From Convolutriloba macropyga (Eukaryota): a stretch of DNA of 64,000 nucleotides. Under the pieces are notes generated by a model. It saw only the letters and a program-made list of their open reading frames with translations. It did no database searches and was not told the DNA's origin. Location: the NCBI RefSeq assembly GCF_964194025.1, contig NC_134475.1:13330001-13394000 (forward strand), given 5' to 3'. The stretch's first letter is position 1, and every line of letters starts with the position of its first letter. Below, piece after piece: positions 1 to 64,000 of this stretch. A program made the translations under genes and the position numbers.

Positions 1-40
1 TATTTGTACTAGACTCGTCGGCAGCTACCGTAATGTTTTT

Positions 41-536
41 AATAGCCGCACAGCGATAGCTGGTGCTATTATTGGCCTTCTCTTGGTTTTTTTTTATTTC
101 GTCGTTATGATTTTTTTTACGACCATATGACGTTACAGCCACTTTTTGTTCATTCGTTCATGCAATTTCAACTGAATTGCATGTGTGACGTCATTTTTCG
201 CTCTTAGTGGAGCGAGTTTTTTTGTTCATGCACGTGATTAAATTTTTGGTCACACTTGACTTACCTCACTCTCAAAAATGATTTCCTCAGTTTGAAATTG
301 ACTTTTATTTACTTTAATTCAAAGAGATAAGGTCAAATGGGTGTGTGTTACTCTAAATGAAGGATATTTGAGATCAGCTAATAGAGGCAGCAATAACTTA
401 TACAGGTTTTTGATCAAAATATAACAGATCAGCCTTCAATGAAAGGACGAATTTTTTGGTCTGTCTTTTTACTGTTTTTTTAGACTGCCGATCTACGAAT
501 CTATTGCGGCTATTTTCTGGCAATCTGCCAGGTATG
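41..536 (+). mobile_element. HINE/Helentron-like non-autonomous element, family A (uninterrupted 'empty' copy)
   Basis: 5' AATAGCCGCA and 3' TGCGGCTATT subterminal inverted repeat, then hairpin CTGGCA-ATC-TGCCAG + GTATGTT; sits in a T-tract with no TSD; near-identical to 28799-28851 + 30650-31106. Confidence 0.75.
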
Positions 537-1944
537 TTTCTCATTTGTTCACAGTCTTCAGATTTAATTATTGAACTTGAGGTGGTACTTCATAAAATTA
601 AAATGGCAATAAGGGTGCAAGTTCTGTCGACAGCAATTGTCAAAACTTTGCAAGCGACATCAATTAGAAGTACTCGAGCCATTAATTTGCTCTGAGATAT
701 TCGAAGGTGCTCTTTTGTGTTGACTTTATTTGAAATACAATGAATTTTAATTTTTGATTGCCCTTAACCCTTAACGAAGTTCGAAGCAATTATTGCAGTC
801 GTGTCTTTTTAATGCCAAAATTGTGCATCATGAAAGCATTGGTTTTTTAACCTTTGTTTGCTTGACTTCTTTTTCGGTGGTCCTATTTAGTCTATCATTC
901 AGAGCTTAAGCAGCTGAATTCAACTGCCGAAAAATTATTGCTTTAAATAAAATCAAGAACGCGTCAAAAGTTTGTTTCTCTAAATTTCAACGAGCTGTTG
1001 CACAAGGATCAAGCGTTGGCCGTCTCTATTTTTAGAGCAATTTGTCAAACACTTTTTTTTACTGTGTGTTGTAGTTTGAACGGTTTACGGTTCTCGTCCT
1101 ATGATTTTTTGTTTTTGATCATGGAAACTCTAGTTTTCGATCTATTCAATTTTTGGTAACAGTGTTTGGTGCAAAGTTACGTTATTTGTTGTTCTAGTGA
1201 TTCTATTTTTCGTTGACGGGTTGCTTTTCAGGTTTTTTTTTATTCAATTTGTTTGGTTATTTTTGATAACTTTGAGATTTGGAAGAGATCTGATTGCTTT
1301 TAGTCTTTTTTGTCCTGTTTTATAATTTTTATCATAATTCCACGTCTGACTATACCAGTTTTCAAATATTTTTACGAACGATTATGCAATTGCTGAGAGT
1401 TCATAAATGATTTTTAAAAATTGACAATTTTCCTGAGAGTTAATGTAGCTATACACGTTTCATACCCTGCGTGGTGCGCCTATTTACTTTACAAACTGAC
1501 GTAACAAATGGACACTTAACGTAGCGATACTAATTTGATTACTCATTTGGAGAGTAAGTAGACCAGTTTGAGTAGTCTGCTAGCTTCCTCTGAAGTTTTT
1601 AATCACCGATATCTGATGGGGTTATTGGTCTCATAGAGGTTTTCATTACAATCTGTATGCAGAATAACATAACGATTCTGTTCAAGCAAGTTACAAAAAA
1701 AATAAAGTTTGCTGTCTTGTCCTGCACTAAATTGGTGAAATGACATTTTAACCAATGACAATTTACCCAGTGACCTTTAATCTCATCTTTCAATAAATCG
1801 ATTACAGTTTATCCATTGCTATTATAAGGATGTTTTAAGATATGGACAGTATAATTCAATATTCGGTTGTGATAGTTTCATATCAAGTCCCACGCGCCGC
1901 CGAGATATGGCCATTCTGCTAAAATTCGCGCTGCTAATTTTAAG

Positions 1945-2200
1945 ATAGGGTAAAACAAAGTTGCTATTGGGTAAAATGGCAGATTGGGTATAATGGCATT
2001 TGGAAAAATGGCAGATTGAGTATTATGGCAGTGGGTATAATGGCCATGAGAAAAATGGTAGATTGAGTATAATTGCATTGGGAAAAACAGCAGATTGGGT
2101 ATATTGGCATTGAGTATAGTGGCATTGGGTATAATAGCTTTGGGTAGAATGGCAGATTGGGTATTATGTCGTTGTTTAAAATGAAGTTGGGTAAATTGTC
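1945..2200. repeat. Minisatellite of 15-17-bp units (ATTGGGTATAATGGC[AG]), possibly the core of a small TIR element
   Basis: About 15 degenerate tandem units visible directly; weak flanking inverted motif GATATGGACA (~1839) / TGTCCTATGTC (~2198). Confidence 0.8.
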
Positions 2201-2281
2201 CTATGTCTATAGAATCCTTATCGGCTTAGAAAAGATGGACCATATCATTAAAAATTTTTACATTGGGGTTTTAAGATTGTT

Positions 2282-3862
2282 AATCGATCTCAAATGGAAT
2301 TTGTGGCAATTACATTAGTCCTACTGGTATTTACATGCAATTCTTTGTACTACTGGCCTTAAGTGTGATTTTTACAATCCAAGAATTGGATTGTATTGGG
2401 GCTCTGTCGTTTTTTTGTAAGATGTTATCACACATTTTTCAATGACTTTGATCTTTCAAAACCAGATAAACACGTTAGGCCTCAGTGGGCATTAAGCTTC
2501 ATTAGAGGCCCAAAGCTGGTTTTAGTAGTCCTTTAAGTGCTTAGTGTTGCAGTTGCTGTGAATTACTTAACTCTAGGTTAAAAGATCATGTTTAGGAGTT
2601 TTTGAGCCCAAAATGGTGCAATTTTTTTAAACGTTTTCCCATCATTTTTCGAGTTGTTTGTTTGAGTAGTCTTGAATTGACGTTTGTCAAAAGTTGGAAA
2701 AGGTCTTTTGCAAGATATTCTTTTTATGGACATTTTATAAGCTATATGTTTTGGTACTGCAAGCATAAACACGAAAAATAATACTAATTTTTGCATTTTA
2801 AGTGTTTAAATTTTTTTTTTCGTTTTTTTTTAGTCTCCAGGGCCATCAAACCTTCTTTCAGGTTTCATAATAGGTTATTGCATAGTTTTCAGTGGCAATG
2901 GTTTTCAACATTTTAAAATAACGTTTTTTACTAATATCTTGATAAAGCTTGCATTTTTTCAAGTTCTTACAGCGTCAGAGGCCAGAAAACCTCCTCTAGG
3001 GCCTGTAATGGTTTACAGCATTTGTTTTTTAATTGGCAATAGAATTGGCAATTTTGTACCCTTTCATATCATGATTTTTTGATATTTTTCGATAAAATTG
3101 ACAATAAAATTGGCAAGTTTTTTGAAAGTTTTTCTGTTGTTCAGTTTTTTTCCTCAGCGAACAGGTTGCGACCTGTAGTTTTTGATCGCATATTAGTGCA
3201 TAGTTGCCAGGAGCAATGGATTGATTTTCAGCATTTTTGTAGCAAAATTTTTGTAATTTTTTGATAAAATTTGAAATTGTGAAATTTTCTCAAAATTAGT
3301 GTAATGTTCCTATTATATCGATCTTTGAGGCAATGAAACTTTTTAAGGCTTGCAATTAGGTTACCGAATAGCCTATGGAAAAAATAAAATGGTTCTGAGG
3401 AAATCATATCACAAGTTTTAGCAAATTTTTTAATCAAAATTTGCCATTGTTTTCAAATTTTTTGAAATTTTTTTGATATTAAGTTTATCGATCTTCAAGG
3501 GCCAATGAAGTCAATCGACTTGTTGTCCTCAGAAACGCGATAAACAGTTGAAGCCTGGGAGGACTTTATGGCTTACGAAGTATGCGATTCACCGATTTTT
3601 TAAGAGGCAAAAAATTCATGGTGTGCAGAGCTTACATCCGCCTCCCTCCCTCAAAAATCCAAACCCGCCACAATTCTCCCTTCCACCTCCCATAACCCCT
3701 CAAGCTCGAACCCTCACTTGCAAAAAGTACACACGCGGCTCAGACCACCTCCCCTCCACTTTTTCAGTTTAAGCTAGCCTCCCTAAGCCGTAGCTAGTTA
3801 ATGAGGAAGCCCGCCGCTCGATAGTCGTTTCAGAGTAATTCGGTTGGCTTTAGTCTGTTATG
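2282..3862 (+). mobile_element. Degenerate HINE family E element containing a family D 5' end and a ~170-bp degenerate repeat body
   Basis: 5' end resembles 36544 (..ctcaaatggaatttgtggcaatt); family D hairpin TACAATCCAAGAATTGGATTGTA at ~2373; body similar to 15010-16460; C-rich tract and 3' end gtcgtttcagagtaatt...ttatgttt. Confidence 0.55.
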
Positions 3863-4047
3863 TTTAAGATTGTTTGAGTGGTTTGAGTGAGCGCGGGCAC
3901 GGCTACAGAAGATTAGGACATTTTGATTACAACGCATCTGGCGATTTATAATGGTATGTGTGAATTGTGTGCACATTTTGACGAGGATCCCATTCTATAA
4001 TTAATTGTTGAAGTCATTTTATGAGATGTTTTCTTTATAGAGTAGTG

Positions 4048-5580
4048 ATGTCTTTGGAAATCGAATCTTCCGATGTTGTTCGTCTTATTGAACAGTTTCT
4101 AAAAGAGAACAACCTGAAGCGAACTTTACAAGTCTTGCAAGAAGAAAGTACCATCTCTCTAAATACAGTTGATAATCTTGAAAAATTCACAACTGATATC
4201 ATATCAGGCCACTGGGACATAGTCTTGGAAGCTATTCAACCGCTAAAGTTACCCGATAAAACTTTGATCGAATTGTATGAACAAATTGTGCTTGAATTGA
4301 TAGAGTTGCGAGAATTAGGAGCTGCAAGGACGCTTCTAAGACAAACGGAACCTATGAAGCTTATGAAACAGCAGTTCCCGGACCGGTTTGTGAATTTGGA
4401 AAATCTGCTAACTCGGTCTTATTTTGACCCTCGAGAAGTTTATACTGGAGGTAGTTCGAAGGAGAAACGAAGACAAGCTATAGCTGAGGCCTTGTCCAAT
4501 GAAGTGACTGTTGTACCGTCATCAAGATTACTTGCCCTACTGACCCAGGCCCTCAAATGGCAGCAGTATCAAGGATTACTACCTCCTGGAACTGTTATTG
4601 ACGTGTTCCGAGGCAAGGCTGCCGTCAAAGAGCTGGAGGAGGAAAAGTACCCAACTCAAATGTCCAAGTTGATCAAGTTCGGCCAGGCATCTCATGTGGA
4701 ATGTTGTACATTCTCACCTGATGGTCAATATTTGGTAACCGGAAGTGTTGATGGCTTCATTGAAGTGTGGAATTTTCAGACTGGAAAAATAAGAAAAGAT
4801 TTGAAATATCAAGCTGCCGAGAATTTTATGCTAATGGACGATGCAGTATTGTGCCTGGCCTTTAGCACAGATTCTGAAATGCTTGCCAGTGGTTCTCAAG
4901 ATGGGAAGATTAAAGTGTGGAAAATTCAAACTGGACAATGCTTGCGTCGATTTGAGAAAGCGCACAGCAAAGGTGTGACTTCTGTGACATTCTCTAAAGA
5001 CTCAAGTCAGTTATTGACCGGGTCATTTGACCAGTTGATAAGAATTCAAGGTCTGAAATCGGGCAAAATCCTGAAAGAGTTCAAAGGACATTCATCGTTC
5101 GTGAATTGCGCAATATTTTCAGCTGACGGCCATTATATTCTTAGTGCTTCTTCGGACGGTTCTGTCAAGATTTGGAGTGTCAAAACAAATGAATGCATCA
5201 ATACTTTCAAATCAATCGGAGGAGGAGATATTCCAGTCAACAGTGTCCATCTGCTGGCTAAAAATGCAGACCATTTTGTAGTGTGCAATAAGTCTAGTAC
5301 TTTGGTAATCATGAACATCCAAGGCCACGTTGTGAGAAGTTTTACCTCAGGAAAGCGAGAGGGAGGAGATTTCTGTTGTTGTACCGTATCGCCTCGGGGG
5401 GAATGGGTGTACTGTATTGCTGATGACAAAGTGCTCTATTGCTTCAGTACTACAACAGGAAAACTAGAAAGAACTTTGACTGTGCACGAGAAAGATGTGA
5501 TTGGTATTTCACACCATCCGCACAATAATCTTATTTCAACCTTCGCCGAAGACGGTTTGCTCAAGCTGTGGAAACCGTAA
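4048..5580 (+). CDS. SMU1: WD40 repeat-containing splicing factor SMU1 (LisH/CTLH + WD40), 510 aa, intronless CDS
   Basis: [21 protein letters not shown]...LLKLWKP matches the SMU1 family end to end; start placed at 4048 because the conserved N-terminus begins there and a GT..AG 5'UTR intron (3954-4040) covers the ORF-finder ATG at 4021. Confidence 0.96.
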
Positions 5581-6501
5581 AACAGGAAAAGAAAGCATTT
5601 AACACAAAATTGATACAAACTCGTTTCTCCGAGAAGCATCACAAACCCTTTGAACAAAGTTGCACCCCACGCATTAATAAAAAAGTAGGGTTGAAGTTAC
5701 CGAGATCGTTTAACTCATTATTCAAGATGAAACTTCGAGATTTTTAATGAATTATTCGAGATTTTTAATTTGACATAATAAAAGTTGGATTGATCAGAAA
5801 TTGGCCATAGTAAAAATGCAGGATTGACATATGAGGATTCAGTGTTGATTAACTATGATCCGTGAAAATAGATTTTAGATAAATAGAAAGTATAATTATG
5901 AAAAATAAGCGGGGTTTGTGGATTGAAGCAAGGCAGTTATTTCATATGAATTATTAAAACTACCATTTGATAATATATGACAAATAGTTCTTTTTAAATA
6001 ATTTCTCTGTTTTTGTCGAATTGATTGTACTGTTCTCAATTTTTTCTCTATGGAATTTATATACAGTAAGGTAATGGTTTTTCTGTTTATCTGCAGTTTA
6101 TGTTTTAGCGATTGTTTCCACAGCCATTTTGTCTCAATTCTCGCTGTTTGAGCAAACATCAAAAAAGTAAGCAGCGCTTTGTCAATTTTTTTCATTGAAC
6201 TTGCAAAATAGCTGCTGGTTGTTTTGAACAATTGATGTCACACATCTTATCACGCTGTTAAGCATTCGATGTTAGTAACGGAAGCAGGAAGATAAATTTT
6301 AGCTAAAACAGTAAAATACGAAACCATTCAAGTTAGTCAATTTGCTAAATTAACTTGGAGACTCAATTATTTCCAGATTGATTTGACTCATTTATTGAGG
6401 CCTTTGTTATTTTGTTGCTGACCTGAAGACATTCTGAAGATTGTCTTCACACCACTGAACTTGTGGAGTTCGCTCACGTTTGTTTCTATTATTTGCTAAT
6501 T

Positions 6502-6663
6502 ATGTCATCACCAAAAAAGACCGAAACCAACTCGCCTAAGAAGAAGTCTGTTGCGACCGAACTTGAGGAGCTTAATAATAATAATAATCACGCTCACTCG
6601 GAAGAGGTCAACGGGAAAAACATTGAAGATGATGACGACGAAATGGCTGAAGATGAATATGAG
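6502..6663 (+). CDS. HP1: HP1/chromobox protein exon 1 (acidic N-terminus ending ..EDEYE)
   Basis: ATG at 6502; acidic tract followed by EYE, the start of a chromodomain; phase-0 donor GAG|GTAGGC. Confidence 0.85.
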
Positions 6664-6879
6664 GTAGGCGAACGCAGTTTACAGAACCTTAAAAGCCGCT
6701 TGAACTCAAGATTTTTGTTTTTATGAAGAAAAATTTTTAAATTGTTTTGGACCACACGACGCCCTTCATTCCCACCCCCCACCCCACATCACTTTTGGAC
6801 TCTGATGTGGAGACGTAAATTTAACCTGTAAAGTGCAATTTTGTGTCATTTGATACCCCCTTCACATTTATGCCCCCTT

Positions 6880-7130
6880 CCAGGAATATTATGTGCGTGC
6901 AAAACATTCCAATCAAAATTATAATGATTATGTATGGTTTAGTATCAGAAAATAGTTGCGGCGATCAGAAAATTCAGAAGCACATGTTTTTCTTGTAAGT
7001 CACTGATTTCCGGATGTCATGAAACTGGTTGACGTCGCGGATTATTGTTGAAACTAACTGTGTGAACTTGTATCCAAAACAAACGGATGTATTTTTTGAT
7101 GTATGATTTCTGACATTCAAATAAAAGTAG
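6880..7130. repeat. ~250-bp direct repeat, copy 1 (LTR or 3' UTR of the copia element)
   Basis: Aligns by eye with 11821-12069, with many substitutions. Confidence 0.8.
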
Positions 7131-10100
7131 TATGTCATCTTTGTCTTTTGCTACCGAGAAGGTGGTGCTGTAATTTCTCGGTTTCAATTTTACCGAGATT
7201 TTTTGTTAGCATGTCAGCTGCTTGTTTGTCTGTAGGAATATACTCTAACTTCAGTATACCTCTCTGGCACATATCTCTAAGATACTGTATTTTGATTGCA
7301 AAATGCTTAGTTTTACTATGGTGAGAAATTTGCTTACTTCATGCAATACAGGCTTAATTATCAAGAAACAAATTAGGCCGGCTTGGTACAGGAAGGTTGA
7401 GTTCAGCTAAAATACCCTTCAAGTATCACATTTCTTGAGCAGCTGAAACACATGCGTAAACTTCAGCCTCCGCTGAACATGTATCAATACTGTTTTGGAT
7501 TTTACTTGCCCAACTAATTGAGCCAGAATTTGTGCACATTTATAAAAGAACCCCGATGTTCCCAGCCCAGTCAGAGTCGCTATAACCAGCCAAATTGTCA
7601 ACCACTGATGTCCCTTTCCTGAAAGATAGATTTAGATGTTTTGTACCTTTTAAATATCTTAGTACATGTTAAGCAGCAATCTATTGCTCCATTTGTGGCA
7701 TTTCAAGGAAAGAACAAAGCATGCGCCGCCTGTGAAAGATCTGGTCGTGTTGATAGTGCAAAATAGTTAAGGCTCCCAACAAAACTCCGATAAGTTGTAT
7801 TGTCAATATCAGGTTTATCAATGTGCAAACTTGGTGAATTTTTGTTTTTCTGCAAGAGGTGTCGATACACTTTTGCAGTCGCTCATTCCATATTTTATCA
7901 GGAGGTTATCAAATGATTTTTCGTGACTAATTTCAACTATCCCATCGGAGAACTCAAATTTCATTCTCAAAAACCATTTGAGATCAGAACATTCACTGAT
8001 AATGAATTTTTTGACATCTTTCCCTCAAACCATTGATAAAAATCAGTTTCCGGACAATAGAAAATAATATCATCTACCCAAACGCAAATCATTGCCAAAA
8101 TGCTTTTCCGTTTTTTGATGAATAAAAAAAAGATCATTTATGCATGTTTCAAAGCCTATGGTTTCCAAATGTTCTTTAAAAGTATGGAACCAATTTCTTC
8201 CTAACTGTTTCAAACCGTAAATGCTGTTGTTCAAATTACAAACTAATGGATTACCATCTGGGTCAAGTCTTACAAAACCCTCAGTTGAAAAATGTATACA
8301 TTTTCTTCAGTTGGTACATTCAAGTACGCTGTCTTGATGTCCATTTCGTTGTGAAGACCACCTAAATTTGCCACTATTTGAAGTATGATACGTATGGTAC
8401 TCAGTCTAGTAGTTGGTGAGTATGTGTCTTCGTAGTCAATACCTTGTTGTTGACTATAACCTTTTGCCACAAAACGTGCTTTGTGTTTAGTGACATTACC
8501 ATCACTACCATATTTTTTAGCAAAATTCCATTTGCTCCCAATTGCTTTTACAATTTCTGGAAGAGGAACTAACTCCCAAACGTGGTTTTCAACTAACGAA
8601 TTATATTCTTGCTGCATTGCGTATCGCCTGTTTTCATTTGTCAGGGCTTCTTGAGTGTTTCAAGGCAGTTCAGCTTATCATTACAAGATTTCTTCCACTT
8701 CTGCAGAGAACTCAAACTAATTAGTATTCCGGTTAAGTCGAGCAGATCTACGAAGAGGTGATAAATAACTGTCTACTGTCTCCTCGTTCAGGATTGCAAT
8801 GGGTTCATTGCAAAAATCTGTCTCATTAACATAACCAAAGTTAATATTTGCTACTGAGGGATCTTCCGAAGAATGTTGAATGTGATCGTTTTAAGCTTTG
8901 CAAAATATCACATCCTGAATATTCATACTGAGTTTTTTTTTAAACCTTGTAGCTCGCTTGCTCGTTTGAAATTCATATAATAAACCTTTTGCTGTTATTT
9001 GAAAATCCAACAAAAACTCCGGAGCACGATGATCAAGTTTCCCCGAAACTGTTTTGAATGTAGCTAAAGGCCTTACAGCCAAAAACCTCTACAAAAGAAA
9101 CGTTTGGTTTGGATCCATACATTTTTTGTAAGGTGTTTCTCCAATTGCCGAGTGAAAACAGTAGTTTTTGGTGTAAAAAGCGTTGTTCATTGCATAGGTC
9201 CAGTGTTCTTTTCCCAATCCTGCGTTATCCAACAGACATCTTGTCATGCCGGTAGTAGTCCACCATTTTCTCTGTATTTTACCTTTTTCTGGCGTATAAG
9301 CAGCTGAATTTTCAAGTCTCACCTTATTTTCACAACAGAACCTGGAAAATTGACTAGAGGAAAACTGTCGCGCCGTCACAAGTGTTTGAGGTGTACCTAA
9401 ATCTGCGCAAAGCTGTTGTAAATACTGGAGGCATTCGTCGCGAGTCTGTCTAAAGTAAACTTTCGAATATCTGGAAAATCTGTCGGTAAATGAAATACAG
9501 GTGTTACTGGTCATAAAATTTCAACATGAACAATATCAAGCGCATTGTTGGCTCTGTCAACGCCTTATTTTGGAAGTCGTTTACGTTTTGCGTTGTTTAA
9601 TTCACAAGTGCCGCAATCCAATTCGCTGCTATCATTTTTGTCACTTGGCATCCCATCAACATGGTTTTGCAGTTTTATCAAATCCTGAAAATTATTCTGA
9701 CCTAATCTGTCAGTCTCATGATTGATAAACTTAGCACGCCGCTGGAATAGATTGTTCTCTTGCATCAATGGAAAAACAGTGCCATCTCTTGTTGTTATCT
9801 GATCGTTTTCTCTAAATTCCACTTTATTACCAGATTTTTTTAATTTACTGAAATTAAATTCCTCCGGGAAACAAAAAAAATCGGGAACAAAAAGAGAAGA
9901 GCTTCTGACCACGTTATTTTTGCTCTCGTTCCATTATCCTCACACGCATAAAATTCAGCCCTACCTTTTCCTTGGATTTCGGATTCTGAATTGTTTGCAC
10001 AGCCAACAAAACAAATCCCGAAGAATTTTCATCTAATGTAGCGAACATTTCGCGATCTTTGAACATGTAATTTTTATATCCTGAATCAATTATTATATCA

Positions 10101-11820
10101 CTTATTCGTAGCTAAAGCATTGTTATCACTACTTGCAAAAAAAGCAAAGTTTTTTTTCATAAGTTGAGTTCATTTCCCGAAGTAAATTAGCTGTTTCAAT
10201 GTTACTGGTACCATTTTTAAGTTAACAACATTTGCTGCAGTCATGGTTGTTGATTTTGCAAAAAGAACAGTACTTTTTGTTTTGGTTTGCGGCAATCGTT
10301 TGCTAGGTGATCTAAAATACCACAATGATGACATTTCTTGTTTCTTTTGTTAGAATCTTTTGACCAACAAAACGCTTGCTTACGACCCATTTTACCACAG
10401 AAATTACATTTCAATTTTGGGTTTTGTCTATTATTGCCGAAGAACGTACACTCCAGACACTCAACATTGCTACGTTGTGTTTTATCATATTCAAAATTTA
10501 CTAAATCTCATACTATCCAGATTTTGTTCATCCTTACTGAATTTGCAAATTGTTTCAAAATTACCAAAATCTTTTGTGAGAACTGTCAAAATAGTAGAAA
10601 TAAGCATGGGCTCACTGACTTGTTCATCAACTTCTCTTAAATTACTTTGCAACTCTTCAAACCGTGTGATATAATCAAAAACACTTTCATTTGCTATTAT
10701 TTTCAATTTAGTCAATTTTTCATTCAATTGCTGGAGGCGAGGCCGTTCACAACTTTCATATCTATCACACATTACACATTACGGCCCAAGCCTTTGGACA
10801 ATCTTCTTTGTAAGGTCTCAAAAACATTGCAGAACGTTTTTCAAGTAATTGTATGATCTCACACCAAACACGCATCTTTAACTCATCGTATTTTTCCGGA
10901 GCTTATTTCTAAGTTTGGCTTCCTCGGAAGCATTAGGTTTCAATTTTTTTTAAGCTCAGTTTCATCACATTGCCCTTTTAAAACTCCTAAAAGTTTCATT
11001 TGTAACATCTTTGCTTCAAATTGATCCTGAAAATAAGCAAAGCCTGTATCGCACTGTGTAAAACTTGCAATGTTATGTTAATGTTTCAAATGACTATTGC
11101 AGTAGTTAGAACATGTTATGAAAAACGAGTTTCTTGTGCATATTATACCTCGGAATCAAGAATCAGAAAATTTGAACTTATTTGAGTGACTGGTATTTTC
11201 TATCTCTTAAGAATTCCCTTAAATTGTGTGCGTTTTAGCCGGAAAAGGCAAACACCACTTTCATTATGAAATTTTTTGCTGTATCAAAAAACTGTTAGAT
11301 GACTGCAAAATCTGTCAATATTCTATTACATGAATACTCAGATTTTTTCTGTATCAGGGATGAATAGTTGGCAATATTCCGACAATTGTTTGTTCATATT
11401 GAAAAAGTTGTCAACATGAGAAAATAAAATATTAATCTCCCCAGCTTCAGCATACAATATGTTCCGTGAATACAAGAAATACTGTGGATATGCTGTCGAC
11501 GTGATATCAGCTCCGCATTGTCTGTGATAGAATATCTTCTGTGTTTCTAATTATTTTCAGTTAACAAAATCTATCACAGAAAATTTTGGACATGTATCTT
11601 TAAACCAATGATTATCTTCGATACCTTCAATTTGCAGTTGGAATTTCGACTTTCAATACTTTGAAAACTGCAGAATACAATGTTGCTGTTTTTTAGATTA
11701 AAAAAATCGAGCATGAAAAAGATAAGAAATGCGCGTTACTTTTTCCCTTTTTTGATGATTAATCGTAGGGATTTTAATTTCCTGGGCCCGTAACCTATCA
11801 AGGTTATGTGACGGTAGGGC

Positions 11821-12069
11821 CCAGGATTCTAATGTGCGTATAGAACATTTCAATCAAAATTATAATGGTTATGTATGTTATTGTACTAGAATATAATTGA
11901 GGCGATCAGAAAGTTCAGAAGCAGATGTTTTTCTTGTAAGTTACGGATTTCTTGATGTCATGAAACTGGTTGACTATTCGCGGATCATTGTTGAAACTGT
12001 GTGAACTCGTATCGAAAACAAACGGATGTGTTTTTTGATGTATGACTTCTGACATTCGACTAAAATTAG
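11821..12069. repeat. ~250-bp direct repeat, copy 2
   Basis: Aligns by eye with 6880-7130. Confidence 0.8.
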
Positions 12070-14678
12070 GCTAAAAACACTTATGCCCCCCCCAGCCGCC
12101 AATTTTATTTTTTTCTCACAGACAAAATGGCCCTCTGTTTTTAAGGCAGCCACGACTAAGGTCTCTCGTCACTTGTTTGAGAGCAATTTGTAGCAAGTTA
12201 GGCGATTCTCTTTGATGTATTTAATTTGATTGGTGTCATTTTAGTTGTTTGTTTTTCTTTGCCGGAAGCGAAGAATCGATTAAATCTGCCCAGTTTAGTT
12301 CAACCAAATTGCTCACACATAGCCCAAAGTTGAAATCTGCAAGATTGTTCGTTCTTCAAATATGTCAATCTCAACTGCGTTTCGGTTACTGTTTTTGCTA
12401 CAGGTATCCTTCCTAAAGAATATTTTGAATAGGAGGCAATGTTCAGGAATTTGTTTCTAGTCAACTCTGGTTGGATCGGAAATGACTTCCTTGAAAGCCT
12501 TGTGACCTGTCAGCAATGGGGCACTACCGACATTTCGTCGATTCAATAAAAGGACTAAATATTAATCTCAGATGTGTCAAAATGATATTTTTGAAATTTA
12601 CTGATTTCATGCTTATTTGACTATAATACAATCGTATCTATTAGCTGAAAAGGCCTCAGAAAAAACGCTTAATTTTCTCATGCAAACTAGATATTTACAT
12701 CTACGTTTTTATGCTTTTTGACTGATTGATTTGACTTGGGTGGCTTTTTGCGCTTACTCACAGAGATAATTTGGAGCGTCTATTGATGAAGTTTGCTATA
12801 AATAGGCAAATCAAGCGAAATATTGCTCTGTAGTTTTACTAATACGGCTCGTTAGAGTTTTTGCGTGACAAAAAACAAAAAATGATATCAAGACCTTGCT
12901 GCGGATGTTTCAATCAGGGAGGAAAGTGTAATAAAAGTTTATCTGTGTTTGTTTATGTGTTTGTTTATCTGTGTTGTTTATCTGAGCTTTCTTCTGAGAA
13001 ATAGTGGTTTAAGGTGTATTGTAAGCATTTAATTTGGGGATCTCGGCGTTTGGAGTCTGTAGTGTAGTTGCTGATGAAAACATTTATTTTGCATTTTTTT
13101 GTTCAGGTTGCTGTAAAATATTTTTGTCGTTGTCTTGCTTTGTGCTTTGGAGCAACATGATATTGCAGTTTTCAAGTTCTTCTTTGTAGTTTGCTAAGTC
13201 ATATCCAAATACTCATCTGAAATTTTATGGTACCTTGAAGCTCGATAAACTTGAGAAATGACAAAAATTTCCAATAAATTGCGTAAAACTCAGTACGATT
13301 TTGTTATTGAAGTTTTCATAAGCAATGCAGATACCTCGAAGAGGTTTTAGGTAACGTGGTCCTGAATTCCACAACATCTATATGACTGTTACTGTGCAGG
13401 CCAAATTGTGAAAAAAAAAAACGGAATATACGATAAATGCTCTTAATGAGTTCAATAACTCAAAATCTCATTTCACCTGTTCATGTCGAGTGCAAACCTA
13501 CTAAAGCTAACTCTATTGCCATGTGAAGACGTGGCTCTAAACTTTTTTTATTTTCGAAAGCTCTATCCTGAGTCAAGAAATTTGGAAACACACTTGTTAC
13601 GGCGTCTAACTGTTGGTTGGTTCCAAAAGTCGGTTTTGTTCCACTGATTTGTTTAGTGGAAAGTTGATTATGATTGTCGTCAAACTGCCTTTTTCTTCAA
13701 AAACTTCGCCATAATCTACATTTTGTGTTTTATCTGAAAACTCTTCCAACTAAAAGTCGCAACAACTCTGAAACTACCAGTTAGAGTGATGTTATAAATC
13801 TTTCCTGTCGAGTGTAAAACTGCTGAAGTATTTGACTGGTGAAAAGTGCGTTTCGCTATATCACTTCAAATTGCTGGGCACGGTTTAATTTGGTCGTTGT
13901 ACTTTGATTGGCCGAATTTTTATTGCAAGCTAAAAATCACGAGATGGTGAGCTTTGTCGTATCTGGTTGAAATAGCCTGACTATCAAGTTTAACTGGTGG
14001 CACGATTGATTCCAGCACGAAATTTTTTGTATCTGCCGTCAAATCTGTATCCGCCGGTTACGGATAAAAAAACCGGATTCTGCCCAAATGGACTATCTTC
14101 ACGATTTTTTTGTAATATTTTGGCTGGTTGGCTAAAATGCCTTGCACTATAACTATAACGCTGAAATACACTCACCCAATACAGAATTGCTACCGGGGTG
14201 AAATAGTTGATTTTTGATAGGTAAACTAGGTTTCCTGGGCGAAAACCTGTGTTTCGACGGTCAGAACAAAAACATTTGCGAGATGTTGCTCGTCCATAAT
14301 CTTTCTTTTTAAGTGTCAAATTGTCTTTTGTTGGGTAAAGTTGGTTGGTAAATTGCCTAAGCAATGTTTTGAAAGCAATCAATGTTTTGAAACCAATGTT
14401 TTGAAAACCAATCAATGTTTTGAAACCAACCAAAATGTTAACTTCTTGTAAACTGTTCTGTGGAACCTAGTTTACTTTGAAGAAAACTGACCCGAGAAAC
14501 AATGTTTTGTTTCTTTTTTCAACTGTTTTGTTTCAGTGCACAGCAGCTCAGGTTGACTAGCTTTAATTTCATAAATTTACGCTGTGATTTGATTAGAAAC
14601 TTACCAAATCAAGTTCTCGAAAACCAAATTTACTTAATGGTAAGTTAACAGATCACAGGATGCACAGGATTACTTATT

Positions 14679-17600
14679 AATAGCCGCCCTCATCTTCTCA
14701 GCCGGCTATTATAGCGCTCCTTTTTACAATTCAAAGAATTTGAATTGTATTGGGGCGCTGTCTTTTTACGACTCGAAGAGGAGTAATGGAGAAGTCCTTT
14801 TTTAAATCAATTTTATTGGAGTGAATTTTGAAGCGCGAAATGAAACTCGTGAAAAAATTTGGAGCGATTTTGTTGCTGAACAAAACGAAGAGCGGAGCGA
14901 AAAGAGAGTGGTTTTTTAATAGCCGCCCTCATCTTCTCAGCCGGCTATTATAGCGCTCCTATTTTTTTACAATTCAAAGAATTTGAATTGTATTGGTGTG
15001 CTGTGTTTTTTTTAAGATGTGTTCACACATTTTTCAATGACTTTGATCTTTCAAAACGGGATAACCAGATAAAGCCCAGCGGGCTTTAAGTTTCATTAGG
15101 GGCCCAAAGTGGGCTCTTGGTAGTCCTACAAGTGCTTATAGTGGTGCAACTGCTGGGATGGCCTTAATTTAAGGTTAAAAGGTCATTGTTAGGAGTTTTT
15201 GGGCTCAAAATGGTGCAATTTTTCATAATTTTTGTTTGAATAGTCTTAGGTTTAAATTTTTCAAAGTTGATGAAGGTTTTTTGCGCGACAAAATTGCTTG
15301 TTATGACCATTTTTTTTTTTGAGCTATATGTTTTGGTACTACAAACACAAACACGCAAAATGATACTAATTTTTGCAATTTTTTTTCAGGTTTTTTGAAA
15401 ATTTTTGTCATATTTTGAGATTTTTTAGCCCTAGGTGTCAAGAAATCTCATCTAAGGTTTGATAACGGGTTTGATGATAGATTATTGCTTAGTTTCTAGT
15501 GGTAATGGAATAGTTATCAACTTTTTGCCATCATGAATTTTATCATTTTTTGACAAAACTTGCAATTTTTTCATATTTTTTGACGTTTATTGTCATTGTT
15601 TGTTTGAGTTCCAAGGGCAATAAAACCTCATCAGTCTAAAGTTACTGGAAAATTTTCACAATAAAGTTACTGGAAAATTTTTACTTGACATGGAATAGGT
15701 TTCAACTTTTGAATATCACATATTTTAGCGATTTTTTTTTACAAAAAATCGCTTTTTCAGGTTTTTGAAAATTTTCGTTATTTTTCAGTTTTTCCACCGT
15801 CAGGGACCAGGCAGTCTTTTTTGAGGTTTGTTAATAGGGCACTGCATAGTTTCTAGTAACAAGGGAATGGTTTTTAACTTTTTAATGTCTCGAATTTTAG
15901 CCTTTTTCGATAAAATCTGCAATTTTTTTTAATGGTTTTGTCAGTTTTTAATATTCGTCCATTCTGAAGTGTGAGAAAACATATTCCACGTTCTAAAAAA
16001 GTTACTGCATGGTTTTTAGTTTCAATAGATTTGTTTTCAACATTTTAACATTTCGACTGTTAGAAGTTTTTTGATAGAATTTGCAATTTTTTCACGTTTT
16101 TTTTTCAAACTGTTTGTTTTTTTTTCTTGCCTCAGTAGCGAGGTAACTTCATCCAGGTTTCGATAGTATGTGTTTAAATAGTTGCTAGGGGGCAATTGAA
16201 TGGCTTTCAACATTTTAATAGAAAAATTTTTTTTACTTTTTGAAGTTTTAATTTTTAAAAAATAATGTCTATCGACCTTTGAGCCAATGAGTTTTTTTAA
16301 AGTTTGGAATTGGGTTAGTGGATATCCTCTAGAGACATAGAAATGATTCTGAAGATATTTATATCACAATTTTTAGCATCATTTCCTTATAATTTGCAAT
16401 TGATTTTTTTTTTTTAAGTTTTTCACTTTCGAGTTAATCGATCTTCAAGGGCCAATGAAGATTTTTCAGGTCTGGCTGATATAATACTGGATCGATTTCA
16501 GAAAAAAAATTGGTTTTTAGCATGTTTGTGAAAAAAGTATTTTTAAAGGGAAAAAATTTTGTCTTAGGTTTAAAAGCTTCAACAGTTTTAGCAATGAGTA
16601 TATTTTTGTTTAGGTTTGATTCTCTTAGTTTCTCAATTTTATGATGATTTTGTTTGTGTTCTGGCTGGCATTGTTCAATTGATCTGCTGGTCAGGTTGAG
16701 CACGTCTGAGTTTTTCATTCAATTCTTTGAATTGTATTTCAGGACATGTCCTATGTTTTTTTACTTCGTCGAATAAAAAATGTTTCGCTTTACCTCATTT
16801 TGCCGCTTTTTCAACATTTTGCGTGCTATCTCTAGGCTATATTCTCTCTTCTCTCATTTTGCTAAAAGTGATTTTGAACATCAGTTGCTCAGCAAAGCAA
16901 TTCAAAATGAACAGAGTCAGTATAAAAAATTGAAGTCAGAAGTAGAAACGGGATAAACCCATAAAGCCTAATTTTAGATGCCCGCTATTTGAACGTCGTT
17001 CCTATAAGTCTTAGTTACCATCTCTAATGCTTAATGGTATTGACAGTAGCCCCTGTAGCCTCTTTCTAAGAAACAGAAGTACGTTATGTTCAACTACGAA
17101 ATGCCATCAAAATAAATCGGACTTAAAAAATGTTTTTGTACAAAAATCTTTTTTTTTCAATATCTTCTATTCTTTCAATCCCAATCATGCTTATTGGAAT
17201 CAACGGCAGCTATTTTCCGGCAATCTGCTGGGTATGTTGTTCATATCGCTGTTTCCTAGAGAGCGAGAAATTGAGGTGTGAAAAAAATTCTGTAAGCGAG
17301 CGAAATTTTTTGTTCACGTGCGGCATTTTAAAGCAGTTTCTCAATTTTTTTCTAAGAGGTTTGGTTATGATTTGCTTTTAATTTTAGGCTGGGTTTGGTA
17401 GTGGTTTGAAGGTTTCTGATAATCTATATGATTTTTATGCTAATTCGTATGTTTTTCATGTATTTTGCTGATTTTTGGGCTAATTTTTACGATTTTTTTT
17501 TGAAGATACCCCTATTACTTGAGCAATTTTTAGTTAACACGTGGATACAGTTTTGTGGATATGAAACAGTTTTTTGTTGAGAAATATGTCGGAAAATTGG

Positions 17601-18964
17601 AACTAATTTTCTTAATTTTTCGCAGTTTTTCGGTTTTTCTGTTTTTAGACAAGTTTCTTAACCTATTATGTTTTGCCTATTATTTTGCAAGGATCTGGGT
17701 ACCCTATTGGCTGAAAACAATTTTCGTTTAGATATATGTGCTTTTGTAATATTAAAAAATTAACTTTTTCCAGTTTTTTGTTCAAAGTTGTTTGTAAGAG
17801 CTTACTTTTTCATGATTTGGCTTCAATTATTTTTAAAAACTCTCTTAAGTGATTTTAGTAGTTACTAGTTGTATTGATGAAGTAATTGTAGCGGAGATAG
17901 TTTTTTGTGGTAGCAATTTATGACAGAATTTGATCAGATTTTAATCATATTTTAATGGATTTGATTTTTTTTGACTTTTTTGTTTTATGGTTTTATTCAA
18001 GATAAGCGTAAATTATTGGAGGCACGTTTTGTCTGATGAGCAGTTGGATGGCATTTAAGTGGATTTCCACTTCGAGTCGTTTCCGGAATTCTTCCGGCTA
18101 TGTTTTTTTTTAAGATCTGTTCACACATTTTCATGATTTTTGAAGTCAAATTGGTGTAGTGATTTTGGTCACGCCGAAACAGGAAGTGGAGCGAAAAAGC
18201 GAGTGGTTTTGCGGCGTGAAATTTTTTTGCTCTAAATTTAAAGTAGAGTGAGAAAACGGTGTTTGAACAAAAATTTGCTTTCCCGCTAGTGGTTTTTTGT
18301 TTACATGCGGCCATTTCACTTTGATTTTTACTGTTTTTTCGATTTTTCGGATTGGTTTTTTTCTAAATGGTTTTTCCAATCTATTCATAGTCCGTTCTTA
18401 GCCTAGTTTTCTGTTTAGTCGATGAAAATTCTTTGAATTGTGTGTCAGGACTTGTTCTGCTATGTTTTTTATAGCGCTCCTAATTTTTTTTTACTTCGTC
18501 GAGCTTTTTTTCCCTTTACCCATTTTGCAGCTTTTTCGATATTTTGCGTGAAATCTTTTTGACTTCTCTAGGCTAGTTTCACTCTTCTGTCATTCTGCTC
18601 AAGGTCCTTTTAAACAGCAGCTGCTCAGCAAAGCAATTCAAAATGAACAGAGTCAGTATAAAAAATTGAAGTCAGAAATAGAAACGGGATAAACCCATAA
18701 AGCCCATTTTTAGATGCTCGGTACTTGAACTTTGTTCTCAAAAGTTTTAATTACTATCTATAATGCTTATTGGTATTGATACTAGACCCTGTAGCCTCTC
18801 ACTGAAAGACAGGGGTATGTTCAATTACGAAATGACAGCAAAATAAATCCCACTTTAAAAGGTTTTTATACCAAAATCAATTTTGTTGATATTTTCTTTT
18901 CTTTCAATCCCAATAGAGATATGGGAATCAACGGCGGCTATTTTCCGGCAATCTGCCGGGTATG
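14679..18964 (+). mobile_element. Five-layer nest of HINE elements A[D[B[A[D]]]]
   Basis: 5' ends at 14679(A), 14725(D), 14767(B), 14918(A), 14968(D); matching 3' subTIR + hairpin ends at 16755(D), 17236(A), 18102(B), 18464(D), 18964(A). Confidence 0.8.
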
Positions 18965-19839
18965 TTAATATACTTCTAGAGGTTAAAAACTTGTATATCC
19001 GTTAAAGACAAATACTAGTACAGGAAGGTGAGCTTCGATACCCATTGATTGACTAAACAAATTTAAAGACCGGTCATGATGACTGACTTATCCACAAATA
19101 CTAAATCGTTATATCCTATATATTTATCCTATTATGAAATAAGATTAAAGTTCAAGACTTCGACTAGATGAATGGCTTGGCCGCGGCCTGAACAACAGCT
19201 AATAAAGAAAGTATATCAGGACAAGTCCACCAGTGAATCTGGAGAACCGGATAAACAAAGTGAAAAGTCCCTAACCGGGCAATCACAAAAGAAATTTGAA
19301 AAATTGAATTTGGAAGACGGACACAGATCAAACAGATAACCGTTCTCAAGATTCTATTAAGTAAATATCTACAGAGAATCAAACAATAATATAGAAATTA
19401 TAAGGAGGCAAAAACTGATACAATATTTTCCCCTTATGAGGGCAAAATTAAATTAAAAAAATTATCTAATTTTGAGAGGAATGCAATCTATGGCAACCAA
19501 TTTTTGAACATTTGGATGCAAAAAGAAGATGCAGATTTTCACAAAATGGGTAGAATTTTACATAGAGAACACAAACTTGCTCTTATTGGTGCCCAGCTCT
19601 CCAAAACCATCATTTGTTGCTCGAGAAACTGAAAACCGCAAATTTCACTGCTGTTAGTATTTTTCTAACGACTTTGAAACCTCTAGTGTTGCTAACTTTG
19701 CTTAATTTTGTGAAGTTAATTTAGGGACCCATTAAGCTCAAAAACCGAAAAAAAAACACAAAAAATAATATAGATTCTGCACTTAATGAGATTCCAGATG
19801 GTTCCACTCTTATCTTCTAGAATGCGTATAAAAGTATTT

Positions 19840-21914
19840 AATAGCGCGCTCATTTTTTTCATCAGGCTATTATTGCGCTTCTATTTTTACGACTCGAAGA
19901 GGAGTTATTGCGATCCGTTTTTTTTCAAATCGGTGACTTCTCTTTGCACAGTCACAAAGTCAGATGCGGCGCGTGAAAACAAGTGCTAAGGTCAATATGC
20001 TGAAGAGAAGTCAAAAGCAGAGAGAAAGAGTGATTTTCATGCTGTATTCTATGAGAGCCATAAGTGTGTCAAAAATTTTCGCTAAGCGAACGATATTTTT
20101 TTGATCACGTGCGGCTTTTTCAGAGTGGTTTTTTAGTTTTAACTCTAATTTTTCAGCAAAAAGTGTTTGTTTCATATATTTTGGCTAGTAATAGTATGTT
20201 GTGAAATAATTTTTCCAATCTGATGCAAATTTTAGACTTTTAAATTTTATTTTGATAAGATTTCCCCGGTGTAACGTTTTTTTTAGCACTTTTTAGGCTC
20301 TTTATTAATTTTTATAAAAGCAATTTGGGTCTTTTTATGGTTTCAGGTTAGTTTTTTGTGTATTTGGGGTTCGTTTGATTCACTTGATATTGATTGTGAG
20401 TTGTGTTTGTTAAAGAAAATCGGGTGAATTTAATTAAATTTTGGCTCACTTTAGTCTCTTTTTTTAGAATTGTTGAATATTTCTTCTGATTTTGAGTTTG
20501 CTAGCTAATCGACAGGTATTTAATAGGTATTCCTACTAAGAGGTGACAATTTAGTTTTAAGTAGTGCAATTTATGTATTATAATGAATTATAGAAATTTG
20601 CAATGTTTCCTTATTTTTTTCGTTCTTTGTTTTCTCTCTTTTTTATTAGGATGTCTCAGACAGGCAGGCCGTGGGTAGATCACTGATCGAGGAGAAAATA
20701 ATTTTGGAGGGTTGTCTGAATGTAATTGATGGGAAGCAGCGTTTTGTAGACCATTTTTTAAAGAAAATGTTTTGTTGTTTCTTTTTTTTTCTCGGTTTTC
20801 TCAATTTGTGTTCTTTATTTGAATAAGAACTATTTTTTGCAAGTGTTTTTTCCAATAGTTTTTTTTGTATCTAAAAAGATGTGGTTTTCCCCATGTTGTT
20901 CTGACTGTTTTTAATTTGACTTTGTTCTACAAAAATAACCATAAATGAGAGGCACTTTTTGGTTGATTAGTAAATGGCTGGGGTCTAAGTATCTACTCCG
21001 AGTTGGTTCTTCAGTCTTCCAGCTGTTTTTTACTTCATCGAACAAAAATTTGCCTCAACTTGTCGCTTTTTCGACATTTTGTGTGAAGTCTTTTTCTCTG
21101 GTGTAGTTTCATTCTTCGCTTTTTCTGCTTAAAGTGCTTTTAAACATCAGTTGCTCAGCAACGCAATCTAAAATGAACAAAATCATTATCAAAAAACGGA
21201 ATCAAAAATAGAAACGGTATAGACCCGTAAAACCCAATTTTAGATGCCCGCTTCTTGAAGTTTATTCGCAGTTACCATCTTTAATGCTTTTTATTATTGA
21301 TACTAGCCCCTGTATCCTCTCATTAAGAAACAGGAGTCTGTCGAACAGCAAAATTCAATCAAAATAGCTTGCTTTTTTGAATGTTTTTCATCAATCATTT
21401 TTTTTAATAATTGCTCTTGAACAAAGTTCATAGCAATTATTGTAAGCTTGTGTCTTTTTCATGCAAAATTTTTGCTTGGCGGTTTTGACTTTTCGAGTGA
21501 CTTTTATGCCCTTGACTTTTTGCGTTTCGCGTGATCCAAAATTCTCTCTCAATCACAATTTCAAGCAGCTGTACTCAATTGGCGGCAATTTAACACTAAA
21601 AGTCAAATGAAAAGTGCACTGAAACTGGTGCCATGTTTCACTTTAAATCTTAATAGTGGTATATGTTAACCTCTAATGTGGTTATTTGAAGCCCACTATA
21701 GAACTTCTTAGTCCCATTGAGGCTACCCCTCCTCCCCCCCCCCCCCCCCCACCGACTGAAGCAGGCGGCAATTGATTAGAGCTCCCACTAGTCGTTCGAG
21801 AGCAATTCTTCCGACGTTTAGTGGGTTATGTTTTCATTTTTCTGTTCTTTCATCAATCCTAATCGGTGTTATGGAAATCAATGGCGGCTATTTTCTGACA
21901 ATGTGCCGGGTATA
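19840..21914 (+). mobile_element. HINE family A element holding a family B element (19888 to ~21025) and a family E element (21409-21830)
   Basis: A ends aatagcgc../ggcggctatt+hairpin; B 5' TACGACTCGAAG with a degenerate 3' end; E AATTGCTCTTGAAC / GTTCGAGAGCAATT + hairpin. Confidence 0.7.
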
Positions 21915-22058
21915 TTTGATTTTGACTGGAGAGAAAAGACTGTCTGTCGTAATATATTTTTATATTTCCTTTATAACAAATAATTTTGGAACTGATCGGC
22001 GCGGTTGTAATTAGCCAGCTCACCAAATGATTCCATCTGATGTACATTAATTGTTAAG

Positions 22059-22226
22059 GTTGAGAAGATTCTGAAGCGTCGAATCAGAGAAGACGGGAAG
22101 ATAATGTTATATGTGAAGTGGAAGGGATGGGACCCTAAATGGAACACGTGGGAACCAGAGGAGTCATTGGATGAAGTTCAACAGTACGAGGATTTCCTCA
22201 AAACATTCGAGGAAAAGCGTTTTTTG
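22059..22226 (+). CDS. HP1: HP1/chromobox protein exon 2 (chromodomain)
   Basis: [37 protein letters not shown]; 168 nt, phase 0/0, AAG acceptor, GTGAGG donor. Confidence 0.93.
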
Positions 22227-22618
22227 GTGAGGCTGCTTTATTATTTTTAACCAGTGCTCATGAGTTGAACTCATCTATAGTCCTAGAACCAAACGATATT
22301 TGTTTGCAGTATAATAATAATTTGGTTTCAAGTAGGTTAGAACCATTACTGTATGAACCAAGCTAGAACTCATTTACATCCTAATTGCTAGGTGATCAAA
22401 AGATCCATAGGGTCTTTGTTGAGTGATGTCCAAATGCAGTGCTAATGCTACGGTAATTAACTCTATTTATGGTTCTGACCAGACAACCATTTTCAGTTAA
22501 CCGCGGAATACTCTGTAGCATAACTTTAGATATCAAATAAAAAGCAAATAAGCGGCTGCTGTTTTAGTTGAGCCTAATTCAGAACTTTAAAAAAGGCAAA
22601 CAGAGAAGTGCTTACAAT

Positions 22619-25600
22619 CATCCACATTTTTGACTTGGAAGAGATAAAACTTTCAAAAATTCATTTTTCTAATTAATTTGTGTATAAATAAAAAAAATCG
22701 CTTTAAGCTCAAACCATTAAACGATTTAAATAATACCGCTTTAGAGGGCCGATGAGATCTGCCATTAACAAAACAAGACAAACAACAAAATAAAAAAAGC
22801 AAAAATAATCATTTATTACGACCAATACTCAGTGTCGATTTTTTAAAAAAAATATCCGCTTAATTTTTGAAGTGACATATTTTAAGCAGATTTTAAAAAA
22901 GGTCGACTCTGAGTCTTGATCGTAATAAATGATTGTTTTCGTTTTTTATTTGGTTGTTTGTCTTGTTTTTTTTAATGGCAGATCTCATCGGCCCTCTAAA
23001 GCGGTGTTATTCAAATCGTTTAATGGTTTGTTTAAAGCGATTTTTTTTATTTGTACACAAATTATTTCAGAAAATGAATCTTGAAAAATGAATTACAAGA
23101 AACGATAAGTCAAAATGGCATCACATAAAACTTAAATTAAACAAATTAATTTTACTTGACTAAAAAGATACTGGAGCTTTCCTGAATGAGACTTAATGGG
23201 AAATAGGGCGAAGCAGTTTTTAATGTCGTGAAACCATCTGCACTTTTTAATTTTTATTTACACCATTAGCTATTGGCTGAAATCATTAAAGAGGTTCATT
23301 TTACCTCCATAGGATGTTCGATTAAATATTGCTTAAAATCAGTGTCAAAGCTTTTAAATCATCAAACCAAATGCTTGAAATTCAACAAAAAAATACCTGT
23401 ATAATTATTGCTGTGTTAAACGCCAGCTCGGCCTGTCTTTGTGTTAAAACGACAAGACTTTAAAAGATTAAACTCAAATATGGGCAAATATTCAAAATAC
23501 ACACAGTTTTTATGAAAGCTCGCTGTATCAAACTGAGAAAACATTTTTTTAAAATTCGTTTTGTAGATAAAATAGCTTTCAAACAGAGAGAAGTCTTGAT
23601 CTCTCATTTATGAGGCAAAGCTATACGTTGACAGAAGTAAGTTCGGAACCAAGATGAAAGCCATCATTTTTAAAAACAATTACATTCAAAGTCATCAAAA
23701 ACATTAAGTATCAACGGAGATCCTTGAATAGGTTCGTATATACCTCCATAAGAGGCCATTAAGAGCTGTCATTATCCAGAATATATCATATGACTCCAAA
23801 TTTAACGACAAGTTTAGGCAAAAATAATAACTAATTTTTGCGAGAAAACGGTGTCGAAAACCTTGTGATCTATTAACTAAGGGCAATGAATTTCAATTAC
23901 GCTTTCTTTCAGCATCAAGTTTGTGACACATGGGCTGTTCATGTTGTAACAATCTGGCAAGACAAAAAGTTAACATGAAATTGGGCGACTGTCCAAAAAA
24001 ATTGTAGAAACTCGTAGCAAAGTCGAAAAACCACTTCATCTAACATATGAACTCATTGAAGACTGGATTTTGGTTCACCACAAAGAAGACGGGATCTCTT
24101 TGCCGAAGCTACAGGTTTATAGAATTAAGATGAAAAAATGGCAAATATCAAAAAACAACTACAGAACTCAATGTTTTCGAAAAAAAATTTAAGCAAACAG
24201 TGTTGAAGCCATAAAAGCCATAAGCTTTTACCTGGCCTCATTTGCTCGTAAATGAGATCTCTCGACATTTGTGCCTCGATTTGAAATCAATTTGGTATAT
24301 TTATTGATCGTAAACAAAAAAGAAGTAAACTTATTTTACAAAACCATAAAGTTCGAATGTCTTTGTAGTAAAGAGCCGTGATTAGTCCAAATCTAGCCTT
24401 GATTTTGCTGCTTGTCCATGAAAACTAACTTATTTTTGCAATTTTTGGCGAAATAGATAATTTGACAAAAATGAATATATCAAAANNNNNNNNNNNNNNN
24501 NNNNNNNNNNNNNNNNNNNNNNNNNNNNNNNNNNNNNNNNNNNNNNNNNNNNNNNNNNNNNNNNNNNNNNNNNNNNNNNNNNNNNNNNNNNNNNNNNNNN
24601 NNNNNNNNNNNNNNNNNNNNNNNNNNNNNNNNNNNNNNNNNNNNNNNNNNNNNNNNNNNNNNNNNNNNNNNNNNNNNNNNNNNNNNNNNNNNNNNNNNNN
24701 NNNNNNNNNNNNNNNNNNNNNNNNNNNNNNNNNNNNNNNNNNTTCCGCAAAACTCATGTAGTAAGAAAAAATTAAATTAGCCCTCTCTGGGGATTAAGAA
24801 AATGATGCCATCGATTTTCAGGTTTACCCTTCCGGCAAATTTAAAAGTGTGCTAAGGAGGCATAATTGGCGCATATTTGATCAAAAGAAGGCTGAATTTT
24901 GAAAAATTTATGCAAAATGTTAGCTAAAAATTTGGAACAATCAGCTCGACAAATTTCCTTCGTCTCCACAGTTCAAACCAATAACACTATCGTTAACAGT
25001 TTTATTATTTTTTTTCAGCAATATTGACGAAAAAATGGCAAAAAGACAAATTGTCAACAAAAACAACGGAAATCCGTCAAATAATAAAACCTCAATAACA
25101 TTTTGGAAAACAAAATTCGAAAAAAATATCTTTTTAATTCTATATTTTACGGTTGATGATGANNNNNNNNNNNNNNNNNNNNNNNNNNNNNNNNNNNNNN
25201 NNNNNNNNNNNNNNNNNNNNNNNNNNNNNNNNNNNNNNNNNNNNNNNNNNNNNNNNNNNNNNNNNNNNNNNNNNNNNNNNNNNNNNNNNNNNNNNNNNNN
25301 NNNNNNNNNNNNNNNNNNNNNNNNNNNNNNNNNNNNNNNNNNNNNNNNNNNNNNNNNNNNNNCTGTGTTAAACGCCAGCTCGGCCTGCCTTTGTGTTGAA
25401 ACGACAAGACATTAAAAATTAAACTCAAATATGGAAAAATATTCAAAATACTCGCAGTTTTTATAAAAGCTCGCTGTATCAACCCGGAAAACATTTTTTA
25501 AATTTCATTTTGTAGATATATTAGTTTTCAAACACATAGAAGTCGTGATCTCTCATTTATGACGCAAAGCTTTACGTTGACAGAAGTAAGTTGGGAACCA

Positions 25601-27413
25601 AATAGTGGGGAATGATGAAAGCCATCATTTTTAAAAGCAATTACATTCAAAGACATGACAAAACTCAGGTATCAACGGAGTTCCTCGAATAGGTTCGTTT
25701 AAACCTCCATAGGAGGCCATTAAGAGCTGTCATTATCCAGAATATATTATACGACTCCAAATTCAACGACAAGTTTAGAAAATAAAAATTCTAATTTTTG
25801 CGAGAAAAAGTTGTCGAAAACCTTGATCTATTAACTAAGGGCAATGAATTTGTTTAATTACGCTTTCTTTCAACATTGATTTTGTGGCACATGGGTTGTT
25901 CTTGTTGTAACAATCTGGCAAGACAAAAAAATTAACATGAAATTAGGCAAATGTCGAAAAATATTGTGGAAACTCGTAGCAAAGCCGCAAAACCACTATA
26001 CCTAACATATAAACTCATTGAAGACTGGATTTTGGTTCACCAGAAAGAAGAGGGGATCTCTTTGCCGAAGCTACAGGTTGATAGGATTAAGATGAAAAAA
26101 ATGGCAAATATCAAAATTTGCTTTATAAACAAACAACAACTACAGAACTCAAATGTTTTAAAAACAATTGTAAGCAAACATTGTTGAAGCCATAAAAGCC
26201 ATAAGCTTTTAACTGAGAATATAATAATTGTTTTTTTGGGCCTCATTTGCTCGTAAATGAGATCTCTCAACATTTGTAGCTCGATTTGAAATCAATCCAG
26301 TATATTTATTGATCGTAAACAAAAAAGAAGGAAAATTATTTCAAAAACCAGTAAAACTGGAATACCTTTGTAGTAAAGATCGTGATTAGTCTAAAACTAG
26401 CCTTGATTTTGCTGCTTGTCCGTGAAAAGAAACTAATTTTTGCAATTTTTGGCGAAATAGATAATTTGACAAAAATGTCAATATATCTAAANNNNNNNNN
26501 NNNNNNNNNNNNNNNNNNNNNNNNNNNNNNNNNNNNNNNNNNNNNNNNNNNNNNNNNNNNNNNNNNNNNNNNNNNNNNNNNNNNNNNNNNNNNNNNNNNN
26601 NNNNNNNNNNNNNNNNNNNNNNNNNNNNNNNNNNNNNNNNNNNNNNNNNNNNNNNNNNNNNNNNNNNNNNNNNNNNNNNNNNNNNNNNNNNNNNNNNNNN
26701 NNNNNNNNNNNNNNNNNNNNNNNNNNNNNNNNNNNNNNNNNNNNNNNNNNNNNNNNNNNNNNNNNNNNNNNNNNNNNNNNNNNNNNNNNNNNNNNNNNNN
26801 NNNNNNNNNNNNNNNNNNNNNNNNNNNNNNNNNNNNNNNNNNNNNNNNNNNAAAAACTAGCAATATTTAAATTCCGCAAAACCCCTGTAGTAAGAAAAAA
26901 ATTAAATTAGCCCCCTCTGGGGATTGAGAAAATGATGCCAGCAGGTTTCAGGTTTACCCTTTCGACAAATTTAAAAGTGTGCTAAGGAGACATAATTGGC
27001 GCATATTTGATCAAAAGAAGGCTGAATTTTGAAAAATTTATGCAAAATATTAGCTAAAATTTTGGAACAATCAGCTCGACAAAACTACTTCGTCTCCACA
27101 GTTAAAACCAATAACACTATCGTTAACAGTTTTATATTTTTTCAGCAAAATTGACGAAAAAAATGGCAAAAAGAAAAAATGACAACAAAGACAACGGAAA
27201 TCCGTCAAATAATAAAACCTCAATAATATTTTGGAAAACAAACGAAATTCGAAAATAAATCTTTTTTTATTCTATTATTCTACGGTTGATGGACTTTCTA
27301 ATGAAACACTCACAACTCTCTCTGGTGAATATATCGATCGGCCAAAATTGACTGAAGAGAAATAAATCCAGTTGAACATATAGTTCCTCTCGCAATGTGA
27401 TGGGTCGGAACAA
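22619..27413 (-). mobile_element. Large Helentron-like family C element with an internal ~1.9-kb tandem duplication and three N-gaps
   Basis: End GGGTCGGAACAAT at ~27401-27413 shared with 33347-33360 and (inverted) 44591; 23412-25162 is repeated at 25363-27290. Confidence 0.65.
22651..23086. repeat. ~435-bp near-perfect palindrome (fold-back)
   Basis: Arms such as ACCGCTTTAGAGGGCCGATGAGATCTGCCATTAA (~22736) and TTAATGGCAGATCTCATCGGCCCTCTAAAGCGGT (~22972); centre near 22870. Confidence 0.9.
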
Positions 27414-27470
27414 TAAAATGGGTATCGCTCTTGTCTTTAATCAACTGCTTGAGATGGATCATTTTTTCAG

Positions 27471-27722
27471 GCCCCTGGATCAAAGGGTGCTAATATAAAA
27501 GGCTTCGATCGTGGCTTGTTGGTGGAGGAAATCGTTTCTGCTCGTGTAGATGATGGCAAACACCTCTTCTATGTCAAATGGCAAGATGCTGACATATCAG
27601 AATGGGTATCGGCAGATGACGCTGACATTTGCTGTCCACGAAAAGTTATCGCATTTTACGAAAAACATATTCGGTGGGCGAATCCGACTCCTGTGGCTGC
27701 TGAAGAAACAACCCTGTCTTGA
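27471..27722 (+). CDS. HP1: HP1/chromobox protein exon 3 (chromo shadow domain); spliced protein about 193 aa
   Basis: KGFDRGLLVEEIVSA..LFYVKWQD..CPRKVIAFYEKHIRW; TTTTTTCAG acceptor, phase 0; AATAAA at ~27789. Confidence 0.92.
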   Translation, partial: APGSKGANIKGFDRGLLVEEIVSARVDDGKHLFYVKWQDADISEWVSADDADICCPRKVIAFYEKHIRWANPTPVAAEETTLS

Positions 27723-28686
27723 AATGAGTGAAAATTGGTCTTTAATGAATCGAGGAGGCCATGAAGAAACTATTTTTTTTCGTTCTCAATAAAAACTGAT
27801 ACGTGTCACAAGTAATTGCTGCTATTATAACCAAGCTATTTGCAATAATTGGGTGCTGATTTTAGAATTGAATTCAGTATCTGATAAATTTTCACTCATC
27901 CCTTTTGGAGGTCTATATTCTAACCCCATGTTTACTATGTTTAATGATTTTGCTTTTTGGATTTGCCTTTATGTTTTAGTGTCGGGTTAATTGAAACTAA
28001 TGATATTAAACGTTTATTTCTCCAAAGTAAGTTCGTGGAACTGTTTTATATGAGTCATGTTGGTTTTGGTCGCTCCTGTTAGCTCTGCTTTTGCTGTAAC
28101 TTTGATTGGTATCGGTTTTTTCATATATAGAGCTTTCGATATTTGCTATAATGGAAATTGTTAAGTCTCATTGGCTTCATCTTGGCGTCTGGACGCCAAA
28201 CGAAATTGAGCACAGCCCTCTTTGGTCCAGATGGTGGCACTATTCTGGTATTGTCAGTCCTTTTGTTTGTGCCAAATTCTATAGTTAGTAGTGTCTGTTT
28301 TTGTGAGCCAGTTGCAGGGTAGTGAGTAAAACTCAATTTGTAACTTTTCAAATTAGTCTAATTTATGCGCGTTTTCTTAAATTTTTTCTTAAAATCTCCA
28401 AAAATATGAAAATCCAACGGAAATGCTTTCTAGCTTCTCGGAAATTTTCATTACTTTTATTGGCTAGTTAAAGTTTGTGCTGAAAAAATCCGTAATCGGT
28501 GCTGATTGTTTAATTGAAACCTTGAATCGTCTATATTATATTAAAATCTTAAAGAACACGTTCTTAACTTATTTTAGAAGACGGTCTCAAATATTTCTAT
28601 AGTCGATAGTGAAATACAAACTCTGTCAAATCTGTATACTCTTAACGATTGAATTACTTGTAAAAATATATACAACGGTACATATA

Positions 28687-31600
28687 CTCGGTAATGTGCA
28701 ATTGCACATAAGGTTCCGACCCCGCTCATCCACAATTTTGGCATGATTGTCTACCAAATGAGGAACATAGAAAAACCCAAAAATTCAAGTGTTTTTTTAA
28801 TAGCCGCACAGCGATAGCTGGGGCTATTATTGGCCTTCTCTTGGTTTTTTTTACGACTCGAAGAGGAGTATTGGTTTTCTCTCGGTCTTTTTTTTACAGG
28901 AAGTAGATTTGTTCACGCGGCATTTTGACCTAAAAGCTGTCTCGGTGAAGACAATTTCGCTAAGCGACAGAAGTTTTTTGATCACGCGCTTCGTTTAGTG
29001 AATGACTTTTTGACTTTGAAAAGTAGTTTTTGACTGAATGGCACATATAGATAACCGTTTTTAGCCGTTTTTGGACTAAGTGGCCCAATTTTTTTTGCTT
29101 TTAATTTGGTTTCTTATAGAAATAAAATTTATTCGACTGTATTGAAATGTCAACCTCAGAAATTGAATCCACAGTGTTTTGCAGAGCCTGAAAATGCGTT
29201 TCAAGTTGAAAATTGGCACATATTTCTTGATTTTTTTAGTTAATTCTGGGCTTTTTTTCTATTAATTTCTTCATTTTTGGATCTTTCAACCGTCTTTTTG
29301 CCAAAAATCAGTTAATATGGCAACTTCTTTTTGATAATTCATATACTCAACGCCTCTTTCTACCTCGATGTAATTTTGTTTTATAAAATTTACATATGCT
29401 AATCCGATTTTGGTAGTTTTTTTCCGATTTTCGTCAGTTTTTTTGTTTGTATTTTGGTTGTAATTGCTAGAAATAGTCTTTTTGGGCAACATGAGGGACT
29501 TTACTTTCGTTTCAATAAAAATTCAATCATTTTTTGGCGTTAAGTTTTGAAAAAACAGTTAACTTTTTCATAAATGCAGTCTGAACTTGAAAGTTCTTTG
29601 ACCATTTTTTGCAAAATGTTTCAATGTTTCATATTTATGAATTCTGCTTTTTCCTATTTTTTTGTTCTCTTCAGGAGGATAGATTTTTGTATGGGATGAT
29701 TATTTATCTTTTGTATGTCTTGAAAGCTGAACAATAAAATGTATTCGTTTTTCTTGAATTTTTTAATTGATTTTTAACTTTCAAGAATCAAGAATGTGTT
29801 TTTGTTTCGGTGTTCCTTACATTGTGCCCATATTCCTCACATTCTAGTTAGTATCTTTTTATCTTTGTCCTGGCACCTACATTTATTTTGGTATATTGAT
29901 TTTTTTCAGTAGTTAAAAATGAATGATTTCAGCTTTTTCTTAGATTTTCGTCATTTCTTTGGCTTGCATTTGTTTTCATTGAACATAAGGCAGTACTGAG
30001 AGTTTGATAGCAAGCCTTTTCCGCATTTTCCACTTAAGACTATTTACTGCAACTTTCTTCCGGCCTTGGTATTAAATTAAAAGATTTTTGCCTTTGAATA
30101 TTCTTCTGCTGCTTATGTCTTTTCTATCTTTTCTATAATCAATTTAATTTTTGAATTAGTATGAAATTATGTTGTCTAGCATTTGTACAACAAGGAACAA
30201 GTGTGTGTTGTTTTTTGTCTTAATTGCAGTGATTAGAAGTGTAATTATAGCTGTTTTTTGATTCTTAAATTTGAGCTTTCTGTTTTGAAAAGATTTAACT
30301 TAGTTTCTAAGATTATTATCTGCCGTTTGCTTTCGCGATCTTTTTCAGATTAAAATCATGAATTATTTGAGGGCAATTGATAACCTTGTCAGCTTTTTCA
30401 GTTTAGCATTTTTTTGACCACTTTAATTATTTCAGTTTTTTAACGTTACCAAAAGTTTTCAATGATATAAAATTTTGCTGCATTTTGTTTCTCTTGGTAA
30501 CATTGGTTTAAGTTTCACCAATTTTTAGAGCAGACCTGGAGATAGCGAGTTAATGGTTTAATACAAAAAGTAATGGCTTCCGCTGCCATTACGGTTTTGT
30601 TAGTGAAGTTTTGATGCTTCGAGTCGCTTCCGGGATTCTTCCGGCTATGTTTTTTTATTTCGTCATGATTTTTGTTACGACCATATGACGTCACAGCCAC
30701 TTTTTATTCATTCGTTCATGCAATTTCAACATTCGTTCATGAAATTGCATGTGTGACGTCATTTTTCGCTCTTAGTGGAGCGAGTTTTTTGTTCATGTGC
30801 GTGATTAAATTTTTGTTCACACTTGACTTACCTCACTCTCAAAAATGACTTCCTGACTTTGAAGTTGGCTTTTATTTACTTTAATTCAAAGAGATAAGGT
30901 CAAATGGTCGTGTGTCACTCTAAATGAAGGTTATTTGAGATCAGCTAATAGAGGCAGCAATTACTTATACAGTTTTTTAATCGAAATATAACAGATCAGC
31001 CTTCAATGAGAAGACGAATTTTTTTGGTCTGTCTTTTTTTATGTTTTTTTTAGACTGCCGATCTACGAATCTATTGCGGCTATTTTCTGGCAATCTGCCA
31101 GCTATGTTTTTAAATTGGTGTATGAACGAAAAGATAGCCTCCAAAGCAATGAACTCAGTGGTGAATAATGGTGCATTAGATTGATGAGATGTGCAAATAT
31201 TAAGAAAGCGAACAGTTAATTTCAAAGTAATGAAAACCATTAGAAATCAAATAAAATTTCCCACTGGTGTAAGATTACCATTTCTTCTATAGAAGGAATT
31301 AAGAACTGCTGGTATTCAATTTTTTATGCGGTTAATAAAAGAACAACAAATAGACAACAAACAAAAAATCAATTAAAACTTGGCAAAAAACGCTTTCCAA
31401 ACTTGAGAACCATACTATGGCCATCAAAATATGTTCGCTTGTAATTTCTGCGAGCACCGATAATGTATTATGTAACCTCTCATTGATGAAGCTAGGTAAC
31501 AAGTAGATAAAAATGAAAAAATGTAAAATTATATAACAGTTTACTTTTTTTCGAAAAAAATATTTCCAAAGACATGAACGCTATTAATTACAGAATGAAA

Positions 31601-33360
31601 TAATTAAATAGGTTCGTTTATTCTTCCAAAACAAGCCCTTGAGAATTGAAATTATCCAGAATATGTCTTACGTCTACAAAAAGAACGTCAGACATGACAA
31701 AAATAAAAATTTATTTTTACTTTTTTTCAGTGTTGAAGCCAGTAAAGTCAACGAATTCTTCAAAAACATTAGATTTTGTGACACCAATCCCTCTTGAAAC
31801 TTTCCTTTGACAACTGTAATGTCATATTTGGCTGGTAATTAACGAGACTAGATAACAAACAGACAATAAAAGGAGCAAAATTGCGAAGTTACAATGTTTC
31901 TTTTTTGTTTTTTTTTCAGTGTCATGAAAGCCATCAGTTATCTACTAATATCAGATCATCTAATCTTCTGTGAAAACCAATGAAATCGGGTTATTGTACT
32001 GGAATTTTCATACGACTAAAGAGACAAAGTAAAAAGGACAGTCAAAGACAAAAATTAAAAAAAAAATCAAATTCTTCAAGAAAGTAGTGTCGAAGCCGTT
32101 AAAATCATAAGCTATATCTTCAAGGATTTCAATATTATCAATTGTGCCTTATTTTCAAAGCCGATAATGTGATATGCGAACTGTCAATAACGTGATAATG
32201 TGGCAAAACTAGAAAACGTGAAAAATGGGCAAATACCTGAAAAATTTTAAAAGAATGTGAAATCTAGTAATATCAAAGCCAGAAAAACATAATTTAAGGC
32301 GCAAAACCGCAATAAAGGTTGAATTTGATCTCAATAGAAAAAAGAAGCATTATTGCATTGCTGACAACAAGCTACAAGTTGACCCAATTATGAGAAAAAT
32401 AGAGACAAACTTCAACAAGTCAGTATTTATTTAAAAATCAAATATTTTAAAAGTCAAAACAACCATAAGCTTTTAAGTAATCAACTAGATACAACAATGT
32501 GGAGCTATTTAGGGATCCAATTGGACCTATCTTTAGTGAGCTTTGGTTTGAAATGTTCTGTTATTTAATTAATGTAGAAAAGATCGATTTTTTTTAATAA
32601 AAAAGACCGGCTGATTACAATCCGAATCGTTTTTGGATTATACCAGACCACGATTGGTCCAAAACTAGCCCTGCTAATGTTGTTTGTCCATTAGGAACAC
32701 TTAGTTATTCGAATGTTTTAGAGATTGATATTTTGTTAGTTAAATACTCGAAAAATAGATGCTGCGTTTTTGATAAACGAATAAATTTAGCAAAAAACGG
32801 CAAAGTTTTAATTACAGAGCACTCTTAACGGAATTTGAAATAGAAAAGCCCCATTTTGAGTCTAAAATTATTGTGTTAGTGATGGTTGGGTCTGTACTTC
32901 CTGTAAATTTAATCAAACTGTACTAAAGAAACTTATTTGGTGCAGTTTTTGATGAAAAAATCTTTATTTTGAATCATTTAGCCAGAATTTTTGACAAAAA
33001 AAGTTAATAAAAATAGCCTACAATAAAATTTTTTGTCTTTACAAATAAAAATCGACAACCATTTCTTGAAAAATTAACAAATTTTAGCAAAATTGGCGAA
33101 GATTTAGTCAGAAATTCCGGAAAATGTGAATAAAATCTCACCGGAATTCACTCAATTTTCTCAAAATTTAAACCCCGATAACTCCCTGTAAAAAAATAAA
33201 ATTTAAAATTTTTTTAATTCCATATTCTGCGCTGGACAAGTTTTCTAATGATACCAGTCTCAACTCTCTACGATGAATATATCGATTGGCCAAAATTGAC
33301 TGAACAAAAAAAATCATTTGAGTATATAGTTCCTTCCCCCTCAAGAGGGGTCGGAACAAT
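28687..33360 (-). mobile_element. Helentron-like family C element hosting an A[B] nest (A 28799-31106; B 28852-30649, both + strand)
   Basis: subTIR TTCCGACCCC / GGGGTCGGAA with a perfect palindrome ATGTGCAATTGCACAT at 28694-28709; inner ends match families A and B. Confidence 0.75.
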
Positions 33361-34635
33361 TATGCCGGGCTCTTTGTTTCTTCCGGTAGGAATCCAGACA
33401 TGTTCCAGCTGCAAGGTATTCCAGACATTTTTTTTCGAAAAGCGGCAAGTTTGTGTAATAAGGCAAAGAGTTAAAAATGTTGACTGTTCAAATTTGAATT
33501 GATGTTTCGCATCATCTTCTTTTGTTTTGTTAGTCTTTCCAATCTCTTAAAGTCGGAGTTTGCTTGTAATAGTTACACTTCGTGAAGTTTTCAATATTCA
33601 AACTGTTGTTTTCTGTTGGCTTCAAAAATTTACGGGTTGGATGTTGATGTTACTACCGAAGCCAGCCGGTCGTTTGAGCAATTGGCCCGACGTTCGTCAG
33701 TTGTTTTTTTGGCCGATTTTACTCAAATTTTGTAATTTTTGTAGCGCCTTTCTATCTCACCCGACAAATGTGTATGAATATAAATATTTTTTTAAAATAA
33801 TGCAATCGCTTGCTCATATGGAAGAACTAGCATTGTTAAGTCTCGGTTCTTGAAGGTTAGGCTTGTTTCGGTTGTAAAAGACTTGACTAGATTTGGTGCA
33901 ATCTTCTCTTATGTAAGCTGGAGCCGCTAGTTTACTGATCTTGCTTGTGTAAATCATTTCGAGTGGTTTGAGATGCGTTGAGGTTGAGGATAAGATAAGA
34001 AATCCTAATAGAACAAACCTCTTCTTCTTAATCTGAACACTGTTTTCTGTTGAGATCTATTTGAACTGCTTCATTATTTATATCGCTAAGTTGCTCACAC
34101 TGAAGTGTATATTATTACGAAACAATAGTACAAAAAGTAGTTGCCACTTGATGCTCCAATCCTATAAGAGAGCGGGGAAAACCTAGATCCCTTGCTTACG
34201 AAACAAAACCGTAAGTATGGGTTACGTCACTCTGATGAAGGCACTGAGGAAAGTGAGACATTCGCCGCCGACCGCGTAGCGATGCGAGATTTAAGCCCGA
34301 ATTTTGAAGTGTTTTTTAGCGGAGTCACGTAACCGTGTTTGAAACACGAACTTGCGAGTTTGAAGTCTGGAACTGTAAATAAGAAAATCTGGCAGTGTGA
34401 AGTCTTGAACTGAAGAGATCTGGCATTTCAAAACGTGCACGTGAGTGTTTCTATTGGAAGTAATGCTAGTTATCCCTCACAATGTTAGGAAAATAAGTGT
34501 TTTCATTAATGGACTACAAGTCACTCAATGCTTGCTGTTTTACAAACTACAGTGATTGAAACTTGATCCATAAAGTGTAGGGCAACTATTTTGTACTAGT
34601 TTCCTGAAGTTGAGAATTAAGCGTTCGAAAGGAGT

Positions 34636-34818
34636 ATGAAAGTGGACAACTTCAATGGTAAACTGCCGCCTGATGTAGCTGCACAAGTTGGAAATACTCA
34701 AGTGTCATACCCCGAGGGATTTGATACTGTAGTATCTGGATATGACTTTGCTGCTTGTGATGGAAAGGTTAACTTTGACAAGATGCTGTCTGAGGATTCT
34801 CTCTCCACTGGGCTACAG
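34636..34818 (+). CDS. DHPS: Deoxyhypusine synthase exon 1
   Basis: VSGYDF...STGLQ motif; CAG|GTGGGT donor, phase 0; probable 5'UTR intron with donor GTGAGT at 34441. Confidence 0.88.
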
Positions 34819-35538
34819 GTGGGTGTTTAGACCCTATTCTAGTTTAGACAATTTTTTTGCGTAGTTCTTTTGAGTAGTTCCGACAGTTCACTGAGTGCAT
34901 AGTTGATAGGTACCTAATTTGCACACCCACTCTTCTGTTGCCTAGCAACGTACCATTTGCTAATGGGGCTCGAGCAAAATCAAACAGAATGGATTCTATA
35001 ATGGATTTCACATGGCATCTCATCTGTTTTGCGTGAAATCTCACTGTGGGAATTTTCTAAACCAGAGAAACAGCATCAGATATTAATTGGAAAACTGGGG
35101 GTTATTGAAAATTATGAATGAAGGGCACGCTTGCTGTGATTTCTTTAAACATAAATAATTTCCTCGAAAGTCAGCAAATTACAAATAATAGTCGTATGAA
35201 TGAAATGAAGAATGTTATTTTTCGGAAAACACTTATAAATAATGTGACTACAGGTACAATTTCTAGCGACCTCTCAAGACTGCCCTCAATGAACATTATT
35301 GTAAGATTTTCGTTTTAAATGCTGTTTTCAATGCACTTTTAAGCAGCGATATTTAACTTAAGCGAGGTACCATAAATCGAATATATTGGTACAATTTGTT
35401 GACATTTGAAGTCCTGTTTATTAAAAGTCAATTTTGAAGATAAATTTTTGGCTCAGAGGAAAGCGCTGATGAAGATGGCCGATTATTTGTAGACAAAGCT
35501 CTCTTCATCTTTAGAACTGTTTTGTTTTATGTTGCCAG

Positions 35539-35683
35539 GCAACTATGTTTGGAAGAGCAATAGCCGAACTGAAGAGAATGATTGAGGCTAAGCTGAATGG
35601 AAGTTTGACGGAGGAGGAGATTAAGAAGCAAAGAGAGATACCCACTGACAACTGGCAGCCAACACCATGTACCATATTCCTGA
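35539..35683 (+). CDS. DHPS: Deoxyhypusine synthase exon 2
   Basis: ATMFGRAI...CTIFL; CAG acceptor, GTGAGT donor, phase 1. Confidence 0.9.
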
Positions 35684-36543
35684 GTGAGTATTCCTAGTTG
35701 CTCTAATGCTTACATTTTATACTCATTATGTAGAGCTAAACATGCAAGCAAACGTTTGCTCTCAATATAAACTGTGAAGGTTTTGAGAAGTTCACGTTAG
35801 TCACATAAAACAATCATCTAGTTATTGAAATGACTGTTACTTTCCACTTTCACCTTTTTTGTTGCCAAACATTTTATGGGAGTAGATCAGTGTAGAAATT
35901 TTTCTAGATTTTGTTTGTTTCAGAGTCAGAAATATCCGCAAAAAATTCGAGAAAAATGTGGCCTCCTACTAATTTCGGGGAATAAAAAATTCAACCAAAA
36001 TAGGGAAACAAAATGATAGGTCATGTGCGTTCGCGCCTAAGGCTCAACAATTTAAACTTGAGAACATGAAATGGTTTTGACCTAGATGAATATCTTCCGA
36101 TATTTATTGGAACTTTGTCGTCCTGCTTCTTCTGCAAGAGAGTTCATTGTGCATTTATTTAAAGCTCCGCTTGCTGTCCCGGTGAACTATGCCTTTTTCT
36201 CTACAAATTTAGAGCCTCGGATTGGACGACAGCTTAGTAGAAATGTTTTGTTGAATTGTTATTTTGTTTGTCAAAGAAAAAAAAATGACTGTTCTCAAAG
36301 ACCAAAAGCGAGCAAACTTTTTTCACACTTTAAAATAAGAATTAACTTAGTATTTCTACGACAAAAAATCTGATATGGATTTTTGCTCATCGATTACCCA
36401 GAGGGTATAAAGTCGATTACCCAGAGAATGCGCGAACTAATAGGATTCAACTAAATCCACCTTTCTTTGAAAGTTATTCAATTTTGAATTTTAAACGTCT
36501 ATTCTTTCTAACCGTTTCAATCAATTATTTGAGCGTGCTGATT

Positions 36544-36952
36544 AATTGCTCTCAAACGAAGTTTGTGGCAATTATATTAGTCCTGTCGGTCTTTTTTATG
36601 CGATTTCTCGCTTGACCGATTTTTCGTCTGACGCTTTTGACTTTTCGTCCCCAAAAACGGGATAAACAGGTAGCGCCCAGCGGGCATTAAGTGCTCTTAG
36701 AGCCTTTCAGCTCAAACTGTTTTGGAGATTTAAACATATACTTATGATGTGAAGGGCGGTTATTAGAGGTTGAGACCCCCCCCCCTGTTGACCCCCACCC
36801 CCACTATTGCCTCCACCCCCCACCGCGCTGTTGCCCCCAACCCAGTGTTGCCCCCATCAGCCCCCGGTGCCCCCCCCCCGTGGCTAGCTACTGACGAAGC
36901 CAACCGCTCGCCGGTCGTTTGAGAGCAATTTGCCCGACGTTAGTCGGTTATG
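36544..36952 (+). mobile_element. HINE family E, complete short copy
   Basis: 16-bp subTIR AATTGCTCTCAAACGA / TCGTTTGAGAGCAATT, 3' hairpin CCGAC-GTTA-GTCGG + TTATGTT, C-rich tract 36775-36880. Confidence 0.8.
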
Positions 36953-37369
36953 TTTTAAATACCCAGTTTCTAGATCAGAGTAAAAGCAGAAAATCATGTT
37001 AGAAAAAAAAGCAAAATTGAAAGTCCCACTATGTCAAACACATTTTTTCTGCATTTTAGCTGAGTTTTCTGAGTTTGATGCATTTTAGGCGATTATATTT
37101 CATTAAGTAAGAAAAACTGTACAAAAAATTTTTGAACTACCATTTTCTAATATTTGATCAATTGTCCGATTTAATTGTCAATCCGATTAACCTTTAAGTT
37201 TCGCTTTACCATATTTTGAAAGAACCATATGTTCGCTCAACCATGTTTGTTTGCTCAACCATATTGTTGGTCTCGTCGTCTGCCCTCTCCAGGTGTAATA
37301 GCCAACACAACTTCATTCACCTTTCTGGTATTTAATGACAGATAAATTAAATTTATTCGTTTCTTTCTT

Positions 37370-39629
37370 TCGGGGGGACATATGCTTAAATAGGTTTTTC
37401 TTTTTTTTCTTCAGTCAAATTTGGCATATCGATCTATTCTTTGAAGACTGCTGTGAGTGATATCATTAAAAAGCTCTTCAATAGTAACATTTATAATTAA
37501 AATAAATTTGTTGATTTCTTTTTTCGAGGAGTTATCGATGTTAAGAACAATTGATTTTTAGGGGTAATTTTGTTCAGTTTTGGAGTCAATTTTTGCTATA
37601 TTTTTATCAAAGTTTGAATCAAAATTGTTTTTACAACATAAGGAATATTTTTGTGTTCGTCAATGAGGAGTAGCAATAAAAAAGGGCTAGTTTTGGTCTC
37701 ATTGAGAATTTACAATCTTCAGTCACCAATTTTTATTGTTGAGCACTTTATCTAAAGGTTTTCTCAAGTTTTTGGTTTCTGTCATTTAGAGGGGAAAACT
37801 TATGGGTTTTTATGGCTTTGGCCCTGTGTTTTCTTATTTTTTGAACTTTTGTGTTTTGCCTGAATGTTTCTAGTCCTTTCTGAGCCTCTTCAATTCAAAA
37901 AGCAATTGGCTTCCAAAAGAGGATTAAGTGAAACTATCTAATGCTTTGAATGCGTTTCTAATGGTTGTTGAGTCTGTGAATGAATTTTCAAAAAAAAATT
38001 GAAGGTTAACCGGTTTTAATTTCATTTTGAGCTTTTAGGTCTGTCCCACTAATGACAAATCCATTATGCTTAATATTGAATCAAAAGTTAGTCTGGTTTG
38101 AGTTTTTGTCTTCTAATTATTGGTTTTATGACTTTGATACTACGAGTTTTCATAAAGTTTTGTGGATTTTGTGCTTTCGTTCATAATTGCTGTTTTTTGT
38201 CCGTTATAACAATACTGAAAGTTCTCATTAGCGCTGAAAGGACTCTTAGTTTAACATAAGGATAATTATCAGAGAATAGCGTAAGGTTTTAATTGCTCCG
38301 ACTCTTTCTGGCACTTTTCTACTGGTTTTTGGTTTTGCCCGTATTTGTTGTCCTTCTGGTTGTCATAAGATTTGTTCTGATTAATGAATGATGTCTTTGG
38401 CTTACAATCGTTGACCTCGAGGTATGAGTTAAAGTGTCTAATGCTTTTTGTTGAAAACTTTTGGTTTAATTGCTCTGGTACGATGAGTTGTATTTAAAAT
38501 TGAGTGATTTTTGAATATCAGTTCATATTTGCTGATTGTTTTGAATTCAGCTTATCAAAATGCTGAGAGATCAGTTATTTTATCTAGTCGTCTGTATTAT
38601 ATTGTAAGAATCGCTCTGATAAATGACAGGTCTCAGCAGATTCCTTTTTTAGTGGGACTGAGTAACCTATTCATATGCGGTCAGTTAATACGTGATGGTT
38701 TTGACGATTTTGATTTTAAAACTCATCCTTTTTGAACATATATTTTTTGTTTTTGGTCAAATTGAAACATAGTATCATCAATTCCGCTATCTTGTGATTT
38801 TAACTTCAAGCACTTTGTTGGGATTATAATACATCCGATTTTTTATGTCTTGCTGTTCTTTTTGTTGTTCTTTGAAATATTCGCGTTAATAACAAGTCCC
38901 ATTGATATTCAAATGAGAACCAAGTGAACATATTCAAATTAACATTCATATATTAACTGAAATAATATAAATTTGAATAATTGTTGGAATAATGATTGAA
39001 ACAATTACATATAATTTTCAGATAATAGCTGATGATGTTAATGGCTTCAATACTTGTAAAATGTTTTTGTAAATTGTTTTTAAATTGCTGTTTTTTTGTA
39101 TCTCTTGTTATTTATTACTCCTTTTCTTTGACTTTGTCTCATCAGAGACATATTCATTGAGGAATCATAATTAACTCTATCCGATTTTTTAGTTAACAGC
39201 TAATAGTTTTTGTGACTTTTGAAATTATTTGGTTCAAAATATTCGATGGATTTTTGAACTTCGCCTTTTTTGTTGACTGGTTATCTAGTCACATTGTACT
39301 CAGATTCTATCTGCTTTTGTGGTTGAGGACATATGAATTAATGTAGTCTAGTTTTTGTCTGATGGTATTTGGAATCTGTTACTTTTTTTATTGTTTTTGC
39401 CATGAATATTTTTTGTTTATCTTGTCGTTTGTTTTGTCTCGTAGTTGTATGAATGGAAGACATGAGCTATCTAAAGCGGTAGAACATTATCTTATTTATT
39501 CTGTAGTTTGGGTTTATAACAATTTTTTTCGCTTTAGCATCTATTTGTGTATATCTCTAATCTCATTTGTTGGACAATAAAGTCAATAATATGGATGAGT
39601 GGAGTCGAAACATTATGTGCGATACCGAG
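37370..39629 (+). mobile_element. Degenerate family C element in DHPS intron 2
   Basis: 5' region resembles 44630-44700; 3' end GGATGAGTGGAGTCGAAACATTATGTGCGATACCGAG resembles the reverse complement of 28687-28731. Confidence 0.55.
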
Positions 39630-40357
39630 CCTCCTTGTTTTCTCAATTCTTTCCTTTTGTGCCTGCTACTAAAAACTATTGTACTTCCTGTTGTAGTTCA
39701 TTTGGGCTTCTTAAATTTTTTGACCTGTTTCAATTGATCACTTGATTTTCCAGTATTTATGAAAATTTCGTATGATGAGAAAACGAGGGAATTAAAATTG
39801 GCAATTACAAAAAATTTGAGTTGCAGAGTATATATTATTAAAGAGCTAGATTCATTTTGCCGTCTACATTGATTTCATTTATTTGGTTTTTTTTTATAAA
39901 CCGTTATACTGGCAGACAGCAACTACAGTTGGTTCTATGCAATTTTCCTTAATTATAACTCAAACAGCACTCATTTGCAGTGATTCTAATCGGTGAAATT
40001 TTCCTTTATAAAGTTACAATTACCTTAAGAGTGTTCCATGTTTTTAACTTAGGGTTAATAGCGGTTTCGGAGCGTGAAATGTCGAAAAAAACTTCACTTT
40101 TTCCTGGAAGAATCAACAAGATTGAAACCGTCTCTTACACGATTGACTCAGTTTTTCGTCTAAATTAAATCTCTGTCTGGCATAAAGTTCCTGACCCACA
40201 TTCTATGGAGAGTTGGGGCCATAAGTTAGAAATTCTGGAAGTATTATTCACCCAAAGATATTTTTTATCTTTTATTTTGAAGCTGGTTTTTCATGCATCA
40301 CGTAATGCATGTGTACTATAAAAAGCAAACGCAATCTACAAATATTGTTCATTTCAG

Positions 40358-40547
40358 GCTACACCTCCAATTTGATCTCGGGTGGAACTAGGGAGTCGCT
40401 TCGTTATCTAGTGCAGCACAAGATGGTAGACTGCATTTCATCCACTGCTGGTGGAATCGAGGAGGACTTCATCAAGTGTCTTATCCCCAGTACTGTTGGT
40501 ACATTCGAATTGGCTGGCAAAGACATGTTTGAAAAGAAACTCAATAG
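40358..40547 (+). CDS. DHPS: Deoxyhypusine synthase exon 3
   Basis: [22 protein letters not shown]; TTTCAG acceptor; AG|GTGCTC donor, phase 2. Confidence 0.93.
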
Positions 40548-41416
40548 GTGCTCATACTATCTGAATTTTTTCTACAACGATTTAGGTGTACTTTTTTGCC
40601 GTGTCAATTCTAAATGTAATAAACTGCTCTCAAATCATGTTCAAGAAGTTTTTTGAATTAACTGTTTAATTAATTTCACCCTGTTTGTGGACAGTTCAAT
40701 TTTGGTCATTTATATTTCATCTTTCATTGTTTAACTTGAAGCTAGTCAGTAAATTGAATGCGATGGTGCATGAATTGATCTCGATCTCGACAAAGCTTGA
40801 CGCAGTTATTGTAGTCGTATATATATCTTGTTATACAAAATTTCTGCTTAATCATTGTGACTTTTTAAGTGGCTTTTTCAGCTTTTCGGGTTCTAAATTG
40901 CTCTCTCATTCACAATTTTAGGCAGATGGACCCAATTGTGTGCCAATATAGGTTTCATTTTAAATTTAAGTCTTCCATAAGGTTCTGCTCTTAACATCCC
41001 TTGAAGCCCCTTAATGAACTTTTGCCCCCCTCCCCACTAATGAAGCAGACTAGAATAGAATTAGGCTGCCGCCAGTCGGAGTTCTAGAGCAATGCGTCCG
41101 ATTTTAAACCATTGTGGCAGTATTTATTCACCTGCCATTAAATTTTTCACTATCGATCCTTTAAATACATGCCTAGAATGCCCAGAATTTTTTGCATTAC
41201 TTTTCGGCAATTGATATAAAGGCATTGGTTCTCGTGACGCGTTTTATTGTGATGCTTGAATTCTTTTTCTATAGAGGTGGATTTGCCCAAGTTGTTATTC
41301 GGATATTTGTTGGTACCTCTCAGTAGCCACCACAGTCAGTTGAGTTCATCTTGACCATCATAGCTTATATCTACTTCAGCTCATGATAGCTGTGTGTTTA
41401 TGTGCGTGTGGATTAG

Positions 41417-41533
41417 GAATGGGAACATTGTGCTGTCATTGAAACATTACGCTCTCTTCGAGGACTGGGTCATTCCCATTTATGACCAGATGCTCAAGGA
41501 ACAGGACGAGGGAACGAAATGGACTCCATCCAC
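41417..41533 (+). CDS. DHPS: Deoxyhypusine synthase exon 4
   Basis: GNIV..FEDWVIPIYDQMLKEQ..KWTPS; TAG acceptor, GTAAG donor, phase 2. Confidence 0.9.
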
Positions 41534-41840
41534 GTAAGAGAATAAGCTGACCGGTTTCTTGTTCCTCCTAATTTATTTTGAGGACAACTGTAAAGGACAT
41601 TATCCTTTATCGTCAAAGTTATGTCAAATTCTGTGCATCTATTCAGTCCATGTTTTTCTTGCTTGGCAGAAAATGCGCGGTAATCAGTTGAATCGCAATT
41701 AAGTATGTGAAAAATTTTCTATTTTTTGTTCTCCACACTTCATCAGATGATAACAAATGGTTGAACTCCTGAAATACTACTCGCTAATCATAGCTTATTT
41801 CAATATTTTCGAATTGAAAAATTTTTATGTTTGTACTTAA

Positions 41841-42092
<252 letters not shown>

Positions 42093-43875
42093 TGAAAAAA
42101 TATTTGTGCATCTAAGTATTTCTTTCCACATAATGGCTTCACCAGTACGTAGCAAGAAACTCCGAAAGAATTTTTTTTTATCAGAGTCAGAAAAACTATA
42201 AATAGTTGAGCGAGATCTTGAATAAAGATATGAGAAAGGATAAATAACTGCATCATGCAATCCTCTTACTTGTACCCCTTATCAGTAGTAACAATTCGCA
42301 ATTTAAATAAAATAAATAATATCTCATGGTTTTAATGGCTTCAGTATTTTTTGTAGACTAATGACCTAGTGTCTCTAAAAACAAGTCTAATTTTATTCCC
42401 AAGGTGTTGCCAGTCGATTTGTTTTTCAGCTTTGTCACTTTTTATTTCTTTCCTTCAGAAGTAGCTTAGTCTCTGTATAAACAGTCCGTATCCTACAGGC
42501 CCAAAGTCTAATTCTTTATAACTTTTTTGTTTTAACTAATGGTTTCTTGGCCTTGATAATACGCATTTTCATTTAAAAATGCCATTTCGGATATCGAGTT
42601 TTTGAGGTTGTTCTATGTTTCCTTACCGCAACTGCAATTGAATGGGGAGGTCGCTTTAGCGTTGAAAGATTGCATAATTGAGCTTATAATAGTTTTTGTG
42701 AATAAATTATCGTTAACGGCTGCGTTACAGTTTTCTTGCTAATTTATTTAATTTAAGAGAATGTTAGCCTGTTGTTGTTCTTTTTGTAGTCGCATAACAT
42801 TACCCGGATAATGGCAGTTCGGAATTGTTTCCTTAAGAGGTATAAATTAACAGGTTTCAATTGCCTCCTCAATTATACATCAGGAAGTATAATTTAACCT
42901 TTTTAATGATTTCAGTTGATACCTTATGAGTTTAATCGTTTAGAAGTTATTGGTTTTCAATAGTTTAATTTTGACCTTTGTCCTCTTTGCAGTTTTTTTT
43001 TCTAATTGTTACGAAGTTTCATTAAGGAGAGATGTCCTTCTGGTAATGTAAAGTTCAGTTAATTTAGTTGGTTTAGTTAGGTGTTATCTAGCGCCGTTTT
43101 GATTTTGTTATTCTGTTTTCTTCATACATCTAGTTTTTAATGTAATTATTTTTTTTTATTTTACATTTGCTTTGTCTCGTGGTTTCATCATTGGCAAGTT
43201 TCATCAACCCTTTAATGTGGCCTTACTTTTATTCAGTGTTTTGTTGAACAATATGTGTCTCTGAAATTTTTTCTGTCTATTCCTCATTTGGTAGACCATC
43301 AAGTCAAAAATGCAGATTAGCGGTGTCGACCATTATGTGCAAACGCAGATTACCGAATCTCCTTGTTCCTATCAAAAGTCTTGTTCTATTTTAATATGCA
43401 GAAGAACAGGATGTTGAATGTTACAATATGTCTTTCATCTCATCGATATGTTCACTCTTTGCAAAGTTTTAGTTGGAATTATGCTTTTTGATTCTTAATA
43501 AGTCGACTTCTTGCCATTTTATGATTTACAGCTATTCGGCCGTCAATTATTTATTGGTTCACTGAAAAAATTGTGGTGATCAAGGTTAAAGCAATTAATT
43601 TTTTCTTTTATTTCTATACGAACGTCTCCTTAATTTTTATAATTTTACGGGGGTTTTGTCATTACAGCTTTGTGGCTATATAACAGATACCCTCCCCCGC
43701 GGTCACAGGCTTAGTGGTCAAATAATGTAAATATAGCCCCCATTACTGTAAATATATGTACCATAATGGAGACTAAATTTTCGCGGTGCTGGTAATGGAA
43801 AACATCCGCTTTTTCTTCGGAATTCAATTTAAAATGAAGTTAAATCAGACGCTAGGAAGATAAACAGCTGTTCAG

Positions 43876-44230
43876 GACTATCTCCATGGACATCGTACAA
43901 GATGTGCAGCGTATTATGGAAGTGGCTGTCAAATCCAAGCATACAGCTTTCTTTCTTCTCGGAGGGGGGGTGGCGAAGCACCATGTTTTGAATGCAAATG
44001 CCATGAGACATGGAGGCAGGTATTCGGTCTACGTCAATACTGCGCAGGAATTTGACGGCTGTGACTCGGGAGCACCCCCAGATGAGGCTGTGACCTGGGG
44101 CAAAATCCACGTGAAAGCGAAGCCTGTGAAGGTGTTCGCCGAAGCATCGCTGGTGTTGCCTCTGTTGATTGCGCAGACCTTTTTCAAATATCAAGGAGAG
44201 TTCGAAAAGTTGCTGCCTAAGGATGATTAG
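43876..44230 (+). CDS. DHPS: Deoxyhypusine synthase exon 6 (catalytic Lys in AVTWGKI)
   Basis: [30 protein letters not shown]; the six exons total 1140 nt = 379 aa + stop. Confidence 0.95.
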
Positions 44231-45344
44231 ACTGAGAACACCAGAGTTCGAATTGTGTAACATGAAACTCATGAATATAAATTTGAGTTTAACTGATCGT
44301 TGAGCAATTTTTTTGTGTACTTTTAAAAGCTGCTGAGCGGTAAGCTGAGTGTAGCTATGTTCCGACAGTCTTGGTTTTGTCCAGTTTTTTTCACGCATTT
44401 CGGTCTGTTAGCGTGGAATGGATATTCTGACCACGCCTAGCCAGAATAGGGAGTGAATGTAGAAGCAGTAGTAGTGAATGTGACGTGTAGAATCTATTCA
44501 ACCATGCTTTTGAAATGGGATGATAAAACAGTGGTTGAGAAATATCCCTAAAATTGCCTTGAATTTTGGTCATTTTCGGTAGAATTTATTATTGTTCCGA
44601 CCCCATATTAGCGGCTGTATGCACAATTGGACTTTTTTCTTCCGTCAATTTTGGCCACGCGATATATTTATCGTAGGGAGTTGTGAGTGGTATCATTAGA
44701 AAGGACATCGATCCTAAAAAGATTTTTTCAAGCCTTAAGAATTTTGAGAAATAAACGAGTCATCGCGCTGTGAAAAATTGATTAAAATTGGCTATTCAGG
44801 TGTAAAAATAGTTCATTCTCAGGGCAGTTTCGGTTTTTAAGCTCAAATCTGCTCGTAAAAGCGGTATTTCGCATTGCGCATTTTTTTGAGGAGTTGTCCA
44901 GGTTTCACGCTTTGTGAGAATTCGACTGATTTCCGTTCTTTTTTGTTTAAATATTCGATAATTTTTGTACAAAATTTGATCACTTTTGTCATGATATGTT
45001 TAAAGTGATAGCAATAGTGTTGTTTGTATTACATTTAAAGATAGAGGAGGGTTCGTGAACTGTTTGGTCCGACTTTTTTGCTAAATTCGTTTTTTAAATT
45101 AGAAATAGCACCAAATTTGCTTCTTTAGCCCACTATGTCATCAATTGTTTCACGTAGAGTCCTAGCAACGGCTAACACCAGCTCTCTTCATTTCTTTGAG
45201 GGCTATATTTGGTAACGGTTCCTCAGAGAATATTCTAGAATGAAGATATTTCCGTCTCTTTGATAAATTCCATCTATATTCATCCAAAATGCATTTGTTT
45301 TTAATATATCAAAAATTGTTGCCAACATAAACCTTGTGCTAAAA

Positions 45345-46653
45345 TTTGAAACGATTACCAATTTTTTCTGATAACGCGCAGCGGTGGCGAGGCTAGTTTT
45401 GGTCTCGTTAGGGATTTTTACTTTCATAAGATTTCAGATTGTATTGTCTTTTTTTTCATCTTTTTGCGCTTTGTCTATTATAGTCAGGAATGAAATCATA
45501 TCAAGGTTCAATTAACGACAGTTCCCTTTTACGTTGTAATGAAGCAGAATAAAAATATATATTGCTTTCAAAGAAAAGCATGCCGGCATTTGTTCTGTTT
45601 TTACTGTTCATTTTATCGCATTAATCAAAACCAATCGCCTTTTTAGTTAGGTATAGGTGAGCCTATCTAATTTTTTCAGTTCACACCTTATGGGTCTTGT
45701 GACTTTGAATATATTTATTTTTAATTGCTCTCAAACAAAGATTAGCAATTATATTAGCCCTGTTGATCTTTTATCACAGCAGCCCCCCTCAGTTCATCCC
45801 CCCACGCCTCCCCCAATGCTAACCCCTGTACATCGCTCAGGCCGGAAGAGCCCCGTGTAGCCAAAGACCTCCCTCACGCCGTTGCCCCCCCCCCCCCCAC
45901 TGTTGACCCCCATCGGCCCCATCCCCAACTGCGCGTAACCCCGCCCCTTCAATTAAGCTAAAGCTAGCCTCACTAAACTGTGGCGAGCAACTTTTGTTTA
46001 CGATTACCTTTTGAAACGATTACCACGTGTTTCTGATAACACGCAGCGGTGGCGAGGCTAGTTTTGGTCTCGTTAGGGATTTTTACTTTCATACGGTTTC
46101 AGATTGTTTTGTCTTTTTTTCATCTTTTTGCGCTTTATGTCTATTATAGTCAGGAATGACATCAGATCACGGTTCAATTAACGACAGTTCCCTTTTACGT
46201 TGTAATGAAGCAGAATGAAAATATATATATTGCTTTCAATGAAAAGCATGCCGGCATTTGTTCTGTTTTTACTGTTCATTTTATCGCATTAATCAAAACC
46301 AATCGCCTTTTTAGTTAGGTATAGGTGAGCCTGTCTAATTTTTTCAGTTCACACCTTATGGGTCTTGTGACTTTGAATATATTTATTTTTAATTGCTCTC
46401 AAACAAAGATTAGCAATTATATTAGCCCTGTTGATCTTTTTTTATCACAGCAGCCCCCCTCAGTTCATCCCGCCACGCCTCCCCCAATGCTAACCCCTGT
46501 ACATCGCTCAGGCCGGAAGGGCCCCGTGTAGCCAAAGACCTCCCTCACGTCGTTGCCCCCCCCCACTGTTGAGCCCCATCCACCACTGCGCGCAACCCTG
46601 CCCCTTCAGTTAAGCTAAAGCTAGCCTCACTAAACTGTGGCGAGCAACTTTTG
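45345..46653. repeat. Tandem duplication, ~665-bp period (45345-45996 and 46012-46653), each copy holding a truncated family E element
   Basis: Near-identical copies; the ORF track shows the same 67-68-aa translation at 45657 and 46325. Confidence 0.9.
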
Positions 46654-48484
46654 CAAGTTTTTTGTTTTCATCAATTTTATCCTATGTTGCGTTTTATTTC
46701 AAATATTGTTATCAAGATTCTTTGATTCTTTTACAGTTTGGTGTTATAAAGCAAACGCTTATAAAGAAGAAATATAACCATTTTCCCCTCTTTTCTTCAA
46801 AGTAACATATTTGTTAGCATATTACGACTTGTCTAATATTCAGTTAATCCTAGAACAATATCAAGTTTTGTTTTATGTTCGTTTTAATTATATGGAGAAA
46901 CAATCATAATTTGTCAATTTTGTTTTTAATTTTGTTTTGGTTAATTTTTTCTTTCAATCTTTGGCTTCATTCTATTTCTAGTTGGCTTTTGTTGTCTTAG
47001 GTTATTTGCATTTTAGACGGCTGGTTTTTTAAAGCGCTTCGGAGTTCTTCGGCTGTGTTTTTTCGAGAACTGTTCACACGTTTTTCATGTTCGATTTTCC
47101 TGCTGGTTTTTTTAATGGCTTTCCAAATCAATTCCTAGTTTTTGTTTTGTCAAGGAGATTATGCAAAATTTCGAATCGTAAATCAGGACTTGTCCTATGG
47201 TTTTTAAGATGCATTCACATTTTTATCTTTTTTGGCAATTAAAAGTCGAACTGGAGGAGTGATTTTAATCAGCCACGAGTAGTAATAGGAGTGAAATAGG
47301 ATTAGCTTTACGGCGTAAAACTGTATCGCTGCGTCTACTTCGAAGTGAGGTATTGGTTTTAGAACTGATTTTCGGTTATTGAGAGCAAGTTTTTCCGAAA
47401 GGCAATTTGACGTTTTTCATGAAATGTAGCTGATTTTTTGGTTTTTTCATGTTTTTGTGGTTATCGTTGCCCTATTACTTGGTTGCTTGCATTGATTACC
47501 GGTGTCAATGACTTAATAATGTGACATGTTTTAGTTAATTTATTGGTTTGAATTGAAATCTAACATAAAACGACTTTGGCACTTTTTGTTTTCCGCCTTT
47601 TATATTTCTGTTATTTCCTTAGTCAAATTTTTGACAGCTATCATTGACTCTTTTAGGGAGTCATATTCGGATTTATTTGAAAGTTTTTATTCATATCGAG
47701 TGGCTTGCACAACTTTGACTCGATTTCGTTTCAAAAGGCATAATCGATATTGCACTTGTAACCTTATTTCGTTCTGTCACCTTTGACGAGTCTCATTGGC
47801 GCTAGTTGGTCAGATTTGAGTTTATCTAATGGTTTCAGTTAGTGTTAAGTGCATTAGTGTTAATGACTGGGACGGGACCTTACTTGTTATAAAAAAAAGT
47901 TGTGATTTTTTTTTGGGTTTTGGTCGTTTTGTACTTTTCTATTGTTCCACCAAGCATTCTCATTAATGTCAGGGCTCTGGGTTCTCTAGTGAGTCCTATT
48001 GGAATCTATATAATAGCTTATTTTCATGTCTAACAGCTTTCACGACTTCGACACAACTGAAAATATGTTTTTTTTTGGATTTTATCAGTTTTGTAATCGT
48101 TTTTCTACTGTCACTTAGTGTTTCTAATGGCAGTGCTCTTTTGCGCTCTTATGAAGCATAATTATAGCTCCATAACACCTCCACGTTTTTTGTCGCAGTT
48201 CAGTCAACTTTCAGACAGAATATTAAGAATTTATTGTTTATCATTGTCAATTTTAGCTCGTCTGCCATCTTCATTCAGCCAGGTAATAAGAAATATAGAA
48301 CTCTTGCAAGAGGAAATTAATTTTTGCAGGATCAATGGAGGAGCTATATGTGTTATCTTGCAAGATTTTGAACTCTTTATTCAGCAGGGTTGTGGTGAAA
48401 GTGTCTGACTTCAGTGATTTGGTGCAAGTATTTCGAGCAATGTACAAATATAGGATTGAAAATAGAAGATGTTTTCAGATCTTG

Positions 48485-51400
48485 ATGAGAACTAGATCAA
48501 CGTATAATGCAGCATCCAATGATAGCAAATCGGATACACAAATTGGTCTTTCTGTCCTGAGAGAAATTTCAAACAGCTGCAATTCTATCGGCAAAGATCT
48601 CAAACGACGAGTGAACAGCTCTGGAAAAATGCCACAAGCAAAAGTTAGAAAAACGAGAAGTAAAACTGGTTTTAAAGATTCTGACGAAGCTGTAGAAACA
48701 AACCAAAATTTGGAGGTTTCTAAATCAGAAGAAAAGTTCAAAGCCACTACTGAAATAGCTTCCAAAATAAAAATAGAAAATGTTGCAGAAGATAACGAAA
48801 CAGGAGATAAGGTTGATCGTTTTGAGGAAAATAATAAAACCAAGCAAATTGGGGATTTAAAACAATCGAAAGACGATGTTTCACAACAGAAGAAGACGGG
48901 AAAAGCAAAAAGGAAAAGTTCTGAGTTTGTGAAGGAAGAAGTTAAAGTTGAAGAATCAGAAAACGACACCGAAACCAAATCAAAAGTTGTTAAAATCAGA
49001 AACAAGAGGGCTAAAAGAGGCGAAATAGAATCTAGTGAGGAACCTCAGTCTAATAAGAGTGGAAAAAACCCACAAACTGGTGGTAGAATTGAAAACATAA
49101 AAATTAAAAAAGTTGAAGCAATTGAAAGAACTGAAGATGAAATTCAATCAAGCGAAAGAGTGTCGCGAAAAAGTAAAATTAGTGCAGCCAAAAATATCGA
49201 AAAATCGGCAAAATTGGAAGAAAAACAAATCAAATCAGAGTATTTTTCTGACTCCGACTATGAAGAAAAAGAGAAAGTTGTCATAAAAAGAGAAGCTGAC
49301 GTTGATATGTTGAATGAGTCGAGCCTGGATAGTGAAACGGAATATTTGCCAAAGAAGAAAAAGAAAAGCGAGCAAAAAGTGAAAGTTAAAAGTGTATCTG
49401 GTGAAATTAACTCAAACAGTGCTCCTAGGTCTTCGAAAACTGGAGCCGGTAATAAACAGAATTATAGTAAGGATCAAGATAACGCTAAAAATAAGAAAAC
49501 GGGGAAAGCGAAGTCGAAAAAGACAAAGACATCAGCTGTTGCAGGTGATGATTCAAATTCTGATGATGAATGGGAAGAAATACCAGGTGTGAACAATAAA
49601 ACTGACCTGATGAAAAAATTCTCACAAATGCAAAGTTCACAACAGGATGTGACTATAGTCATTGAGAAAGACAAGAACGAGGCATTTATGAACTGGGTGG
49701 GTCAAATTTACAGAAAACACCGCAAGTGGCAGCAGATCGGGGTTCACAAAGCTTATTTAATGTGTTGCTGTGCAGCCGGGCGATACCGAAATGACATTTG
49801 CAACTCGCCCTTGTTGCAGTCTTTATTATATAGCTTAATACCTAGCGAGCATTTGTCAAAGTCAAAAAATTCCTGGAATGTTGAATCAGTTAAAAACTTT
49901 GACTCGTGGTTTGGAAAAAAGTTTAGTTTCAAGGATAATAGTTTTGGTAATAAACAAGTTACTATTGAGTCCCTTGCTAAATGTATTGAGTCAAAGCAAT
50001 GTGAGTTTTACACTGAGTATGTGATGGTCTTCGTATGCGCTCTGAGGAGTTTAGGCTTTCAGTGTCGCCTAGTTTGGAACTTGACTCGTCTCCCTGCTGT
50101 GAAAAAATTGGGCGAAATGACGGAACACGAAAAAAAGTTGGCAGACAAAATTTTAGCAGAACGTGAAAAGGCGAAGAAAATTCAAGCTGATAAACTGGAG
50201 GACAATCAAGTAAATACAGGAATAAAAATAGAAAATGGAGTGGACAAGAAAGAACCACTTGATGACTCTAGCGATCTGGATTCAACGGGCGATTCCGAGA
50301 ATGTAGCTGCAGCTCCTATGATTCAACAAAATAATACTGAAGATGATATACGAGCGCTTCTAATGCAAACTGAAAACTACAACCCCAATAATTTGATCAG
50401 CTCGGATTTGAAACTTTCCCAGGAAACAACTTCATCATATTTCAACGAGAATATCGTTAAAGTTGGAAAGAAGGGCGCTAAAGGTCTCAAAAAGTCATCA
50501 AACGCAAAAGGCGATAAAGGGAAAATTGCTAAGCAGAAAAATGAAAAAGATTATTCGAGTCATTCGGACTCGGAAGCTGAAGAAATACAAGATTCGGGGG
50601 TAAATTTTTGGGTGGAAGTTTATCTGAAAAAGGAAGCTCATTGGGTTTGCGTATCACCTGTTGATAAAATCTACAACAAATCCTATGTGATTGAAAAACA
50701 GGCCTGGAAACCTGTTTCGTATGTGTTTGCTTTTGATAATTACAACCGAATGAAAGATGTCACCAAGCGTTATGCGTTACGCTGGGGATCTGTGAACCAG
50801 AAAACACGTGTTGAATGGATCGGAAAAGCTGAGGGCAAATCTTGGTACGAATCATTTTGTCAAATTTTTGCCCCCTTAGACAAAAATTTTGAAGCAAAAG
50901 AGGATGTGCAAATTCGAGATCAAATGGCGCACATGCCGATTCCAGGAACTGTCGCTGAGCTGAAAGACCACCCTCTGTATGTGTTGGAACGACATCTGCT
51001 CAAGTTCGAAGTACTACACCCGAAAACTGCACCTGTTTTAGGTTATGTTAGAAGCGAGCCAGTGTTTTCCAGGAAATGTGTTAACATTTGCCACACAGAA
51101 CAGACATGGATGAAAGAAGGAATGAGCGTGAAGAAAGGAGAGGAAGCTGTGAAGTTTGTGAAACCTCTTATTTCCAAATTTAAACTCAGGAAACTTGAAA
51201 GAGAAGGTCAAGAGGTTGAGATGGTAGGTCTCTATGGCGGCTGGCAAGTCGAATTGTACAAGGCGCCACCAGTCATTGACGGTCGCATTCCCCGCAACCA
51301 TTATGGAAACGTAGAGTTGTTCAAAATGCACATGTTACCTCCTGGTTCTGTCTTCTTAGATCTACCTGGTCTGGACAAAGTTGCCAAGGAGTTGGACGTT

Positions 51401-51700
51401 GATTGTGTATCGGCGATGCGGGGCTGGGATTTCAGCGGTTGTCATGCAAGACCTGTTTTGGAAGGGTTTGTTGTTTGTGCTGAAAATGAGCAATTGCTTC
51501 GTGAGTGTTGGCAGGAAAAGAAACGGGAGGCTGAATCGAAAGTGAGAGAATCGAGGGCTGTCGGTAATTGGAAAAGAATTGTGAGAGCGTTACGAATCAG
51601 TCAGATTATAAAACGCAAATATGAATACTCAAATGAACCGGAATTAACCAGTCGACCTGCTGCTACCTCTAATAGTCTTGATGATTTCGAGGAACTTTGA
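48485..51700 (+). CDS. XPC: DNA damage recognition protein XPC/Rad4, intronless CDS
   Basis: Lys/Glu-rich N-terminus, transglutaminase-like fold (HKAYLMC; FWVEVY..WVCV), BHD1-3 (DVTKRY, HPLYVLERHLLKFE, IPRNHYGNVELF, GWDF); start uncertain (48335, 48485 after TTTTCAG, or 48629). Confidence 0.94.
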   Translation: MRTRSTYNAASNDSKSDTQIGLSVLREISNSCNSIGKDLKRRVNSSGKMPQAKVRKTRSKTGFKDSDEAVETNQNLEVSKSEEKFKATTEIASKIKIENVAEDNETGDKVDRFEENNKTKQIGDLKQSKDDVSQQKKTGKAKRKSSEFVKEEVKVEESENDTETKSKVVKIRNKRAKRGEIESSEEPQSNKSGKNPQTGGRIENIKIKKVEAIERTEDEIQSSERVSRKSKISAAKNIEKSAKLEEKQIKSEYFSDSDYEEKEKVVIKREADVDMLNESSLDSETEYLPKKKKKSEQKVKVKSVSGEINSNSAPRSSKTGAGNKQNYSKDQDNAKNKKTGKAKSKKTKTSAVAGDDSNSDDEWEEIPGVNNKTDLMKKFSQMQSSQQDVTIVIEKDKNEAFMNWVGQIYRKHRKWQQIGVHKAYLMCCCAAGRYRNDICNSPLLQSLLYSLIPSEHLSKSKNSWNVESVKNFDSWFGKKFSFKDNSFGNKQVTIESLAKCIESKQCEFYTEYVMVFVCALRSLGFQCRLVWNLTRLPAVKKLGEMTEHEKKLADKILAEREKAKKIQADKLEDNQVNTGIKIENGVDKKEPLDDSSDLDSTGDSENVAAAPMIQQNNTEDDIRALLMQTENYNPNNLISSDLKLSQETTSSYFNENIVKVGKKGAKGLKKSSNAKGDKGKIAKQKNEKDYSSHSDSEAEEIQDSGVNFWVEVYLKKEAHWVCVSPVDKIYNKSYVIEKQAWKPVSYVFAFDNYNRMKDVTKRYALRWGSVNQKTRVEWIGKAEGKSWYESFCQIFAPLDKNFEAKEDVQIRDQMAHMPIPGTVAELKDHPLYVLERHLLKFEVLHPKTAPVLGYVRSEPVFSRKCVNICHTEQTWMKEGMSVKKGEEAVKFVKPLISKFKLRKLEREGQEVEMVGLYGGWQVELYKAPPVIDGRIPRNHYGNVELFKMHMLPPGSVFLDLPGLDKVAKELDVDCVSAMRGWDFSGCHARPVLEGFVVCAENEQLLRECWQEKKREAESKVRESRAVGNWKRIVRALRISQIIKRKYEYSNEPELTSRPAATSNSLDDFEEL

Positions 51701-52298
51701 ATTATTTTATTTTCTTTTTTATGATTGATGAGGAACTTCGAATTATTTTGATTTCTATTTCATAGCTGAGCTCATTTTAGTCACAATGTTTTATTCAGAT
51801 TGAGTGCAATAACATTTTTGAGTTGAACTAATTCAGTTTTCAATAGTTACTTTCACTACAAGTCTGTGTTCAGGCCGACAGCGGAGGGGTATTAACTCGG
51901 GGCATGACTATTGTCTAAGTTAAGGGCAATCAAGCGATCAAGAAAAAGCAAATTGTTCAATGTGCGATTTTAAAGTTTGGGAATTGAGCACACCTGACAA
52001 GAAGAAACTGAATTGCCGTTTTTCACAATAAGTTTTGTCTTAGAGGTAAATACAGATCGCATTACAAGTTAGAACTTCCTGTATCAAGTATTCCTGTACA
52101 GGTATTCAAACCAAAGGTTACTTTGAAATTTCGGGGTGTAATTAAACAATTGGTGTCATATTGGTAGTAAAAAAAACGATCCGCTGTTTACACTCAGCAT
52201 TTGCATTATGATATTTACCAGCATTCAAGTACTTCTGGCAAATCTTTGTTTTTGCTAAGATAAAATAAATTTTTTGATCCAATTACAGGTATGTAAAT

Positions 52299-52676
52299 AT
52301 GATACAGTCGTTTCTGAGAAACTCTAGCCGGCATGGCAAGTCAATTGTTTTGCGAAAACCCACAATTTCATACAATGCCAAACGAACAGTTGTCAACCCA
52401 ATGTTGGGTCCAATCATCAACTTCAGCGGTAGAATTTTAGCAGCTGTAACTGGTCGCTTTGTGAGACGGAAACTGAAATCTCTACCAGAACATGAGCAGC
52501 AGAAATACAAACGGAGTTTGTGGAGGGCCTTCGGAATCATTGTGGGTGTTTCGGGGACATTTATGGCTTTCTCAGCTTTGAGGAGTAGAGATAGGGTTTT
52601 GTTCACAGGAAGAAAGCGTCACCTGTCTGTATCTGATAGCCAAATGCAACAAGTTGCACAATTAGCCGAAAAAGAG
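52299..52676 (+). CDS. OMA1: Mitochondrial metalloendopeptidase OMA1 exon 1 (presequence-like N-terminus, TM, FTGRKR)
   Basis: Basic N-terminus without acidic residues, hydrophobic segment, TGR motif; a phase-0 join to exon 2 needs the GAG|GCACGT donor. Confidence 0.8.
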
Positions 52677-54921
52677 GCACGTTGAATTTTTTTTTTCATT
52701 GCTGACCAACATACTTATTGCTCAAAATTTCATCAAATTTTGCTGAAAATGTGTTAAATTTTTTAACCATAGTGTAAAGGGTTTTAAGACCTAAGATAGT
52801 AGGGCTGTTGAATTGTTTGATCTGACTTTTTGGCTAATTTTTTTTTCTAAATTTATACAAGGTGGCTCGGTAATGTGCGCTCGCATATAATGTTGCGACC
52901 TCGCTCATCCACATTTTTGACCTTTTGCCTACCAAATGAAGAGATATATGTTTGATTAAAAACGATTGATACAAACTAAAAAACTAAATGAATCAATTAA
53001 TACCTAGACGCATTATAGCGCCCATGAGATCTACCATTAATAAAACTGCAAGAGACAACAAACGACAAAATAAACAAAAACAAAATTATTAATTGTTGTT
53101 TTACTGTTACACAATATTTTTCGAACAATAACAAAAAAAATAAGGTAGACTTTGAAAAGTAGATTTGAGAGAACGTTGCTTATAGATAACCGCCTGTAGC
53201 CATTTTTCTTTCATTTGGCTCATTTTTTTCCGTGCTGTTCGTTTTTTTAAATATTCTTGATTGACGTTTCATCATTTTATAACTCTCTAGAGTTGACATT
53301 ATGGTATTGCTGAGGGCCTAAAAATGTGTTTCAGCTGCAAAATCGGCTCATTTCTCATTTTTTTTTAGTTGACTGTTCCCTTCGTTAATTTTTTTGAACG
53401 TATTTGACGGGAACTTTTGTAATCAGTGTACATGGTCAACTCCATTTGATAGTTCATGCTACGAATACCTCTGTTTTCGACGTGAGGTGTTTTTGTTTTC
53501 AAAGAATTATACACTTACTAATCCGATTTGGGCCGTTTTGTCCAATGTTTTGCGCCCGCCTCCCTTGAACAAAATAAAGTGGAAAAAAGCTTAAAACAAG
53601 ATCCAAAGTTGGGCTCAAGGTCATTAAGTACAGTTAAAGGGCAGCTGAAGGTCACTCAAGGTCAAAATATAACGTAAAGATGGTGGTTATTAGTTTTTTT
53701 TTTTGAAAAAGAAAGCGTCAAAGGGAAAAAATGAAAAGTTTTTTTGTTTTTTTTTACTTGATTTAATAGAAAAATGCTTTCTGTTCATCGTCAGGGAGTC
53801 TAGTTTTGTGCTTTTGATAATTCAGTGCTTTGTGTGTTACTTGTTTTAATTTTCAATTACATTTTGTTTCTTGCTATTTTAACAATTTTTGACGTTTTTG
53901 GCAACATAAGTTTTGAACCATTGATTTCTGTTATCATTGTTTTATTTATACTTGCCTCATTTTTAAAGTGATTTTTCCTTGCTTCAATTCAATCAGCTAA
54001 AATCAACTGAATGCGAGTCACTCTAATTGAAGGTAATATAATAGCAGCTATTATAAGCATCTCTAAGTTTTACATATTTGTAATCAAAATGTGATATCTG
54101 AGTAATTAATGGAAGGAAAGTTTTTTATCGGTCTGTTTTCATCTTTTTGAGATTTCAGATCTTTGGAGCTATCGCTGCTATTTTTTGCTATCTGCCAGCT
54201 ATTTTGTTTTTTGGAATCAATTACAATTGCAGAAAAGCTTACGTACTATGCAAATAAATGTCAGGAACTTCTTTACTATAGAATGATATTTTTAATAGAG
54301 TGGTTAGTTCACTTTGAATTAGTCGAGAGTTTTCTACTAGTGTGTCGCACTTTGTGAAAAAAAAATGTTCATACAATTAGTTTTCAATGCTATACACGCG
54401 GATGAAGATCCGTGTGTTTTTTTCGGTTTTTCATACGATTTCATCCGTGAAAACCGTTTTGGCTAGTTTGTTCATTTTGTCTCCTGGAACAGTTCAAATT
54501 CTTGTTAAGTTAAGTTCAGATTGCAATTTTTCGAAAGATTTGACCTAAATGTGTTAATACTGCCAATTTTAACCCTTGTAATTTTTTTTTCAAAAATTTT
54601 CAAGACTTCTGTTCTTGCTGTTAGAAACGTATCTTAATATTATTTTCATAACCTTTTAGTAAAAAACAATTTTTCGCATTTTGTGACATGTTTCGGCACT
54701 TGTGGACGTTTGACCCTTTCTGATTGATCGATTTTTTTCAACATAGAAACCCTGGAAGATTTTTTCATGGTTGCTTGTAACAGTTCTACCATTTGGCCAT
54801 TATGATATCAACGCGTTAGGAGCAACAGATTTTTGCTTTAGAATTTACCAAAACTTTCAAATGCAAAAGTTTTAATTTACCTTTGTTCTGGATCCTGATT
54901 TAAGATATTTTGTTGGTTTAG

Positions 54922-54975
54922 GTGCTTGAAAAGAGTAATGGACACATTTTTCCCACCAACTCTTCAATTCACAAG
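54922..54975 (+). CDS. OMA1: OMA1 exon 2
   Basis: VLEKSNGHIFPTNSSIHK; TTTAG acceptor, AAG|GTCAGA donor, phase 0/0. Confidence 0.72.
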
Positions 54976-55391
54976 GTCAGATTTGATGAATATTCACCAG
55001 CTACCACTTTATAAGAGAATGCTTCGAGCAGATATTGCTTTTTGTGCCAAAAAATCTACTCTTGGAATTGTTTGAAACTGTTAATCATCACCTGGATCGA
55101 AAACCTACCAGTGTTATGTCAAGTTGATATTCCAAAATGAACGAAATTTCAATGTGTTAACCAATTAAATCATGTGTGAGTGCACTGGAAATGGTATTTA
55201 TAGCCAGCCTATTAAGAGGTGGGGACTATCGTATTCTGCAGTAGCTTAGTGCTGGGCATATAAGTTTAAACTTTGCGCCCTCGGTGCATATGATATATCA
55301 GCATAAAATTTGTAAGGGGGACAGAGAGGATGAGGGCTAGAAAATGTGTTATTGGTTTGATTGCGTTAATTTATTGCCATTTGTCTTTTAG

Positions 55392-55511
55392 CTGATAGAG
55401 ACGACTGCTGCTAAAATATTGCGTGCCAATCGTGACCTGGAGTCAGTGCAGAATATCAACTGGCAACTGACTGTCGTCCACTCCAAAGAGCCCAACGCAT
55501 TTGTGCTTCCT
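55392..55511 (+). CDS. OMA1: OMA1 exon 3
   Basis: KILRANRD..INWQLTVVHSKEPNAFVLP (peptidase M48 motif); TTTTAG / GTGAGT. Confidence 0.92.
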
Positions 55512-57092
55512 GTGAGTACTAACGCATTGAAACTCATATTTCATGATCAAACTAATTTCTAATTGGCAAACGTGGCAGCATATATTTTCAACGATATTCA
55601 AAAAAATTTTTGTAAAAACTTCGGAGGAAATTAGAGAAAATAACTGATGAAAGATTCCTTCCTCGCCAATAGCGAACAATGTGTGAAATTTGATCATACC
55701 TATACCGAGGATATGTGGGCTGATCTTTATAATGACTGCAGGCAATGATGCGATTTTCTGCACAAACAATTAAGAAATTGAGGATGCAAAAATAGTCGAA
55801 GAAAGTCGCTCTTAAACTAAAGAAGTATTTTGATGAATTGAGTATTTTGATTATATTGAGAGAATATCAGTAAACCCCCTTTTAACGGAAAAGTATCTCT
55901 TAAGGGAGATGGTGTTGATGTTGGAAGTAACAATATAAAAGAATAGAATCTACAGCTGTGAAATATATAGGCTTCAAGAGAGCTTTCACGACAAATCCGA
56001 TATAAAAAAAATCGTGATTGGGCTATCAGAATTTCGGCGAATACCGCCCTATACGGACGTCTCAAGCTTTTAGAAGGTCAACTGGACATATCAATATAAA
56101 TGAATATAAAGAACTGGAGTTATCAAATGACGTCATTGGTTTCATTTGAAAATTGGTTTCATTTGAAAAGAAAGGGTGACATAGACAACTGAATGTTTGT
56201 GGAGTGGAAATCAGTGAAAGCATATCTGTAAAAATATGTTGGTATTCATCTTGATAAAAAGGTTAACACCTGACTTCCACCTTGTTGAGTTACTTCGTAA
56301 AGCCAGTAGCTGTACTTCAGATGTGATGAAACTAAGGATAATTGTTACTAAAGAAAATCTATTGTTTTCTTTCAACTTATATGAAAAAATTCTTAATACA
56401 ATACGGCATACTAATGTACGACACTACAACTACGATAAGTTGAAGCCATTTCTGCTTTCTCAGAAAAAAAATACTGAAGTCGATCTGCGTCCCGAAAAAC
56501 AGCGCTTTCAAAGTAATTGTTTTAGCAAAACAAAGTTTTGACCATAGAAAAACTCGATTGAGTTGAGCTTCTAAAGTTTTATTTTCAATTGTTACGAGAA
56601 TGGTTGACGATGATGGGTTGAACAAAATATAGAATTTAATTGAAGAAATTGGGAGAATATTGTGCTGCTGAAATTTACAGCTGTTGCTATGCGATTTGTT
56701 CGTGGATAATGAATTTTGTGTCAAACCAATAAAAGATATGGTCTCAAAAGAAGTGAATTTTTTTCATAAGTTTCAGAGGAATGGTGAAACGTTTTTTTCT
56801 TGTGTCGAGGCTAGCACGAACCCTCTAGTTTTAATAGTGTTTTAATCGTTTGATGTCATAGAAATGAGTATCGATTTTCTTTTGAAGAGAATACAAGCAG
56901 CTCTATTGGGTATCCCGCTTTTTCGATCTTCTCATTTAACCCCTCTATTATTTCACCTCGTTTTTATTTTATATAATGAGAACTATTAAATTGGCAATCT
57001 AATCATTTGGCCATGTCTGGCGGGCCATGAGTCAGCGATCCGTGGGACTTGATATGAAGCTATAACAAACTAATATGGGATTAAGTTATCCA

Positions 57093-58175
57093 TCCATATC
57101 CAATGACATATCAATTTACTTAGAGTCGCTCTGTACATTCCTCCAGCAACGAGACCTGGAGGGATCTCTAGGAAAATGCTCAACGACTCTTTTCTCGCCA
57201 TGGAACAAAGACTTCAAACAGAAACCATCAATCAAGATCAACACAACACTTGAATTAAATAAAAATCCAACGATCCTCGGCGTAACCTTCGACAATGAAT
57301 TAAACTGGGGCGCGCTTATCTCTGCTGCCAGCAACTAAGCACGGAATCGTGCTAACATACTCAAAGGACTGAGCGGAACTATCTGGGGACAGCAGAAAGA
57401 GACAATCGTGAACAGCTATAAAGCTTTTGTCAGGCCAGTCCTAGAATATGCATGCCCTGTATGGAATCCAGTTGCTGCGAATACTCACATCGAGGAATTG
57501 CAAAGGGTCCAAAACATCGCCCCACGAGTCGCCACTGGCTTCGTAAATATGACAGCAATCCGACACCTACATGATGAATGTCAGGTCCTGCCAGTCCGCA
57601 GGCATACTCCAATGCGATGCGTACAGCAACAACTCGTGAACCACATCCCCAGACATCCAGGAAACCGACTTCTAAAGCAAGTCCCACTCCCACGCAACAT
57701 GAAACAAACATTAAAGAGCCGTTACGAACGATACATAGAGGCCCTTCGCGAACCAGACTCAGATGACGAAATATCATCGAAAACCCGCTATTAGGAGATG
57801 CTAAAACAAATCCATACAAATGAAGTCAAGGACTACCTTGACGAACGCGAAACAAACAAAGTGCTTGATGAAAAACCACCTGAGATAAGTACCAAAGATA
57901 CCCTGCTCCCTAGACGCACCAGACGTACTCTTGCGCAACTGCGAAGTGGCTACTCACCCTATCTCAGCTCGTACGCAAAACGAATTGGCACAGTCAACTA
58001 CGACTGCTGCCCAAATTGTAATATCGAACCCCATAAAACACATCTCTTTAACTGTAAGTAAAAAGAAGTCAACTCTGACACCACTATCCCTCTGTGAAGC
58101 CCCAATCGAAGCTGCGAACTTCCTCGAAATAACCGACTCCAAAGAGGACACTCTCTGACCGAAGGCAACAACAAC
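57093..58175 (+). mobile_element. 5'-truncated non-LTR retrotransposon (RT C-terminus + Cys motif) in OMA1 intron 3
   Basis: LGVTFD, YKAFVRPVLEYACPVW, TLAQLRSG..CPNC..HLFNC; (CAA)n tail; 13-bp TSD ATTAAGTTATCCA at 57080-57092 and 58176-58188; in-frame stops. Confidence 0.92.
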
Positions 58176-58346
58176 ATTAAGTTATCCACTCAATTATGAC
58201 AAAACATGCCTTTAGTGTGGACTGCAAATTGGCGTGATGAAATGATATAGGGTTTAAATGATGGAGGTGTTAAATGGTATGGGGTTAAATGAATCGGGTA
58301 TGAATTAATTAGCTAGTGAATATGTTGTGTGTATCTGTTTCAGTAG

Positions 58347-58457
58347 AATGGACATATCTTTGTCTTCTCTGGCATGGTCAATGAGTTCGTGCAGAATGAA
58401 CATCAACTTGCATTCATCCTCGCACACGAAATAGCTCACGTCCTTCTAAAACACTCG
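58347..58457 (+). CDS. OMA1: OMA1 exon 4 (HEXXH zinc site)
   Basis: NGHIFVFSGM..QLAFILAHEIAHVLLKHS; distal TAG of a CAGTAG acceptor; GTAAGT donor. Confidence 0.94.
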
Positions 58458-58902
58458 GTAAGTCTATTCTACCATAGCCAGATTAGAACTTAATTAATAT
58501 CGGTTACCTCGTGTCACCTACCACGCCATAGCTGGAGAAAGGTTGCCATACTTAACTAATATCACCAATACTACTTACATAAAATTGTTTAAAATGAGAC
58601 TAAAAGACCACTTGAGAAAGACAAATCCAAATCCCACTTTACCCGCCGAAGACAGTCTGTTACGCAGCTACGAGAACAGCAACCTAAATAATTATGTCAG
58701 CGCATATGTGAAGATCGAAAATTGCTATTACTGTGAATGAAGTTGACTGGCATTCATTTCCGTTGATTACCTATTTATATTTTAGCTTATCATAAATCAG
58801 TGATGACTTTGCAGCATTTTTCCAAGACAGGGCTGGGTCGTTTTGAGCTAGAAAATTAATCATAAAAAGCACCATTTTATAGATAGAATGCTCTTCATTT
58901 TT

Positions 58903-61533
58903 ATAGCTGCGAAGCTGTAAGCTGAGCGTAGCTATATTGCGGTGCTCTTGGTTTTTTACGACTCGAAGAGGAGTATTGGTTTTCTCTCGGTTTTTTTTTT
59001 TTTTACAGGAAGTAGATTTGTTCACGCGGCATTTTGACCTAAAAGCGAAAGTGAGAAAAGCTGTCTTGGTGAACAAATTTTCGCTAAGCGAGAGAAGTTT
59101 TTTGATCATGCGCTGCGTTTAGTGAATGACTTTTTGACTTTGAAAAGTAGTTTTTGACTGAATGGCATATATAGATAACCGTTTTTAGCCGTTTTTTCGT
59201 CTAAGTGGCCAATTTTTTTTGCTTGTAAATTGGTTTTTTGTAGAAATAATTTTTTTTCGATACTATATTGAAATGCCAACATCGGAGATTGATGCCACAG
59301 TGTTTTGCAGAGCCTGAATATGGGTTTCAATTTGAAAATTGGCACATATTTTTTGATTTTTTAGTTAATTTTTGACTTTTTTCTATTAATTTCTTCATTC
59401 TTAGATCTTTTAACCGTCTTTTTGTCAAAAATCAGTTCATTTGGCAACTTCCCTTTGATAATTCATATACTTAACGCCTCTCTCTACCTCGGTGTATTTT
59501 TGTTTTATAAAATTGTACATATGCTAATCCGATTTTGGTAGTTTTTTCCCGATTTTTGTCAGTTTTTTGTTTGTATTTTGATTGTAATTACTAGAAATAG
59601 TCTTTTTGTGCTACATGAGGGACCTTAATTGCGTTTCAATAAAAATTCAATCATTTTTTGGAGTTCAGTTTTTGAAAAACAGTTGAAGCTTTTTCGTAAA
59701 TGCAGTCTTAAAAGTTTTTTGATAATTTTTTTTTGCAAATTGTTTCAATGTTTTATATTTTTGAGTTCTGCTTTTTCCTATTTTTTTGTTCTCTTCAGGA
59801 GGATAGATTTTTGTATCGGATGACTAGTTATCTTTTCTAGGTCTCGAATGTTGAGCAGTGAACTGTATTTGTTTTTCTTGATTTTTTAATTTGATTTTTA
59901 ACTTTTTAAAAAACAAGAATGCCTTTTTGTTACGGTGTTCCTTACATTGTGCCCATATTCTTAAAATTCTAGTTAGTATCGTTCTAGCTTTGTCCTGGTA
60001 CCTATTTTTATTTTTGGTATATTGATTTTTTCAGCTTCCATTTTTCATGAAAGCAGTATTAAAAGTTTTTTGACCTTTTTCTGTAAAATATTTAATGTTT
60101 CGTATGTTTGATATGTGGTTTTTCTTATTTTTTTGTTCACTTCAGGAGGATAGATCTTTATATTGGACGACTAGTTATCTTTTCTATGTCTCTAATGCTG
60201 AACAATGAAATGTATTCGTTTTTCTTGAATTTTGTTTTTTATTTTTGACTTTCAAAAATCAAGAATGTGTTTTTATTACGGTGTTCTTCATATTGTGTAC
60301 ATGTTCTTATCATTCTAGTTAGTATCATTTTAGTTTTGTCCTGGCAGCTTTTTATGGCACATTTATTTTTGGTTGTTTTAGTTGTTAAAAAATTGAATGA
60401 TTTCAGCATTTTCTTAGATTTTCGTCATTTCTTTGTTTGCAATTGATTTCATTCAACACAAGGCAGTACTGAGAGTTTGCTAGCCAGCTTTTTCCAAAAG
60501 CTCTACTTAATACTATCTACTGCAACTTCCTTCCGGCCTTATTGTTAATTTAAACGATTTTTTGCCTTTGAACATTTTTCTGCTGCTTGTCTTTTCTATG
60601 ATTTTAATTTTTGAATTAGTTTTAAATCATGTTGTCTAGCATATGCAGAACAAGGGAGAAGTATGTGCCGTTTTTTGTTTTAATTGCAGTGATTAGAACT
60701 GTAATTATAGTGGTTTTCTGATTCTTAAATTTGAGTATTCTTTTTTTTTAAAAAAAAAGATTTAACTTAGTTTCTAAGATTGTTATCTGCCGTTTGCTTT
60801 TCTGATCTTTTTGAGATCAGAATCATGAATTATTTGAGGGCAATTGATAGCCCTTTCAGCTGTTTTAGGCCATCTGTTTTTTGACCTGCTTATCTATTTC
60901 GGATTTTTTAACGTTATCAGACATTTTCAACAATATAAAGTTTTGCTGCATTTTTTTCTTGGTGACAGTGGTTTAAGTTTCACCAATTTTTAGATCAGAC
61001 CAGGGGAGGTAATGAGTTAATGGTTGAATTCAAATGGTAATTGCTTCAGCTGCAATTAGGGTTTTGTTTGTGAGGTTTTGCGGCTTCGAGTCGCTTCCGG
61101 AATTCTTCCGGCTATGTTTTTTTGTTTCGTCGTCTGACGCTTTATTTTCGTTTTACATTTGTTCTAGAACATTCTGTCTCGTCACTGCTTAAATGGCTTT
61201 TTCGCGCTTGATTTCACGCTTTCTGCGTGACCTAAATTGCGGTTATTCAGAAACAGAATCTGTTCCTAAAACAAAGTTGATTGTAAGAAAACAGATTGTA
61301 TGGTCCGACAGCCGAGTGGTTAAGGCGACTGGCTGTTAATCCGGAGATCGCCGGTTCGAGACGCGACAGGGAAACTTTTTTTTGCACCCAAAAACAACCT
61401 CCTTTGAAATAAACTTGTAAGTTTTATAGGCGGTGGCAATAACTATTATCAACTCACTTCTGTATCTTTTTCCATCTGTATTTTACGGCACGCAAGTCTA
61501 TTTCGCAGCTATTCCGGCAATCTGCCGGCTATG
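58903..61533 (+). mobile_element. HINE subfamily A' hosting a family B element (58957-61116) and a tRNA-like sequence
   Basis: subTIR ATAGCTGCGAA / TTCGCAGCTAT + hairpin CCGGCA-ATC-TGCCGG + CTATGTT; inner B is homologous to 28852-30649. Confidence 0.8.
61302..61373 (+). pseudogene. tRNA-like sequence (GTT loop, Asn-like), probably a pseudogene or SINE head
   Basis: A box AGCCGAGTGG, loop CTGTTAA, B box GGTTCGAGAC, T8 run directly after; acceptor, anticodon and T stems pair poorly. Confidence 0.6.
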
Positions 61534-61691
61534 TTTGCTATTGCAAGAATATTTGGTCATCTTTTTGCATTTTTTCTCTAGTTTCTATTTTCGTTTTTTT
61601 TAAGTAATTAAAAGTTTAGAAAATGGGATAATTAGTTGTTTTGAAATGTGAGAAGTTGTTGTGTATCTTTCATTTGACGAGCGTGTTTTAG

Positions 61692-61817
61692 GCAGAGAAG
61701 AGTAGCAAGTTGGACTGGAGTATCAGCTTCAATTTCTTCTCCACTCTTCTCTTGTTTGCTGGCTTTGGAGACTTGACTGCCTTCCTGTTCAGTAGTATCA
61801 CGTCCTACTTGTACAAA
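61692..61817 (+). CDS. OMA1: OMA1 exon 5 (hydrophobic segment after HEXXH); gene continues beyond the window
   Basis: AEKSS..FFSTLLLFAGFGDLTAFLFS; TTTTAG / GTGAGT, phase 0/0. Confidence 0.85.
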
Positions 61818-62444
61818 GTGAGTTTAACAAATCCAAATTAACCTTAAATTCTAATTAACCAGTTAAAGTGTAACATATGTATTAACCACATTTGAGGGCA
61901 TCTGTCAATTAACTGTTCAGTTGCTCGAAGATATAAGAAATTATTGTTGTCTTGTTTGTCTTTTTAATGCAAATTTTTGGGTTTTTCAGCGGTTGGATTT
62001 TTGCGAGGAACCTCTTCTAGCTTGACTTCTTTTTTGAGTGATCTCAATTGCTCCCATTCATAACATTAAGCAACGCAACGCAAGTAGTAATTGTTTACTA
62101 TTAAAGTTAAATGAAATGTACTTAGGAATTTGCTCCCTTTTTTCTGTTTCAATCCCAGTAATATTTTGTGTTTACTCTAATAACATCTTTTGAAGCCCTT
62201 TATTAAACTTATTGCCTGACTCCCCAGTTATAGAGCCCCTACTTGTCGATTGATAATATTTCTTCCGAAGTTTTTGGGTCCGAATTCAAACGATGTTCAT
62301 TTTTGCAATATCGTGATTGGTTTGTTATACTGTGGTTATTAAAATTGTTTAATTGTGACCTAATCTTTACGTTGGCCAAAAGGACATGCAGAAGGGTAGA
62401 AAAGTTATCACTTTCGCAAATTTAGATTGATCATTTAATTTATT

Positions 62445-62583
62445 AATAGCCGCGCAGCGATAGCTGGGGCTATTATTGGCCTTCTCTTGGTTTTTACGAC
62501 TCGAAGAGGAATATTGGTTTTCTTAAAGTTTTTTTTACCGGAAGTACCATTCGTTCGGACAGGGTTTTGACCTAAAAGCCATG
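62445..62583 (+). mobile_element. 5' ends of another A[B nest, interrupted by a putative LTR element
   Basis: AATAGCCGCGCAGCGATAGCTGGGGCTATT...CTCTTGGTTTTT|ACGACTCGAAGAGG; similarity to B stops after GACCTAAAAGC. Confidence 0.75.
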
Positions 62584-64000
62584 TGTGATACCCCAGATAT
62601 GGGTATCCAAACAGAAACCCAAAATTGGTGCCATTTCATCGCTCTACCTAATGTTGACTATACAAGTTTGATATTCAGATTTTATAAATTTCATATTTAT
62701 CGTTGAACCATATTTGGAAATTGTATACACGGATGTATTGTTAGCTATTTAATATTTACTTTCTCTGTTATGTACTGTAAAGTAACTAACGAAATAAATT
62801 TAGAAGACGAGAAAATGCAGTGAGAAACAGTCAGCTATAAAGTAATTAACAGCTCATAATATTCGTTGTTTTCACTAGACAAGACTGTAATAACAAGCTA
62901 AATCGTCGCTCACGCATCGAAGAGACCGCTCAGTAAAAGAATAATTCAATAGAATTAAAATTCAAAATACACTAAACGAGGAGTATATTACATGGTGACA
63001 GTCGCGGAGACGATTTTTAATTGAACTTCCGGATGACCAGCACTTATCATAACTTACTACAAAATTGTAATTTATCACCGGAAATACAGAAAGTTGAAAA
63101 CGGAGCACACACCTTTTCCAACTGGCATCTTAACGAAAGGAGAAACAGAAATTTACCTACCGAACTCCAACCTTCTTAACAGCTCCTCTTTCGAAATACT
63201 TGAAATTTACACTAATGCAGAAAAACAGTTGTTATTTGTACATGCGATCGATTTTCCTGGTTCAAACACCAAATTGATGATAATTAATTTGTGTCCAACG
63301 AAGGAGCAGTTTGAGAAAGCACTGGATCAAGCAGAAGACATGATGCTGGCCATTGAAGACAATCAGTTAGATAACAGAGAACAAAGGACAGTAAAACTAG
63401 TCAGTCAATGGTGCTTTAAATTTATATTGGTGCAATTTCTCATTAGAGTTCACTCATTCGCTCGACCCATTAGGTTAAAGTGTGATTACAACTAGGGCTA
63501 GACTAGAACTAAAAGGTAAACTAAATGGCAGCTCAAGCACAAATAACTGTGGACCCCTACAGCGGTGAAGAAACATAAAATTTTCGACAATTCGAGCAGC
63601 TCTTCAGAGGATTCGTCGCAGTTGCAGCAATACCCAATAACCAGAGAGCAAACTTTCTACAATTGCATCTCAGAGGGCCAGCCCTGCGGTTCTTTCAGAC
63701 CTTGCCACAAGCCACCCGTGATGATGTAGATCTCAGCTTCACAGCTCTGAGAAATCATTTCTGCAACGTGCAGCTGCAAGAAGTCCATGTACTAAATCTC
63801 GAAAAGCTGAGATTTGATCCGAAGACAGACACACCCGAAAACTTCTTGGTAACGATCCAGACCAAAGCAATCCGAGCATATCCAACGCCAGTACTTCCAG
63901 CTGTGGCCCCACTCAAACCAGGTGCAGCAGATCCAGCGGTAGAGCAAACACGATTTGATTCTGAAACAGCACAGAGAGCAGAGAGACTTCAGGCGTCAGA
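62584..64000 (+). mobile_element. Probable LTR retrotransposon 5' part: LTR 62584-62992, PBS-like TGGTGACAG at 62993
   Basis: TGTGATA...TATTACA imperfect inverted termini directly followed by TGG; composition shifts to A/C-rich; no recognisable gag/pol motif in view. Confidence 0.5.

Follow-up and report, generated by a model that had tools for sequence, protein, structure and literature searches.

A mirror-ordered stack of five short rolling-circle transposons upstream of an HP1-like chromodomain exon in Convolutriloba macropyga

The closest described relatives of the elements studied here are the HINE/DINE-1 transposons (Thomas et al. 2014, PMC4067079). These are non-coding, reach high copy number and carry subterminal inverted repeats of 11–16 nt a few nucleotides from the 5' end, with an inverted partner or palindromic repeat that gives a 5' hairpin and a short palindrome near the 3' end. 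They insert, without target duplication, at TT or T-rich sites, and the number of Ts on the flanks varies; the present elements are like them in these respects. Also similar is Cg_HINE of the Pacific oyster (Vojvoda Zeljko et al. 2020, PMC7492417), which has a left subterminal repeat with an inverted repeat, a right subterminal repeat with a palindrome, and TT insertion without target duplication. In Fusarium oxysporum, the Helitron2-like FoHeli elements show HLE2-type insertion near the 5' end of another copy, as is seen here; in that system 5' parts of less than 200 bp are duplicated, and self-insertion was proposed as the source of nested or composite elements (Chellapan et al. 2016, PMC5148889). 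In the literature considered here, the target given for Helentron/Helitron2 elements is only "TT" or "T-rich", and target choice by eukaryotic rolling-circle transposons is poorly understood.

We describe here a segment of 4.3 kb, upstream of an HP1-like gene's chromodomain exon, in which five short, non-coding rolling-circle transposons are stacked. It lies in a stretch of 64,000 nucleotides (RefSeq assembly GCF_964194025.1, contig NC_134475.1, positions 13,330,001 to 13,394,000), which is called the window throughout. The stack is very probably a true nest of five non-autonomous HLE2 (Helentron/Helitron2, HINE-like) transposons, and it owes its existence to target choice: in two of the three element classes, almost all insertions fall in one short T-run close behind the 5' terminus of a resident element.

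Layers of the nest and their classification

The layers belong to classes A, B and D, and their boundaries are collected in Table 1. The initial annotation had placed five openings and five closures together with their motifs; all ten coordinates proved exact to the base, and the closures follow in the reverse order of the openings. At each 3' end, the reverse complement of the subterminal repeat is followed by a palindrome and then by (C/G)TATGTT. The claim that B resumes at ~17241 as in the B copy at ~20037 was also borne out, as 17248–17348 and 20041–20140 are 74% identical. A1 and A2 belong to different subfamilies: the A2 3' piece has 81% identity to A1 and 90% to copies in loci L004, L048 and L015. 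D1 has the short and D2 the long D form; outside ~70 nt on the 5' side and 35 nt on the 3' side, D2 has no sequence in common with short D. The D2 interior contains diverged repeats of ~190 bp that are visible by BLAST; Tandem Repeats Finder detects none of them, as they are too diverged. Open reading frames in 14679–18964 are short, at most 105 aa.

Table 1. Features of the nest in window coordinates; closures are given as the G of TATG
Feature	Positions	Strand	5' motif at opening	Closure	Remarks
A1 5' piece	14679–14724	+	AATAGCCGCC at 14679		layout identical to 24 uninterrupted A copies
A1 5' module					subterminal repeat AATAGCCG and inverted partner CGGCTATT (9-bp stem), then ATAGCGCTCC, then landing-pad T-run
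D1 5' piece	14725–14766	+	TACAATTCAAAGAATT at 14725		palindromic module TACAATTCAAAGAATTTGAATTGTA (11-bp stem), then TTGGGGCGCTGTC and T-run; fold z = -4.9
B 5' piece, 151 nt	14767–14917	+	TACGACTCGAAG at 14767		ends in T-run GAGTGGTTTTTT, the entry point of A2
A2 5' piece	14918–14967	+	AATAGCCGCC at 14918		5' module 98% identical to A1 module, plus T-run
D2, innermost and uninterrupted, long D variant (~1.79 kb)	14968–16757	+	TACAATTCAAAGAATT at 14968	16755	colinear with long D copies at window position 2373 and in L002
A2 3' piece, subfamily b	16758–17238	+		17236	ends in GGCAGCTATTTTCCGGCAATCTGCTGGGTATGTT
B 3' piece	17239–18104	+		18102	ends in CTTCGAGTCGTTTCCGGAATTCTTCCGGCTATGTT; 6-bp stem
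D1 3' piece, short D body	18105–18466	+		18464	palindrome damaged, CAGGACTTGTTCTG versus CAGGACTTGTCCTG in other copies
A1 3' piece, subfamily a	18467–18966	+		18964	starts with second copy of TATAGCGCTCC (18470–18480); ends in GGCGGCTATTTTCCGGCAATCTGCCGGGTATGTT

HLE2-type elements are recognised by terminal or subterminal inverted repeats of ~11–16 nt. The subterminal pairs found here are AATAGCCGCC and GGCGGCTATT for A, ACGACTCGAAG and CTTCGAGTCGT for B, and ACAATTCAAAGAATT and AATTCTTTGAATTGT for D. The 3' stem-loops A3 (CCGGCA..TGCCGG), B3 (CCGGAA..TTCCGG) and D2 (AGGACATGTCCT) fold, and that of D1 is mutated in the window copy and intact in others. The 5' hairpins of A (9-bp stem), D (11-bp stem) and a further class, C, fold as expected, whereas that of B does not. 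In addition, at least 11 loci contain DUF6570, Helitron_like_N (Rep) and PIF1 collinear on one strand and are candidate autonomous elements; this DUF6570-Rep-PIF1 arrangement is a marker of HLE2 (PMC11417382). By contig number, they were located at C417:108833–112879, C615:12272–16317, C16:33949406–33952876, C6:50315150–50318616, C2:34162520–34165985, C12:1424641–1428102, C1:22481140–22484533, C4:44900912–44904368, C10:15669752–15673292, C11:52324326–52327764 and C4578:3809–7354. A Helentron in the strict sense has an apurinic-endonuclease (Exo_endo_phos) domain fused to RepHel. A search with PF03372 (Exo_endo_phos) returned LINE-type-looking copies among the 150 scored of 2531 candidates, and none of these lay at a RepHel locus. 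The strict name would call for a partner that carries the endonuclease and has identical ends, and HLE2-type is therefore the safe label. From the initial assignment to Helentron/HINE, the subterminal repeats, the 3' stem-loop and T-run insertion without target-site duplication stand, and the strict word "Helentron" is avoided.

Two other transposon types were considered and rejected. A canonical Helitron (HLE1) begins with 5' TC, ends with 3' CTRR and inserts between A and T; the ends here are (T)AATAGCC, (T)ACGACTC or (T)ACAATTC on the 5' side and (C/G)TATGTT on the 3' side, flanked by Ts. A MITE or cut-and-paste transposon with terminal inverted repeats does not fit either, given that four of the five junction pairs are without duplication and that the ends are asymmetric, with an extra hairpin and TATGTT at the 3' end.

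Nesting, excision and order of assembly

A census was made of the window and 59 loci, 280.6 kb together; these loci were picked because they resemble the A and B copies of the window and are therefore not a random sample of the genome. Nesting in this sample is beyond chance, with 113 of 116 closings matching the innermost open element and 3 that do not, in agreement with the correlation of end pairs that the initial annotation called for. The guest has the orientation of its host in 63 of 63 nested cases, and depths of up to 6 are reached at other loci. The opening order A(D(B recurs at L032, L041, L045, L049, L053, L055, L059, L060 and L061; L041 and L045 are segmental duplicates, as are L035 and L043.

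When the inner layers were removed in silico, B, A2 and D1 became end-to-end matches of uninterrupted copies elsewhere in the 1.18-Gb genome, as had been anticipated. The reconstituted B (14767–14917 joined to 17237–18102, 1017 nt) aligned in one HSP over 1–1017 with ~30 uninterrupted B copies, and full-length single-HSP matches numbered 25 for A2, 4 for D1 and 23 for A1. For A1, the outcome was mixed: the full-length alignment was regained, but a unique 16-nt duplication was left where D1 had been. The A2-in-B, B-in-D1 and D2-in-A2 junctions all fall within T-runs, and the uninterrupted hosts, which act as paralogous empty sites, reveal no target duplication. The atypical D1-in-A1 junction has an extra TATAGCGCTCC plus T-run (14710–14720 and 18470–18480), which is absent from all aligned uninterrupted A copies and occurs a single time in 280 kb.

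Public short-read contigs from three runs match the junction of the left flank with A1 (14594–14697) with 0 mismatches, and the uninterrupted D join (14762 to 18103) and A join (14966 to 16756), which derive from other copies, are present in the contigs of three samples. None of these contigs crosses the nest, and the support for its assembly is therefore internal consistency only. Summed contig depth is in the hundreds of thousands to millions for the repeat parts versus ~35 for single-copy flanks, and families of such high abundance could conceivably have collapsed in the assembly. The stacked 5' ends could accordingly be an assembly artefact of a repeated family, or else transposition chimeras, cut from an outer 5' end to the first 3' end encountered, a model advanced for Fusarium elements with several 5' termini (PMC5148889). 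In favour of this, orphan 5' modules do occur in the sample: L042 carries three B modules but two B 3' ends, and L046 is similar. However, each 5' end in the nest is matched, in mirror order, by a 3' end and a body of its own, and the hosts are colinear with intact copies. In a chimera the host bodies would be missing, and a mis-join would leave the brackets crossed or truncated; 14679–18964 is also free of N. Chimeras or artefacts are for these reasons hardly credible as the source of the stack.

With a true nest as the preferred reading, its growth would have proceeded from the outside inwards. A1 (~530 bp) would have been the first to insert, at a T-rich site that lies 40 nt 3' of the predicted splice donor, followed by D1, a short D of ~400 bp, in the T-run just behind the A1 5' hairpin. 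B (~1.02 kb) would then have landed in the matching T-run behind the D1 5' hairpin. Next, A2, an A of the other subfamily, would have inserted in an ordinary T-run at B position 151, and finally D2 (1.79 kb) in the T-run behind the A2 hairpin. Because each class can enter another (A into B, D into A, B into D), stacking of this kind can recur without limit. The initial annotation had spoken of serial self-nesting in a system of several families. The several families are upheld, but five layers need not equal five events: since A[D] or D[B] could have travelled as a unit that was already nested, the number of events lies between three and five. A gradient of divergence between inner and outer layers, suggested as a check, is not seen among the layers; divergence from the subfamily consensus is 3.6% for A1, 3.8% for B, 3.5% for A2, where only 4 reference copies were available, and a less certain 4–6% for D1.

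How much of this was assembled elsewhere bears on a second explanation, by which the stack arrived as one or two ready-made composites, for instance A[D[B]] with A[D] added later. A composite A[D[B]] could be mobilised via its outer A ends or by segmental duplication. The recurrent A(D(B order and the segmental duplicates speak for such arrival, although, with B sitting mostly in D and D mostly in A, A[D[B]] would be expected by default even if composites did not move. At D[B] loci, the distances among B copies also correlate with those among their D hosts (r = 0.67, or 0.59 without duplicated loci; r = 0.38, not significant, within one D subfamily), and some composites may thus have been copied as units. 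Against this, the D copies that host B are spread over the D tree (7 label changes versus 7.6 when shuffled), and their grouping in a single clade is rejected (AU p = 4e-8): B has invaded D copies on many separate occasions. Moreover, A1 and D1 of the window are 5–6% from guest-free A and D copies, D1 is 7–14% from the D hosts of the nearest B, and none of the ~30 nearest B copies has an A at position 151. Arrival as composites is on balance unlikely, and layer-by-layer growth is preferred.

Target choice by element class

The three classes differ in where they land. A-class 5' ends lie at generic TT sites in 49 of 49 cases. B-class 5' ends were found behind the module or 3' end of another element in all 39 instances (D module 23, A 5, B 3, C-like 7, 3' end 1), and for the D class this applies to ~35 of 40 (A module 20, other A-like ~12, D 3' ends 3). 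B and D guests land 33–55 nt inside the host 5' end: the offset is 45–55 nt for D in A (16 of 18), 33–45 nt for B in D (19 of 20) and 46–53 nt for B in A (5 of 5). For A guests it ranges from 38 to 587 nt, in varied T-runs.

A simpler account is that resident elements are not recognised at all and that long T-runs are preferred, the run behind the module happening to be long. Insertion of HINE/HLE2 elements in T-rich or TT sites is indeed known (PMC4067079, PMC7492417, PMC11417382), and A guests do occupy assorted T-runs. Post-module runs, however, make up 3–10% of all T-runs when the minimum length is set at 5 to 8 Ts (7.5% of runs with at least 7 and 9.8% of those with at least 8, in a sample that is already enriched for elements), yet 38 of the 39 B ends and ~32 of the 40 D ends lie in them. 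Other T7–T8 runs in the hosts were left unused by B and D guests. It is very improbable that run length explains the pattern. The hairpin as the sole target signal was also ruled out: the B 5' module serves as a landing pad and does not fold into a hairpin (fold z = +0.3), and hairpin recognition consequently cannot be the whole rule.

For the B/D transposase machinery, the resident's left-end module plus T-run is probably a preferred target, and this preference may stem from the module's resemblance to an element end, namely structured DNA followed by Ts, which is the enzyme's normal cut site. A more tentative proposal, which we hold to be possible rather than probable, is that the enzymes of the B and D classes perform end-directed integration. 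In this scheme, what the enzymes recognise would be the left-end module of a resident from another class, and the guest would be joined, always in the same orientation, at the first T-run 33–55 nt inside. If true, non-autonomous families would form a directional chain of parasitism, D in A, B in D and A again in B, guests would find a "safe haven" inside other transposons, and the mode of target selection would be one undescribed for eukaryotic rolling-circle transposons. This genome offers a natural experiment with many insertions, in which two classes use one short site with near-total fidelity and fixed orientation and a third class with similar ends does not. This contrast could reveal what the transposase reads in its target and whether the target mimics an element end.

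Gene context and comparison with known systems

The placement of the nest in "HP1 intron 1" is a prediction from sequence. A predicted donor, ATG/GTAAGT, lies at 14637–14645, and an AG acceptor at 22057–22058 directly precedes the Pfam-confirmed chromodomain exon. Two element clusters account for 6.4 kb of the 7.4 kb between these predicted sites. Recursive stacking would explain the growth of introns and intergenic DNA here. It is also a warning for repeat annotation, as stacked 5' pieces of 38–46 nt are easily overlooked or taken for new families.

A working likeness, not one of membership, links these elements to the IS200/IS605 family (e.g. IS608), in which the enzyme reads structured single-stranded ends, the target resembles the cut site of the end, and insertion is orientation-specific. 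Unlike the elements here, these HUH transposons are bacterial, depend on transposases of another family (Y1) and go to a defined target of four or five nucleotides. Nested plant LTR retrotransposons (PMC6911290) are similar in that layer order gives relative age and some families target regions of other elements, but they are retroelements with target duplications and lack a strict shared orientation or single-site precision.

Among the closer relatives, HINE/DINE-1 elements are reported to have a general T-rich preference and neighbouring or tandem insertions, with no fixed landing site in elements and no host-guest hierarchy (PMC4067079), and DINE-1 has a microsatellite where the present elements have a plain T-run. 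Cg_HINE carries a satellite-like array between its modules, where long D has its diverged ~190-bp internal repeats, and nesting, seen here, is unreported in that study (PMC7492417). In FoHeli, the cases are few, mostly of one family inserting into itself, and usually have a single 3' terminus (PMC5148889). Here, by comparison, several families take part in a directional hierarchy, 3' ends and bodies are retained in full mirror order, and there are dozens of cases in 280 kb.

Architecture and class of the nested elements

The window corresponds to G000:C8:13330001-13394000 in a eukaryote assembly of 1.18 Gb. The nest at 14679–18964 comprises five layers, which are called A1, D1, B, A2 and D2 from outermost to innermost, the letters denoting element classes. 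When 14400–19300 was read, the five openings and mirror-order closures claimed in the initial annotation were matched exactly, and this stretch contains no N bases. Each closure consists of a reverse-complement repeat, followed by a short palindrome and then (C/G)TATGTT.

Positions of nest components and chromo exons in the window, and guest offsets from host 5' ends
Feature	Position or offset	Strand	Remark
A-type 5' ends	14679 and 14918	+	begin AATAGCCGCC (sequence reading of 14400–19300)
D-type 5' ends	14725 and 14968	+	begin TACAATTCAAAGAATT
B-type 5' end	14767	+	begins TACGACTCGAAG
3' closures, order D, A, B, D, A	G of TATG at 16755, 17236, 18102, 18464, 18964	+	reverse-complement repeats
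Chromodomain exon	22059–22250	+	Pfam
Chromo-shadow exon	27516–27722	+	Pfam
Guest D in host A	45–55 nt		16/18
Guest B in host D	33–45 nt		19/20
Guest B in host A	46–53 nt		5/5
Guest B in host B	35, 38 nt		2/2
Guest A in any host	38–587 nt		8/8

Elements of the Helentron/Helitron2 group (HLE2) and their short non-autonomous forms (HINEs) carry subterminal inverted repeats, a 5' inverted partner and a 3' palindrome, and they insert at TT or into a T-run with variable flanking Ts and without target duplication (PMC4067079, PMC7492417, PMC11417382). The nest elements show all of these traits, the one exception being the left module of B, which forms no hairpin. None of them has canonical Helitron ends (TC...CTRR, A-T target). 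DUF6570, Helitron_like_N and PIF1 occur in this order at at least 11 loci in the genome, and the DUF6570-Rep-PIF1 arrangement is the HLE2 marker of HELIANO (PMC11417382). Separately, Helitron_like_N gives weak matches (E 1e-6 to 1e-8) in very long open frames of 2468–2515 aa (G000:C10:43249862-43643187, C4:51229020-51244671, C2:35749492, C807:6497), near which no PIF1 is listed at E <= 1e-10; these frames may represent large genes or elements of another kind.

From the sequence, ATG/GTAAGT at 14637–14645 and AG at 22057–22058 would bound a predicted first intron of 7.4 kb, of which 6.4 kb is occupied by the element clusters at 14679–18966 and 19840–21913. Between the chromo and chromo-shadow exons of this HP1-like gene there are 817 N, in blocks at ~24430–26870 (gaps or masking).

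Excision, assembly and age of the layers

For the excision test, the halves of each interrupted element were joined and compared with the window and with 59 loci of the same genome. Rejoined B (151 + 866 nt) gave a single HSP over 1–1017 against ~30 uninterrupted B copies, and full-length single-HSP matches were obtained for A2 (25), D1 (4) and A1 (23). The A2-in-B junction lies within the host T-run GAGTGG-T(5-7)-GTTCAT, with no duplication in the multiple alignment, and the A2 and D1 junctions align cleanly. The expectation that excision restores the hosts thus held for B, A2 and D1 but not fully for A1, where TATAGCGCTCC stands on both sides of D1 (14710–14720 and 18470–18480). This 16-nt duplication occurs once in 280 kb and is absent from all uninterrupted A copies aligned; an older slip duplication could account for it, as could a few flank bases carried along by D1 from a previous A host.

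Short-read contigs from three samples contain the uninterrupted D join (14762 to 18103) and A join (14966 to 16756), which come from other copies. The same contigs run continuously from the unique left flank into A1 (14594–14697) and are too short to span the nest, and a run search with a query across one of its junctions listed no hit; support for the assembly across it is internal consistency only.

A1 and A2, members of separate subfamilies, share 81% identity; the best relatives of A1 are 94% identical to it, and the copies at L004, L048 and L015, three of the 59 loci, are 90% identical to A2. D1 is a short D of 400 bp and D2 a long D of 1.79 kb with diverged internal repeats of ~190 bp; only the termini are common to both. 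A1, B and A2 lie 3.6%, 3.8% and 3.5%, respectively, from their subfamily consensus. D1 lies 6.3% from a consensus built on five short D copies only, with a terminal branch of ~4% on the D tree. Divergence shows no inner-to-outer gradient, and at the resolution that this measure offers the layers were inserted within a short span.

Nesting across the genome sample

Of the 26 short D copies placed on a tree, those hosting B are scattered (7 label changes versus 7.6 when shuffled), and their placement as one group is rejected (AU p = 4e-8), so B entered D copies repeatedly. Distances among B copies and among their D hosts are correlated (Mantel r = 0.67; 0.59 without two segmentally duplicated pairs; 0.38, not significant, inside one D subfamily), so that subfamilies may have been active together, or composites may sometimes have been copied. 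The nest itself was built by three to five events.

Class-specific 5' modules, which are the subterminal repeat/hairpin stretches at the left ends, and 3' ends were marked over 280.6 kb and parsed as brackets. Here, 113 closings matched the innermost open element versus 3 that did not, bearing out beyond this locus the correlation of end pairs, and all nested guests (63/63) share the orientation of their host. Depth reaches 5 at locus L049 and 6 at L055. The nest thus exemplifies well a structure that is common here, and is not singular. L055 (G000:C3:54530460-54534374) opens A D B A D B, which is the window order plus one layer; its second A lies at position 593 of B, versus 151 in the window, so it was built independently and is not a copy.

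Elsewhere in the window, 19840–21913 holds a second, older nest, in which an A-like host carries a diverged B-like guest (5' end 19888, degenerate 3' end near 21025) in its post-module T-run, together with an unclassified insert of ~430 bp (21410–21840) that includes a C-run of ~20 nt at ~21734–21753. A-like hosts at 28799–31106, 58957–61533 and 62445–end each have a B-like guest in the same position, of the variant B' with a different body; one of these hosts belongs to a further family, C, with the 5' module AATAGCCGCACAGCGATAGCTGGGGCTATTATTGGCCTTCTCTTGG. All HINE-like elements detected in the window are on the + strand (7 perfect 3'-end signatures versus 0 on −; ~8 top-level elements versus 0), and the elements of each of the other 59 loci keep to a single strand. 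A regional orientation bias, from replication direction or selection within genes, may add to the orientation forced by nesting. ORFs that resemble a retroelement gag with its CCHC zinc knuckle, along with integrase-like pieces, lie at 9089–10772 (−).

Choice of landing site

A-class 5' ends (n=49) occupy generic TT sites. Of the D-class ends (n=40), 20 follow an A 5' module, ~12 follow other A-like modules and 3 lie directly behind a D 3' end; B-class ends (n=39) follow modules of D (23), A (5), B (3) or C-like elements (7) or a 3' end (1), and are found nowhere else. In the window, 6/7 A-like elements have a guest at the post-module site. A preference for bare T-runs does not explain this pattern, because only 3–10% of similarly long T-runs are post-module ones, and this in a sample rich in elements.

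The modules upstream of the landing pad, which is the first run of Ts within a resident element's left end, have a common layout, namely a repeat/hairpin, TAT(T/A)G(G/C), 8–16 nt and then Ts. Element 3' ends consist of a hairpin, TATG and then Ts, and some guests lie directly behind such ends. We propose that the end-cutting enzyme would also cut, or be recruited to, the end-like site within a resident element and would join the incoming strand there. Such a site would be strand-specific, which would fix the orientation of the guest.

HINE papers (PMC4067079, PMC7492417) describe no more than a preference for T-rich sequence and copies that lie side by side or in tandem. The nearest precedent found comes from Fusarium, in which Helitron2-like elements bear several short 5' termini; self-insertion close to the 5' end was given as the cause (PMC5148889). 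At L042 (G000:C4:42928066-42931967) and L046, B 5' modules are stacked at a spacing of 35 nt and outnumber the B 3' ends (three modules versus two ends), and these stacks resemble the Fusarium chimeras, which have several 5' termini and one 3' terminus.
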